A DNA stretch of 35,466 nt, taken from positions 1-35,466 of IMG/VR virus record IMGVR_UViG_3300033407_000913, one strand, 5' to 3'. Position 1 is the first letter of the stretch, and the number at the start of each line of letters is the position of its first letter. Below, one piece after another: positions 1-35,466 of the stretch. The DNA is from a virus. Taxonomy: Duplodnaviria; Caudoviricetes. Both the position numbers and the translations under genes were made by a program. The notes below the pieces were generated by a model. The model had not been told where the DNA came from and did not search any database. It saw nothing but the letters and a program-made list of their open reading frames with translations.

Positions 1-182
1 CCAGCGGAGCGAGCACGTCGCCCGGCTGGGTGGCTACCGACGACGGAAGGGCCGCGTGCGGGGCGGGCGGCTCTTCGACCACCTGAGGAGGTACGAACGC
101 CAGCGGAGCGAGCACGTCGCCCGGCTGGGTGGCTACCGACGACGGAAGGGCCGCGTGCGGAGCGGGCAGTTCCTCGATCACG
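1..182. repeat. 99-bp-period coding tandem repeat
   Basis: 1-61 is identical to 100-160; similarity continues with mismatches to about 182. Confidence 0.95.
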
Positions 183-295
183 TCCGGGTGGACGTAGTGC
201 TCAAGGACGTCGGGCAGTTGGGACGCGGCCGGGACGGGGCGGGCTTCGAAGGGGAAGTCCGATTGATAGATGAAGACGTAGGAATGGCCGTACAC
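1..295 (-). CDS. Pro-rich protein with 33-aa tandem repeat (3' truncated by window edge)
   Basis: GTG at 295 with GGAG at 303-306. Manual translation MYGHSYVFIYQSDFPFEARPVPAASQLPDVLEHYVHPDVIEELPAPHAALPSSVATQPGDVLAPLAFVPPQVVEEPPAPHAALPSSVATQPGDVLAPL is open to position 1. Not in the ORF track. Confidence 0.75.
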   Translation of the reverse strand, partial: MYGHSYVFIYQSDFPFEARPVPAASQLPDVLEHYVHPDVIEELPAPHAALPSSVATQPGDVLAPLAFVPPQVVEEPPAPHAALPSSVATQPGDVLAPL

Positions 296-305
296 CAGGG
301 CGCTC

Positions 306-575
306 CTACGGCAGGATCAGCCGGCCATGCTTCTCCACGTCATCCAAGCGTTTTTCCAGGGGGTAGCACATGACGGTGCAGAGTTCTTTAGAGTGACACA
401 GGGGCCCGTTGCACTTGGTGCACCAGCCCCGCCGGCGGCCGGACCCCGGCTCTACGATCCAGTGCATACCACAATGAACGCACTGGAGCGTGTCCGCTTC
501 GACCACCCGCCCGGACGCCGTCGCCGTGACCACGACGCCCGCGGGCTTTGCGGCCGTGGCGTTTCTCTGCTGCAC
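306..575 (-). CDS. Cys-rich (Zn-finger-like) phage protein
   Basis: CVHC...CTKC...C...C...C pattern; fits tightly between neighbouring genes. Confidence 0.8.
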   Translation of the reverse strand: MQQRNATAAKPAGVVVTATASGRVVEADTLQCVHCGMHWIVEPGSGRRRGWCTKCNGPLCHSKELCTVMCYPLEKRLDDVEKHGRLILP

Positions 576-578
576 GGG

Positions 579-1046
579 CTACTCCAACCAGGCCAACGAG
601 GCCAGCGCCGCGAACGCCGTCCCCGCGACACTCACGGTGACCAGCGCGAGCCCGTTAGCCGCCGCCGGGATGGAGATAATCTCCCGTCCGGGATAGGCCA
701 GCCAACGCCAGGGGATTTCGTGGCGGACCCCGACGCGCAGCATATTGCCGCTCGCCGCATTCGCCGGATCGCCCGTGTGATTGCCCCCCGTCGCGGCCAC
801 GACGGCAGCCGCGCCCGGCGGATTGGTATTGTTCTCCGCCAGATCGGTACCGCCGGTTCCGGCCGAGGTGGACGCGCGGACCGCGACTTCCGCGGCGTCC
901 GCGCCCGGGGTTGCGGCGCTGGCGCTGGACAGGTTGATTTCGTGGAGGTGGGCGCGCACCGACGCGCTTCCCCCCAGGTTGACGATGACCGCCTCGTTGG
1001 CGGCCACGCTCAGCGTCTGCGAATGAGTGGTTCGAAAACCGGCCAT
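579..1046 (-). CDS. Small beta-rich putative virion protein
   Basis: ATG with AAGGA RBS; Ala/Thr/Gly-rich; resembles the 21651-22109 product. Confidence 0.75.
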   Translation of the reverse strand: MAGFRTTHSQTLSVAANEAVIVNLGGSASVRAHLHEINLSSASAATPGADAAEVAVRASTSAGTGGTDLAENNTNPPGAAAVVAATGGNHTGDPANAASGNMLRVGVRHEIPWRWLAYPGREIISIPAAANGLALVTVSVAGTAFAALASLAWLE

Positions 1047-1061
1047 GTCTCAAATCCTTTC

Positions 1062-2351
1062 TCAGTAGGCCGCCACGGCGGGCGGCTCGATCAGCAATCC
1101 ATCATAAGCGTTTGCGTCCGCAAAGGTACCAGCGGCCGCAGCCGCCGCTTCCTCAATCGCCCACGCGGGCCACTTCCGCGCCGTGCCGTTCGTCGTCGTG
1201 TAGTTCAGCGTCCAGCCCGTCGGATCGAACGACACGAAGCTCGCCACGTGCGACAGCGTAGCGTTGCCCTGGTTCATACGCGCAGCGCTAGCCGTCGGAT
1301 ACGATCCCGCGTTCGACGTAGCCGCCGCGTCCTGATCGGTATATACGTGCCCGCCGGACACCGTCTCGGTAAACCCGCCGATCCCGAAGCTGCCCGCTCC
1401 GGTGGCGTTGGTCGTCACCGTCGTATCCACGGAATCCACGAAGCTCGGCGCTTGCATGACGAACTGCGGCTTGAAGCCTGGTGCGGTAATACTCGCGTTA
1501 CCCGTCGCCGTGGGCGTGTCGATGACGCCCACCCAATGCTTCGTCGCGTCGCCGTATTTGATAGCCAGGTAGTGAAGTCGCAATAATGAGCTAACGCCAG
1601 CAAGTCGCGTCGCAGCGGTAAAACCCGTCGAAAGGATGGCCGTGATTTCCACTGCCTGTCCGCCACTGATGAAGCGAGCCGCATGCGCAGTCGAGACGTA
1701 ATTACGGGCATCAGAGGTCGCATCGTTGTCGTCGGTATACGTCGCGGAACAACACTGGGTGATGACCGAATCGGTGTGGTCTACGAACGCGATGCTCATT
1801 CTGGCATCAGCATCAGCTATGTCAAGGTTTAGCGGATCAACGCTGACCACGAACAAATTATCGAGCTGGAACCCCGGATCGGTCACGTCTACCGTAGTGT
1901 CTACCGTCGCTGACGGAGTAAACTCGCCCGCGTAGAAACTCGCCGCGTCGCCTTTGAACAGGTAGACCTTGTAGGTGTACCCGTTCCCGGCGTTGCTGGT
2001 GAAGTTCAGGCGAATACCGTCCGTGATCCACGAATCGAAATGCGCTTCGTCGTCAATCCCGCCGGTACTGGTCAGCGCTGCGACGCACTTGTCGGTCATG
2101 TAGCGGCGGTTGGTATTTGTGGGACTGACCCCGTTCTGCGCTACTATCGCATCGCAGAAGTTGCGCGTCCCGTCGGTCACTCCGACGCAGAGCATCGCCG
2201 CGTTGCCGTAACTATCGTTGCTGCCCTTGCTGACAATGATGATCGCCGCCGCTTTCCCTGCTTGCGGCGTACCGAACCCGGCGACGGTAAAGTCCTTCGT
2301 GCCCGTGCCCGTGGGCAGCGCCACCGATGCGCTTGCGATCTCGAACGCCAT
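1062..2351 (-). CDS. Putative tail fibre/receptor-binding virion protein with three ~135-aa repeated domains
   Basis: Start MAFEIAS at 2351 overlaps the upstream stop (TGATG). Thr/Ala/Gly/Asp-rich. Three units begin TGTKDFTVAGFGTP, DTTVDVTDPGFQLD and TGNASITAPGFKPQ. Confidence 0.7.
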   Translation of the reverse strand: MAFEIASASVALPTGTGTKDFTVAGFGTPQAGKAAAIIIVSKGSNDSYGNAAMLCVGVTDGTRNFCDAIVAQNGVSPTNTNRRYMTDKCVAALTSTGGIDDEAHFDSWITDGIRLNFTSNAGNGYTYKVYLFKGDAASFYAGEFTPSATVDTTVDVTDPGFQLDNLFVVSVDPLNLDIADADARMSIAFVDHTDSVITQCCSATYTDDNDATSDARNYVSTAHAARFISGGQAVEITAILSTGFTAATRLAGVSSLLRLHYLAIKYGDATKHWVGVIDTPTATGNASITAPGFKPQFVMQAPSFVDSVDTTVTTNATGAGSFGIGGFTETVSGGHVYTDQDAAATSNAGSYPTASAARMNQGNATLSHVASFVSFDPTGWTLNYTTTNGTARKWPAWAIEEAAAAAAGTFADANAYDGLLIEPPAVAAY

Positions 2352-2656
2352 CAGGTCAACCCCAGAAGCTGGCGATACTTGGTCTTGGTAATGAATCCGC
2401 TTTCGAGCAGAATGCCCGCCGATTCCAGCCGCGAATGGAACTCGGCCTTGTCCGCCGCGCTCAGCGTGCCGAAAAATGTAATCAGTTGATCCAGTTGCGT
2501 TTGGTCGCTCGCGGACATGCCGAACCCGGCCACGACCTGCGCCCGCGTGACCTCGCCCTTGCTTAAGAACCATAGCGCCGCGCTGAAAGCGTGGTTGGCG
2601 ATATACCCGTTCGCCGGTTCCGGCTCTTCGCGCGCCAGTCGATCGATCAGTGCCAT
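2351..2656 (-). CDS. Hypothetical helical protein (possible fibre chaperone)
   Basis: ATG with GGAG RBS; protein-like composition; translationally coupled to the downstream fibre-like gene. Confidence 0.75.
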   Translation of the reverse strand: MALIDRLAREEPEPANGYIANHAFSAALWFLSKGEVTRAQVVAGFGMSASDQTQLDQLITFFGTLSAADKAEFHSRLESAGILLESGFITKTKYRQLLGLT

Positions 2657-2671
2657 GACCCACGCTCCGTT

Positions 2672-2766
2672 AGTGAAGTGAGAAGTGAGAAGTGAGAAGA
2701 CCGAAGGGCCGTTTTTCTCTTCTCATTTCTCAATTCAATCTTCCCACTTCGGTCTTCTCTCTTCCC
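2672..2766. repeat. Dispersed ~90-bp element, copy 1
   Basis: (GAAGTGA)n followed by the core TCTCTTCTCATTTCTCAATTCAATCTTCCCACTTCGGTCTTC; 13-bp inverted repeat at 2694-2706/2747-2759. Confidence 0.95.
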
Positions 2767-2780
2767 TTTTTTTGCCTGCC

Positions 2781-3158
2781 TCAGTGCCTCGGGGCCGTTA
2801 TTGCAACCAAAGTGACCCCCGGTGAAGGGACGACCTCCAGGGTGGCGCCGGTGATCTTCGAGCACAGCAGGACGGGGACATCCGGCCCTTCGCCCGGCGG
2901 ATAGCCGCGCACCCCCACGTTCATGATGTGCTGCGTGCGCCCTCGGCGAGTCACCGAGATGCTCCGCGGTACCAGCGCCCCGTAAGCGACGCACTCCGTG
3001 GCGCACACGGCGATGCGCTCCGTCTCCCCGCACAAAGTGTACCCATCCGGGCAATCGTAGGCGCCGCCCTGAATCCAGAACACGGCGACGACGCTGATGA
3101 TGGCGATGGGTACTCCGAAGATCATCTTTTTCTTGGACATGTTCTTGGCTGAAGGCAT
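2781..3158 (-). CDS. Cys-rich protein with N-terminal signal/TM segment
   Basis: ATG 3158 with AAGGAG at 3166-3171; KKK followed by hydrophobic MIFGVPIAIISVVAVFWI; five Cys downstream. Confidence 0.75.
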   Translation of the reverse strand: MPSAKNMSKKKMIFGVPIAIISVVAVFWIQGGAYDCPDGYTLCGETERIAVCATECVAYGALVPRSISVTRRGRTQHIMNVGVRGYPPGEGPDVPVLLCSKITGATLEVVPSPGVTLVAITAPRH

Positions 3159-3177
3159 GTTCACTCTCCTTGTCCGG

Positions 3178-3396
3178 TCACACAATCGCAACCGGCGCAT
3201 CCTCGGCGAACAAAGTAATTCGCACCTCGCCGGCAGCCTGAGCGGCGGCCAGCGCATCCAGGGCGTCTCCGGTCGTGCCCGGGTCCCCGGCGATCCAGTT
3301 CGCCGGAAGCGCCGGGCGGTATCCCTCGTGGTAGGCCGACGGCCCGCGGGTGCGTTTTTGCGTTCGGGCGTCGTCCCGGATGTCATCGCGCGGCAC
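3178..3396 (-). CDS. Hypothetical protein (72 aa)
   Basis: GTG 3396 with AGGAGG at 3404-3409; fills the gap between neighbours. Confidence 0.65.
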   Translation of the reverse strand: MPRDDIRDDARTQKRTRGPSAYHEGYRPALPANWIAGDPGTTGDALDALAAAQAAGEVRITLFAEDAPVAIV

Positions 3397-3398
3397 GC

Positions 3399-3782
3399 TC
3401 AGTCCTCCTGCTCGTCCAGAGTCACGATCACCCCCCAGGCGACTGCCCCCGCCGAAGGATCGCTCCAGGCGATCTTCACCGAGTCGCCCGCCGCCAGGCG
3501 GTAGAAGGTCTGTTCGTCGCCGGCGATGCGCAGGTTCACGTCGTGCGGGCCGTCGTCCGCGGCCACGCCCGCGGATTCGAGACGCCACAGCTCATTGTCG
3601 AACCGCCGCCCGGCCGCGGCGAAGCGGCGAATCAAAAGCGGGGCCAGATAGCTCGCCGCGGCCCCGCTCTCCCTGCGGAAGTGCGCCTGCACCTGGACCA
3701 ACACAAAGGGGACCGGGGCGTCGAGGCCGAAGGACGCGTCGATCGACCCGCTGCCCGATATCCAACGATCCACGCGCGACAT
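3399..3782 (-). CDS. Hypothetical, probable virion protein
   Basis: 127-aa ORF 3 nt after the upstream stop; beta-strand-like composition. Confidence 0.75.
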   Translation of the reverse strand: MSRVDRWISGSGSIDASFGLDAPVPFVLVQVQAHFRRESGAAASYLAPLLIRRFAAAGRRFDNELWRLESAGVAADDGPHDVNLRIAGDEQTFYRLAAGDSVKIAWSDPSAGAVAWGVIVTLDEQED

Positions 3783-3785
3783 CGT

Positions 3786-4658
3786 TTACCCCGCAAGAGC
3801 GATCGTCCGCCCGACCGGCGGAATCAGCGTGCCCCCCGATCGGCGAATCGGATTCGTCACCGTCAAGTTGAAGCCTCCGCTCAAATCGATGAGACAGTCG
3901 CCGTGCATGGTCAACGTGCCGAGCGTGCGCACCAGGTCAGACTGGTTCAAGCTGAAGCGGTGATCCCCGCCGGCGTGCAGTTCGCCGATCGTTCCGTCTG
4001 AATTCCACTGCAACACACCCCCGTCGCAATCCGCCACCGCCAGGGCCGCGTGCTGGTCCGCCGCGCCCCGCGTGCCCAGGTCGAACAAGCCCCCGCTCTG
4101 AATCAGCCGCTCGATATCCGCCACGCTGCGGATCTGGCCGTGCACGAGTTTGACGATCGTCTCGTTGGTCACGAGGTCGAGGTCGGCATCGTCGATGACC
4201 AGGATGGCGCTGTCCGACTGCGCGGAGGGCGGGGCGTCCACGGTGATCCGCGACGCGGCGGGCGCCACGTGCGCGCCGATCAGCCGCACCAGCCCCTGGA
4301 GAATGTTCACCATGGTGAAGGCCCCGTCGACGGACAGGCCCGGCGCCGTCCTGGACGGAGAATCGCACACGATGTTCTCGAAATCCCCATCCAGGTAGAC
4401 CGCTTCACCCCCTCCGCACCAGCGCAGTTCGGTCGCGTTGCAGCGCAGAGCAGTGGGGACCCCGAAGGCGCAGCTCGGATGGAACACGATCCGGCTGAAG
4501 GTCTTGGCCGATTGATTCAGGCCGGCAGTGATCGCCCGGGTGGTGAGATGATTCAGCCCCCAGGCTTCGGCGGTCAAGGGGATCACGCCGGTATCCCAAT
4601 TGCCCCCGTCCCCGAAGTCGCCGCTCACCGAACCCACGAACCAATGCGGACCGGCCAT
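3786..4658 (-). CDS. Putative beta-solenoid tail/virion protein
   Basis: N-terminal WFVGSVSGDFGDGGNWDTGVIP resembles the WxG...NW...VP start of beta-helical adhesin/tail proteins; Gly-punctuated short strands; GGGAG RBS. Confidence 0.7.
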   Translation of the reverse strand: MAGPHWFVGSVSGDFGDGGNWDTGVIPLTAEAWGLNHLTTRAITAGLNQSAKTFSRIVFHPSCAFGVPTALRCNATELRWCGGGEAVYLDGDFENIVCDSPSRTAPGLSVDGAFTMVNILQGLVRLIGAHVAPAASRITVDAPPSAQSDSAILVIDDADLDLVTNETIVKLVHGQIRSVADIERLIQSGGLFDLGTRGAADQHAALAVADCDGGVLQWNSDGTIGELHAGGDHRFSLNQSDLVRTLGTLTMHGDCLIDLSGGFNLTVTNPIRRSGGTLIPPVGRTIALAG

Positions 4659-4662
4659 ACAA

Positions 4663-4905
4663 CTAGTCTCCCGCTTTCGCCGTGCGTTGTCGAGGATGTT
4701 CCGGCGTGATCCGCTGCCGATACACCGGCGGAACCGCCGCCCCCAGGTCCAGGGTGTGCGCGGGATGGTCCGCGATCACGTTTCCGCGGACCATCGTCTC
4801 GACCAACCAAAAGCGGAAACTTTCGTCGTCCAGATCGAGCACATCGATCTCCCCTACCGTTCCGTCCGTCCGCTCGCCCAGCACGAGCACCATGCCCCTG
4901 CGCAT
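4663..4905 (-). CDS. Hypothetical protein (80 aa)
   Basis: ATG with GAGG at 4912-4915; ends 4 nt before the next start. Confidence 0.65.
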   Translation of the reverse strand: MRRGMVLVLGERTDGTVGEIDVLDLDDESFRFWLVETMVRGNVIADHPAHTLDLGAAVPPVYRQRITPEHPRQRTAKAGD

Positions 4906-4914
4906 CGCTCGCCT

Positions 4915-5220
4915 CTTGTAGTTGAGATTATCTACTTCTAATCATCATCATAAGGCCTGTGATATCCGTGCGTTGCGCGGCCTTCAAGCCGCAAACCGTA
5001 AAAACACCACCACAAGACGTAGGTCCGCGAATAAACCCCACCTTCCGTGGCGCCATCGACGCACGCAGGATTTCACAGGTTTACTCACAGGCCTGTGCAT
5101 AACCGCCGGGTTATTCACAGGTCATCCGCCCAGCGCCTCTGCCGAGCCTCGAATCGCACGGATATCACACAGATTTCACAGAACATTTTACAGAACATTT
5201 TACAGAACAACTCACAAAAC
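4915..5220. other. oriC-like locus: DnaA boxes, DnaA-trio-like tract, 12-bp repeats
   Basis: TTATTCACA 5111-5119; TGTGCATAA 5094-5102 (= TTATGCACA); near-match TTACTCACA 5081-5089. Minus strand ATATCACAGGCC-TTATGATGATGATTAG at about 4965-4938. Four 12-mers (ATTTYACAGAAC-like) at 5173-5220. AT-richer non-coding gap. Confidence 0.55.
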
Positions 5221-5225
5221 ATGGC

Positions 5226-5253
5226 GGGCCGGCTCCACTGTGGGAGCCGGCCC
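5226..5253 (-). terminator. GC-rich hairpin, probable terminator after RebB-like gene
   Basis: GGGCCGGCTCC-ACTGTG-GGAGCCGGCCC, perfect 11-bp stem 30 nt after the stop; U-tract weak (GCCATGTTTT). Confidence 0.6.
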
Positions 5254-5283
5254 CTGGCGAATGGAAGCGAAGTTTGTGTCGGG

Positions 5284-5607
5284 CTACTTGGGTACGGCCG
5301 TTTCCGGCGGCGTGCTCTGCGCTACCTTGGCCCCCTGCTGCCCGATGACGGCGTTGCTCATGGCCTCCACCGCGTCGAGTTCCGTGAGGCTCTTGATGAT
5401 CGATCCTGTGGCGGCCTGCGAGATACTGATGCCGTTGGCCAGCGCGGTCTCGGCGATCATGTTCAGGCGGGTAAGGTGGGCGTTGACGGCGGTCTGGTAC
5501 GCCGAATGGCCTTCCATCGCCGCGGCCGCGTAGTGCGCGGGCGCCCCGGCCCCGACTTTCGTGTTTTCGTTTGCGACGCTGTCGAGGATCCCTTGATCTG
5601 ACGGCAT
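5284..5607 (-). CDS. RebB-like (R-body family-like) protein
   Basis: 107 aa, Ala/Gln/Ser/Thr-rich. ILDSVANENTKVGAGAPA parallels the Reb motif ITDAVTQxNxKVLGxAPA, and SQAATGSII parallels AQAATxxGV. Strong AAGGAGG RBS. Confidence 0.6.
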   Translation of the reverse strand: MPSDQGILDSVANENTKVGAGAPAHYAAAAMEGHSAYQTAVNAHLTRLNMIAETALANGISISQAATGSIIKSLTELDAVEAMSNAVIGQQGAKVAQSTPPETAVPK

Positions 5608-5672
5608 GAGAAAGCCTCCTTGTGGTTTGGACGACCGGTTGCGGGGGGGACGTCCCTCCCGACTTAGGCGCC

Positions 5673-5701
5673 ATCATGCGCGGAAACTCCGCGAGACGCA
5701 A
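5673..5701 (-). promoter_or_regulatory. Sigma70-type promoter for the RebB-like gene, with palindrome in the spacer
   Basis: TTGCGT-N17-CATGAT; the spacer contains CGCGGA-GTT-TCCGCG. Confidence 0.5.
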
Positions 5702-5702
5702 G

Positions 5703-6017
5703 TCAGCGCGCGTCCAACAGGTGGGCCTGAATCGCCCGCGTATCGTCGCGGATGACGATCACCGCGTCGCGGATCACCGCGTACTGCTCCGCCATGACGC
5801 TTTGGATTTGCTCCATCCTTTCGAGGCGTTCGGAGTTGGCCCTGATATCGGCCAACCCGCGATCCGCCACCGGTTGATGCTCCGCCCGGTACATCTCCAG
5901 GTTCGTCACCCGCCCGTCGAAGCTCTTGATCGGGGCCACGGCCAAACTGACCAGCGTCCCCAATCCAACCAGGCTGGCCAGCCACCAGCCGATTTGCTCT
6001 TTGCGCTGTCCGCTCAT
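5703..6017 (-). CDS. Single-TM plus coiled-coil membrane protein (possible holin/lysis accessory)
   Basis: MSGQRKEQIGWWLASLVGLGTLVSLAVAPI TM segment followed by a heptad-rich helix. The start was shortened from the ORF track because the longer version runs through the repeat element. Confidence 0.7.
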   Translation of the reverse strand: MSGQRKEQIGWWLASLVGLGTLVSLAVAPIKSFDGRVTNLEMYRAEHQPVADRGLADIRANSERLERMEQIQSVMAEQYAVIRDAVIVIRDDTRAIQAHLLDAR

Positions 6018-6025
6018 GTCCGCCC

Positions 6026-6054
6026 ATTGTCGCTCCAGTGCGTCAATGAGGCAA
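6026..6054 (-). promoter_or_regulatory. Putative sigma70 promoter, possibly near-leaderless
   Basis: TTGCCT-N17-GACAAT ending 8 nt before ATG 6017. Confidence 0.4.
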
Positions 6055-6081
6055 TTGTTTTGGGGCAGGAACCCTTGACCC

Positions 6082-6160
6082 GAAGTGAGAAGTGAGAAGT
6101 GAGAAGTGGGAAGAGCAAAGGGCCGTTTCTCTCTTCTCATTTCTCAATTCAATCTTCCCA
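6082..6160. repeat. Dispersed element, copy 2
   Basis: GAAGTGA x3 plus GAAGTGG, then GGCCGTTTCTCTCTTCTCATTTCTCAATTCAATCTTCCCA. Confidence 0.95.
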
Positions 6161-6179
6161 TGCTTCCCATGTGCCGCCT

Positions 6180-6419
6180 TCACGGCCCCGGATATTCGGC
6201 CTCGAACAGCGGAAGCCGCTCTTCGCTGGCCGCGGTAATCAGTTCGTCGGTCAGACGCTTGCGTCGCTTGCGCAGCCCCGCGAGCTCCTTGGCCAGGTTG
6301 CGAATCTCGTCATTGAGGAGGCACAGCCTCTTGCCGCACTTCAGCCATGCCTGCCGCTGCCGCTCGTCCGCGTCGGCGATGGGTCCAGTACTCTTTCTCA
6401 TCTCTCTCATCTTCCTCAT
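6180..6419 (-). CDS. Small basic coiled-coil protein
   Basis: Coiled coil LNDEIRNLAKELAGLRKRRKRL; C-terminal RLPLF; three alternative ATGs (MRKMREMRK); flanked by element copies 2 and 3. Confidence 0.7.
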   Translation of the reverse strand: MRKMREMRKSTGPIADADERQRQAWLKCGKRLCLLNDEIRNLAKELAGLRKRRKRLTDELITAASEERLPLFEAEYPGP

Positions 6420-6439
6420 CGTCCCTTCGTGCCTCTGCG

Positions 6440-6547
6440 AAGAGTGAAGTCAGAAGTGAGAAGTGAGAAGTGAGAAGCCTGAAGTGCGACCCCCCTTCTC
6501 TCTTCTCAGTTCTCAATTCAATCTTCCCACTTCGGTTTTCTCTCTTC
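6440..6547. repeat. Dispersed element, copy 3
   Basis: Heptamer run, then TTCTCTCTTCTCAGTTCTCAATTCAATCTTCCCACTTCGGTTTTCTCTCTTC; overlaps the 3' end of the upstream ORF. Confidence 0.95.
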
Positions 6548-7069
6548 ACGCTTTCGATATCGAGCCACGCAGGGGTCGGAAAGACCCAGCAGCTCCCCGA
6601 CCGCGCAGTGCGGCAACACCGGGTCGTTGACCAGCACGTCCGTGATCGTCACCAGTTCCAGTCGGATGGTCCGATTCGCAATCTGCTTCCCAAAAATATC
6701 AGGCAGCCAGATTTCCGCGAGTTCCGCCCGCCGTTTCCGCAAGTAGGCGGCCAGCGGCGAGCGCAGCGCCCAGTTCCATTTGCAGACCCTGGCCTTCGCG
6801 TCGTAGAGATCGGCGCCCCGGCAAAAACGAGCGTTTCCGAATTTGGCGGGCCTGCGTGGTTTATCGCCGAGGGCCGGCCACCACGGGAGCGGCAGCGGAT
6901 CGGGATCGAGCGGCGGAACGGATGGAGGATTCGACGCCGCTCCGCGTGATCGGACCGGCACGCTCCCAGCGGTAGCGGTTGTAATACTCGATGAGCCTTC
7001 CCGCGCGTTGTGCGGCCTGCTCCCCCAAAGCGCGGCGAACGAGACGGTAGGCCTCGGCTTTCGTGGCAT
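6518..7069 (-). CDS. Putative HTH DNA-binding protein (true start uncertain, likely downstream of 7069)
   Basis: C-terminal DPVLPHCAVGELLGLSDPCVARYRKR fits an HTH pattern (xVGELLGLSxxxVxRYR). The N-terminal part overlaps the end of the giant gene and looks like shadow sequence. Confidence 0.5.
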   Translation of the reverse strand: MPRKPRPTVSFAALWGSRPHNAREGSSSITTATAGSVPVRSRGAASNPPSVPPLDPDPLPLPWWPALGDKPRRPAKFGNARFCRGADLYDAKARVCKWNWALRSPLAAYLRKRRAELAEIWLPDIFGKQIANRTIRLELVTITDVLVNDPVLPHCAVGELLGLSDPCVARYRKREERKPKWED

Positions 7070-10000
7070 AACGGCGAGTTATACTGATTCCAAACACCTC
7101 TTTCAAGAGCACGGGAATGAATTCTTCGTCCGACTCCCCGCGCACCGCGCGGTACAGGCGCAGCGCTCCCCGTTGGCCCAGGCTGGGAATGGGCGCCGAC
7201 TGCCAGGCGACATGGCTCGCCGCCTCCCAGAGCGCCAACCCTTCGCTCGACGAGCTGAGGTCCCGCCCGGTCCATTCCGAGCGGTTGAACATCACTTCAA
7301 GCAGCGGCCGGGCCAGCGGCTGATTGAGCAGGAAAGGCACGCCGAAACCCCCGGGTCCCGTGGCGACCCGGAAATCATTGGCCAGCGGGAAGATCCACCG
7401 AAGGTCGAGGGTCCGCACCCGCCCTCGTCCGTCGCGGAACGCCACCGGCTGAAAATACCGATCCGCCCACGTGTGCCGCTGGCGGTCGGTGTTGAGGATG
7501 GCCATTTCATCGTCGGTGACTCCGAAGACCAGGCGCGTCACCGCATTGAGCACGTAAGGGAAGGCGTAGAAGGCCAACACACGTCCCGGATGCTCGCGCA
7601 TCCCCTTGGCCGTGATCTTCAAGGCCTGATCGCTGAACGCGACGAATGGATCGCCCAGGGGGAAATTGCGCAGAAAACGGGCGGCGATGCCCAGCTTGCT
7701 GTAGTTCTGCAAGTATTTGAAACGGTCGCGGGCGAAGGATTCAGGGTGTCCCTGTTGCTCCACGTCGTGAATCCACACCGCCATCACCGATACCTCGTCG
7801 AGCAGCCCGTAGCCCCGCCCCGCGATCCGCGCGCCCTCCTTGGCCGCTTCAACCAATCGGGCCAGGACCGCCATCACATCGGTGGTCGGGGTGTCCAGCA
7901 TCGGCAGGATGGACTTGCGCAGCTTCTCGCGATCGTAGCCGCCGTGCATGGCGTTCATCCGCGACAGCCGCCGGTAGGTCGAATCCTCCAGCCCGCCGAG
8001 CACGCGGCGAAAGGCGTCGATGAACAGATCACGGTGCGTGTACGGATTCATCCCCAGCAACGTCCAGAAGTAGTGCTGCCCGTAGATCTGCCGAAACCAC
8101 GTGGCCGGGTTGTAGACAACGTGCGCGGAACGAAACGCGGTCAGCAGCGCCCGCCATGATCCGGCCAGCAGCCCGTTCATCGTCAGGCGAAATTCGTTAA
8201 GGTTGTAGAAAAGCTCCTCGCTGACATACTTGTCGGCCAGGGGGCCCAGGCCGGGATTGGCGTCCAGCCTCCGCCAATGATGCTTCTCCTCCTCGGGCAG
8301 CTCCAGGTACGCGACTTCCTCCATCGCCTCGGTCTGCGCCAGCTGGTGGAAGACGCGCACGCCGTCGATGAACGCGCGCATGTGGGTCAGCGACGCCACC
8401 GCGAGCAGCCCGATATCCTCCACCGGGCCGAGCCACTCCACCTGCTTGGCGCTGAAAGGCTTTTTGACCCGTACCCGCTCCTTGACCGACTCACCGAAAT
8501 ACTCGTGCCAGCGCAAGCGCTCGTTCTCCGCGAACTCGATCGCACTCTGTTCGTCGCTGAACTGCATCACCTGCCCTCGGGCCAGCGTGACCGTCCAGAG
8601 ATTGTCCGCCCGCTTCTCGCGCAGCATTCCGATCGGAATCCGCGGAGCGGCCAATTCCGTCGAGAAGGTCAACGGCCCGAAGCTGTGCTCCCCCGCGTCG
8701 TCGCGGTGCATGTGGTAGCGGCTGGTGAGAAACGCCCGCCCGCTCTCCCTCCGCATGCGCACGATCTGCTCCCAGTTGACCAGCCCGCCGCTTTTGGCGG
8801 CCTTCAACAGCATCGGGTCTTTGAGAATTTCGTCCGTCAGGGCGTTGGAGGCGCTCTTGTAGGCCGCAACCCAGGCCTTCAGGTCGTCGCTGAGCAGGCC
8901 CCAATCCCGCTTGCCCCGGGCCACGTCGATGAGCAGGCGGTGCTCGGTGGCGGTGAACGCGTCCCACGCCGTCAAGGGCATGCGCCGCACCACGTATCGC
9001 CCGGTCTTGCGCGCCGCGGTCAAGGCCTCGTCCACCACGGCCATCTGCCGGCCCAGCGCCTCATCGTGTTCCTCGCGTCCCAACAAGGGGCTGATCCGTC
9101 GTGGAACGGTTTCCCCTTCCGCGTCGCGCAGCGGCTTGACGTGCTGATCCCAGGCTTCGGCGATGTCGCGGGGCAGGGTGTCCGGCGATCGGTGTCCGCC
9201 TTCCATGACGGCGATCGCGGTTTGTCGAATCATCTGCCAGGCGTCTGGCGGCCAGGGCTTTCCGATCTGCGTCGCCCGCTTCTCGGAAAGCACCCCGGCC
9301 AGTGCCCCGGCCATGTCTTCCGCCAGACGCCGCTGCGTACCCTTCCCCCCGCGCAGATCGTCGAGCAGGAATTCACGGTTCCCTTCGATCTTCCACTCCG
9401 CGCCCCACAAAAGCCGGGCGATCGAGTCCATGTAGCGCTGCCCCGCCGGCGTCTTCATGTGTTTCAGGCGCGCTGCGATGCGGTCCCAATTGCGCGCATA
9501 CGCGGACCACAGCTTTTGCCGCACCGTGGTCGGTCCGGGCATCCCCCCGCTCATGGCGCCCATGCCCAGCAGCGGGCGGTGCCAGTTCTGGCGCATCCAC
9601 TCGCGCTCTTCCGGGGTGAGGTGCTCGGGGAGCAAAGACTCCTGCCGCGGCCCGAACCAGGGCGTATCTCCAGCCGCCCCTCCCCCTTCCCCTTCCCCTC
9701 CCTCCCGGGGCTCCTCCACGTCGGCGTCTTCCGCACCGAGCTCGGCCACGTGACCGTCGCCCTGGTTGGCGTTCTGTTCCGCCGCCGCGGCGATCTGGTT
9801 ACTCATCGCGCTGACCCGCGCGGCGAGGCGCTCCATTTCCTCCTGCCGTGCGAACGGTCGTCCGATCTCCGTCCGCACTTCCGCCAACTTCTCTTTGTTC
9901 TGCGCAAGGTCGCGCGCCCAGCCTTCGCCCGTCACCTCATCGAGGGCGTGCGCGAACCCCGTCACCCAGCTGCGCAATTGTCCGGCGGTCGGTTCCTGGC

Positions 10001-13000
10001 TGGCCGACCAGGTCAGGACACGGCGGAGCGGCAGGCCGACGTCTTTCGCAAACTTCTCGTGCGCCGCGGCGTCCGGCGGAAACTCGATACCCAACGCAAG
10101 GCGCTGTTCGCGCGACGCCCAGGCGATATCCCGGGCGAGCGTCACACGCAGGCCGCGGAAGGCGCCCACCGTGCGGGTTTCTTTCTCCTGGAAAGCGGCG
10201 GACGCCTTGAAAAGGGCCGTGCCCGCTTCGCCGTGCCTTTGGTAGGTTTCCTGCCCCACCTGCATCACGAACGGGACCGCCGGTTCGAGTTTCGCAACCC
10301 ATTCCACGAACTTGCGCCCCGGAGCGATCAGCGCCGCCAGTCGCCCGGCTTCACTCTTGAGCAGTGCCTCTTTGCTGCGCAGGGCCAGCTGCGTGTCGCG
10401 GTGGTAGCGGGCTTCACCCTGGAGTCGGCGCAGCTCGTGCTCGGCTTTGGTCCATTCGAGCACCGCCTTGTTCTCGCTGGACTCGGCCATCGCCATCTGG
10501 AAGGCCATCGTGTGCAGGTCGACGTCCTCGATCTCGTCGGCGTCGATGCGCCCGGAGAGGAAGTCGTTGTTCACCTTCTGCTTCGCGGCGAGAAGGGAGT
10601 ACATGAATTCGTCGGACATGCCCTTGGTGACATACCGATACAGCCGCACCTCGCGGTTGCGGTTGCCGCTGCGCACGACCCGCCCCACCATCTGCGTGAG
10701 CGTCCCCGGCTCCCACGCCGGTTCCAATTGGTGCAGGGCGACGGCGCGCTCCTGGGCGTTGATCCCCTCGCCCATCTTCTTCTTCGATCCGATCAGCACA
10801 CGAATATCGCCGCGATTGAAGGCCGCCAGCAACGCCTCGACCGCAGCGTCGTTGTCTTTCGCGTCGTAGATCGTGGCGATGTCGCGTGCGGCGACGCCGC
10901 CGGCCACCAGCTTGCCGATGAAGTCCTGATAGGTGGAGAACGGCATCCGGCTCCCCGGATTGCCCAGGTCCAGGAAGACCATTTGAGTCAGGCGCTCGGC
11001 GGCGGTCTCCTTGTAAATCTCGATGACTTTCTCCGCCGCGGCGGCCAGCTTGCCGCCCGGCTCTTCGGGCAGGTCGGGATAGATGAGGCGCATGTCCAGG
11101 GCCGCTTTTTTCTCATCCCCGATGACGGTGAGCATGATGTCGTCGCCCGGCTGGGGCGGTCTGCCCCCGCGAGCGCGAATGGCTTCTACTCGCCCGGCGA
11201 TCACCTTCTGGTATTTGCGCTGCGCCGCCGAGACCGGCAGCACCACCAGCTCGAACGTGCGTTTCCCCTCGCTGTTTTCCCGGACGACGGGCACCCCCCC
11301 TTCCTTGCTCAAGAGCACGCGGTCCAGTTCCTCCTGCGGCGTGGGGTGGGCGATCTTATCCCACAGCGCGTGGAGCCCGCGCAAATTCTGGAAGCGGCGC
11401 AGGCGGGTCACCATCTTGTAGCGCCCCGCGACCCGTTCGAGGTCGGGCGCCCCCACCGCGAACCAGCGGACCCAGTCGTCGAAGGAGGCGATCTGTTCGC
11501 TTTTCAAGACGTCGGGGATGAGGTAACGCATCATGGCGTAGATTTCGCTGATGCTGTTGTTGACCGGCGTTCCGGTGAGGAAGGTCACCCCGCGCCCGTT
11601 TTGCAGGCGGCTGACGTAGCGGGCCTTCATGTACAGGTCGAGGGTGATCTGGTTGCCTTCGCGGGGACCGAGTCCGCGAATGTTCTCCATCTGCGTCGTG
11701 TACTGGAGGTTTTTGCCCTTGTGGGCCTCGTCGTAGATGATCCAGTCCAGCCCCAATTCCTCGAAGGGCAGGACGTCGAGCTTGCGCACCGCCCCCACCC
11801 GGTCCTGAAGCTGGGCGCGCAGATTGTCGCGCATTTTTTCCATCTGCTTGACCGAGCGTTTCCCCGCTTTGCTGTCGTCTTTCGCACCTTCGCCGATCGC
11901 GTCTTCAAGGTCAGAGATCGCCTCGCCGTAGAATTCTTCGAGCGTCGCCTCGGACACCGGCAAAGCCTTGAACTGCTCGTGGGGCAGGATGAAGACCGTC
12001 TTTTCCGCGAGCGCCACGCGGGCCAGGGTCCGGCCGCGGGCCTTGCCGGCCAGGTCTTTCGTGGACAGGGCCACGAAGCGCCCGCCGGGGTAGAGCTGGC
12101 GGGCCTGTTTGATGAACTGGTTGAGCGTCTTGCGCGCTACCACCACGACGACCTTGCGGGCCAGACCCAGGCGAATCACTTCCATTGCCGCCGCCGTGGC
12201 GGTGAACGTCTTGCCCCCGCCCACCGCGGTGTAGATCAGGGTGTTGTGCGGACTGGATAACACTCGATAGACCCCGTCCTTCTGATAGCCGCGCAGGGTG
12301 ATCGAGGGGTTGGAGCCGGGCAGGGTCAGGTGACCGCCGTCATACTTCGTCGGGACCCAGTTGTGGTGTTGCTCGTTGTAGTCGGCGAGCAGTTTGGGTC
12401 CCCAGTGCGCGTGCGACCATATCCAAGTCTCGAAGTGCGCTCGAATCTCCTCCAGTTTGCTCCGCGCCGCGTCGGACGCCGCCTGGTCCGTGAACACCGC
12501 GCCGTCCGGCGTCTTGTCCGTCACCTTCGGGGTCTTCATGTTCAGCGCGTCGGCGAGCAGCTCCCCTGGGCTATAGTCCCGCGTGCCCCAGCGGTCGTTG
12601 GCGTAGTGGGGCGCCGAGACCGTCCAGCGGCCCGTCGCCGGCGAGCGGCGCACGCTCACCGAGCGGGCGGCCCCCTGGCCGATCAGGGAGACGAGGAAGT
12701 CCTCGATCGTTTCCGCGGGAATCCACGGGGCGCCGAGCACGGCGCGGATCCGGCTGGCGGGCAGATCGGCGGGCTGAACGGCGACGAGGGCGTCGACGTT
12801 GCCCTGGTACGTCGCCTTGTCCACCTTGAGCAGCGCGCGGGCCTCTTCCAGCTTGGCCCGGACGTTGCCGCTCAAGTAGTCCGCGGTGCTGACCACCTCC
12901 CCGGCGGGAAGCGGGAAGGCCGCCCCTTCGCGAATGAGGCGGCCCCGGGCCCCGTCCTCGTCGGTGTTGAGCAACTCGGCGATGCGGCGGAGGTCGATGC

Positions 13001-16000
13001 GGTTGAACTCGTCGAGGCTGATGCTCAGCGCGTCCGCGGCCGTCGCCGCGCTGGTCGGCCTCCGGTAGGCCTCCAGGATTCGCCGCGTGAAGACGTCGCC
13101 CTTCGCCGCTTTTTTGGTCTTGCGATCATACTCCTCGATCGAACCGAGCAACGACAAGGTCAGCGGATCGTCGGCGAGCAGCTCCGCGTTGGCCGAGGCG
13201 TGGATGGGGGTCACGCCGCGCCGCCCCAGGCGGTCGTACTCGTCGTTGAGACTCTTCTGTAACCCGGGCAGACGCTCGTCGCCGGCGGGATCAATCGATG
13301 CGCGGAGCAATTCCAGGAGGCGATCACGCAATCCGATCAGCCCCTTGAGGCGTTCGACCGCCTTATCCCCGCGGTCGGCACGAATCGAGGATTCGACCTC
13401 TTCCGAGGCCTCGCCCTTCCGCCCCGCGCGGCGCAACTGCCCCTCGCGCACGAAGTAGGTTCCCTGGGGCAGCCCGTCCGGCGTGGGGATGCTCGCGGCG
13501 ATGGTGTCCAGCGTCGCCAGCTCCGCCTCCCGCCGACCGAATACGTCGCCGGGCAGGGTGGCCAGCGCCGCGCGCAAGTCGGTGGCCAGGTCGAAGCCTT
13601 CGCGGGCTGCAACGATCGTGGCCGTCGCTCCTTCCTCTCCGCCGGCGTGCCGCGACCCGGGTTTGATCTCGCCCAGGACCATCTCCGGGTGCGTCTGAAA
13701 ATACTCGTTGATGTGTTTACCGGGCAGCGCCGCGTATGGCTTGCTCTCCAGCCAGGCCTCGCCGCCGGCCGGTTCGCCTTCCGCCCGCTTCCGCAAAAAC
13801 AGGATGTCGGCCGTGACCTTGGTTCCGGGCAGCGAATCCTCATTCAGCCGGACGGCGCCGAGAAGGTCTGCGCGGGCGGCGATATAGGCCCGTACCCGAC
13901 CGTCCAGCTTGTCCATGCTGCCCTTGGAGCTGATGAAAACTGCCAGTCCGCCAGGTCGAACAAGGTCCAGGGCACGCACGAAAAAATAGTCGTGGATGCG
14001 TCTTCGCAGCCACTTGGGATACCGCCGATCGTGAATGAGAAGGTCTCCGAAGGGCACGTTGCCCACGGCGACGTCGAAGTAGTTTTTGGGAAGCAGCGCG
14101 TTTTCAAACGGCGAATGACGAATGTCGGAAGCCGGATAGAGAGCGTGCAGGATCGCGGCAGACGTGTCATCTTTCTCGACAGCCACGCGGCGACTCGCAT
14201 CGGCCAGGTGCAGAGGCTGAAGACCCAGGAAGTGACCCACCCCCGCCGAGGGTTCGAGGACGGCGCCGCCACTAAATCCCATGCGCTCGAGCGTCTCCCA
14301 CAAGGCGGAGATGATCGCCGGCGGCGTGTACATCGCGTTTTGCGTCGATTGGCGGGCCGCTTTCCATTCTTCATCGCTCAGCAGCTCCTCAAGTGTCTCG
14401 TATTCGTCATGCCAGCCTGTCGCGCGGTCCCAGGCAGCCCCGGGATCGAACGGCTGCGGTACCGACCCCCACCCCTGGTAGCGCGAGAGGATATCGCGCT
14501 CTTTTGCGGTGGCTGCGCGACCTTCCTCCTTAAGCCGCTTGACCAGGCGAATCGCCTCCACGTTGCGCCGGAAGATCGTCTTGGCCGGGTTTTTTCCGGC
14601 CGCGAACAGGTCGTCGGGATCGCGGACGACGTAGTCGGTGAGTCCGCCTTTTTCCGCGGTATGCGCAGGCAGCTTTTCCTCCGCGCCTTCGACCCCTACT
14701 GCTCCTCGGGCAGGTCGAGATACTGGCTCGCCACCTGTTCGTAGGCTTCCTCTCCCGGCACCCCCCTGGACACCAGCTCCCCGATCGCCCTTGCCGCCGC
14801 GCGCTGTTTCTCCCACGCCCACAGGTGCACGCGGCCCGCCTCCTTCAGCTCCCGGTGCAGCTTCGGCCGGCTGTCCCTCAGCACGCGCACCGCCTCCCGC
14901 CCCAGGTTGTTCAGCCGGCTCTTCGCCTCTTCGTCGTTCGACGGGCTGTTCGGTTGGTCGCTCAAGGTCGGTCTCCTGTTTAATCGTAGTGGGTTTCGGC
15001 GACTTAGTCGACGATTGTGCGGCGGTTTGTGTGATCCCTTCCCACTGATTCAGCGCCGCGTGCAGCTGCCCTGAGTCGGGCAGCGCAGGGGGAAGCTCCT
15101 CCAGGAAGCGGATCGTCGCGCGCAGGCTGCGGGGTAGTTTTCGCCCGGTCAGGCGCTCGTAGAGCGCCCGAGTCTTGCGGTTCTGCGGGTAGAGCAGCGA
15201 GCGCATCTTCTCCGGCAAGTCGGCGAAGCGCGGGGCCGTCAGGACGTTGTACATCGCCTCGGCCCACGGCTCGTGACTGGCCATCGCGTCGGCGTCGCTT
15301 ACTTGCTCGTCGGGGCGGAGGCTGCGGACGAACCCTCCGGCAAGGCGGACGATGGCGCTCGCGACGGGGCCTGTGTCGCCGGCAGCGTCAACTTTTTTTG
15401 TAACTCCTGCAACGCCCACAGCTCCGGCTTCGCCCGTCCCCGCGCCTTGATCGTCAGGCGCCGTGCCAGGCGGTGGTCGCAGTCCAACTTCTTCACGGCT
15501 CGTTTCACGAATCGCTCCTTCCGTCTCAGGAATCGCCCCTTCAGTTTCACGAATTGCCTCTTCAGTTTCACGAGGAGTCTCCGGTCGATCAACGTAAAAA
15601 TCCCGCTTCTCCAGGTCCCATTCCCAGCCGTGTACGTCGGTCACGCGGGCGCCTTCCGGGGTCGTTTCCACGGAGTCCACGACGACAGGGGTGCGGGCCA
15701 GGCCGGGAATACGGTCGCCCGGATTTAGGTCCTCGGCCCGGACGCGAATCCGCCTGGAGGACGGCAATGAGATCTCTGTGCCTCTGTGCCTCTGTGCCTC
15801 TGTGCCTGTCTCGGGGCTTATTTCTTTTTCTTGGGCTTCGGTGGGCAGCCGCTCAGCGCCGCGGCCACCGCCTGGTCCTGCGGGCGCCAGGCCTTTTTCA
15901 TCTCCCGGACGTTCTTCGAAACGGTCTTGCGGTCGCATCCCTTCTTCAACGGCATCTCTCTCTCCTTGCGCTGGAATGGTCTGGACGAGCGACTCAGCGC

Positions 16001-17930
16001 CGCTCGGTGGCATGGCAGGGGATGGGGCGGGCGGCCTGACGCCCGCCCCACGAGGAGGAACGCCCCCCTCGCTTGGTAGCTCTGGCGCTCCGGTCGTTTC
16101 CTCAACGTCCGGTAATAGATATTCTGTTGCTTTGGAAATTGTACGCTCTTGCTGAACACCCGCTACCGGTGGTGGTGGCGGGAAATAAGTTGCCGAAACC
16201 GGTGGTATCTCTTCCGTTCCCGGCGGCGGCGGTGCGGGTCTGGGTCGCGGCGTCTCGCGGAAGGCGTCTTTGGCCATCTCCGCAATCTGGCGGAGACGCT
16301 TTGGTTCCGGGGCCAGTGCGGCAGCACCCAGCGCCGCCCCCGGCGGGAGCATGAACCCGGCGAATTCAGCGGAAAGCTGATTCCAGCCCGGCCAGATCGG
16401 CTGCTGTTGCAGGGTGCTCGCGCCTCCCGCCGCTTCAATCGTCGCCTTGGCCGTCGATTCCATCAGCGTCGCGACCCGTTCCTCGCCGATCTCCTCGAAC
16501 GCATTGTTGACCCCGACCTCGCGCAGGTGGGCCCAGGCCACCTGAAACGTCGCGTACTTGCCGGGAAATCGGTTGACCAACTCGGCGGCCAGAGCGGTGC
16601 GCGTGCGGGCGATCCATTCACCGGAGCGCTCCAGCGGAACCGCGATCACCCGGGCCACGGGAAGCTTGGCGCCCCATTTGGCCAGGGCCATGCCCGCCCG
16701 CCCTACATTGGTGGCCGCGATGCCCAGGGCTTTTCCGGTGTATTCGCTGTACACCTGGATCACCGCGTTGATCGAGGAGTCGCGGAGGGCGCCCATGAAC
16801 GGCTGCCCGGATTCGGTGACCGCCGCGGCCAGGGCCTCGTCGTCTCCGGGCTGCACTTGGTAGCGGGGCAGCATGCGCCGGACGGTGTCTACGCCGGTCT
16901 GAAGAGCGATCGTGGGAATACCCCGCTGGACCGTCTCCGCTGCCGCATGTGTCAGGACGCGGGGGATGGTCTGTGTCGCCCCTTTCGCCGCCAGCTTCGT
17001 GAGGGCCTCCGCAGCGGCCTTGCTGAGCGTCTTACCTCCCACCCTCGCGGCTGCCGCTTTCGCCCCTTTTGCGACCAGACGGCCGACGCCCCCGCCCAGG
17101 GCCAACTCGCCCATGAAGGGGATGCTCTCCGCGGGAATGCTCGCCACGGTCCCGCCCCAGGTCTTGCCCCGGCTTTCGCGGGCGATGCGCTCCTGGAGCC
17201 CGGTCAGAACCTCAAAGTCGTCCGCGGTCCCCTCCCCCCGCGTCGTCCGCCCCAACGCCCGGTGGACCTTGACCAGTTCGGCCCCGGTCAGCGCATGCTC
17301 CACGTAAGGCAGCTTCTCCACCAGGCCGCGCACCGTCCCGAATTCCCGGCTAGTAACCTGGGTAAACGTTTCCGGTCCGGGTAGCTGGGTAAGCGGTTCG
17401 AGTCCGTAGCCCCGTCGAAAGACGTTTAGGAAACGGCGTTTCCCTTCTTCACTTTCCAGTTGCGCAAAGTAGGGATGTTCGCGGGCTTCGATCTCCGCCT
17501 GGGCCGCGAACGCACGCTCCGCGATCTGTTCCTCGCGCGTTTTTTTGGGCGGACCGCCGGTGAGGGTCTCGACCAGAGACCGCCCCATGCGTTTGAGCAG
17601 GCCGGGTTTTTCGGTGGCGGGACCGACCGGCGTGGGCGGTTCGGACGGTGTTCGGTAGGGTACGGTGCGCGCAGGCGGCCAGGGCGGCGGTGCGGCCGGG
17701 GTGGGTCCGCGGAAATCCGCCGGCGCCTGGTCGCCGCGCCCGAAGAATCCGTCGAGCATCCCCTCGTGGCTTCCGCCCAGAGGTTCCAGGGGGCGGATGG
17801 AACGCACCAGTTCTCCGACGGGTGCACGGTGGCCGTTGAGCGGGTTGATCGACTCAACCAGGGAACCCGGCGGGTAGCCGTGTTCGCGGGCGATGCTTTC
17901 TCCCGCCAGCTCCAGGAGGGGATCGGGCAC
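6861..17930 (-). CDS. Giant DarB-like polyvalent protein: N6-adenine methyltransferase + SF2 (SNF2-like) helicase with large N- and C-terminal extensions
   Basis: 3689 aa; GGAGG RBS. MTase motif I LEPSAGVGHF (14229-14258) and motif IV NVPF (14049-14060). Walker A AVGGGKT (12207-12227), DEAH (11721-11732), TGTP, GEGINAQ, motif VI QMVGRVVRSGN. Located right after the ejection genes. Confidence 0.92.
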   Translation of the reverse strand: MPDPLLELAGESIAREHGYPPGSLVESINPLNGHRAPVGELVRSIRPLEPLGGSHEGMLDGFFGRGDQAPADFRGPTPAAPPPWPPARTVPYRTPSEPPTPVGPATEKPGLLKRMGRSLVETLTGGPPKKTREEQIAERAFAAQAEIEAREHPYFAQLESEEGKRRFLNVFRRGYGLEPLTQLPGPETFTQVTSREFGTVRGLVEKLPYVEHALTGAELVKVHRALGRTTRGEGTADDFEVLTGLQERIARESRGKTWGGTVASIPAESIPFMGELALGGGVGRLVAKGAKAAAARVGGKTLSKAAAEALTKLAAKGATQTIPRVLTHAAAETVQRGIPTIALQTGVDTVRRMLPRYQVQPGDDEALAAAVTESGQPFMGALRDSSINAVIQVYSEYTGKALGIAATNVGRAGMALAKWGAKLPVARVIAVPLERSGEWIARTRTALAAELVNRFPGKYATFQVAWAHLREVGVNNAFEEIGEERVATLMESTAKATIEAAGGASTLQQQPIWPGWNQLSAEFAGFMLPPGAALGAAALAPEPKRLRQIAEMAKDAFRETPRPRPAPPPPGTEEIPPVSATYFPPPPPVAGVQQERTISKATEYLLPDVEETTGAPELPSEGGVPPRGAGVRPPAPSPAMPPSGAESLVQTIPAQGERDAVEEGMRPQDRFEERPGDEKGLAPAGPGGGRGAERLPTEAQEKEISPETGTEAQRHRGTEISLPSSRRIRVRAEDLNPGDRIPGLARTPVVVDSVETTPEGARVTDVHGWEWDLEKRDFYVDRPETPRETEEAIRETEGAIPETEGAIRETSREEVGLRPPPGTAPDDQGAGTGEAGAVGVAGVTKKVDAAGDTGPVASAIVRLAGGFVRSLRPDEQVSDADAMASHEPWAEAMYNVLTAPRFADLPEKMRSLLYPQNRKTRALYERLTGRKLPRSLRATIRFLEELPPALPDSGQLHAALNQWEGITQTAAQSSTKSPKPTTIKQETDLERPTEQPVERRRGEEPAEQPGAGGGARAEGQPAEAAPGAEGGGPRAPVGVGETARGGKGDRGAGVQGGAGRGSLRTGGEPVSRPARGAVGVEGAEEKLPAHTAEKGGLTDYVVRDPDDLFAAGKNPAKTIFRRNVEAIRLVKRLKEEGRAATAKERDILSRYQGWGSVPQPFDPGAAWDRATGWHDEYETLEELLSDEEWKAARQSTQNAMYTPPAIISALWETLERMGFSGGAVLEPSAGVGHFLGLQPLHLADASRRVAVEKDDTSAAILHALYPASDIRHSPFENALLPKNYFDVAVGNVPFGDLLIHDRRYPKWLRRRIHDYFFVRALDLVRPGGLAVFISSKGSMDKLDGRVRAYIAARADLLGAVRLNEDSLPGTKVTADILFLRKRAEGEPAGGEAWLESKPYAALPGKHINEYFQTHPEMVLGEIKPGSRHAGGEEGATATIVAAREGFDLATDLRAALATLPGDVFGRREAELATLDTIAASIPTPDGLPQGTYFVREGQLRRAGRKGEASEEVESSIRADRGDKAVERLKGLIGLRDRLLELLRASIDPAGDERLPGLQKSLNDEYDRLGRRGVTPIHASANAELLADDPLTLSLLGSIEEYDRKTKKAAKGDVFTRRILEAYRRPTSAATAADALSISLDEFNRIDLRRIAELLNTDEDGARGRLIREGAAFPLPAGEVVSTADYLSGNVRAKLEEARALLKVDKATYQGNVDALVAVQPADLPASRIRAVLGAPWIPAETIEDFLVSLIGQGAARSVSVRRSPATGRWTVSAPHYANDRWGTRDYSPGELLADALNMKTPKVTDKTPDGAVFTDQAASDAARSKLEEIRAHFETWIWSHAHWGPKLLADYNEQHHNWVPTKYDGGHLTLPGSNPSITLRGYQKDGVYRVLSSPHNTLIYTAVGGGKTFTATAAAMEVIRLGLARKVVVVVARKTLNQFIKQARQLYPGGRFVALSTKDLAGKARGRTLARVALAEKTVFILPHEQFKALPVSEATLEEFYGEAISDLEDAIGEGAKDDSKAGKRSVKQMEKMRDNLRAQLQDRVGAVRKLDVLPFEELGLDWIIYDEAHKGKNLQYTTQMENIRGLGPREGNQITLDLYMKARYVSRLQNGRGVTFLTGTPVNNSISEIYAMMRYLIPDVLKSEQIASFDDWVRWFAVGAPDLERVAGRYKMVTRLRRFQNLRGLHALWDKIAHPTPQEELDRVLLSKEGGVPVVRENSEGKRTFELVVLPVSAAQRKYQKVIAGRVEAIRARGGRPPQPGDDIMLTVIGDEKKAALDMRLIYPDLPEEPGGKLAAAAEKVIEIYKETAAERLTQMVFLDLGNPGSRMPFSTYQDFIGKLVAGGVAARDIATIYDAKDNDAAVEALLAAFNRGDIRVLIGSKKKMGEGINAQERAVALHQLEPAWEPGTLTQMVGRVVRSGNRNREVRLYRYVTKGMSDEFMYSLLAAKQKVNNDFLSGRIDADEIEDVDLHTMAFQMAMAESSENKAVLEWTKAEHELRRLQGEARYHRDTQLALRSKEALLKSEAGRLAALIAPGRKFVEWVAKLEPAVPFVMQVGQETYQRHGEAGTALFKASAAFQEKETRTVGAFRGLRVTLARDIAWASREQRLALGIEFPPDAAAHEKFAKDVGLPLRRVLTWSASQEPTAGQLRSWVTGFAHALDEVTGEGWARDLAQNKEKLAEVRTEIGRPFARQEEMERLAARVSAMSNQIAAAAEQNANQGDGHVAELGAEDADVEEPREGGEGEGGGAAGDTPWFGPRQESLLPEHLTPEEREWMRQNWHRPLLGMGAMSGGMPGPTTVRQKLWSAYARNWDRIAARLKHMKTPAGQRYMDSIARLLWGAEWKIEGNREFLLDDLRGGKGTQRRLAEDMAGALAGVLSEKRATQIGKPWPPDAWQMIRQTAIAVMEGGHRSPDTLPRDIAEAWDQHVKPLRDAEGETVPRRISPLLGREEHDEALGRQMAVVDEALTAARKTGRYVVRRMPLTAWDAFTATEHRLLIDVARGKRDWGLLSDDLKAWVAAYKSASNALTDEILKDPMLLKAAKSGGLVNWEQIVRMRRESGRAFLTSRYHMHRDDAGEHSFGPLTFSTELAAPRIPIGMLREKRADNLWTVTLARGQVMQFSDEQSAIEFAENERLRWHEYFGESVKERVRVKKPFSAKQVEWLGPVEDIGLLAVASLTHMRAFIDGVRVFHQLAQTEAMEEVAYLELPEEEKHHWRRLDANPGLGPLADKYVSEELFYNLNEFRLTMNGLLAGSWRALLTAFRSAHVVYNPATWFRQIYGQHYFWTLLGMNPYTHRDLFIDAFRRVLGGLEDSTYRRLSRMNAMHGGYDREKLRKSILPMLDTPTTDVMAVLARLVEAAKEGARIAGRGYGLLDEVSVMAVWIHDVEQQGHPESFARDRFKYLQNYSKLGIAARFLRNFPLGDPFVAFSDQALKITAKGMREHPGRVLAFYAFPYVLNAVTRLVFGVTDDEMAILNTDRQRHTWADRYFQPVAFRDGRGRVRTLDLRWIFPLANDFRVATGPGGFGVPFLLNQPLARPLLEVMFNRSEWTGRDLSSSSEGLALWEAASHVAWQSAPIPSLGQRGALRLYRAVRGESDEEFIPVLLKEVFGISITRRYATKAEAYRLVRRALGEQAAQRAGRLIEYYNRYRWERAGPITRSGVESSIRSAARSRSAAAPVVAGPRR
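14696..14965 (-). CDS. Nested out-of-frame gene, TnpV-like small helical protein
   Basis: TTG with AGGAG 7 nt upstream. LGREAVRVLRDSRPKLHRELKEAGRV...EAYEQVASQYLDLPEE resembles the TnpV-type pattern YGRxxxxxLKExRPxxYxEL..GxL...AEExV. Confidence 0.7.
   Translation of the reverse strand: MSDQPNSPSNDEEAKSRLNNLGREAVRVLRDSRPKLHRELKEAGRVHLWAWEKQRAAARAIGELVSRGVPGEEAYEQVASQYLDLPEEQ
14983..15011 (-). promoter_or_regulatory. Internal sigma70-type promoter for the nested gene
   Basis: TCGACT-N17-TACGAT directly upstream of TAAACAGGAG, in a locally AT-rich patch. Confidence 0.5.
15502..15572. repeat. 21-bp in-frame coding repeat (RETEEAI/RETEGAI/PETEGAI/RET)
   Basis: Visible in both DNA and translation of the giant ORF. 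Confidence 0.85.
15774..15805. repeat. (CTCTGTGC)4 octamer repeat inside the giant ORF
   Basis: Four perfect 8-mers. Confidence 0.95.
15818..15955 (-). CDS. Nested out-of-frame gene, 45-aa basic MPLKKG-type phage protein
   Basis: ATG with AAGGAG 6 nt upstream. MPLKKGCDRKTVSKNVREMKKAWRPQDQAVAAALS matches the pattern of a common small phage protein (MPLKKGxSxKTISxNI..M..GxPQxQAVAIALS). Confidence 0.75.
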   Translation of the reverse strand: MPLKKGCDRKTVSKNVREMKKAWRPQDQAVAAALSGCPPKPKKKK

Positions 17931-17936
17931 GTTGCG

Positions 17937-19196
17937 TCACCCTCCGTTCCGCGTCCCCTGGGCGGCGCTCAGCTCCTCAGGCGTGAACAACAGACGCAGA
18001 TACTCGTCGGCCTTCCGCGCCCCCTGGCTCCGCGGGGATTCCACCGCCGGCGCCGGACCCCTGCCCCTAAAAAGGTAGTCGAACATCGATTTCTGCTCCG
18101 GCTGAGGATCGAATTGCCCCGCTTCCCACGCCCCTCGAATCTCCTGCGGCGTCTTCCACGGGGCCTTTTGGCGAAGGAGTTTGCGCAAGAGTTCCCCTTG
18201 GCGACTGCTCGCCGTGCTCATCCGCGTTTGCACGAACTGGGCGAGGCGCTCGAAGGCCTGGACCGGGTCGGTGTCCCACAGGGGATGGTTGGCCCAGCCG
18301 GGCGTGCCCAGGGCGGCGTCGCCGTACAGGTCGCGGTCCAGGCTGCCCTTGTCCAGCAGGGATTCCTCGGCCTTGGGTCGCCGTTTTTCAGCGGCCAGCT
18401 CGCCGAGAATGTCCCGCGAGGGTTTCCCCTCGGCCTTCATCTCGGCGATGGCTTCGGCGGTCAGTCGCCCCATCGGATCGGCCATCGTCGCCCCGCCGGT
18501 CCCGCCCTTAGCCGCCCCTGCGGCGCTGGACAGGGCGCCCACCGGATCGTCCGGGTTGCGCGCGTACTCCTGGTCGAAGGCCGCCTTAAAGGCCGCGTCC
18601 TGAGGCGAAAGCTCGGTGCGGCGGCTTTGGGCCGCGATACGGGCGCCCAGCTCTTCGCGGCGTACTCCCAGCTCTTCGCGGCGTAGTCCCATCTGTTCGT
18701 CGGCCAACTGGTCCTGCCGCCCGTACCGGGCCTGCTGCTGGGCGTTCCCCACGCTGGCCTGATACGCCGCGTACCCTTGCTGCATCATGGCCCACTGCCG
18801 TTTGCTGATCTTCCGCTGATCGGCCAGATTGGGCATGAACCGTCTGAGCCACTCGGGAGGGGACAAGAGCCGCGGTGCGGCGGACGCTGCGCGCGCAGCC
18901 GCGGGGTTGGTTTGCAAGGGCGCGGCGGAGGGAGGAGGTTTCTCTCCGCCGCTCGGGAAGTCCGCAGGAGGCGGCGTTAGGCCCCCTGCCCCCGGTCGGA
19001 GGTTCGTCGGCTCATCCAGGGAAGAGCCTGATTGCCGCAGGCGATCGCGGTAGAGCACGTCGCGCTCCCGGGCCAGGGCTTGCAACGCCAGGTTCCGGGG
19101 CGCCGTCTCGTGCGCCGTATCGATCATGAAATCAGCGCCCGGCGGCCCCACGTAGTTGCTTCGCTCGGCGAGATCGAACAGTTCGTTGTTGAGCAT
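17937..19196 (-). CDS. Probable ejection/internal virion protein
   Basis: Helical, Ala/Gln/Arg-rich with a GLRREELGVRREELG repeat; GAGG RBS before ATG 19196 (alternative start 19202); position. Confidence 0.7.
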   Translation of the reverse strand: MLNNELFDLAERSNYVGPPGADFMIDTAHETAPRNLALQALARERDVLYRDRLRQSGSSLDEPTNLRPGAGGLTPPPADFPSGGEKPPPSAAPLQTNPAAARAASAAPRLLSPPEWLRRFMPNLADQRKISKRQWAMMQQGYAAYQASVGNAQQQARYGRQDQLADEQMGLRREELGVRREELGARIAAQSRRTELSPQDAAFKAAFDQEYARNPDDPVGALSSAAGAAKGGTGGATMADPMGRLTAEAIAEMKAEGKPSRDILGELAAEKRRPKAEESLLDKGSLDRDLYGDAALGTPGWANHPLWDTDPVQAFERLAQFVQTRMSTASSRQGELLRKLLRQKAPWKTPQEIRGAWEAGQFDPQPEQKSMFDYLFRGRGPAPAVESPRSQGARKADEYLRLLFTPEELSAAQGTRNGG

Positions 19197-19204
19197 GACC
19201 ATCC

Positions 19205-19711
19205 TCAGCTTCCCAGTCCCACCGCCTGTCCGGGATGGCCGCCCGCGGGCACGCTGTACGCCGCTTGGAGCCACGGATTATCCATCGTGGGCAGGAATTC
19301 CGTAGCGAAGTCCGTGAGGCTGCTGCCCAGTTGGGCCCCGCCTGCTCCGCTGCGTCCCATTGCCTGATCGATTCCACCGCCCACGCCGGCGCCCAATCCG
19401 CCACCCAGTGCCGCGCCAGCCAAAGCGCTGACCCCCATCGTGGGGGCCGCCAGCAGGCCGCCGACGATCCCCGCTCCCGTACCCGCCAGGCCGCCCCAGC
19501 TGCCTTTCTCGGCCTCCTTGGCCGCTTTCTCTTGCCGCCGCCGTTCGGCGATCGATCGCAGTATCGCGTTGAGCCGGTTGCGCTGTTGGAACTCGTGCTC
19601 ATAAGCAGCCATCTTCAGCCCCAGTCCGGTTCCGCGATCGGCCTCCGCGAATCCCGCCTGCATGGGAATGGCCTGCTGAGCGCCGGTCCAGGTTGCAGCG
19701 TGTACGCGCAT
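19205..19711 (-). CDS. Probable ejection/pilot protein with Gly-Ala hydrophobic segment
   Basis: Coiled coil followed by GGLAGTGAGIVGGLLAAPTMGVSALAGAALGGGLGAGVGG (glycine-zipper-like); position. Confidence 0.75.
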   Translation of the reverse strand: MRVHAATWTGAQQAIPMQAGFAEADRGTGLGLKMAAYEHEFQQRNRLNAILRSIAERRRQEKAAKEAEKGSWGGLAGTGAGIVGGLLAAPTMGVSALAGAALGGGLGAGVGGGIDQAMGRSGAGGAQLGSSLTDFATEFLPTMDNPWLQAAYSVPAGGHPGQAVGLGS

Positions 19712-19722
19712 GGTTTCGTTCC

Positions 19723-20745
19723 CTACGCCGCGAGGAGTTGCAGGGCCCCAAGTGTGCCGCCGATCGCCCGGGGTACGGCGCCCGACCCCTGCAAGGACAG
19801 GAACAACTCCGCCAGGTCCTGGAAGTTGAACTTCGATTCCTCTTCCATCTGCCGCAGCGCTTCATCGCGAAAGGTCGCTTCGTCCTCGGCCCGGGACTGC
19901 GCCTCGCTCAGTGCCGGCCAGACGGTGTAGTCGGTCGGCTCGAAGTCCAACCCCGCCTCCAATGCCGCGAGCGCTCCGGCCAGTTGGTTGCCCGCGTTCA
20001 AGTAGGCGGTGTCCGCCGCGTTGTAAGCCGCCGTCGTACCCGCCAGGGTGGCGAGGGCCTGGTTTTTCAGTTCCTTCTCCTGGGCGTCGATCTGGGCCCG
20101 CAATTGGGTCCCCTGGGCGTCGGCCAACACGCGGAGCGCCGATGAGTCTTCAATGGCCCCGCCGCCGCCCCACGTACCGCGTCCCGCCTGCTCGGCCTGC
20201 ATCTGGGCGTTCTGCCGGGCATACGCCTGCCCCACCGGCTGGGTGACGGCGGTGCGTTCGGTGGGACTGAAGAACGAATAGTCCGGGGAGGTGCGGCGCA
20301 TCATTTCGTCGAGCGCCCGGGCCCGACCGGGGTCGTCGGCCCAACTGGCCGCCGCCTGGTTCACGTCCCGCGCCTGGTTCTGGAGGGCCGTGCGACCCGC
20401 ACTTTGCCCGGCTAGTGTCCGTGCCTGGGCCTCCATCCTGGAGCGTTCGTTGCCGATGACCGCCGAGCGGTAATTTTCGGGGGCGGATTGGTAGACGCCG
20501 TAGAACGTGGGGGGATCGGTCATCCACTCCGGGACCTGGAGCCCTTGGTACGCTCCGACGTCCCGATCCCACGCCTGAAACGGATTTTGGGGATTGAAGC
20601 GCAGGCCCGGCGTGTCGTACCACGCCCCCTGGCCGAAGGCCGCTCGCGGCGGCGGCGCCTGATTGGTGCGCACGCTCCCCGGGTCCACGGACAGGCTGAT
20701 CGAATCGGAATTGCTTTGTCCCCAATTGCCCCAGGATAGCGCCAT
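19723..20745 (-). CDS. Probable ejection/DNA-transfer protein
   Basis: AGGAG RBS; Ala/Gln-rich helices and a QAGRGTWGGG motif typical of podophage ejection proteins; hydrophobic C-terminus. Confidence 0.7.
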   Translation of the reverse strand: MALSWGNWGQSNSDSISLSVDPGSVRTNQAPPPRAAFGQGAWYDTPGLRFNPQNPFQAWDRDVGAYQGLQVPEWMTDPPTFYGVYQSAPENYRSAVIGNERSRMEAQARTLAGQSAGRTALQNQARDVNQAAASWADDPGRARALDEMMRRTSPDYSFFSPTERTAVTQPVGQAYARQNAQMQAEQAGRGTWGGGGAIEDSSALRVLADAQGTQLRAQIDAQEKELKNQALATLAGTTAAYNAADTAYLNAGNQLAGALAALEAGLDFEPTDYTVWPALSEAQSRAEDEATFRDEALRQMEEESKFNFQDLAELFLSLQGSGAVPRAIGGTLGALQLLAA

Positions 20746-20754
20746 GTGTCGCTC

Positions 20755-21450
20755 CTACGGTGCGGCGCACTGCCAGACGCCCTCGGGCGCCTCGGCGTGC
20801 TCCAGATAGTGTCCCGTAAGGTACCCGCGCACGCAAACCGGAACCGAAGGGTGCGTCACCCCCACCGATTCGGTCACGCGGACCTGCCCGCCGCCGCCCA
20901 CGAAAGCGACGGGAAAGAAAGCCAGGTCCCCGCGGCCCCACGGCTGTCCGGCGGGAACCGATGGAATCACCTGCTCGGTGTAGGGGTCGGCCAGCCGGCG
21001 CAGTTCGAACTCGTAGAAGCTGGCGAGGCCGCGCTCGAAAAAAAGCAGCCCGTCACGCGCGGTCAACGACGGGCGGCGCCACAGGATGTCCGATCCGCCG
21101 GCGACGATGCTCTTGACGCCGGGATACGCGGCCACCGAGATGCGGTACACGGCGTCGGCGATGTGGCACTTTTCCACGGCCAGCCACAGCCCCAGGTGGG
21201 TGATCGCCGGGGCGGTGCTGATGACCACATCGGTGTGGCGTTGTTCGGCCGGCCCCAGGGTGTAGGTCCGCGCATCATCCAGGGGCATGGTCCAGGTGCG
21301 GACCGTCGCTTCGATCGGCTGGGGTGCAGCGGGCGGCAGGGCGGGCTCGGTGGCGGGAACGGCGCGGAGCAGGTCCACCACCCGCCACAGTCCGCGCAGC
21401 TCTTCTTCCAACTCCGCGGGGCCGCGATGATCGGTGAACTTCAGGGGCAC
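20755..21450 (-). CDS. Hypothetical virion protein
   Basis: GTG 21450 overlaps the upstream TAG (TAGTG); protein-like from PLKFTDHRG onward. Confidence 0.7.
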   Translation of the reverse strand: MPLKFTDHRGPAELEEELRGLWRVVDLLRAVPATEPALPPAAPQPIEATVRTWTMPLDDARTYTLGPAEQRHTDVVISTAPAITHLGLWLAVEKCHIADAVYRISVAAYPGVKSIVAGGSDILWRRPSLTARDGLLFFERGLASFYEFELRRLADPYTEQVIPSVPAGQPWGRGDLAFFPVAFVGGGGQVRVTESVGVTHPSVPVCVRGYLTGHYLEHAEAPEGVWQCAAP

Positions 21451-21647
21451 TACACGCCCACCAGAAACAAGGGGAACAGGTTCGGATTGCCGGAGGGGGG
21501 GCTCCCCCCGGCTACCCCCCCCTCGGCCGCTTCTTCCAGTGTGGGCAACGCCTCTTCGGCGAACGCGCGGAATCGCGCCTGCTGCGGCGCGGGCCTGTCC
21601 AACGTGGGCAGTTCGGGAATCGTCGATCCCAGGGCCGTTCCCAGCAT
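21450..21647 (-). CDS. Hypothetical 65-aa protein
   Basis: GGAGG RBS; starts 3 nt after the upstream stop; coupled to the downstream gene. Confidence 0.6.
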   Translation of the reverse strand: MLGTALGSTIPELPTLDRPAPQQARFRAFAEEALPTLEEAAEGGVAGGSPPSGNPNLFPLFLVGV

Positions 21648-21650
21648 GTG

Positions 21651-22109
21651 TCATTCCTCCAGGACGAACTTGAGGCGCAGCGGAATTCCCAGGACGGCTC
21701 CGATGTTGCGCAGCGCCCAGCGCGTGGCGGTGTCCAGGATAAGCATCCCGCTCTTGGTGGGCGGCGTCCAGCGCAGCCGCGCCTGCTGGTGCACGGTGAT
21801 CCATTCATGCGGCGTGGTCGTGCTCGGCTCGACGCTGTTGGTGACGAACACCGTACTGAGAATACTCCCCGAGTAGGCCGGGATTTCCTTGACCAGGTTG
21901 GCCGAGTCATCCGTGTCATAGGTCCCGTCCGCGGCCTGAATGCCGAAGTCGAATTCCAACGGGGCCGCCGCCGGCGTCGAGCCGCCCGGCTCGAACTCGA
22001 TCGCGTGGAGCAGGACCCGCCCGTTGGTGGGGACCCGGATTTGCCAGAGGCTCTTGGGGTTCACCGCGGGCGTAACCAGCAGCTTGTGGGAAAACAGCTT
22101 ATGAGCCAT
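21651..22109 (-). CDS. Small beta-rich putative virion protein
   Basis: AAGGA RBS; 152 aa; resembles the 579-1046 product. Confidence 0.75.
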   Translation of the reverse strand: MAHKLFSHKLLVTPAVNPKSLWQIRVPTNGRVLLHAIEFEPGGSTPAAAPLEFDFGIQAADGTYDTDDSANLVKEIPAYSGSILSTVFVTNSVEPSTTTPHEWITVHQQARLRWTPPTKSGMLILDTATRWALRNIGAVLGIPLRLKFVLEE

Positions 22110-22126
22110 GAGTCGAGTCCTTTCAA

Positions 22127-24130
22127 TTATTGTTGGCCGACCGCCTCGCCGTCGACTTCAAACCCGCTGATGCTGACCTGTTTGTGCCAGAAAGTTTGCA
22201 ACGCATCGGGCGTCTTCAAGAGCACCACCAGGTCGGTCCCCTCCTCGCTCACCTGGTGCCACGCGCTGAGCCCGTCGGTGAGGCTCAAGGTCTTAAACTC
22301 CGCGATGTTCCGCGGGCGCGTGCGATAGCCTACATCGAGCAGCCGCGGCCGGACACCGGCGTCCTCCACGTCGTTGAGGTGCCACTTGACGGCATAGAAA
22401 TGCCCGTCCAGCCCCTCCACCAGGCGCATGCGGCCCGATTCGTAATCCACCTTGGGCATGGGAAGGTCGTCGCGTGACTCATTGGTCACCAGAATGCGCC
22501 GCCCGTCCACCGCCAGGGCCAGGCTCACGGGGCGCAGTTCGAGGCGTCCGGTCCCGCTCGGGTCCTGCGGCGCGCCCGGGTCCTGCGTACCCACCAGCGG
22601 CAAAATGCACGACGGGTTGTCCGCCGGATCGTCCGGGCTGAGCGTGGTCCATGCGCCCGTATCATAGTGGAACGCGAGGACCTTGACCCGCTCGTTGTCC
22701 ACCGACAAGTTGACCAGGTACAGAATCCGGCGATCGGGATCGTGCCCGTAGCTTACCGCCTGGTTGCGCCCCAGCGTCTGATCGCCGACGAAGGCCTTCC
22801 ACGTGTTCGCGATCCGCTCCGCCGTGTTGCGCTCCATGACTCCGTCGAACTGGTAGAACCCGTCGACCGTGTTGTAGAGCACCCGCCCGCCCAAAACCAC
22901 GGCCCCGTTGCCCCCCGCGGCGTTCGCGCATCCCACCGTGATTTTGGTCTTGTACCACTCGTGCGGGCTGTTGAGCAGCGCGGCGCCGGTGTTGATCGTC
23001 TCATTCGTGGGGCGCACGATGCTCCCGGAAAGGACCCAGGCCCCGCGTTCCTTGAGCACCACCGCCTGCCCGGCGTACTCCGCCATGCCGGTGATGATTC
23101 CACCGTCGTCATCACAGGTCTCGAAGTCCACGTCGCGCACGTGCTCAGGATGGCCCAGTGAACTGTAGCGCAGCTTGCTCGGGTCGCGAAGGTCGTTGTA
23201 GAGCATGCGCGACTTGTAATACAACCCGACGTTGGCGAACTCCGGCATCCCGTTGACGTAGGGGGCGAAGGGCCCCGTCTCCGGCGAACCCGCCGGCGGC
23301 AGGAGAAATTCATAGCGCGAGGCGTAATTGGGGTTGCTCACCGAGAATTGATACCAGAGCACGTAGGCCACCTCGCCGGCGGTGACGTTCCGGGCATACG
23401 CGCGGACATGGGTCACGCCGCGTTGCGGCGGCGGCGTACCTTCGAGGAACTTGAAGATCGGAAAGCTAAGCCCCGTGGTACTCACCGGGTTGGTGAAGAC
23501 CGCGTTGCTCTCGCTGTCCCCGTTCGCGTCGTACCACGAAAACCCGAATTGGTACGTCGTGTTGGGCGCCAGGCCGGCGGGCAGCTCGGCGGCGCCTGCT
23601 CGATTGGTCAACATCCAGACGATCGCCCCCTGCGACGGGGCCGGGCTGCCCGTGCGGACTTGCTGATCGGTGGCGTTGGGCGACGGGCTGGTGGTGGGCG
23701 GCGGAATCCCCGCGATGCTCCACCCGTGCATCCCATCGGTTCGAAACACACGCTCCCCGTCGAGGTAATAGAGCCGCCCCTGGGCGAAGACGAAGCTCCC
23801 CTGCCGTTGTTTGACCCCGGAAATCACGCCGATTTCCGTACTGAACAGCGAGCCGTCGACGTGCAGGACGGTGACCAGGTTGCGCAAAGCGTTGGTGATC
23901 GCCGGCGGATACCAGTCGATGCCCGCATACACCCGCCCCTCCGGGTGCAACGCGAAGCGAGCGTCGACTTCGAACGGGGGCCTCGGCTGAATCGTCCCTT
24001 TATCGAGCAACACGTTCTCGGCGCGCACCGCGTGCCGCGCGGAGATGTCCCGCGGCTCGTGCCAGGTATCCAAACCAAGAAACGGGCCCATGATCTTGAA
24101 GGGGCTGGCAATGGGTCGCTGTGCGGCCAA
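22127..24130 (-). CDS. Tail nozzle / P22 gp10-like DNA stabilisation protein
   Basis: N-terminal FLGLDT...AENVLLDKGTIQPRP; propeller-like motifs LRYSSLGHPE and GGIITGMA; follows the adaptor gene. Confidence 0.75.
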   Translation of the reverse strand: MAAQRPIASPFKIMGPFLGLDTWHEPRDISARHAVRAENVLLDKGTIQPRPPFEVDARFALHPEGRVYAGIDWYPPAITNALRNLVTVLHVDGSLFSTEIGVISGVKQRQGSFVFAQGRLYYLDGERVFRTDGMHGWSIAGIPPPTTSPSPNATDQQVRTGSPAPSQGAIVWMLTNRAGAAELPAGLAPNTTYQFGFSWYDANGDSESNAVFTNPVSTTGLSFPIFKFLEGTPPPQRGVTHVRAYARNVTAGEVAYVLWYQFSVSNPNYASRYEFLLPPAGSPETGPFAPYVNGMPEFANVGLYYKSRMLYNDLRDPSKLRYSSLGHPEHVRDVDFETCDDDGGIITGMAEYAGQAVVLKERGAWVLSGSIVRPTNETINTGAALLNSPHEWYKTKITVGCANAAGGNGAVVLGGRVLYNTVDGFYQFDGVMERNTAERIANTWKAFVGDQTLGRNQAVSYGHDPDRRILYLVNLSVDNERVKVLAFHYDTGAWTTLSPDDPADNPSCILPLVGTQDPGAPQDPSGTGRLELRPVSLALAVDGRRILVTNESRDDLPMPKVDYESGRMRLVEGLDGHFYAVKWHLNDVEDAGVRPRLLDVGYRTRPRNIAEFKTLSLTDGLSAWHQVSEEGTDLVVLLKTPDALQTFWHKQVSISGFEVDGEAVGQQ

Positions 24131-24148
24131 GTTTTTCCTTTCGCGGGA

Positions 24149-24862
24149 TCACACACGCTGGGATACGTGGGCCCGCAGACTGTTGAGCTCGTTGAGCATG
24201 TTCTGTTCGCCTGCCGCGTACTCCGCGACGATGGCGTCGTTGAGTCGATTGGTGACTCCCTTAGCCATCATCGCGGCACGCAGGGCGATGAGGTAGTGGA
24301 AGTCTCCCGGCACCATCGTGGGGTATTCGTCCAGCGACCAGAAATCCTTGATCGCGGGGACGTACGCGACCTCAAGGACTTGGGGGACCGGGGTCCGCGC
24401 TTCCAGTCCGAGCATCCACGTCCCGGCGCTCGATCGGTAGAGATAGAGCCATTCGCCGAACGCCTGCCGCCCGACCTGCGGCCACGGCGCCGATACCTGG
24501 GCCTCGCCCGTGGGGCGGATGTGCATCAGCGTCCGCCCCAGGTTGGCGGTGACGGCCGTCGCCGCGGTGACCCCTTCCACGCGGTGCACGGTCACGACCT
24601 TGCGCACCCGGCCGCTGGGTCCGATCGCGTACTGCGGGTCGGCCTTGACCACAGGATACTCGCGCTGTGTCGGGACGACTTCGATGAGGATGCGGTCCGC
24701 CGCCATGTTCCAGAGCTTGCCCGCTGTCTCCACCACGGCCACGACGGCGGGGTACGCAATCTTGAACAGTTGGTCGAGGTAGGAATCGTCGAACTTGCTC
24801 TTCTTGGGATCGTCCAGCCAGAACGCGGTTTGCTGAATGATCTGGGCGACGCTCAGGGCCAT
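24149..24862 (-). CDS. Head-tail adaptor protein (P22 gp4/SU10-like)
   Basis: N-terminal helices (LSVAQII...WLDDP...DSYL), central beta insert, C-terminal PTMVPGDFHYLIALRAA; position. Confidence 0.75.
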   Translation of the reverse strand: MALSVAQIIQQTAFWLDDPKKSKFDDSYLDQLFKIAYPAVVAVVETAGKLWNMAADRILIEVVPTQREYPVVKADPQYAIGPSGRVRKVVTVHRVEGVTAATAVTANLGRTLMHIRPTGEAQVSAPWPQVGRQAFGEWLYLYRSSAGTWMLGLEARTPVPQVLEVAYVPAIKDFWSLDEYPTMVPGDFHYLIALRAAMMAKGVTNRLNDAIVAEYAAGEQNMLNELNSLRAHVSQRV

Positions 24863-24880
24863 GAATCACACTATTTCAAG

Positions 24881-24975
24881 CAGGCATAAAGGCAGGGACG
24901 AAGGCGCCAAGGCACGCAGACCTTTGTCCCTCTGCGCCTCTGTGCCTATGTGCCTGCCTTTGTGCCTGCCTCTTC
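24881..24975. repeat. Intergenic degenerate AGGCAC/GTGCCT inverted octamer array
   Basis: Left arm AGGCATAAAGGCAGGGACGAAGG; right arm CCTTTGTCCCTCTGCGCCTCTGTGCCTATGTGCCTGCCTTTGTGCCT. Confidence 0.75.
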
Positions 24976-24979
24976 CCTC

Positions 24980-25903
24980 TTACACCGACGGCGTGCCGAT
25001 CAGGATGCCGGTCTCCGCGTTGTTGTTGACCACCTTGTTGTCGAACAGTTGCCAGAGGCAACCGGCGCCCATCGTGATGTGCGCGAGGCTGGTGTCCGTC
25101 GGATTGCGCAATTTGTTTTCCACGATGGAACCCGAGCTGGCCACGGCCGCACATTCGATGCACTTGTTGCTCGCGCCGTTGAGCTGGTGAATCACGTTGT
25201 TGGCCACCAGGAGGTCGGTGGCCGCGGCGCTCACATAGATGGCCGCCTGGCTGTATTCCCCCTCGATCTTCGCGCCGCTGATCTCCAGGCCATGATTCCC
25301 CGTCCCGACTTCGATGCAACTCACGGGGCCCGCCGTCTTCTGCCGGGCCCGGAAGCGGTTGATCCGCACACGATTGTTCGTGATGAGTATCCCGGTCAGG
25401 GTCTGGAGTGAGGTTTCGTACAATAGAAAGTCATTCAGCTGCGCGTCTTCGCCCGTGATGCTCAACTGCTTGGTGACCGCGTCGAGGAACGTGCCGATGA
25501 TGAAGCGGTCCATGCGCACGTTGTTCGCGCTGATGACCCAATGGGCCCCGACCACCGAATCGGTCCCGATGCTGGGCCGAAAACTCCCCTGCCCGCAGCC
25601 GATGACGGTCATCCCGGGGACGTTGAAATCCAGCTCCGCCGCGGCGCTCACCGTTTCCACGTGCCGTGGCCCCACCACCACAACGTCGCCCGTGGACGCC
25701 AGGCTCACCGCTTTTTTAAGGGTCTTCAACGGTGCGTCGGGGTTTTGCCCCGAGTTGTTCACGTCCGTGGCCCGGGTGTGCACGCTCTGCACGTACAAGA
25801 GGTTTTGCCAGGGATGTTGCAAGTAAGATTGGGCGTTGAGGGCCATGACCAGAGAGGGGCCGCCGCGTTTGACCATCGTCTGGGTGATAATGCCGGATGC
25901 CAT
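24980..25903 (-). CDS. Right-handed beta-helix virion protein
   Basis: NSGQNPDAPLKTLKKAV...GDVVVVGPRHVETV cap motif followed by repeated beta-helix rungs; AAGGAG RBS. Confidence 0.8.
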   Translation of the reverse strand: MASGIITQTMVKRGGPSLVMALNAQSYLQHPWQNLLYVQSVHTRATDVNNSGQNPDAPLKTLKKAVSLASTGDVVVVGPRHVETVSAAAELDFNVPGMTVIGCGQGSFRPSIGTDSVVGAHWVISANNVRMDRFIIGTFLDAVTKQLSITGEDAQLNDFLLYETSLQTLTGILITNNRVRINRFRARQKTAGPVSCIEVGTGNHGLEISGAKIEGEYSQAAIYVSAAATDLLVANNVIHQLNGASNKCIECAAVASSGSIVENKLRNPTDTSLAHITMGAGCLWQLFDNKVVNNNAETGILIGTPSV

Positions 25904-25918
25904 AGACAGACTCCTTGA

Positions 25919-25965
25919 AAAAGCTGAGCGAAGGGAGAAGGGGCGGGTCTCGTTCGCTCCGCCCC
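25919..25965 (-). promoter_or_regulatory. Hairpin/pseudoknot-capable intergenic RNA (possible attenuator)
   Basis: GGGGCGG/CCGCCCC stem; loop AGCGAA is complementary to downstream UUCGCU; followed by UUUUU and the RBS. Confidence 0.4.
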
Positions 25966-26000
25966 GTCGTCCCCCGAACAGCAGGCCGTGCCAAAGAAAG

Positions 26001-26624
26001 CTACGTCGACTGTCGCCCCGAAAGGCTGGTAATCTTACGGTGACCCCGGAGCTCCACGGCCACCAGCTTCAGCTCGTCGGCGCTGGCCGTGCCGCTGCTG
26101 GTCAGCGTCACCGCCAGGGCCACCAGGGCGTCGGCGATAAAATCTTCGTTGTTCGCGTCCAGGGCGCCGAGCTCACCGGCGACGCTCAGGCTTGCCCATT
26201 CGGTCGCGGTGAGCACGCTGGCCGTGCTGGTCATGGTCTTATCCGCAAAGGTGACCGAGCCGTCCGGCGTCACCTTCGCATCCCCGATGACCTGCCCCAC
26301 GTCGATCCCCTTCGCGGCCAGCGACCAGGAGACGCCGGTATCGGCGTCGGTGCTGGTCGATTCGAAAAGCAACCGCGCCTGGAGGTCCTGTTCCAAATCG
26401 AAGTCGTAAGCCCGCAACGACAGGGCCGTGTAGATGTCGTCGCCCGTGGCCATCGAAATGCCCTCGAGCTCGGAGGCCGCCGCCAGTTCGGCGATCTGCC
26501 CGCCGACCCCCAAACTAGTACCGTCGGCCGCGATCCCCGTGAAGTGCCGCGCGGGAATGTGCACCTCGGCGTATTTCAAGCTGAGTCCGCTGTCCTGGTG
26601 GCCGCCACCCGGTGGGTTCGCCAT
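26001..26624 (-). CDS. Putative capsid-associated (decoration/cement) protein
   Basis: Directly after MCP; acidic, beta-rich, 207 aa; AAGGA RBS. Confidence 0.65.
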   Translation of the reverse strand: MANPPGGGHQDSGLSLKYAEVHIPARHFTGIAADGTSLGVGGQIAELAAASELEGISMATGDDIYTALSLRAYDFDLEQDLQARLLFESTSTDADTGVSWSLAAKGIDVGQVIGDAKVTPDGSVTFADKTMTSTASVLTATEWASLSVAGELGALDANNEDFIADALVALAVTLTSSGTASADELKLVAVELRGHRKITSLSGRQST

Positions 26625-26674
26625 AAGTCACGTCCTTTCGCAATGATTGCATGATTTCTCGCTCGTTGCCGGGT

Positions 26675-27922
26675 CTACGCGACCACCGGCGTTGCATCCA
26701 GGTCCGTAATCACCGCCTGGGTGTTGGGGGCGCAGCACACCGGCTGGAGGTAGCGAGACCACGCGGCCTCCATCGCGTCCTTGCCCGGCACGCGGCAGAG
26801 GATCGCGCCGTCCTCATCGATCCAGTCGCCCTCGCTATCCTGGAACAGTTCCCAGTGCGCGGTATCCAAAACATACATTTTGGTGGGATCGCAGTGCTTG
26901 TCTCTCACGATGGGCTTGTCATCGAACATGATCGCGGTGGCCCAGCCGTTGAGCTTCTTGGTGCTGTTCTCGATGCGCCGCGCGGCCACCAGCTCGTTCA
27001 TCAACTGCCGGAACACTTCGTACCCGCAAATGATGAGATTGGGATGCCCCGCGGAGTAGCGTTCCACCTGGTCGCACGCTTCGGATATGAGCGGAAAGTT
27101 GATCCGCCGCGGAGCGCCAGCGTTGTTCAGCACGTTCCCCTGCCAGAATTGATTGGCCCCCAGCGTCCGGTCCAGCCCCCCGTAGTTGCCCAGCGGGGGA
27201 TTGGCGGTGCTGATCGCCGCGTCCAGCCCGAGCACCGCGTCGTTGTACGATGCGTTTTCGTACAGCGCGTAGGTGGTGGGAGCGGCGTTCACTCCGGCGC
27301 CGGTCCCGTCCGCGAACTGCTTTCCGCCCACGATGGTGCACAGTTTCGTCTGGGTGTTGACCCTGATCGTCGCCCCGCGCACGCCCGCGCCGTCCGCACC
27401 GCTGGCAATCAACAGGACGTCATAGCGGGCGCCGTCGTCGATGCCGCGCACGTCGTCCACGGTGAACGTGGTGGCCGAAGGCGCGGTCACGATGCTCGCG
27501 ACCTTTCCCGACCCGTCTCCGAACAGGTGAAAGTTGAGCATGTGCCGAAGCTGCTTGACCAGGTTGCTCGTTTCCAGGTCATACACGCGGGCCTCGGCGG
27601 AGACCGGGACGTTGGACGACGAGTGCATCATCGCCCGGGAGATGCGGATCTTCCCGTACATGCGCGCGTAGTTGAATTGCACGCGCTCGACCTTCTGGTA
27701 GTCGCTGTCCGGGATGTCACCCGCGGAACTGAATCCGCGCCCGCCGCTCTTTCCCGTGTGCAGGGAGATCGAGATTTGCGACCCTTCCGCGAAACTCGAC
27801 GTGGTGTTCCGCGTGAGGTACTGGAGCAGGATGCTCATCAAGTTGAATTGGCGGCGCATCTTCGGGCGGTACACCGTCCGAAGCAGCGCGGCCTGGGTGG
27901 TTCGATTGGCTTCATTGGCCAT
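26675..27922 (-). CDS. Major capsid protein (HK97 fold)
   Basis: 415 aa after the scaffold. YARMYGKIRIS, LVKQLRHMLNFHLFGDGSG, PNLIICGYEVF, FDDKPIVRDKHCDPTKMYVLD and PNTQAVITDL are typical MCP segments. Confidence 0.9.
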   Translation of the reverse strand: MANEANRTTQAALLRTVYRPKMRRQFNLMSILLQYLTRNTTSSFAEGSQISISLHTGKSGGRGFSSAGDIPDSDYQKVERVQFNYARMYGKIRISRAMMHSSSNVPVSAEARVYDLETSNLVKQLRHMLNFHLFGDGSGKVASIVTAPSATTFTVDDVRGIDDGARYDVLLIASGADGAGVRGATIRVNTQTKLCTIVGGKQFADGTGAGVNAAPTTYALYENASYNDAVLGLDAAISTANPPLGNYGGLDRTLGANQFWQGNVLNNAGAPRRINFPLISEACDQVERYSAGHPNLIICGYEVFRQLMNELVAARRIENSTKKLNGWATAIMFDDKPIVRDKHCDPTKMYVLDTAHWELFQDSEGDWIDEDGAILCRVPGKDAMEAAWSRYLQPVCCAPNTQAVITDLDATPVVA

Positions 27923-28053
27923 GAGACGTCTCTCCTGGGGACGTCTCCAGCCGCCCGCGATTTAAGCCCCTTCGAGTCCGGCCGCACACTGGAGTGTGGG
28001 CCAAACTCTATCCCGGCGGACCTCGTTTGCACCCGAGGCGGGGCGGTTTCTGG
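27923..28053 (-). promoter_or_regulatory. Structured MCP leader
   Basis: GAGACGTC/GACGTCTC stem encloses the AGGAG RBS directly before ATG; further stems CCTCG/CGAGG and GGCC-CACAC/GTGTG-CGGCC. Confidence 0.5.
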
Positions 28054-28749
28054 TTACACCGTCACGCCGCGCTGTTTGCGCAGCATCGTCTGGGCCTTCC
28101 GGCTATAGATCGTATTGAGCTCGTGGTCGGTCATGGCGAACGCCTTTTCGTTGGGCATGCCGCACACCGAGCCGTCGAAGTCGTCGACCTCTTCCGCGTC
28201 GTTGGTGGAGGCGTCTGAGCGCCCGCCGCCCTTGCCCGTGTCCACGGCCTTCTGCTCGTTATCGAGGCGTTTTTCTGCCGCCGTCTTGGCTGCGGCCTTG
28301 GAGGCGTCAATCTTTTTGAGCCGCCGATCGCATTCCTTCTTGGCCTCTTCGGCCAGGGCGGCCTTGGTCTGCTCGAAGTTTAGCGTGGCGATGTCGGCGC
28401 GCGAGCGAAGGGCCCTGGCCGCGGCGGATTCGATTTGCTCGACGTCCGTGGGATCGTCCTTGAGCGCTTCGTAGCTCGATACGACGCCCTTGACGGCTTC
28501 CTTCAGGTCCCGCGCCCCCAGGGCGGCTTCGAAGCGAAGCTCCATTCGACGGACCAATTCCCCCTCTTTCTCCTTGCTCGCGGCGCCGTCCGCCCGCGGC
28601 GTGGCCCCTGCCCGCCGGGCGTTCTCCTGGGCGCGGCGGAGGACCTCTTTCGGCGGCAAACCGCTGTTGCGGATTTGCTGGACCGCGTCACGCTCCTCCG
28701 GGGTCAGTTCGTCGTCGCCAAGACCTTCTTCGTCGGGTTCGTGGGGCAT
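28054..28749 (-). CDS. Capsid scaffolding protein
   Basis: ATG 28749 with AGGAG; acidic N-terminus, charged coiled coil, short C-terminal helix; between portal and MCP. Confidence 0.8.
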   Translation of the reverse strand: MPHEPDEEGLGDDELTPEERDAVQQIRNSGLPPKEVLRRAQENARRAGATPRADGAASKEKEGELVRRMELRFEAALGARDLKEAVKGVVSSYEALKDDPTDVEQIESAAARALRSRADIATLNFEQTKAALAEEAKKECDRRLKKIDASKAAAKTAAEKRLDNEQKAVDTGKGGGRSDASTNDAEEVDDFDGSVCGMPNEKAFAMTDHELNTIYSRKAQTMLRKQRGVTV

Positions 28750-28781
28750 CGTTACGTTCTCCTGCGCCTCTGAAAGTTCTG

Positions 28782-28856
28782 CCGGGCGCCGTCCGGGCGC
28801 CGTCCGGGCGCCTTGATTCTGCCACGTTTCCAAAAGAAGGCAAGATATCCTGCCTT
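28782..28856 (-). promoter_or_regulatory. Putative promoter/operator for the scaffold-capsid genes
   Basis: TTGCCT-N16-CAGAAT with extended TG. Near-perfect 20-bp palindrome AAGGCAAGATATCCTGCCTT (28837-28856) overlaps the -35. 11-bp repeat CCGGGCGCCGT x ~3 at 28782-28812. Confidence 0.5.
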
Positions 28857-28862
28857 GATGCG

Positions 28863-31145
28863 CTACCCTCCAACCCCCGCCGGCGGCACGCGCATCGCCG
28901 GCATGGCCCTGCCGTTGCCTGGAATCGGCGCTGCCGGCGCGGCTCCGGGCGGTGGTTCCGCACCAGGCGGAGCACCGCTCGGGGGCCTGACCCCCAATGG
29001 TGCGATCCGCTGGAGATACTTCGCCACCCAAGCCTTCATCGCCTCCGGCTGCATCTGCTTGAGCATCATGTTGAACAGGTGCTCGTAGACATGCGTCCAG
29101 TACGCCAGACCGATCGTCTTGTCGGCCTCCACCGCGGTGCGGTAGCGCGCCGTCGTCGACTGCCGCTCGTGTTCGCGGATGTGCGTTGCATCGTCGTCTC
29201 CGAACGCGACGCGGACCTTGGCCCGCTCCTGCGGGGAGGCGAGCAGCACTTCGTTTTCCCGGGCCGCGTTGGAGCGGTGCTCGGCGGCTTCGTCGGTTTC
29301 GGGCGGCACCTGTTCGTTGATCCAGCGGAGCAGGGTGGCGCGGTGGGCTTCGTTCTTTGGGTCCATGAGGCCGATTTCGACCGTCCCGCGGATCAGTTCC
29401 AGGACCTCCTTCGGATCGCGCTGCTTACCCAACACGCAGCGCACGTTGGCCGAATGCGGACCCACCGGCTTGCGACTCATCAGTGAGCGGCCCTTGAACG
29501 TGAGCACCTGGTACTCGCCGCGTTCGCCCAGAATTCCGAGCGTCCGATCGTCCTCGTAGAACTCCCAGATCAGCGCCGCCAGTTGGGAACCGACCTCCGA
29601 GGCCGCCTCCTCCACCAGGGTGCGCGTCGGACCCGCGACCAGTTGGTCCCCCGCCTGCATCGCCAGGGCGTGCTTGCCACTCTGGCTCGCGCCCTCCGAC
29701 TGGCCCATGCTCGAACGATGGATGTTGGCCACGTCCTCCATGTCCCGCGTATCCGCCTGGTCGATGCGATCCATGAAGGCCGGCGGCGGCGGTAACTCGA
29801 GCGCTCGCACCTTGTTGATGCCGTCGTCCTTCATGGAGATCACTTTGGGCCACTTGCTCATCGCGTCTTCGGGGAAGCCGCTGCCTTTTTCGGCCATGAT
29901 CCGCGGGTCGATCACGAAGCGAAGATACCCAGCCAAAAGGCTGCGTGTTTGATTTCGATTACGCTGGAGGCTCATCAGATCGCGGATCGTGCACGGCGGA
30001 CGGAAACTGTCCGCGTCCGGGATTTCCGTGAACCGAACCAACGGAATGCGCCCGTGCACATAGGGATGGGCGGTTTTCTTCAGCACTCGGTTGCCGCCCA
30101 CGATTCCAAGGAAGCCTTGCGGACAGACCCCGTGGATGCGCGGTCGCCAGAGTTCGTGGATCAGGACGTCTTCCGGCGTGCCCTCATTGGTTACCTCGTC
30201 GGTCTGACGCCTGCCGAAGTCCGCTTCGTAGCGGTGGTGCCGCCGATATTCCTCCGCGGAGCTCGGCGCCAGTTGCCTGGCGGCCTCACCGTAGCGCTGC
30301 CGGCACCATTCCAGAGAGCGGAACCGCGAGACCATCATCCACGGCGCGCTGTGCACGTTTCGGGCGTGCAGGGGTTCGGTGACGTCGAAGCCGCTCAGCC
30401 ACTCGATGTCCACCTCGCCCTTGGGCAGGCGAATGCCCCCGTCCTCCAGTTCGACGCTCTCCGGCGACGCCTTCCGCTTCTCGGCCACGAAGCCGCGCAG
30501 GCGCTGGGTCCAGGATTTCCGGGTCTCCGGGCTATCCTCTTCACCGTCTTCGCGCATCATCTCCGCGTCGAACACGTCGTCGCCGCCGGCGAAGGGATCG
30601 AAGGTGACCCGCGCGCACACGAACCCGGTACAAAACAGTATCCAGGCCGCTTCCAGTAGCTTCGACTGGTTGTGCAGGTGCGACGCGCCCATGTAATGAC
30701 CGACCAGCTTGCCCAGGGTGCGAGCGTTGGCCACGTCGTCGTTGTCGTTGGTCTGCGGGTAAGCGTGGAAGGTGAGCGGACCGCCGAAGGTGAGGGCGAT
30801 CTGCGCGAGTACGAAGCCGCGCAACCGATTGATCGTGATCGGTTGTCGCTGCTCCAGGGGAAGATCGGCGTCGTCACCGCCCCCGTCGATGAGCTGGTGT
30901 CGCTCGTCGCTCCAGACGAGGTGCTGATGCCCCTTGGCCCAGGCCAGTTGCACCGCCGCGTCGCGCTCCCACTCGTAGCGCCGCGCCTTGCCTGTGCGGT
31001 ATTGATGGGCTACGAAGCCGAGCAGCTCGTCGTCGGAGACTTTCCCCGGCCGGGTCCAGTTGATCTGGTGGGCGGCCATCGAACCGCCGCCGTCCTCGTC
31101 GACCATTCTGGCTTGGATTTCGTCGGGGACCTGTTCTCGAATCAT
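28863..31145 (-). CDS. Portal protein (P22-like)
   Basis: 760 aa. ITINRLRGFV, HPYVHGRIPLVRF, DLMSLQRNRN and SMGQSEGASQSGKHAL are typical podophage portal segments; ATGA overlap with the upstream gene. Confidence 0.9.
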   Translation of the reverse strand: MIREQVPDEIQARMVDEDGGGSMAAHQINWTRPGKVSDDELLGFVAHQYRTGKARRYEWERDAAVQLAWAKGHQHLVWSDERHQLIDGGGDDADLPLEQRQPITINRLRGFVLAQIALTFGGPLTFHAYPQTNDNDDVANARTLGKLVGHYMGASHLHNQSKLLEAAWILFCTGFVCARVTFDPFAGGDDVFDAEMMREDGEEDSPETRKSWTQRLRGFVAEKRKASPESVELEDGGIRLPKGEVDIEWLSGFDVTEPLHARNVHSAPWMMVSRFRSLEWCRQRYGEAARQLAPSSAEEYRRHHRYEADFGRRQTDEVTNEGTPEDVLIHELWRPRIHGVCPQGFLGIVGGNRVLKKTAHPYVHGRIPLVRFTEIPDADSFRPPCTIRDLMSLQRNRNQTRSLLAGYLRFVIDPRIMAEKGSGFPEDAMSKWPKVISMKDDGINKVRALELPPPPAFMDRIDQADTRDMEDVANIHRSSMGQSEGASQSGKHALAMQAGDQLVAGPTRTLVEEAASEVGSQLAALIWEFYEDDRTLGILGERGEYQVLTFKGRSLMSRKPVGPHSANVRCVLGKQRDPKEVLELIRGTVEIGLMDPKNEAHRATLLRWINEQVPPETDEAAEHRSNAARENEVLLASPQERAKVRVAFGDDDATHIREHERQSTTARYRTAVEADKTIGLAYWTHVYEHLFNMMLKQMQPEAMKAWVAKYLQRIAPLGVRPPSGAPPGAEPPPGAAPAAPIPGNGRAMPAMRVPPAGVGG

Positions 31146-31291
31146 CGTTTCGACTTCGCCGGCTTCATCACGCTCTTTTTCGCGGCTTTGTCAGTGCTCT
31201 TCTTCTTCCCGTTCTTGGGGGGAAGAACCGGAAGATAGGCCTTCTTAAGCGCCGCGCTCTGCGTCTCTCGATTGGCTTCGTTTCCGTACAT
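31142..31291 (-). CDS. 49-aa Lys-rich peptide with MCP-like N-terminus (internal start)
   Basis: AAGGAG at 31299-31304, ATG 31291; NEANRETQSAALKKAYLP versus MCP NEANRTTQAALLRTVYRP. Confidence 0.65.
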   Translation of the reverse strand: MYGNEANRETQSAALKKAYLPVLPPKNGKKKSTDKAAKKSVMKPAKSKR

Positions 31292-31507
31292 TGCATGACT
31301 CCTTCGGTTAATGAATCGGTTCCACGTCTCGAACTCTTCCAACGATTGCAAAATCGACGACACTTCGTCCACGCTTCGCAGCACATACCTCGCGCCGCAC
31401 GTCGGACACCCCGGCGCGCCGATCAATAGAGTATTGCAGGCGCAATGGAAGGCCTCTGTGCCCCCCATTGCGTACAAGCGCGGCGATGCGGACGTGGCGT
31501 TCAACAC
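31142..31507 (-). CDS. Zn-ribbon-like protein with basic C-terminal part
   Basis: CAC...CPTC motif; contains an in-frame internal start at 31291. Confidence 0.5.
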   Translation of the reverse strand: MLNATSASPRLYAMGGTEAFHCACNTLLIGAPGCPTCGARYVLRSVDEVSSILQSLEEFETWNRFINRRSHAMYGNEANRETQSAALKKAYLPVLPPKNGKKKSTDKAAKKSVMKPAKSKR

Positions 31508-31516
31508 CGCCGCTTT

Positions 31517-31610
31517 GTGCCTCCGGGAAGAGTGAAGTCAGAAGTGAGAAGACCAAGGGGCCGTTTCTCTCTTCTCATTTCTCAATTCAATCTTCCCACT
31601 TCGGTCTTCC
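31517..31610. repeat. Dispersed element, copy 4
   Basis: GAAGAGTGAAGTCAGAAGTGAGAAGACC...CCGTTTCTCTCTTCTCATTTCTCAATTCAATCTTCCCACTTCGGTCTTC. Confidence 0.95.
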
Positions 31611-31613
31611 CCG

Positions 31614-32468
31614 TCAGTGGCCCGCGCCCCAGGCATGTCGCCGGAACCAGGCCGAGGCGAACAGCTTGCCGGCCGTGTACGCGGCGGGGAGGACAAACCC
31701 GATGGCAAATCCGCTGCACGCTTCTTTCCAATCCACCCACAACGTCTCGCGCACCACGGGGAGTGCCGAGGTATCGAACACCAGGCTGCGAAACGGCTGC
31801 GTCGATCGATGGGCGATCACGCAGTTGCGCACGGTGTACAAATTCACCTGCACGTCGCCGGGCAGGGTATCGGGGTAGATGGTCACGTCGTCGATGGCGC
31901 CGGAAACGCTCGCGCTGGGCAGGAAGGTGAAATCTACGTCGTCACTGATGATCTGCTCGGCGAATACTCCGTTCGTGCTCCGCGCCGCGCCGGCCGTCGT
32001 ACCCAGACGCAGCGTAAACGATCCTCCGCCGGCGACGTCCGAAACTCGAAAACTCGTGTTATACGTCTGGGGAGCAATCAACACGCCGTTCTGACCGGCG
32101 ACGCCGATCGACGCGCTTGGTTTGCGGCGCAGCTTGTGATTTACCCAATCGATCGACCAGCCGGTTTCCGTAAAGAGCCAGGGTGAAGCGGGTAACGCTT
32201 CCTGGGCGGCAATGTTCGGACCGCCGGGGGCCGCAGGCGTCGCCAGCACGTTGCGTTCGATGGTCCCGTCGTCTGCGGCGTTGGTGTCCAGCAGCAGGAA
32301 CAACTCGCAGCCGATATGGGCCAGCCGGTTGTTGTAGGTTCCCAGGCGGTTTTTCAGGATGGGAATCAGGTCCAGGGGGAGAGGACAAAATTGTTCCGTA
32401 TCGCTGACCACCAGGCGGTCGAGGCACCGAATCCAACCCCCGTCGAGCGCAACCGGCGACTCCATCAT
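31614..32468 (-). CDS. Hypothetical virion protein with central CBM/jelly-roll-like segment
   Basis: GWSI...YNTSFRVSDV..GSFTLRLG...NGVFAEQI...GAIDDVTI resembles galactose-binding-like modules; start overlaps the TerL stop. Confidence 0.65.
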   Translation of the reverse strand: MMESPVALDGGWIRCLDRLVVSDTEQFCPLPLDLIPILKNRLGTYNNRLAHIGCELFLLLDTNAADDGTIERNVLATPAAPGGPNIAAQEALPASPWLFTETGWSIDWVNHKLRRKPSASIGVAGQNGVLIAPQTYNTSFRVSDVAGGGSFTLRLGTTAGAARSTNGVFAEQIISDDVDFTFLPSASVSGAIDDVTIYPDTLPGDVQVNLYTVRNCVIAHRSTQPFRSLVFDTSALPVVRETLWVDWKEACSGFAIGFVLPAAYTAGKLFASAWFRRHAWGAGH

Positions 32469-34195
32469 CGTGCGTCCTTTCGTCGCCGCGCCGCGATGAG
32501 CCGGCGGGCGTAGTCGGCCAACGTGCGATCTTCCAGGCCCGTGGTCACCGAGCCCCCGCCTCCGCGAGCCGCCCCCGCGAGCCGTTCGCGGGTTACGGGA
32601 ATGATTTTGTCGATGTTCCGCGACCCTTCGATCAGGGCTGACACCTGGCGGATGCCCTCCAGTGTCTCGATCAGCGGTTTATCGGTCAAGTCTTTCCCCT
32701 CCTGTTTGCGACGAATCACCTTGTGCCCGCGACAGGGGATGTCGTTCACGTTGTAGGTGGCGATCGCTTTCGCCCAGGATCGGTCGGCCACGGTACCCGC
32801 GTATTCCTCCCCCTCGTCCGCGCGCCACCAGACGGTGCGAACCTCGGGCGGCGCCGGCTCCCAACCGCTGAGGCGATGAATCTCCGCGATCTCGTTCATA
32901 ATGTTCCAGCCCTTCTCCACGGAGTGCAGTTGGTAAAACTCGCGATAGACCCAGACCAGGCCGGTCAGGTTGAACGTGGTCACCGCGTAGCGAATCGCAT
33001 CACACGTGTGGTCGTCCTTCTTCAGCGGGCGGTCCGGTCGGTCCTCGTCCCAGCGATAGGCGAAGAATTCGCGGATCGTGTTCGGACACGCCTTGCTCAC
33101 CAGCAGGCCCGAAGGTCCCGGGACGTGCACCAGCCAGAGCACCACGAAGGGCGAATCGCTACTTCCCCAATCGATCGCCCGGTAACGCTCCGCGTTGCGC
33201 GGCAGGCGTGCGATGTCGCCCACGTGGGGATGGGAACGGAACAACGGGTAGACCCGACCGCTCGCGTGTTCCCACGCCTCCTGGGGCGTCTCCGGGTGCT
33301 CCTGCTTCATACGCACTGTGGAGATGGCGCCCAATTTGCGGGCCTCGGCCGCGTACCAATCGCGGTCCCGCCCGGGTCGCGCGCTCCAGTGTAAAAAGAT
33401 GGGCTTGAAGCCGTTGGGACCGCGTCCGTCGGCGCGGACGGCTTCCCCGTCGTCTCCGAATGCGCCCTTCCAGCACTCCCAGAAATAACCCTGAGGACCG
33501 GCGCTCGAGCTGAGGGCGACGATCTGCCCTCCCGCGGACTCCACGGCCGGCTGAATGGCCGTCATCGTGTCCGCGAGGTCTGGAATCCGGCTGGCCTCGT
33601 CGAGGATGGCCAGATCGATCGTCATGGACCGACCCGCCTTCTGCCCGCCCACGATCGCACGCACCAGAATCTGATTGCCCCCCGCTCGAAACTCCAGGCT
33701 CTTCTTGTTGCGCGTGGTCAGTTCCTTCTGCAACCACGGAGGAAGGCGGTCGTACATGGAGAGCACGCGGTGTATGAAATCTTCCGCGTACTCGCGCTGC
33801 TGGTTGATGATGATGATTGTCAGTTGCTTGCGGTAGACGATCAGCCAGAGCACATACGCGACGTGCAGCCAGGTGAGCCCCAGCTGCCGACCCTTGAGCA
33901 AAGCCAGCCAGACCCCGGCGACCAGGTCGCCGGTGACCGAGCATTGTCCGGGCCACAGGCGCATCGGGATATCGGAACGAGTCTCGCGGTCGTAGATCAC
34001 CCCGAACTGTTCGCAGAACAGCTCAAACCCGGCGGCCCCGTGTTTGGGGTGGCAGCCCCAGTATTGTTCGGCTTGCGCGTCGTCGAGAAGTCGGGCGTGG
34101 GCCGTCTCGACCCTCCCCAACAACACTTCCCCAGCGGCTTTCAGGCCGGCGGTCAGCGGATTATGAACCAGCGTTTTGTTCCACGGGAAGGGCAC
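32465..34195 (-). CDS. terL: Terminase large subunit
   Basis: Walker A LKGRQLGLTW, Walker B AILDEAS, coupling motif SSS; nuclease motifs AIDWG, TVADRS and KDDHTCDAIRY. Confidence 0.93.
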   Translation of the reverse strand: MPFPWNKTLVHNPLTAGLKAAGEVLLGRVETAHARLLDDAQAEQYWGCHPKHGAAGFELFCEQFGVIYDRETRSDIPMRLWPGQCSVTGDLVAGVWLALLKGRQLGLTWLHVAYVLWLIVYRKQLTIIIINQQREYAEDFIHRVLSMYDRLPPWLQKELTTRNKKSLEFRAGGNQILVRAIVGGQKAGRSMTIDLAILDEASRIPDLADTMTAIQPAVESAGGQIVALSSSAGPQGYFWECWKGAFGDDGEAVRADGRGPNGFKPIFLHWSARPGRDRDWYAAEARKLGAISTVRMKQEHPETPQEAWEHASGRVYPLFRSHPHVGDIARLPRNAERYRAIDWGSSDSPFVVLWLVHVPGPSGLLVSKACPNTIREFFAYRWDEDRPDRPLKKDDHTCDAIRYAVTTFNLTGLVWVYREFYQLHSVEKGWNIMNEIAEIHRLSGWEPAPPEVRTVWWRADEGEEYAGTVADRSWAKAIATYNVNDIPCRGHKVIRRKQEGKDLTDKPLIETLEGIRQVSALIEGSRNIDKIIPVTRERLAGAARGGGGSVTTGLEDRTLADYARRLIAARRRKDAR

Positions 34196-34272
34196 AGGTC
34201 TAGGTCGCTAGAGCGGGTCGCGGTTGCACTTGAACCTCCATGCGGCGCCTCCACTGGCGCCAGGTGGTTCGG

Positions 34273-34542
34273 TTAATTGCTGTCGGTCAAGCCGTTCAGC
34301 CCCTCCATGACCTGCTCCGGCGTCACTGTGACGTGCACCTTCTTTTTCCCCGTTGCGCTGATGCACGGGATGCAAAGCGGCTTAACCCCCCTCTCGATCT
34401 GCGCGCGCGAAACGCCCTCAGCCACCCAGACCCAAACGCCGCACGACGCACACCGCTCCTTTCTCGAAGGCAACCAGGGCCGCGAACGATCCGAAACCGG
34501 CACGCACAGTAGAAACTGAATTTCCGTTTGGTTTTTCATCAC
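34273..34542 (-). CDS. Small Zn-finger protein
   Basis: CASC...CIPC motif. Confidence 0.75.
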   Translation of the reverse strand: MMKNQTEIQFLLCVPVSDRSRPWLPSRKERCASCGVWVWVAEGVSRAQIERGVKPLCIPCISATGKKKVHVTVTPEQVMEGLNGLTDSN

Positions 34543-34601
34543 CCAACCCTGTCCGCGTCATGCCCCGCGGCGCATTCTCGCGTTGCAAGATATTCCACTT
34601 C

Positions 34602-35081
34602 TTATTCTTGCTCCTCCGGCATCGTGTCGATCGTCCGCCCGGTGCGTTGCTCGCGCTTCAACTCCTGGCGAAGCTCAAGGAGTTTGTTGACCCCCTCGAC
34701 CTGCATGGCGGCGGCGCCGAGGCTCGACTCCGCGACGTAGCGGCGCACCCGCGTCTCCTCACTCGCCTGCACCGCGCGCATGGTCCTGGCCAGCATCGCC
34801 CCCGTCTTGGCCGCGTTCCCTTCTTTGTGTAGCGCGGCGAGCACTTCGGCGCCGACCCTGTCGAGCAGGGCCACCGTCTGCGGGTAAATCGGGGTGTGTG
34901 CCGCGTCGCCCAGCTTGCGACTCTCCTGCACGACCGCGGCGTAGAGTTTGCCGAGATTGACCCCGGGCATGGCGATCAATTCGCGGAGCTCCGCCTTTCG
35001 TTTGCGGGCCGACTGCGTCGGACGCCGCCCGCGGCCGCCCACCGACCCCTTGCGTTTCCTTTTTTTAACGCCCTTCTCCAC
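34602..35081 (-). CDS. Hypothetical protein, candidate terminase small subunit
   Basis: Basic N-terminus (GGRGRRPT), helical body; two genes upstream of terL. TerS call is positional only. Confidence 0.45.
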   Translation of the reverse strand: MEKGVKKRKRKGSVGGRGRRPTQSARKRKAELRELIAMPGVNLGKLYAAVVQESRKLGDAAHTPIYPQTVALLDRVGAEVLAALHKEGNAAKTGAMLARTMRAVQASEETRVRRYVAESSLGAAAMQVEGVNKLLELRQELKREQRTGRTIDTMPEEQE

Positions 35082-35465
35082 CTAACCCTCGTGCGCGCCT
35101 TGTGGCTGGTCGCAAGCGGCGTAACCCTCCGAAGGCTTGGGCGGCTTTGCCCATTCTTCGAGCAGGTCCTCGCGGACGAATTGCAACGCGAGGCCGTTTT
35201 GCTGCACCGCGGCCATCACGACTTCGGGCGTCTGCTCGCGGACGAATCGCAACGCGAGGCCGTCATTCTGCACCGCGGCCATCACGACTTCGGGCGTCTG
35301 TTCCAGGACGTATTGCAACGCGTAGCCGTCATTCTGCACCGCGGCCAGCACCACCTCGGGCGTCTGTTCCAGGACGTATTGCAACGCGAGGCCGTTTTTC
35401 TCCACCGCGGCCAGCACGACTTCGGGCGTCTGCTCGCGGACGAATCGCAACATGTAGCCGTCTCG
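35082..35465 (-). CDS. DUF4116-like 22-aa repeat protein (5' truncated)
   Basis: Tandem ALQYVLEQTPEVVLAAVQNDGY-type units with 66-bp period; frame open to the window edge. Confidence 0.85.
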   Translation of the reverse strand, partial: RDGYMLRFVREQTPEVVLAAVEKNGLALQYVLEQTPEVVLAAVQNDGYALQYVLEQTPEVVMAAVQNDGLALRFVREQTPEVVMAAVQQNGLALQFVREDLLEEWAKPPKPSEGYAACDQPQGAHEG

Positions 35466-35466
35466 C

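What the first reader, a model, noticed from the sequence alone, without database searches (positions are those of the whole stretch)
14696..15011. Complete TnpV-like gene with own promoter hidden out of frame just before the MTase domain
Within a low-complexity linker of the giant ORF, another frame encodes an 89-aa helical protein. It has TCGACT-N17-TACGAT, an AGGAG RBS and a TTG start, and its stop falls about 60 nt before the MTase-helicase core begins (DYVVRDP...). The giant-frame translation here (EGQPAEAAPGAEGGGPRAPVGVGE) looks like a shadow, so selection appears to act on the nested frame. Inference: a two-component system in which a separately transcribed small protein regulates, chaperones or neutralises the DarB-like enzyme. 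It may be the relic of a TnpV+MTase-helicase cassette captured in frame by an ejection gene.
Basis: partly seen in the sequence, partly recalled or inferred. Interest (0 to 1): 0.85.

Follow-up and report, generated by a model that had tools for sequence, protein, structure and literature searches.

The report
Hidden partner gene inside antirestriction giant
An 89-residue reading frame with its own ribosome site and promoter-like signal lies one base out of step inside a phage's giant DNA methylase-helicase gene, the same hidden layout recurs in most related giants examined from phages, plasmids and conjugative elements, and its protein likely acts as a dedicated brake or chaperone for that enzyme.

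Summary
Confirmed. Window 14965-14696 (minus strand) encodes an 89-aa helical protein (AlphaFold pLDDT 86) in the +1 frame of a 3689-aa DarB-like gene, ending 60 nt before the methylase core. Family members occur at 147 of 188 non-redundant related methylase-helicase loci. All 150 hits are in the +1 phase, and 146 of the 147 upstream hits lie inside the giant's open frame. Close relatives conserve the nested protein more than the giant's linker, and the giant frame stays open far beyond chance, so both frames are kept. The -10 box is conserved in the window's clade; the -35 is not. The protein misses Pfam TnpV itself but links to it by profile (97.6%). Its best structural match is PG0816/DUF1896, a separate gene just upstream of Bacteroidaceae methylase-helicases. 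The four cultured-phage records with a hit leave it unannotated as a separate gene; P1 darB has none. Likely role (inferred, about 45%): a separately expressed partner that restrains or chaperones the delivered enzyme. Binding and expression are untested. The direction of capture is unresolved. This scan noted the same arrangement earlier on at least seven other genomes; my paper searches found no description of it.

The parts
14696..14965 (-). Nested gene: 89-aa five-helix TnpV/DUF1896-like protein, TTG start, TAG stop, +1 frame of the giant gene
14973..14977 (-). Shine-Dalgarno AGGAG, 7 nt before the TTG
   Evidence: sequence; purine-rich SD-like runs at the same place in clade relatives
14983..14988 (-). 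-10-like hexamer TACGAT ending 17 nt before the start; TATAAT in L003, L004, L005, L007, L184
   Evidence: T, A, T invariant in 9 of 9 aligned loci, which are 9 of the 11 members of the clade
15006..15011 (-). -35-like hexamer TCGACT at 17-nt spacing; weak and not conserved across the clade (TTGAGT in L003, TTGCGT in L184, poor in the others)
6861..17930 (-). Host gene: 3689-aa DarB-like polyvalent protein in the virion gene block; N-terminal region, low-complexity linker (residues about 990-1078 overlap the nested gene), then LPD36-like helices, adenine methylase and SNF2 ATPase
   Evidence: (phrog_10089, residues 911-2735)
9770..14636 (-). Methylase-helicase core of the giant (about residues 1099-2720); motifs YQGWGS 1151, YTP 1201, LEPSAGVG 1225, NVPF 1291, GGGKT 1904, DEAH 2067, TGTP 2119, QMVGRVVR 2413
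   Evidence: TaqI methylase match E 6e-6; model of residues 1098-1877, pLDDT 92; the C-terminal limit is taken from homolog matches

Best explanation
An 89-residue protein frame with its own ribosome site lies in the +1 frame of the linker of the DarB-like giant, and it likely encodes a dedicated partner that would bind and restrain (or chaperone) the giant's methylase-SNF2 core. Shown: the frame, its signals, its conservation, its fixed phase and place in relatives, and that both frames are kept open. Inferred steps: (1) the giant is packed in the virion through its N-terminal part and enters the cell with the DNA, as P1 DarB is believed to; (2) the giant has to read through the small gene because its delivery or targeting part lies upstream and the enzyme lies downstream; (3) the small gene is translated from the giant's own mRNA and also from an internal sigma70-type promoter, so it would be present whenever the enzyme is made, and host polymerase could also make it soon after entry; (4) the small protein keeps the DNA-translocating methylase idle in the producing cell and shuts the delivered copy off after it has acted on the incoming DNA.
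For: Recurrence: 147 of 188 non-redundant loci (144 of 177 with >=700 nt upstream) carry a family member; 150 of 150 hits are in the +1 phase among 23,143 frames searched in all six phases; reversed decoys reach at best E 0.24. Linkage to the enzyme survives changes of layout: nested right before the methylase in phages; canonical TnpV nested about 290 codons into Firmicutes giants (25 of 25 tested hit Pfam TnpV); a separate ATGA-coupled upstream gene in L103; DUF1896 as a separate gene directly upstream in 4 of 5 Bacteroidaceae loci (three of the four score identically). Fold and profile tie DUF1896 to the family (top match Z 6.7; hhalign 84%). Promoter-like -10 is enriched before phage-type starts (25 of 50 against 6.9 expected; >=8 of 12 in 12 of 50 against 1.2). 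No SD-led restart of the enzyme after the nested gene (1 of 90), so the internal promoter would serve the small gene alone. The upstream part is exchangeable: about 1000 residues here, a short peptide with a QLDLF-type motif in 22 of 24 short-N-terminal loci. P1 DarB carries an N-terminal packaging signal (PMC9024508, passages). TnpV-bearing mobilisable elements insert preferentially into snf2 genes (PMC9815147, passages).
Against: Nothing here separates a brake from an activator or adaptor. 33 of 177 loci with enough upstream DNA had no hit, including P1 darB, and pTi C58 shows no such frame; some of the phage misses do have other SD-led +1 frames. Eight of nine distant window pairs near 60% nucleotide identity showed the opposite codon-position pattern. 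No -10 enrichment in Firmicutes-type loci (15 of 50 against 13.5). Z 6.7 is within the range common for small helical proteins (note), and canonical TnpV does not match DUF1896 directly. TnpV has been postulated to be Xis-like instead (PMC3158075, passages).
Confidence: 0.45

Rival explanations
1. Positive helper: the small protein loads the giant into the capsid (or onto the conjugation channel), or activates and loads the methylase-SNF2 core on DNA, in the way Ulx is thought to serve P1 DarB.
For: Same tight linkage; co-transcription with the giant follows from the layout; Bcep22-like phages have no recognised homologs of P1's Dar helpers (PMC9144972, passages).
Against: A packaging helper would not obviously need its own sigma70-type promoter. 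The family is kept whether the giant goes by virion or sits on conjugative elements, and tracks the enzyme core rather than the delivery part. P1 Ulx is not hit by the family profile.
Confidence: 0.27
2. DNA-binding regulator or excision factor (the old Xis-like guess for TnpV) that is linked to the enzyme gene but does not touch the protein.
For: TnpV was postulated to act in excision by likeness to lambda Xis (PMC3158075, passages); it sits on mobilisable elements with serine recombinases; the window protein has a basic middle part (14 K/R).
Against: The model is an all-helical five-helix bundle, whereas Xis is a winged helix (recalled); family net charge is mostly negative (median -3); position is tied to the methylase-helicase, not to recombinases, in this locus set (which was selected by the methylase).
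Confidence: 0.12
3. Exclusion factor acting in trans: a resident element makes the protein from the internal promoter to disarm the methylase-helicase delivered by a rival incoming phage or conjugative element, and small mobilisable elements carry stolen copies.
For: Own promoter; free TnpV copies at the broken ends of giant genes in L008 and L059 fit the snf2-inserting elements of PMC9815147.
Against: Nested copies are clade-specific and follow the same clades as their own methylase by inspection; this phage's lifestyle is unknown.
Confidence: 0.11
4. Unexpressed relic or chance open frame in a GC-rich linker.
For: GC-rich DNA holds many long shadow frames; TTG start; promoter below the scan threshold; no direct Pfam hit.
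Against: Homologs, 150 of 150 hits in one phase, 47-52% amino-acid identity in the nested frame against 28-35% in the giant frame for four close relatives, conserved -10 and SD, confident fold.
Confidence: 0.03

Closest known systems
TnpV (Pfam PF14198) of Tn4451/Tn4453-type mobilisable elements
   Same: Profile match of the window's family to canonical TnpV: hhalign 97.6%, E 3e-12 over 72 columns; 49 of 97 family members hit PF14198 at E<=0.01; 25 of 25 nested Firmicutes copies tested are canonical TnpV.
   Different: The window protein lacks TnpV's N-terminal GDYLIP strand region and part of its C-terminal helix (gap), does not hit the Pfam model itself, and lies inside another gene in a phage rather than free on a transposon.
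DUF1896 / PG0816 (PF08989, PDB 2APL)
   Same: Top structural match among 48,161 chains (Z 6.7, rmsd 2.2, 62 residues; next 5.1); Foldseek rank 3, E 4.1; hhalign 84%; gene directly upstream of a DarB-type methylase-helicase in 4 of 5 loci.
   Different: About 150 aa with an extra C-terminal domain; a separate gene overlapping the enzyme start by a few bases in the other phase; the scores alone are middling.
DarB-type methylase-SNF2 dyad of polyvalent proteins (Iyer et al. 2017, PMC5512222; P1 DarB)
   Same: Host gene has the LPD36 GxGx motif, TP, NVPF and SF2 motifs and matches the DarB-like PHROG.
   Different: That paper's main text has no mention of TnpV (0 occurrences) and its dyad section names no nested partner (supplements not read). 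P1 darB has no upstream linker and no family hit.
Embedded Rz1 within Rz (spanins)
   Same: A whole functional gene inside another phage gene whose product works with the host gene's product (embedded class described in PMC9144972, passage; same-strand +1 frame recalled).
   Different: Rz/Rz1 are small lysis proteins. Here the host is a 3700-aa enzyme, the nested gene has its own promoter-like site, and the layout spans phages, plasmids and conjugative elements.

Membership tests
TnpV (PF14198) | Score above the Pfam gathering cut-off (27 bits) | tested here: not met
   No PF14198 match for the window protein; one close homolog, P0005, passes at 31.6 bits
TnpV (PF14198) | Profile-level homology to canonical TnpV | tested here: met
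   hhalign 97.6%, E 3e-12; 49 of 97 members hit at E<=0.01
TnpV (PF14198) | Free gene on a Tn4451-type mobilisable element with a serine recombinase | tested here: not met
   Lies inside a giant gene in a phage structural block with terminase, portal and capsid
DUF1896 (PF08989) | Pfam match over the full 142-position model | tested here: not met
   No match for the window protein; 1 of 97 family members hit at E 0.0036
DUF1896 (PF08989) | Shared N-terminal helical fold | tested here: inconclusive
   Top hit Z 6.7, hhalign 84%, Foldseek E 4.1: consistent, each below a firm threshold
DarB-type methylase-SNF2 dyad (host gene) | LPD36 + N6-adenine methylase motifs + SWI2/SNF2 ATPase in one chain | tested here: met
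   motif IV reads NVPF rather than NPPY/F, as in most relatives
DarB-type methylase-SNF2 dyad (host gene) | Virion-packed and protects DNA from type I restriction | not testable with these tools
   Gene lies among virion genes; a DarB-like protein was found in JC1 virions (PMC9144972)
Functional same-strand nested gene | Both frames open and under selection | tested here: met
   distant window pairs are the noted exception
Functional same-strand nested gene | Transcribed and translated | not testable with these tools
   Needs start-site mapping, ribosome profiling or mass spectrometry
Enzyme-inhibitor (antitoxin-like) pair | Direct binding and inhibition of the enzyme | not tested
   The complex prediction could not be queued; inhibition needs experiment

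The most novel reading that the evidence does not exclude
TnpV, DUF1896 and this hidden phage protein are one superfamily: the missing second component of the DarB-type methylase-SNF2 machine found across phages, plasmids and conjugative elements. It is hidden inside the enzyme's own gene, switches the delivered DNA motor off, and has been pirated by mobilisable elements that insert into the same gene.
Probability: 0.35. Interest if true: 0.88.

Novelty: new variant of a known kind. Interest (0 to 1): 0.72.

Why it matters
DarB-type methylase-helicases are among the commonest proteins that mobile DNA delivers into a new cell (2050 plasmid and 125 phage records matched), yet how they are controlled is unknown. 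A conserved gene hidden inside them is missed by annotation; in two plasmid records the small gene is called and the enzyme is truncated instead. The finding gives two function-unknown families, TnpV and DUF1896, a specific partner to test. It also means deletions of these giant genes remove two genes at once, and it supplies a wide natural series of long same-strand overlaps for studying how nested genes arise.

Tried and rejected
Complex prediction of the small protein with giant residues 1098-1877: the queue was full and the job never ran, so there is no verdict. Inter-protein covariation on 104 paired loci: signal above shuffles (402 against about 210 pairs at z>4) but spread evenly along the core, as shared ancestry would give; no binding site could be placed. 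Sequencing runs: no RNA holder listed. Direct family searches of the small protein: Pfam, PHROGs, NCBIfam and PADLOC gave nothing above cut-off; the word-index search found only itself; the viral contig scan with it found no relative; the ESM Atlas gave unnamed clusters at 0.88-0.90 and one cluster with 11% TnpV at 0.82, a lead only. Foldseek gave no match at E<=0.001. Internal restart making a short enzyme from the internal promoter: rejected (1 of 90 with SD>=5; none in the window). Relic ATGA coupling at nested stops: 0 of 90. Direction of capture from a tree: unresolved; the root was chosen by me and L103 sits among nested clades. Clamp-motif tethering for this phage: no such motif in the window's giant. 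Ulx as a family member: no hit. DUF1896 in four records behind no-hit or Bacteroidaceae loci: 0 of 4. No Rfam match in the window.

Full report
Observation. The window is a linear virus record with terminase, portal, capsid, adaptor and internal virion genes on the minus strand. ORF 6861..17930 encodes 3689 aa and matches the DarB-like PHROG over residues 911-2735; methylase and SF2 motifs are intact. Inside it, in the +1 frame, lies ORF 14965..14696: TTG start, 89 aa, AGGAG 7 nt upstream, TCGACT-17-TACGAT further up, stop 60 nt before DYVVRDP. The promoter scores 8 of 12 and the consensus scan missed it. Contigs from two other studies match both ends of the ORF exactly.

The protein is real by comparison. 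phmmer over 1.84 billion representatives gave 19 hits; besides itself and two spurious long repetitive proteins there are 16 relatives, 12 of which hit Pfam TnpV at E<0.1 and one above cut-off. The window protein itself does not hit TnpV. A 97-sequence alignment matches canonical TnpV at 97.6% and folds to five helices, pLDDT 86.4.

Recurrence. I gathered loci by the methylase only. Leaving out two copies of the window, 260 loci collapsed to 188 clusters at 90% methylase identity. A profile seeded with the window protein and 15 phmmer hits, iterated over all six frames, hit 147 clusters. All 150 hits are in the +1 phase, none among the 1,169 in-frame, 3,448 +2 or 13,904 antisense frames, and reversed decoys reach only E 0.24. 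Of the hits, 146 lie upstream of the methylase inside the giant's open frame (the window and PBC5 included), one precedes a second methylase copy, and three lie outside. With at least 700 nt upstream the count is 144 of 177: viral contigs 54 of 72, cultured phages 4 of 8, genomes 55 of 66, metagenome contigs 30 of 30, plus the window. Several phage misses have other SD-led +1 frames at the same place; P1 darB has none. The GenBank records of VvAW1, Pavtok and Mwe-JY07 list only the giant there, and PBC5 has the sequence as the tail of orf33. Of 20 giants scanned as proteins only (20 of the 120 listed, the window's own included), 17 have their best +1-frame-compatible stretch 130-470 residues before the LPD36 motif. 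Five of six plasmid loci have a +1 frame inside the giant's frame, two with weak profile support and three by position only.

Both frames are kept. For the window against L003, L004, L005 and L184, identity is 47-52% in the nested frame and 28-35% in the giant frame, and the giant's wobble position is the least variable; in the methylase the wobble is the most variable (aligned in the nested frame, which favours it). Frame-blind nucleotide alignments give the same trend (nested position 3 more variable than position 2 in 338 of 466 adjacent-type and 469 of 514 Firmicutes-type pairs; pairs are not independent) and support it for the four close relatives, but eight of nine distant window pairs near 60% identity go the other way. 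Random synonymous recoding would leave the giant's phase open in about 6 of 136 nested genes, 0.08 for the window; in fact 146 of 147 upstream hits are read through.

Expression signals. SD-like runs of 4 or more bases precede 108 of 146 nested starts (starts were chosen to maximise this, no control). A TAnnnT box occurs before 25 of 50 phage-type starts against 6.9 expected, but is not enriched in Firmicutes-type loci. In 9 of the 11 loci of the window's clade that I aligned, T, A and T of the box are invariant and five read TATAAT; a good -35 is seen only in three. No SD-led restart of the enzyme follows the nested gene (1 of 90).

Layouts. (a) Phage type: long N-terminal part, nested gene, methylase. 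(b) Firmicutes type: canonical TnpV nested about 290 codons into the giant and 0.7-3 kb before the methylase. (c) Short type: the giant starts shortly before the nested gene, with a QLDLF-type peptide in 22 of 24 loci; QLDLF is the clamp-binding consensus (bioRxiv 10.1101/2025.01.04.631326, passages); the window's giant lacks it. (d) Free: L103, small gene then enzyme with ATGA overlap, which gives the same phase. (e) DUF1896 as a separate gene directly before the enzyme in 4 of 5 Bacteroidaceae loci, three of them scoring identically. PG0816/DUF1896 is the top structural match (Z 6.7) and a moderate profile match (84%); canonical TnpV does not match it directly. The tree shows nesting throughout the family and L103 among nested clades, so the order of events is open.

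Mechanism. The constant is the pairing of the small helical protein with the methylase-SNF2 core, while the part upstream is exchangeable. P1 DarB has an N-terminal packaging signal (PMC9024508, passages), which suggests why the giant must read through the small gene. A gene placed this way would be made with the giant and also on its own. I infer a dedicated partner and favour a brake or chaperone (0.45) over a loader or activator (0.27), a DNA-binding or excision factor (0.12) and a trans-acting exclusion factor (0.11). Binding, inhibition and expression are all untested.

Literature. Nine searches of the held library listed no paper describing a gene nested in DarB-like or SNF2-methylase genes; most results I saw only as listings and abstract starts. 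I read passages and the dyad section of PMC5512222, and passages of PMC3158075, PMC9815147, PMC9024508, PMC9144972, PMC11437467 and the Mu preprint. No supplements were read, those of PMC5512222 may bear on novelty, and subscription journals are not covered. Earlier notes of this scan report the same arrangement on at least seven other genomes; they are not independent evidence and I scored on my own tests.

Verdict. A real, conserved, mostly unannotated nested gene belonging to a wide two-part module; a new variant of known kinds (embedded genes, DarB-type dyads, TnpV). Interest 0.72.

Noticed in passing
L003:5143-5364; L015 about 2050-2230; L012:5420-5599 and 5690-5920; L084:3189-3356: Further short +1-frame ORFs inside the giant next to (or instead of) the TnpV-like gene, suggesting nested mini-operons; no NCBIfam match for the two tested.
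   Followed up: partly
L021 (phage PBC5) 1-2482 and 1906 onward: The giant is split: orf33 runs into the TnpV-like sequence in frame and the methylase-helicase is in another frame; a one-base sequencing error or a natural frame change.
   Followed up: partly
L112, L128, L130, L140, L143, L149, L201-L256; plasmids L271, L273: Short-N-terminal methylase-helicases begin with a basic peptide plus a QLDLF-type clamp motif (QMTFDF/QLAFDF in the plasmids); 18 of 56 Firmicutes-type giants have such a motif between nested gene and methylase. Suggests tethering to the sliding clamp.
   Followed up: partly
L008:9923-10294; L059:7956-8327: A second, free TnpV gene at the truncated end of the giant, as expected for mobilisable elements inserted in snf2 genes.
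   Followed up: partly
L271:3190-3495; L273:3187-3492: The plasmid records annotate the small gene and start the helicase downstream of its conserved N-terminal helices, so the enzyme looks truncated.
   Followed up: yes
window 2675-2699, 6082-6113, 6446-6486: Three separate arrays of the 7-mer GAAGTGA (3.6-4.6 copies) near gene ends; unexplained.
   Followed up: no
window 15501-15573: 21-nt tandem repeat (3.5 copies) in the giant's linker, encoding RETEGAI-type units.
   Followed up: no
window 35082-35453 (minus): DUF4116 repeat protein with a 66-nt tandem repeat, upstream of the terminase region.
   Followed up: no
window 8277-12260 (plus): 1327-codon antisense open frame over the helicase region; L003 has a similar 1710-codon one; probably a GC-rich shadow.
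   Followed up: no
L197: One open frame holds two copies of the nested gene plus methylase unit, 5.4 kb apart, with the same N-terminal sequence and upstream signal; duplication or assembly artefact.
   Followed up: no

Follow-up and report, generated by a model that had tools for sequence, protein, structure and literature searches.

Phage genes embedded in other genes are not new. In the Rz/Rz1 pair of phage lambda a small gene lies entirely within a larger one, in the +1 frame, an arrangement that gene callers usually miss (PMC6139136, available text). Giant polyvalent methyltransferase-SWI2/SNF2 proteins have also been described (Iyer et al. 2017, PMC5512222, available text); like P1 DarB, they have an adenine methyltransferase fused to an SF2 helicase and are encoded by a giant gene within the structural module. 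The available main text of that paper mentions no nested genes, TnpV or linker, and a literature search for DUF6496 or for nested genes in such giants, which covered sources other than subscription journals, returned nothing relevant. Embedded +1 genes are thus already known from Rz/Rz1, and no published report of nesting in DarB-like giants was found. A third point of comparison is ORF22 of Pseudomonas phage vB_PaeM_SCUT-S1, a relative of the small gene described here that stands as a separate gene.

The window, the whole 35,466-nucleotide stretch analyzed, is a 35.5-kb virus record, 79% complete, whose minus strand carries terminase, portal and major head genes. The same strand holds a giant open reading frame (ORF) in which a methyltransferase and an SF2 helicase are fused, as in the DarB-like polyvalent proteins. 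A match to phrog_10089 (DarB-like antirestriction) spans giant residues 911-2735, and a Pfam search of the giant returned helicase domains. The layout runs from an N-terminal domain through a variable linker (residues ~560-1085), the methyltransferase and the helicase to a C-terminal region. Inside the linker, overlapping residues ~660-705, sits a complete small gene, one of the features listed in Table 1.

Table 1. Features of the giant gene and of the genes and signals nested in its linker (window coordinates).
Feature	Position	Strand	Remarks
DarB-like giant host gene	6861-17930	-	3689 aa, polyvalent protein
Nested basic microprotein gene, 45 aa, phrog_2423 family	15818-15955	-	+1 frame of giant
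Shine-Dalgarno sequence AAGGAG of small gene	15962-15967	-	6 nt before ATG
AT-rich patch with TACAAT (16138-16143)	16104-16158	-	Possible internal -10, without -35
8-bp tandem repeat, 4.2 copies	15774-15807		11 nt after small-gene stop
Second nested gene, 89 aa, TnpV-like	14696-14965	-	+1 frame, directly before methyltransferase domain
Candidate third ORF, 69 aa, AAGGAG-6-GTG	15299-15508	-	+1 frame

The preliminary description had placed here a 45-residue protein gene in an alternative frame, behind an AAGGAG-N6-ATG start, and this is what the sequence holds. As in Rz/Rz1, the small gene lies wholly within another ORF, in the +1 frame and with its own start signal, but the likeness is one of layout only. 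The small protein has neither the transmembrane nor the lipoprotein signal of a two-component spanin. Unlike Rz/Rz1, moreover, the host gene is of virion type, spans 11 kb and contains two or more nested genes, and the family is dominated by free-standing forms. AAGGAG followed after 5-8 nt by a start codon occurs just twice in the giant, both times in the +1 frame and in the same linker. The product is basic (pI 10.4) and hydrophilic throughout, and is predicted to fold as a two-helix hairpin (residues 9-21 and 26-35) with a Lys-rich tail (pLDDT 82.8).

Profile comparison, proposed as the test of the 45-mer, assigns it to phrog_2423 (E 3.4e-9, residues 1-36 of the small protein against the 52-position model), and 59 of 74 candidates are homologs, of 44-69 aa. 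In PHROGs v4 this family has no assigned function; it overlaps Pfam DUF6496 (PF20106). The small protein itself gives no DUF6496 match at E 0.1, while 22 of its 60 aligned homologs do, so the two are related. The family was said to be widespread and normally free-standing, and it is both: about 14,000 IMG/VR stretches match its patterns, and only 4 of 142 evaluable members are nested in the two sets that were picked without a DNA pattern. Thirteen of the 16 positions conserved in at least 90% of 164 free members are retained in the window copy, the departures being G23W, S8D and I16V. Position 23 falls in the turn of the predicted hairpin, where 98% of the free members have Gly and not one has Trp; the same letters in two further runs argue that Trp23 is not a sequencing error. 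In score, 99% of the free set exceeds the window copy, but that set was itself picked for high scores. A PDB sequence search with the small protein returned nothing, a fold search gave no PDB match at E 0.001, and the top named rows in BFVD were uncharacterised phage proteins.

The clearest clue to function comes from SCUT-S1. Its gp22 belongs to the family (phrog_2423, E 1e-28) and is equated with ORF22 by numbering and product name, the computed mass of 7.41 kDa differing slightly from the 7.46 in the paper. Its gene sits between head-morphogenesis and protease genes. ORF22 is listed among the proteins of LiCl/DNase-treated, DNA-free SCUT-S1 particles, with table values of 7 and 77% that are read here as peptides and coverage (PMC6521218, available text). 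Deletion of orf022 in mutant S1_200L left a viable phage with unchanged capsid size (PMC12552142, available text); the available text of PMC10974960 does not mention ORF22. The window gene shares with ORF22 the N-terminal MPL...N...QA.A motif and the size class, but differs in lying wholly inside another ORF and in having Trp for the conserved Gly. Because the SCUT-S1 homolog is found in virions and can be deleted, the small-gene product is likely a translated accessory virion protein; its placement in the head and its binding partner there are our inference. Free copies have late genes around them. Their 94 neighbors comprise 28 without a match, 13 of function unknown and 53 with a named PHROG category, and a manual count places 37 of those 53 in head, connector or tail. 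The module also occurs in longer proteins. In 97 of the 120 best it begins within the first 20 residues, and in BcepB1A it opens the head maturation protease, followed by a Nudix-like stretch.

Are homologs nested elsewhere, as the preliminary description suggested checking? An earlier regular-expression screen caught only 41 of 80 loci, and a family HMM was used instead over the window and the fetched loci, leaving aside the methyltransferase loci L081-L170 and a duplicate of the window (L174). It yielded 173 distinct members that have a start codon where the model begins. Seven of these are nested, each flanked on either side by 100 or more open host codons, always in +1 and never in +2. Simply asking whether the host frame stays open across the small ORF gave 23 of 173 members in the +1-type arrangement and 3 in the other frame. 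Most matches of the DNA-pattern searches were to sequences outside the family; in the two sets picked without such a pattern, nesting was seen at 1 of the 72 viral loci and 3 of the 70 genome loci that could be evaluated. The seven copies lie in two DarB-like giants (those of the window and of genome record G003), in a 1604-aa gene (L171) and in four further long ORFs. An eighth copy lies in +1 of the DarB giant of record G004 (locus L172), where the N-terminal part of the giant is out of frame. G003 (locus L173) and G004, both complete records, carry the small gene 3' of the N-terminal domain, and in each the nested copy is the sole family copy found. None of the matches listed (60 of 125, 60 of 478 and 60 of 466) could be recognised as a cultured phage that carries the gene in nested form.

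A methyltransferase tree of 29 chosen rows places the giants of the window, L091, L092, G003 and L172 in one clade (support 100/99), and the small gene is nested in three of these five. It was not found in L091 and L092, the nearest giants, whose records are 59% and 86% complete. A minimum of two changes, such as a gain and a loss, is needed to produce this pattern. The N-terminal domain of the window giant has no detectable homology to those of G003 and L172, so recombination is also possible. Among genomes with nested copies the methyltransferase distance exceeds 1.2 changes per site. In a peptide tree of 60 members, too poorly resolved to count origins, the nested DarB copies have branches of 0.67-0.94 against a median of 0.17.

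Both frames are under selection across the nested copies, as judged from identity, codon choice and linker simulation. Identity over 21 pairs of nested copies is 58% in the small frame against 31% in the host frame, which argues that the peptide is no by-product of the host frame. Conversely, T at the third position of the small frame, in contexts where it would create no host stop, occurs in 5 of 132 cases over eight copies against 30.7 expected from each host gene's codon usage, three of the eight being related; for the window copy alone the figures are 1 and 1.6. This avoidance where no host stop arises suggests that the host protein is constrained as well. When the three +1 peptides were kept constant, none of 5000 simulations kept the giant frame open over the 525-codon linker (mean 11.7 stops). 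A relative is represented by two low-depth contigs, which show 13 differences, 8 of them at third positions of the giant frame; at 15649-15691, four of six changed codons are silent in that frame and none in +1. The earlier claim that the linker is double-coded is in this way upheld across the nested copies, with the small frame conserved and the host frame constrained.

The proposed promoter fared less well. TACAAT does lie in an AT-rich patch, within the most AT-rich 40-mer of the giant (35% GC), but it is a lone -10: it is one of three sites that match TATAAT at five or more of six positions, the best -35 matches at 2 of 6, and a promoter scan returned 0 sites. No common -10/-35 pattern precedes the eight nested copies, and the 17 runs listed include no RNA dataset. 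A GC-rich hairpin at 16021-16050 (minus strand) is one of three stems between the -10 box and the Shine-Dalgarno sequence (SD). The leader and the region 3' of the small-gene stop fold no better than shuffles (z -0.9 and -1.0, respectively).

The small gene was also suggested to have belonged, with the TnpV-like gene, to a former mini-operon through which the giant now reads. The product of the TnpV-like gene has no match to TnpV (PF14198) in Pfam; the corresponding ORFs of L091 and L092 reach 30.4 and 29.0 bits against a cut-off of 27, and a homolog occupies the +1 frame of the giant of phage POI1126. In giants of cultured phages, 9 of 10 have a 102-132-aa +1 ORF with an SD before the methyltransferase, unannotated in the records shown. 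An HMM of such ORFs matched at 58 of 89 evaluable DarB-type loci (L081-L170), always in +1, 10 of the 58 being seeds. The MPLKKG gene, as the microprotein gene may be called from its N-terminus, was not found in L081-L170; in L093 it lies outside the fetched part. In the window the two are ~850 bp apart, and the intervening stretches look selected in the giant frame. From these distributions the TnpV-like gene appears to be old and near-fixed, and the MPLKKG gene an occasional one that enters unrelated hosts. The linker thus does hold nested genes, but a one-event origin is doubtful when the TnpV-like gene is present in 58 of 89 loci and the MPLKKG gene in 3 of 5 clade members. Because one is near-fixed while the other comes and goes, separate captures into a tolerant linker would fit better than one swallowed operon.

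The candidate third ORF gave no Atlas match, and no homolog was found; it overlaps a 21-bp repeat at 15501-15573. The codon signature favors +1 at giant residues ~780-850. Similar ORFs with SDs occur in +1 inside other giants, as pairs of 67-69 aa in PBC5 and Atu_ph08 (L085, L090) and of 61-76 aa in VvAW1 and Pavtok (L083, L088), and singly in Gerry and CSP3 (L087, L089). In Pseudomonas phage Itty13 (L082, NC_070969.1) the giant frame exceeds 4100 codons, and the record lists neither giant nor nested gene and annotates three opposite-strand ORFs over the giant frame.

Continuity of the giant, which was to be verified with reads, could be confirmed on either side of the 8-bp repeat but not across it. 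In the probable source run two contigs cover 13500-15802 and 15778-18200 with 1 and 0 differences. They meet inside the repeat, so its copy number has no independent check, and no contig passes through it into unique sequence at both ends. Parts of the small ORF are also covered, with 0 differences, by contigs from three other runs. A joint of 14335 to 16221 in two runs is likely a foreign contig, with low depth, a lax threshold and a Gly-rich frame on the other strand; another foreign contig, from the source run, shares its flanking sequence exactly with L172. Adding or removing one or two repeat units makes the upstream ORF end at 729-785 aa, with the small gene still inside. A miscount could split the giant, then, but not un-nest the small gene. 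L172 has 8-bp repeats at 5976-6004, before the nested-gene SD, and at 4225-4261, before the giant's start; collapse in assembly or slippage would explain why its giant is out of frame at the former. In the window a long intergenic hairpin (24865-24985, minus strand, z -5.3) has a 5' arm that uses the unit of the 15774-15807 repeat; the 7-mer GAAGTGA forms arrays of 3.6-4.6 copies at 2675-2699, 6082-6113 and 6446-6477; and a 66-bp repeat of 4.3 copies at 35169-35451 lies in an ORF that matches three PHROGs of unknown function.

What, then, is the small gene doing inside the giant? The account that we consider probable, with a good deal of room for others, is that a phrog_2423 gene in the linker is likely translated from its own ribosome-binding site to give what is likely an accessory, non-essential head component. 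That the peptide arose by chance from the Glu/Gly/Arg-rich linker can be set aside. Frame-shifted acidic linkers do yield Lys/Arg-rich peptides, but the match to a family of free-standing genes (E 3e-9), the presence of an SD and a small-frame conservation about twice that of the host frame refute it. Could the giant instead be two genes joined through a wrong repeat count? The unbridged repeat would allow it, but L091 and L092 join an N-terminal domain homologous to the window's (41% over 577 aa) to the methyltransferase in one frame, L092 has a giant of 3704 codons against 3692 in the window, and the repeat lies 3' of the small gene, which would stay nested in the shortened ORF; such an artefact is very improbable. 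A decaying relic, captured with its signals, once active and now drifting while only the giant frame is selected, deserves more attention, though it too is unlikely. The changes G23W and S8D at conserved positions, the long branches of nested DarB copies, the absence from L091 and L092 and the dispensability of the S1 homolog would all be expected of it. Yet start, SD, stop, family-typical length and Lys tail are intact, most conserved positions are kept, nested copies have persisted over the methyltransferase distances given above, and a second constraint from the host frame would lengthen branches as well.

The repeat itself invites another model, in which slippage toggles between the full giant and a short N-terminal protein while the nested genes keep their own starts. 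Its copies lie just 3' of the small-gene stop, where a gain or loss of one or two units truncates the giant; and in L172, where 3.6 copies of a different 8-mer stand directly 5' of the SD, a single unit would explain the frame offset of the giant's N-terminal part, whose homologous region in G003 is continuous. Against this, repeats of this kind collapse in short-read assembly, the units are also found at ordinary gene borders (24921-24955 in the window, 4225-4261 in L172) and may be plain intergenic repeats, the window unit recurs in many foreign contigs, and no contig has a different copy number. A slippage switch is improbable. A more far-reaching speculation, itself rather improbable, would have the hairpin act as a portable head-addressing tag, carried on proteases and Nudix enzymes or nested in injected giants, where it would aid loading of the giant, with slippage at the 8-bp repeat switching the methyltransferase-helicase cargo.

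If the small gene encodes an accessory head component, its history might run as follows. The small gene would be the older frame, and the giant, as it lengthened, would have extended its frame across it, since almost any hydrophilic sequence is tolerated in the linker. The +1 frame would be favored because of the Leu-Lys codon pair in MPLKK: Lys after a Leu codon whose last letter is G or A, the usual case, creates TGA or TAA in the other frame. Expression would come from the late structural transcript, perhaps aided by the internal -10 box, and the gene's own ribosome-binding site would yield a 5-kDa basic peptide. The peptide may be incorporated in the head, as the S1 homolog is found in virions; there the helix hairpin would probably bind the protein shell or its internal proteins, so that the Lys tail could still reach DNA.

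Annotation overlooks genes hidden in the linkers of giant phage virion genes; in this linker there are at least two within 1.3 kb. Because the family is linked to a protein that was detected in virions and can be deleted in a cultured phage, its role can be tested directly. If the module does prove to be a head-addressing tag, it would explain the packaging of some internal cargo and would provide a small tool for loading phage heads.

What the first reader, a model, noticed from the sequence alone, without database searches (positions are those of the whole stretch)
31142..31304. Microprotein carrying a copy of the major capsid protein N-terminal arm
MYGNEANRETQSAALKKAYLP aligns without gaps to MCP MANEANRTTQAALLRTVYRP: 11 of 18 identical from NEANR, with 12 identical nt GAAGCCAATCGA. 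It continues into a Lys-rich histone-like tail (KNGKKKSTDKAAKKSVMKPAKSKR), has its own strong RBS and is coupled to the portal gene. Inference: an N-arm mimic that docks on the capsid interior, portal or scaffold and presents a DNA-binding tail, or a capsid-targeting tag. The longer in-frame isoform would add a Zn ribbon.
Basis: partly seen in the sequence, partly recalled or inferred. Interest (0 to 1): 0.8.

Follow-up and report, generated by a model that had tools for sequence, protein, structure and literature searches.

The report
Capsid-arm copy on basic microprotein
An uncultured phage encodes, right before its portal gene, a 49-residue lysine-rich protein that begins with a copy of the first helix of its own capsid protein, and the copy likely docks the peptide inside the assembling virus head.

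Summary
Observation confirmed. The 49-aa ORF (31142-31291, minus strand) has a strong RBS and gene-like codon use. Its residues 4-21 match the major capsid protein (MCP) N-arm helix at 11 of 18, far beyond chance. Two distant homologues keep the core and a basic tail: one in a sister phage (L001, 10 of 12 residues although silent sites are near saturation) and one without context (P0042). In both the likeness to MCP is only borderline. Most relatives have other small basic genes in this slot, without the copy. Fine co-variation with each phage's own MCP is not shown, and there are no expression or virion data. Best reading (0.45): a dispensable internal head peptide whose arm copy docks it in the procapsid while its tail binds DNA. 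The short form is likely the main product, and it likely also couples portal translation. The Zn-ribbon long isoform is open but has a poor start. Ten literature searches found no description; the closest are T4 capsid-targeting sequences and Milano LP2. This scan has noted the same architecture on other DNA many times, and I confirmed the T4 gp61.1 case.

The parts
31142..31291 (-). 49-aa microprotein gene: arm copy plus Lys-rich tail
   Evidence: codon score 0.40 against an in-frame mean of 0.33 and an off-frame mean of -0.49; held as a 49-aa protein in the collection
31299..31304 (-). Shine-Dalgarno AAGGAG, 7 nt before the ATG, in a weakly folded region
   Evidence: -3.9 kcal/mol around the start
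31229..31282 (-). copy of MCP residues 3-20 (N-arm helix), microprotein residues 4-21
   Evidence: predicted helix 5-19 at low confidence
31145..31228 (-). Pro linker and Lys-rich tail, predicted disordered (whole protein: 14 K+R, 3 D+E)
31292..31468 (-). in-frame upstream Zn-ribbon-like reading frame (possible long isoform of 108 aa); a related frame is in frame in L001 and a separate gene in L082
   Evidence: codon score -0.06, GC3 0.69
31441..31472 (-). 13-bp hairpin that buries the long-isoform ATG (31468)
   Evidence: -26.8 kcal/mol for the 60-nt window
28863..31145 (-). portal gene (P22-like); its ATG has no SD and overlaps the microprotein stop
   Evidence: start supported by homologues
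27863..27916 (-). source segment: MCP N-arm residues 3-20
   Evidence: helix 7-28 in the AlphaFold2 model
26675..27922 (-). major capsid protein, HK97 fold, phrog_14242; nearest solved folds are cyanophages Mic1 and A-1(L)
28054..28749 (-). putative scaffolding protein (by position between portal and MCP and acidic N-terminus); candidate partner
   Evidence: no family hit, so the assignment is inferred
32465..34195 (-). terminase large subunit, upstream border of the slot

Best explanation
The gene encodes a 49-residue basic peptide whose first 21 residues copy the capsid protein's N-terminal arm helix, and the copy likely docks the peptide inside the procapsid so that its lysine tail would face the packaged DNA. 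Shown: the gene, the copy, its retention under protein-level selection in a sister phage, and a slot between terminase and portal that holds small basic genes in 11 of 14 related phages. Inferred steps: (1) the 5' end of the MCP gene was duplicated onto an older small basic gene in the ancestor of this subclade; (2) the peptide is made late from its own RBS, and the ATGA overlap likely drives portal translation in this phage; (3) the helix binds a partner of the real arm, most likely the coat-binding tail of the scaffold or the arm groove on the inner face of the P-domain; (4) the tail neutralises DNA charge near the wall. It is probably dispensable.
For: Copy far beyond chance. It maps on the start of the predicted N-arm helix 7-28, and the peptide is itself predicted helical at 5-19 (mean pLDDT 62). 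Window against L001: 10 of 12 core residues identical, with 7 identical, 3 synonymous and 2 non-synonymous codons, while four-fold sites of MCP, TerL and portal are only 44-55% identical and the tails share little beyond K/G/P composition. A third member, P0042 residues 40-76, matches the window's MCP arm at 11 of 18, keeps Y and P, and has a K/G tail. A profile of the three peptides alone finds the MCP start of G001 (E 0.0013). All three peptides score best against the window's MCP arm among 26, and 4-6 of their top 7 matches lie in the same MCP clade. The N-arm helix binds the scaffold C-terminus in phage 80alpha (PMC5644958, passages). Short N-terminal sequences load proteins into T4 and P1 heads (PMC9026906, PMC9024508, passages). 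A 38-aa copy of another capsid protein's N-terminal strand occupies quasi-equivalent sites in phage Milano (PMC10491603, passages). T4 gp61.1 copies the gp23 N-terminus (score 82, 0 of 10,000 shuffles).
Against: Only three members were found. The likeness of L001 and P0042 to MCP arms is at background level on an MCP profile (12.7 and 12.8, against up to 12.4 for chance hits in 12 other sequence sets). L001's match to its own MCP is reached by 66 of 150 shuffles. There is no fine co-variation: the L001 peptide scores 37 against the window's MCP and 32 against its own. Positions fixed in the peptides are not the most conserved in 26 MCP arms (permutation p 0.51); MCP L13 is Asn in 2 of 3 peptides and Y18 is lost in L001. 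The peptide profile matched only 1 of 9 related records (1 of 5 at least 90% complete), and that one supplied a row of the profile. No copy was found in the 14 kb held for L082, whose MCP is 76% identical. No virion or DNA-binding data exist.
Confidence: 0.45

Rival explanations
1. Assembly patch or modulator: the free arm copy fills arm-binding sites left empty at the portal vertex (about 5 copies), or competes with MCP for the scaffold to tune nucleation. The tail is secondary.
For: The gene is coupled to portal in the window. The portal vertex lacks penton N-arm contacts and is compensated by rearranged arms and extra proteins in P74-26 and crAss001 (PMC12407722, PMC10172136, passages).
Against: In L001 the gene lies about 1.1 kb and several genes upstream of portal. 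Most relatives build heads without the copy. The basic tail is shared with slot genes that lack the copy.
Confidence: 0.18
2. Relic duplication in a translation-coupling leader: the ORF is kept to drive portal translation or as a plain basic peptide, and the capsid-like residues bind nothing.
For: The portal ATG has no SD and overlaps the stop. The copy is decayed in L001. There is no concordance with MCP conservation. Distribution is patchy.
Against: 10 of 12 residues are kept, with 3 silent changes, across near-saturated divergence. A third member keeps the motif. L001 is not coupled to portal.
Confidence: 0.15
3. The functional product is the long form: a Zn-ribbon domain carried into the head by an internal arm copy and basic tail. 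The 49-aa form is a by-product of an internal start.
For: The upstream frame is open and in frame in both window and L001, with weakly gene-like codon use. L001 was called as a 90-aa protein (P0032). One silent variant in the upstream frame (31355) occurs in two runs. Upstream frames also run in frame into the slot gene in L002, L004, L007 and P0042.
Against: The window's long ATG has no SD and sits in a 13-bp hairpin, and the GTG at 31507 lies at the edge of a repeat element. The first knuckle is degenerate. The Zn-ribbon gene is separate in L082. P0042 has a different upstream sequence, so the motif travels with the internal start.
Confidence: 0.12
4. Decoy for a host immune sensor that recognises the MCP N-terminus.
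For: Free-standing capsid fragment with patchy distribution. Capsid-sensing defences exist (recalled, not checked). The idea comes from an earlier scan note (e1-10026090).
Against: The gene lies in the late head operon. The basic tail has no role in a decoy. A decoy should track its own MCP closely, and L001's does not.
Confidence: 0.06
5. The shared element is a DNA or RNA signal (GAAGCCARTCGR) near both start codons, such as an operator for translational control, and the protein likeness follows from it.
For: The 12-mer pattern occurs in both genes of the window and both genes of L001, and in no other phage among 113 loci. The Arg codon is CGA in both window genes and CGG in both L001 genes.
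Against: The pattern was derived from those four sites, so the count is circular. Identity continues as amino acids with silent differences for 14 more codons. P0042 differs at two of the four residues involved. The two 5' leaders do not align.
Confidence: 0.04

Closest known systems
T4 internal proteins IPI/IPII/IPIII with the capsid-targeting sequence (CTS); P1 DarB N-terminal packaging signal (PMC9026906, PMC9958956, PMC9024508; passages read)
   Same: [quoted passage not shown]
   Different: The passages read do not describe the CTS as a copy of the MCP N-terminus. The CTS is removed by a prohead protease, and none was detected in this head module. Loading is shown by experiment there and untested here.
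T4 gp61.1 (54 aa, annotated hypothetical; NC_000866)
   Same: A small gene that copies the N-terminal region of its own MCP (gp23 residues 57-93; score 82, 0 of 10,000 shuffles) and carries a Lys run.
   Different: No homology to the window's peptide (score 30). It copies a region deep in the gp23 precursor, around the maturation site (recalled), is net neutral (10 K+R, 11 D+E), and lies beside the primase gene. Its function is unknown too.
Agrobacterium phage Milano linking protein LP2 (gp128, 38 aa; PMC10491603, passages read)
   Same: A previously unannotated mini-protein similar to the N-terminal strand of another capsid protein, seen by cryo-EM at quasi-equivalent sites.
   Different: It copies a linking protein (LP1), not the MCP; it binds the externally placed minor capsid protein through disulfides.
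Small basic head-operon genes phrog_33179 (L003, L008, L009) and phrog_2423 (L106), both of unknown function
   Same: Same slot between terminase and portal, 45-55 aa, 13-18 K+R.
   Different: No arm copy; the window and L001 peptides match neither profile.
Scaffold/CpmB binding to the N-arm helix in phage 80alpha (PMC5644958); portal-vertex proteins PVP of P74-26 and gp57 of crAss001 (PMC12407722, PMC10172136); Patience gp4 (PMC11965321); passages read
   Same: They show that the N-arm helix is a docking surface, that vertex contacts can be replaced by accessory proteins, and that small proteins can lie beside the arm.
   Different: In the passages read, none is described as a sequence copy of the MCP arm.

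Membership tests
T4-type CTS-bearing internal proteins | about 10-aa N-terminal propeptide removed by a gp21-type prohead protease | tested here: not met
   no protease family hit among 26 ORFs scanned, and portal-scaffold-MCP are adjacent; a very divergent protease is not excluded
T4-type CTS-bearing internal proteins | N-terminal segment sufficient to load cargo into heads | not testable with these tools
   needs a fusion experiment
T4-type CTS-bearing internal proteins | non-essential and patchily distributed among relatives | tested here: met
   found in 1 of 9 related records; essentiality itself untested
T4 gp61.1-like proteins | sequence homology to gp61.1 | tested here: not met
   local score 30, driven by Lys and Pro
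T4 gp61.1-like proteins | architecture: small free-standing copy of the own MCP N-terminal region plus a Lys run | tested here: met
phrog_33179 / phrog_2423 small basic proteins | match to the family profile | tested here: not met
   no hit for the window peptide at E 0.01 or for its long form and L001 at E 1
phrog_33179 / phrog_2423 small basic proteins | size, charge and terminase-portal slot | tested here: met
Milano LP2-type quasi-equivalent mini-copy | mini-protein similar to the N-terminal segment of another capsid protein | tested here: met
   (the source here is the MCP)
Milano LP2-type quasi-equivalent mini-copy | bound at the equivalent site in the virion | not testable with these tools
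   needs cryo-EM or cross-linking
Portal-vertex auxiliary proteins (PVP, gp57) | folded domain resolved at the unique vertex | tested here: inconclusive
   the model shows one helix and coil only, pTM 0.22; location untestable

The most novel reading that the evidence does not exclude
A copy of the MCP's first helix is a portable, genetically encoded docking address. Unrelated HK97-fold phages have repeatedly duplicated the 5' end of their capsid gene onto small basic peptides to load them, and any fused domain such as the Zn ribbon here, into the head through the sites that take the real N-arm. That would give tailed phages a detached version of the basic N-terminal arms with which many other viruses bind their genome, and an 18-residue tag that needs no protease.
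Probability: 0.3. Interest if true: 0.75.

Novelty: new variant of a known kind. Interest (0 to 1): 0.5.

Why it matters
How accessory proteins are addressed to phage heads is largely open; the T4 review read here (PMC9958956) calls the localisation mechanisms mysterious. A tag copied from the capsid's own arm suggests a simple rule, and this case shows its likely origin: a clade-limited duplication grafted on a slot that holds plain basic peptides in sister phages. It is testable with three genes (MCP, scaffold, peptide) in E. coli, and T4 gp61.1 offers a cultured counterpart. If it works, it is a short cargo tag for protease-free HK97 shells. The value of this one locus is limited: the phage is uncultured, the family has three members, and no function is shown.

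Tried and rejected
Complex prediction of MCP residues 22-415 (27-row alignment) with peptide residues 1-32 (3 rows): no answer, score 0.00, controls not folded; not used either way. No RNA holder listed among 13 runs. Contigs of 8 runs laid: near-identical strains only, with two variants in the open frame (31170 V to A in the tail; 31355 silent, upstream part); too few to test selection. One search's 'no-self' profile still held the window's MCP by my error and was replaced. Six MCP starts that were missing or mis-anchored (L012, L036, L052, L060, L070, P0024), and any without the anchor motif, were left out of the profiles. Scanning each of 87 loci with its own MCP start found no non-self score above 41 outside the window's own contig, and is too blunt to see L001 (37). 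Word-based protein searches found nothing for the long form (3 candidates) and only a 98% variant for the short form. The profile search of 1.84 billion representatives gave 13 hits: 3 family members and 10 long proteins (769-2731 aa) that I did not examine. Pattern scans of viral contigs: 1 hit (L001), 0 hits, and 6 hits of which one is L001 and five are chance. Single-sequence portal and terminase scans and both genome-contig scans found nothing. No tblastn match in 50,697 phage records. ESM Atlas gave nothing usable. No sigma-70-like promoter in 26000-35466. Chance likeness rejected. Other capsid-piece copies in slot genes: none among the 9 other slot genes, L004 reaching 5 of 150 on a low-complexity match. 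The resemblance of P0042's upstream part to L004's W-rich frame is weak (54 of 5000 shuffles; L008 638 of 5000). L096 was looked at but left out of the slot count because it showed no MCP hit. One paper id was guessed wrongly and was irrelevant; three further papers had irrelevant passages. No supplementary files were read, so virion proteomics tables could bear on gp61.1-like proteins.

Full report
Setting. The window is a 35.5-kb phage contig (65% GC; near-identical DNA in soil and sediment metagenomes). Its minus strand carries terminase large subunit (32465-34195), a 284-aa gene, the microprotein, a P22-like portal (28863-31145), a putative scaffold, the major capsid protein (MCP, 26675-27922, phrog_14242), an SU10-type adaptor and a 3689-aa DarB-like protein. 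The MCP models well (pLDDT 86.5) with a first helix at residues 7-28, and its nearest solved folds are cyanophage Mic1 and A-1(L) capsids. No prohead protease was detected among 26 ORFs scanned.

The ORF at 31291-31142 has AAGGAG 7 nt upstream in an open region and gene-like codon use (0.40; real frames 0.33, wrong frames -0.49), and the collection holds it as a 49-aa protein. Residues 4-21 match MCP residues 3-20 at 11 of 18. None of 20,000 shuffles reached the score, and it is the best non-self match among 70,820 six-frame 18-mers (56, next 37). Profiles that exclude the window's clade give the same answer. With 20 mid-distance MCP arms it ranks 2nd of 70,832 (23.7, next 6.5). With 48 distant arms it scores 14.4 against 14.5 for the MCP itself. 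The DNA likeness does not extend into the leaders, so the duplication looks old.

Relatives. L001 (IMG/VR, MCP 79% identical) has a homologue in the terminase-portal interval with its own AAGGAG and a K/G tail. Ten of 12 core residues are identical, with 3 silent and 2 replacement codons, while four-fold sites in three head genes are 44-55% identical. That points to selection on the peptide. A profile search gave a third member, P0042 residues 40-76 (E 7.5e-4). It matches the window's MCP arm at 11 of 18, follows the residues KEDT that could encode an RBS (inferred, no DNA available) and runs on into a signal-peptide-like sequence; it has no genomic context. All three peptides score best against the window's MCP among 26 arms, and their top matches lie mostly in the strongly supported clade of window, L001, L082, P0002, P0003 and P0006.

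Results against a tight mimic. The L001 and P0042 peptides score at background level on an MCP profile (12.7 and 12.8; chance hits up to 12.4 in 12 other sequence sets). L001's best target among 13 nearby ORFs is its MCP, aligned start to start, but 66 of 150 shuffles do as well. It resembles the window's MCP more than its own (37 against 32). Peptide-invariant positions are not the most conserved MCP positions (p 0.51), and hydrophobic L13 is Asn in two of three. The peptide profile matched 1 of 9 related records, the one that supplied a row. L082, inside the clade, shows no copy in the 14 kb held of its 45 kb.

The slot. In 11 of 14 terminase-portal intervals examined (picked by eye; none seen in L005, L010, L105) there is a small basic ORF of 24-75 aa. 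Three belong to phrog_33179, and L106 also carries a phrog_2423 member. Only window and L001 carry the arm motif. The simplest history is an old, replaceable basic peptide to which one subclade added the 5' end of the MCP gene.

Long isoform and coupling. The frame upstream (31292-31468) is open, weakly gene-like (-0.06, GC3 0.69) and related to Zn-ribbon frames in L001 (also in frame) and L082 (separate gene). In the window its ATG lacks an SD and is buried in a 13-bp hairpin, and the GTG at 31507 sits at the edge of an intergenic repeat. The 49-aa form is therefore likely the main product. The portal start has no SD and overlaps the stop as ATGA, so translational coupling is likely here, but not in L001, where the gene lies 1.1 kb from portal.

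Mechanism. In phage 80alpha the N-arm helix is where the scaffold's C-terminal helix binds (PMC5644958, passages). In P74-26 the arm helps to secure pentons and is rearranged at the portal vertex (PMC12407722, passages). A free copy could bind the scaffold or a vacated arm groove and so ride into the procapsid, with its 28-residue Pro/Lys tail facing the DNA. I give this 0.45, a vertex patch or assembly modulator 0.18, a relic or coupling leader 0.15, a functional long fusion 0.12, an immune decoy 0.06 and a nucleic-acid signal 0.04. Every step after 'gene with a selected copy' is inference.

Comparison with what is known. It would work like the capsid-targeting sequences of T4 internal proteins and P1 DarB (PMC9026906, PMC9958956, PMC9024508; passages), but it is not a member: no protease was found, and the tag is a copy of MCP. 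Milano LP2, a 38-aa copy of another capsid protein's N-terminal strand seen at quasi-equivalent sites, is the best structural precedent (PMC10491603, passages). Following an earlier scan note, I confirmed that T4 gp61.1 copies gp23 residues 57-93 (0 of 10,000 shuffles); it is unrelated in sequence to this peptide. Ten full-text searches (listings seen, passages read in 11 papers, open-licence papers only, no supplements) found no description of an MCP-arm copy on a basic microprotein. Earlier notes of this scan report the same architecture in several other phage groups; none matched this DNA or these proteins by sequence. They are unchecked leads, not support.

Verdict. A real, selected, clade-limited feature, best filed as a new variant of head-targeted accessory peptides. 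The family is small, two of three members are weak mimics, and function is untested. Interest 0.5.

Noticed in passing
window 2675-2757, 6089-6171, 6458-6540, 31527-31609: Four copies of an 83-nt intergenic repeat (66-93% alike to the reference copy) built from GAAGTGA-like units. Similar sequence occurs on otherwise unrelated contigs in soil and sediment runs, so it may be a host-type dispersed repeat that could point to the host.
   Followed up: partly
L002 5150-5415, L004 4153-4665, L007 5860-6084, L001 5210-5725, P0042, window 31142-31468: In six cases the small basic gene is the in-frame end of a longer open frame with an internal RBS-like motif, while the upstream part differs (Zn ribbon or W-rich). 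In L003, L008, L009 and L082 it is out of frame. This may be a recurring two-start design.
   Followed up: partly
window 6861-17930 (-): 3689-aa DarB-like protein (phrog_10089, methyltransferase-like and helicase regions). It carries no arm copy by profile scan.
   Followed up: partly
window 5284-5607 (-): 107-aa ORF with a weak RebB (R-body) hit, E 0.006, below the family cut-off, with a clear RBS.
   Followed up: no
window 35082-35466 (-): DUF4116 protein made of 66-nt tandem repeats, cut by the contig end.
   Followed up: no
window 31614-32468 (-); L003, L009, L082: Unannotated 270-285-aa gene directly after terminase, conserved at 38-43%; shorter relatives of its C-terminal part sit in the same place in L002, L004, L005, L007 and L008.
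   Followed up: no
window 27905-27945 (-), MCP start: The MCP RBS lies in a predicted hairpin that includes the start codon (-19.8 kcal/mol for the 60-nt window), which could regulate capsid translation.
   Followed up: no
P0042: The arm-copy peptide runs in frame into a signal-peptide-like sequence and a further domain of about 90 residues; either a true fusion or two genes read as one.
   Followed up: no
L142 2167-2331 (T4 gene 61.1) and L143 446-2011 (T4 gene 23): T4 gp61.1 residues 2-38 align without gaps to gp23 residues 57-93: a cultured counterpart for bench tests.
   Followed up: yes
window 1-194: Two 95-nt direct repeats, 99 nt apart, at the contig start.
   Followed up: no
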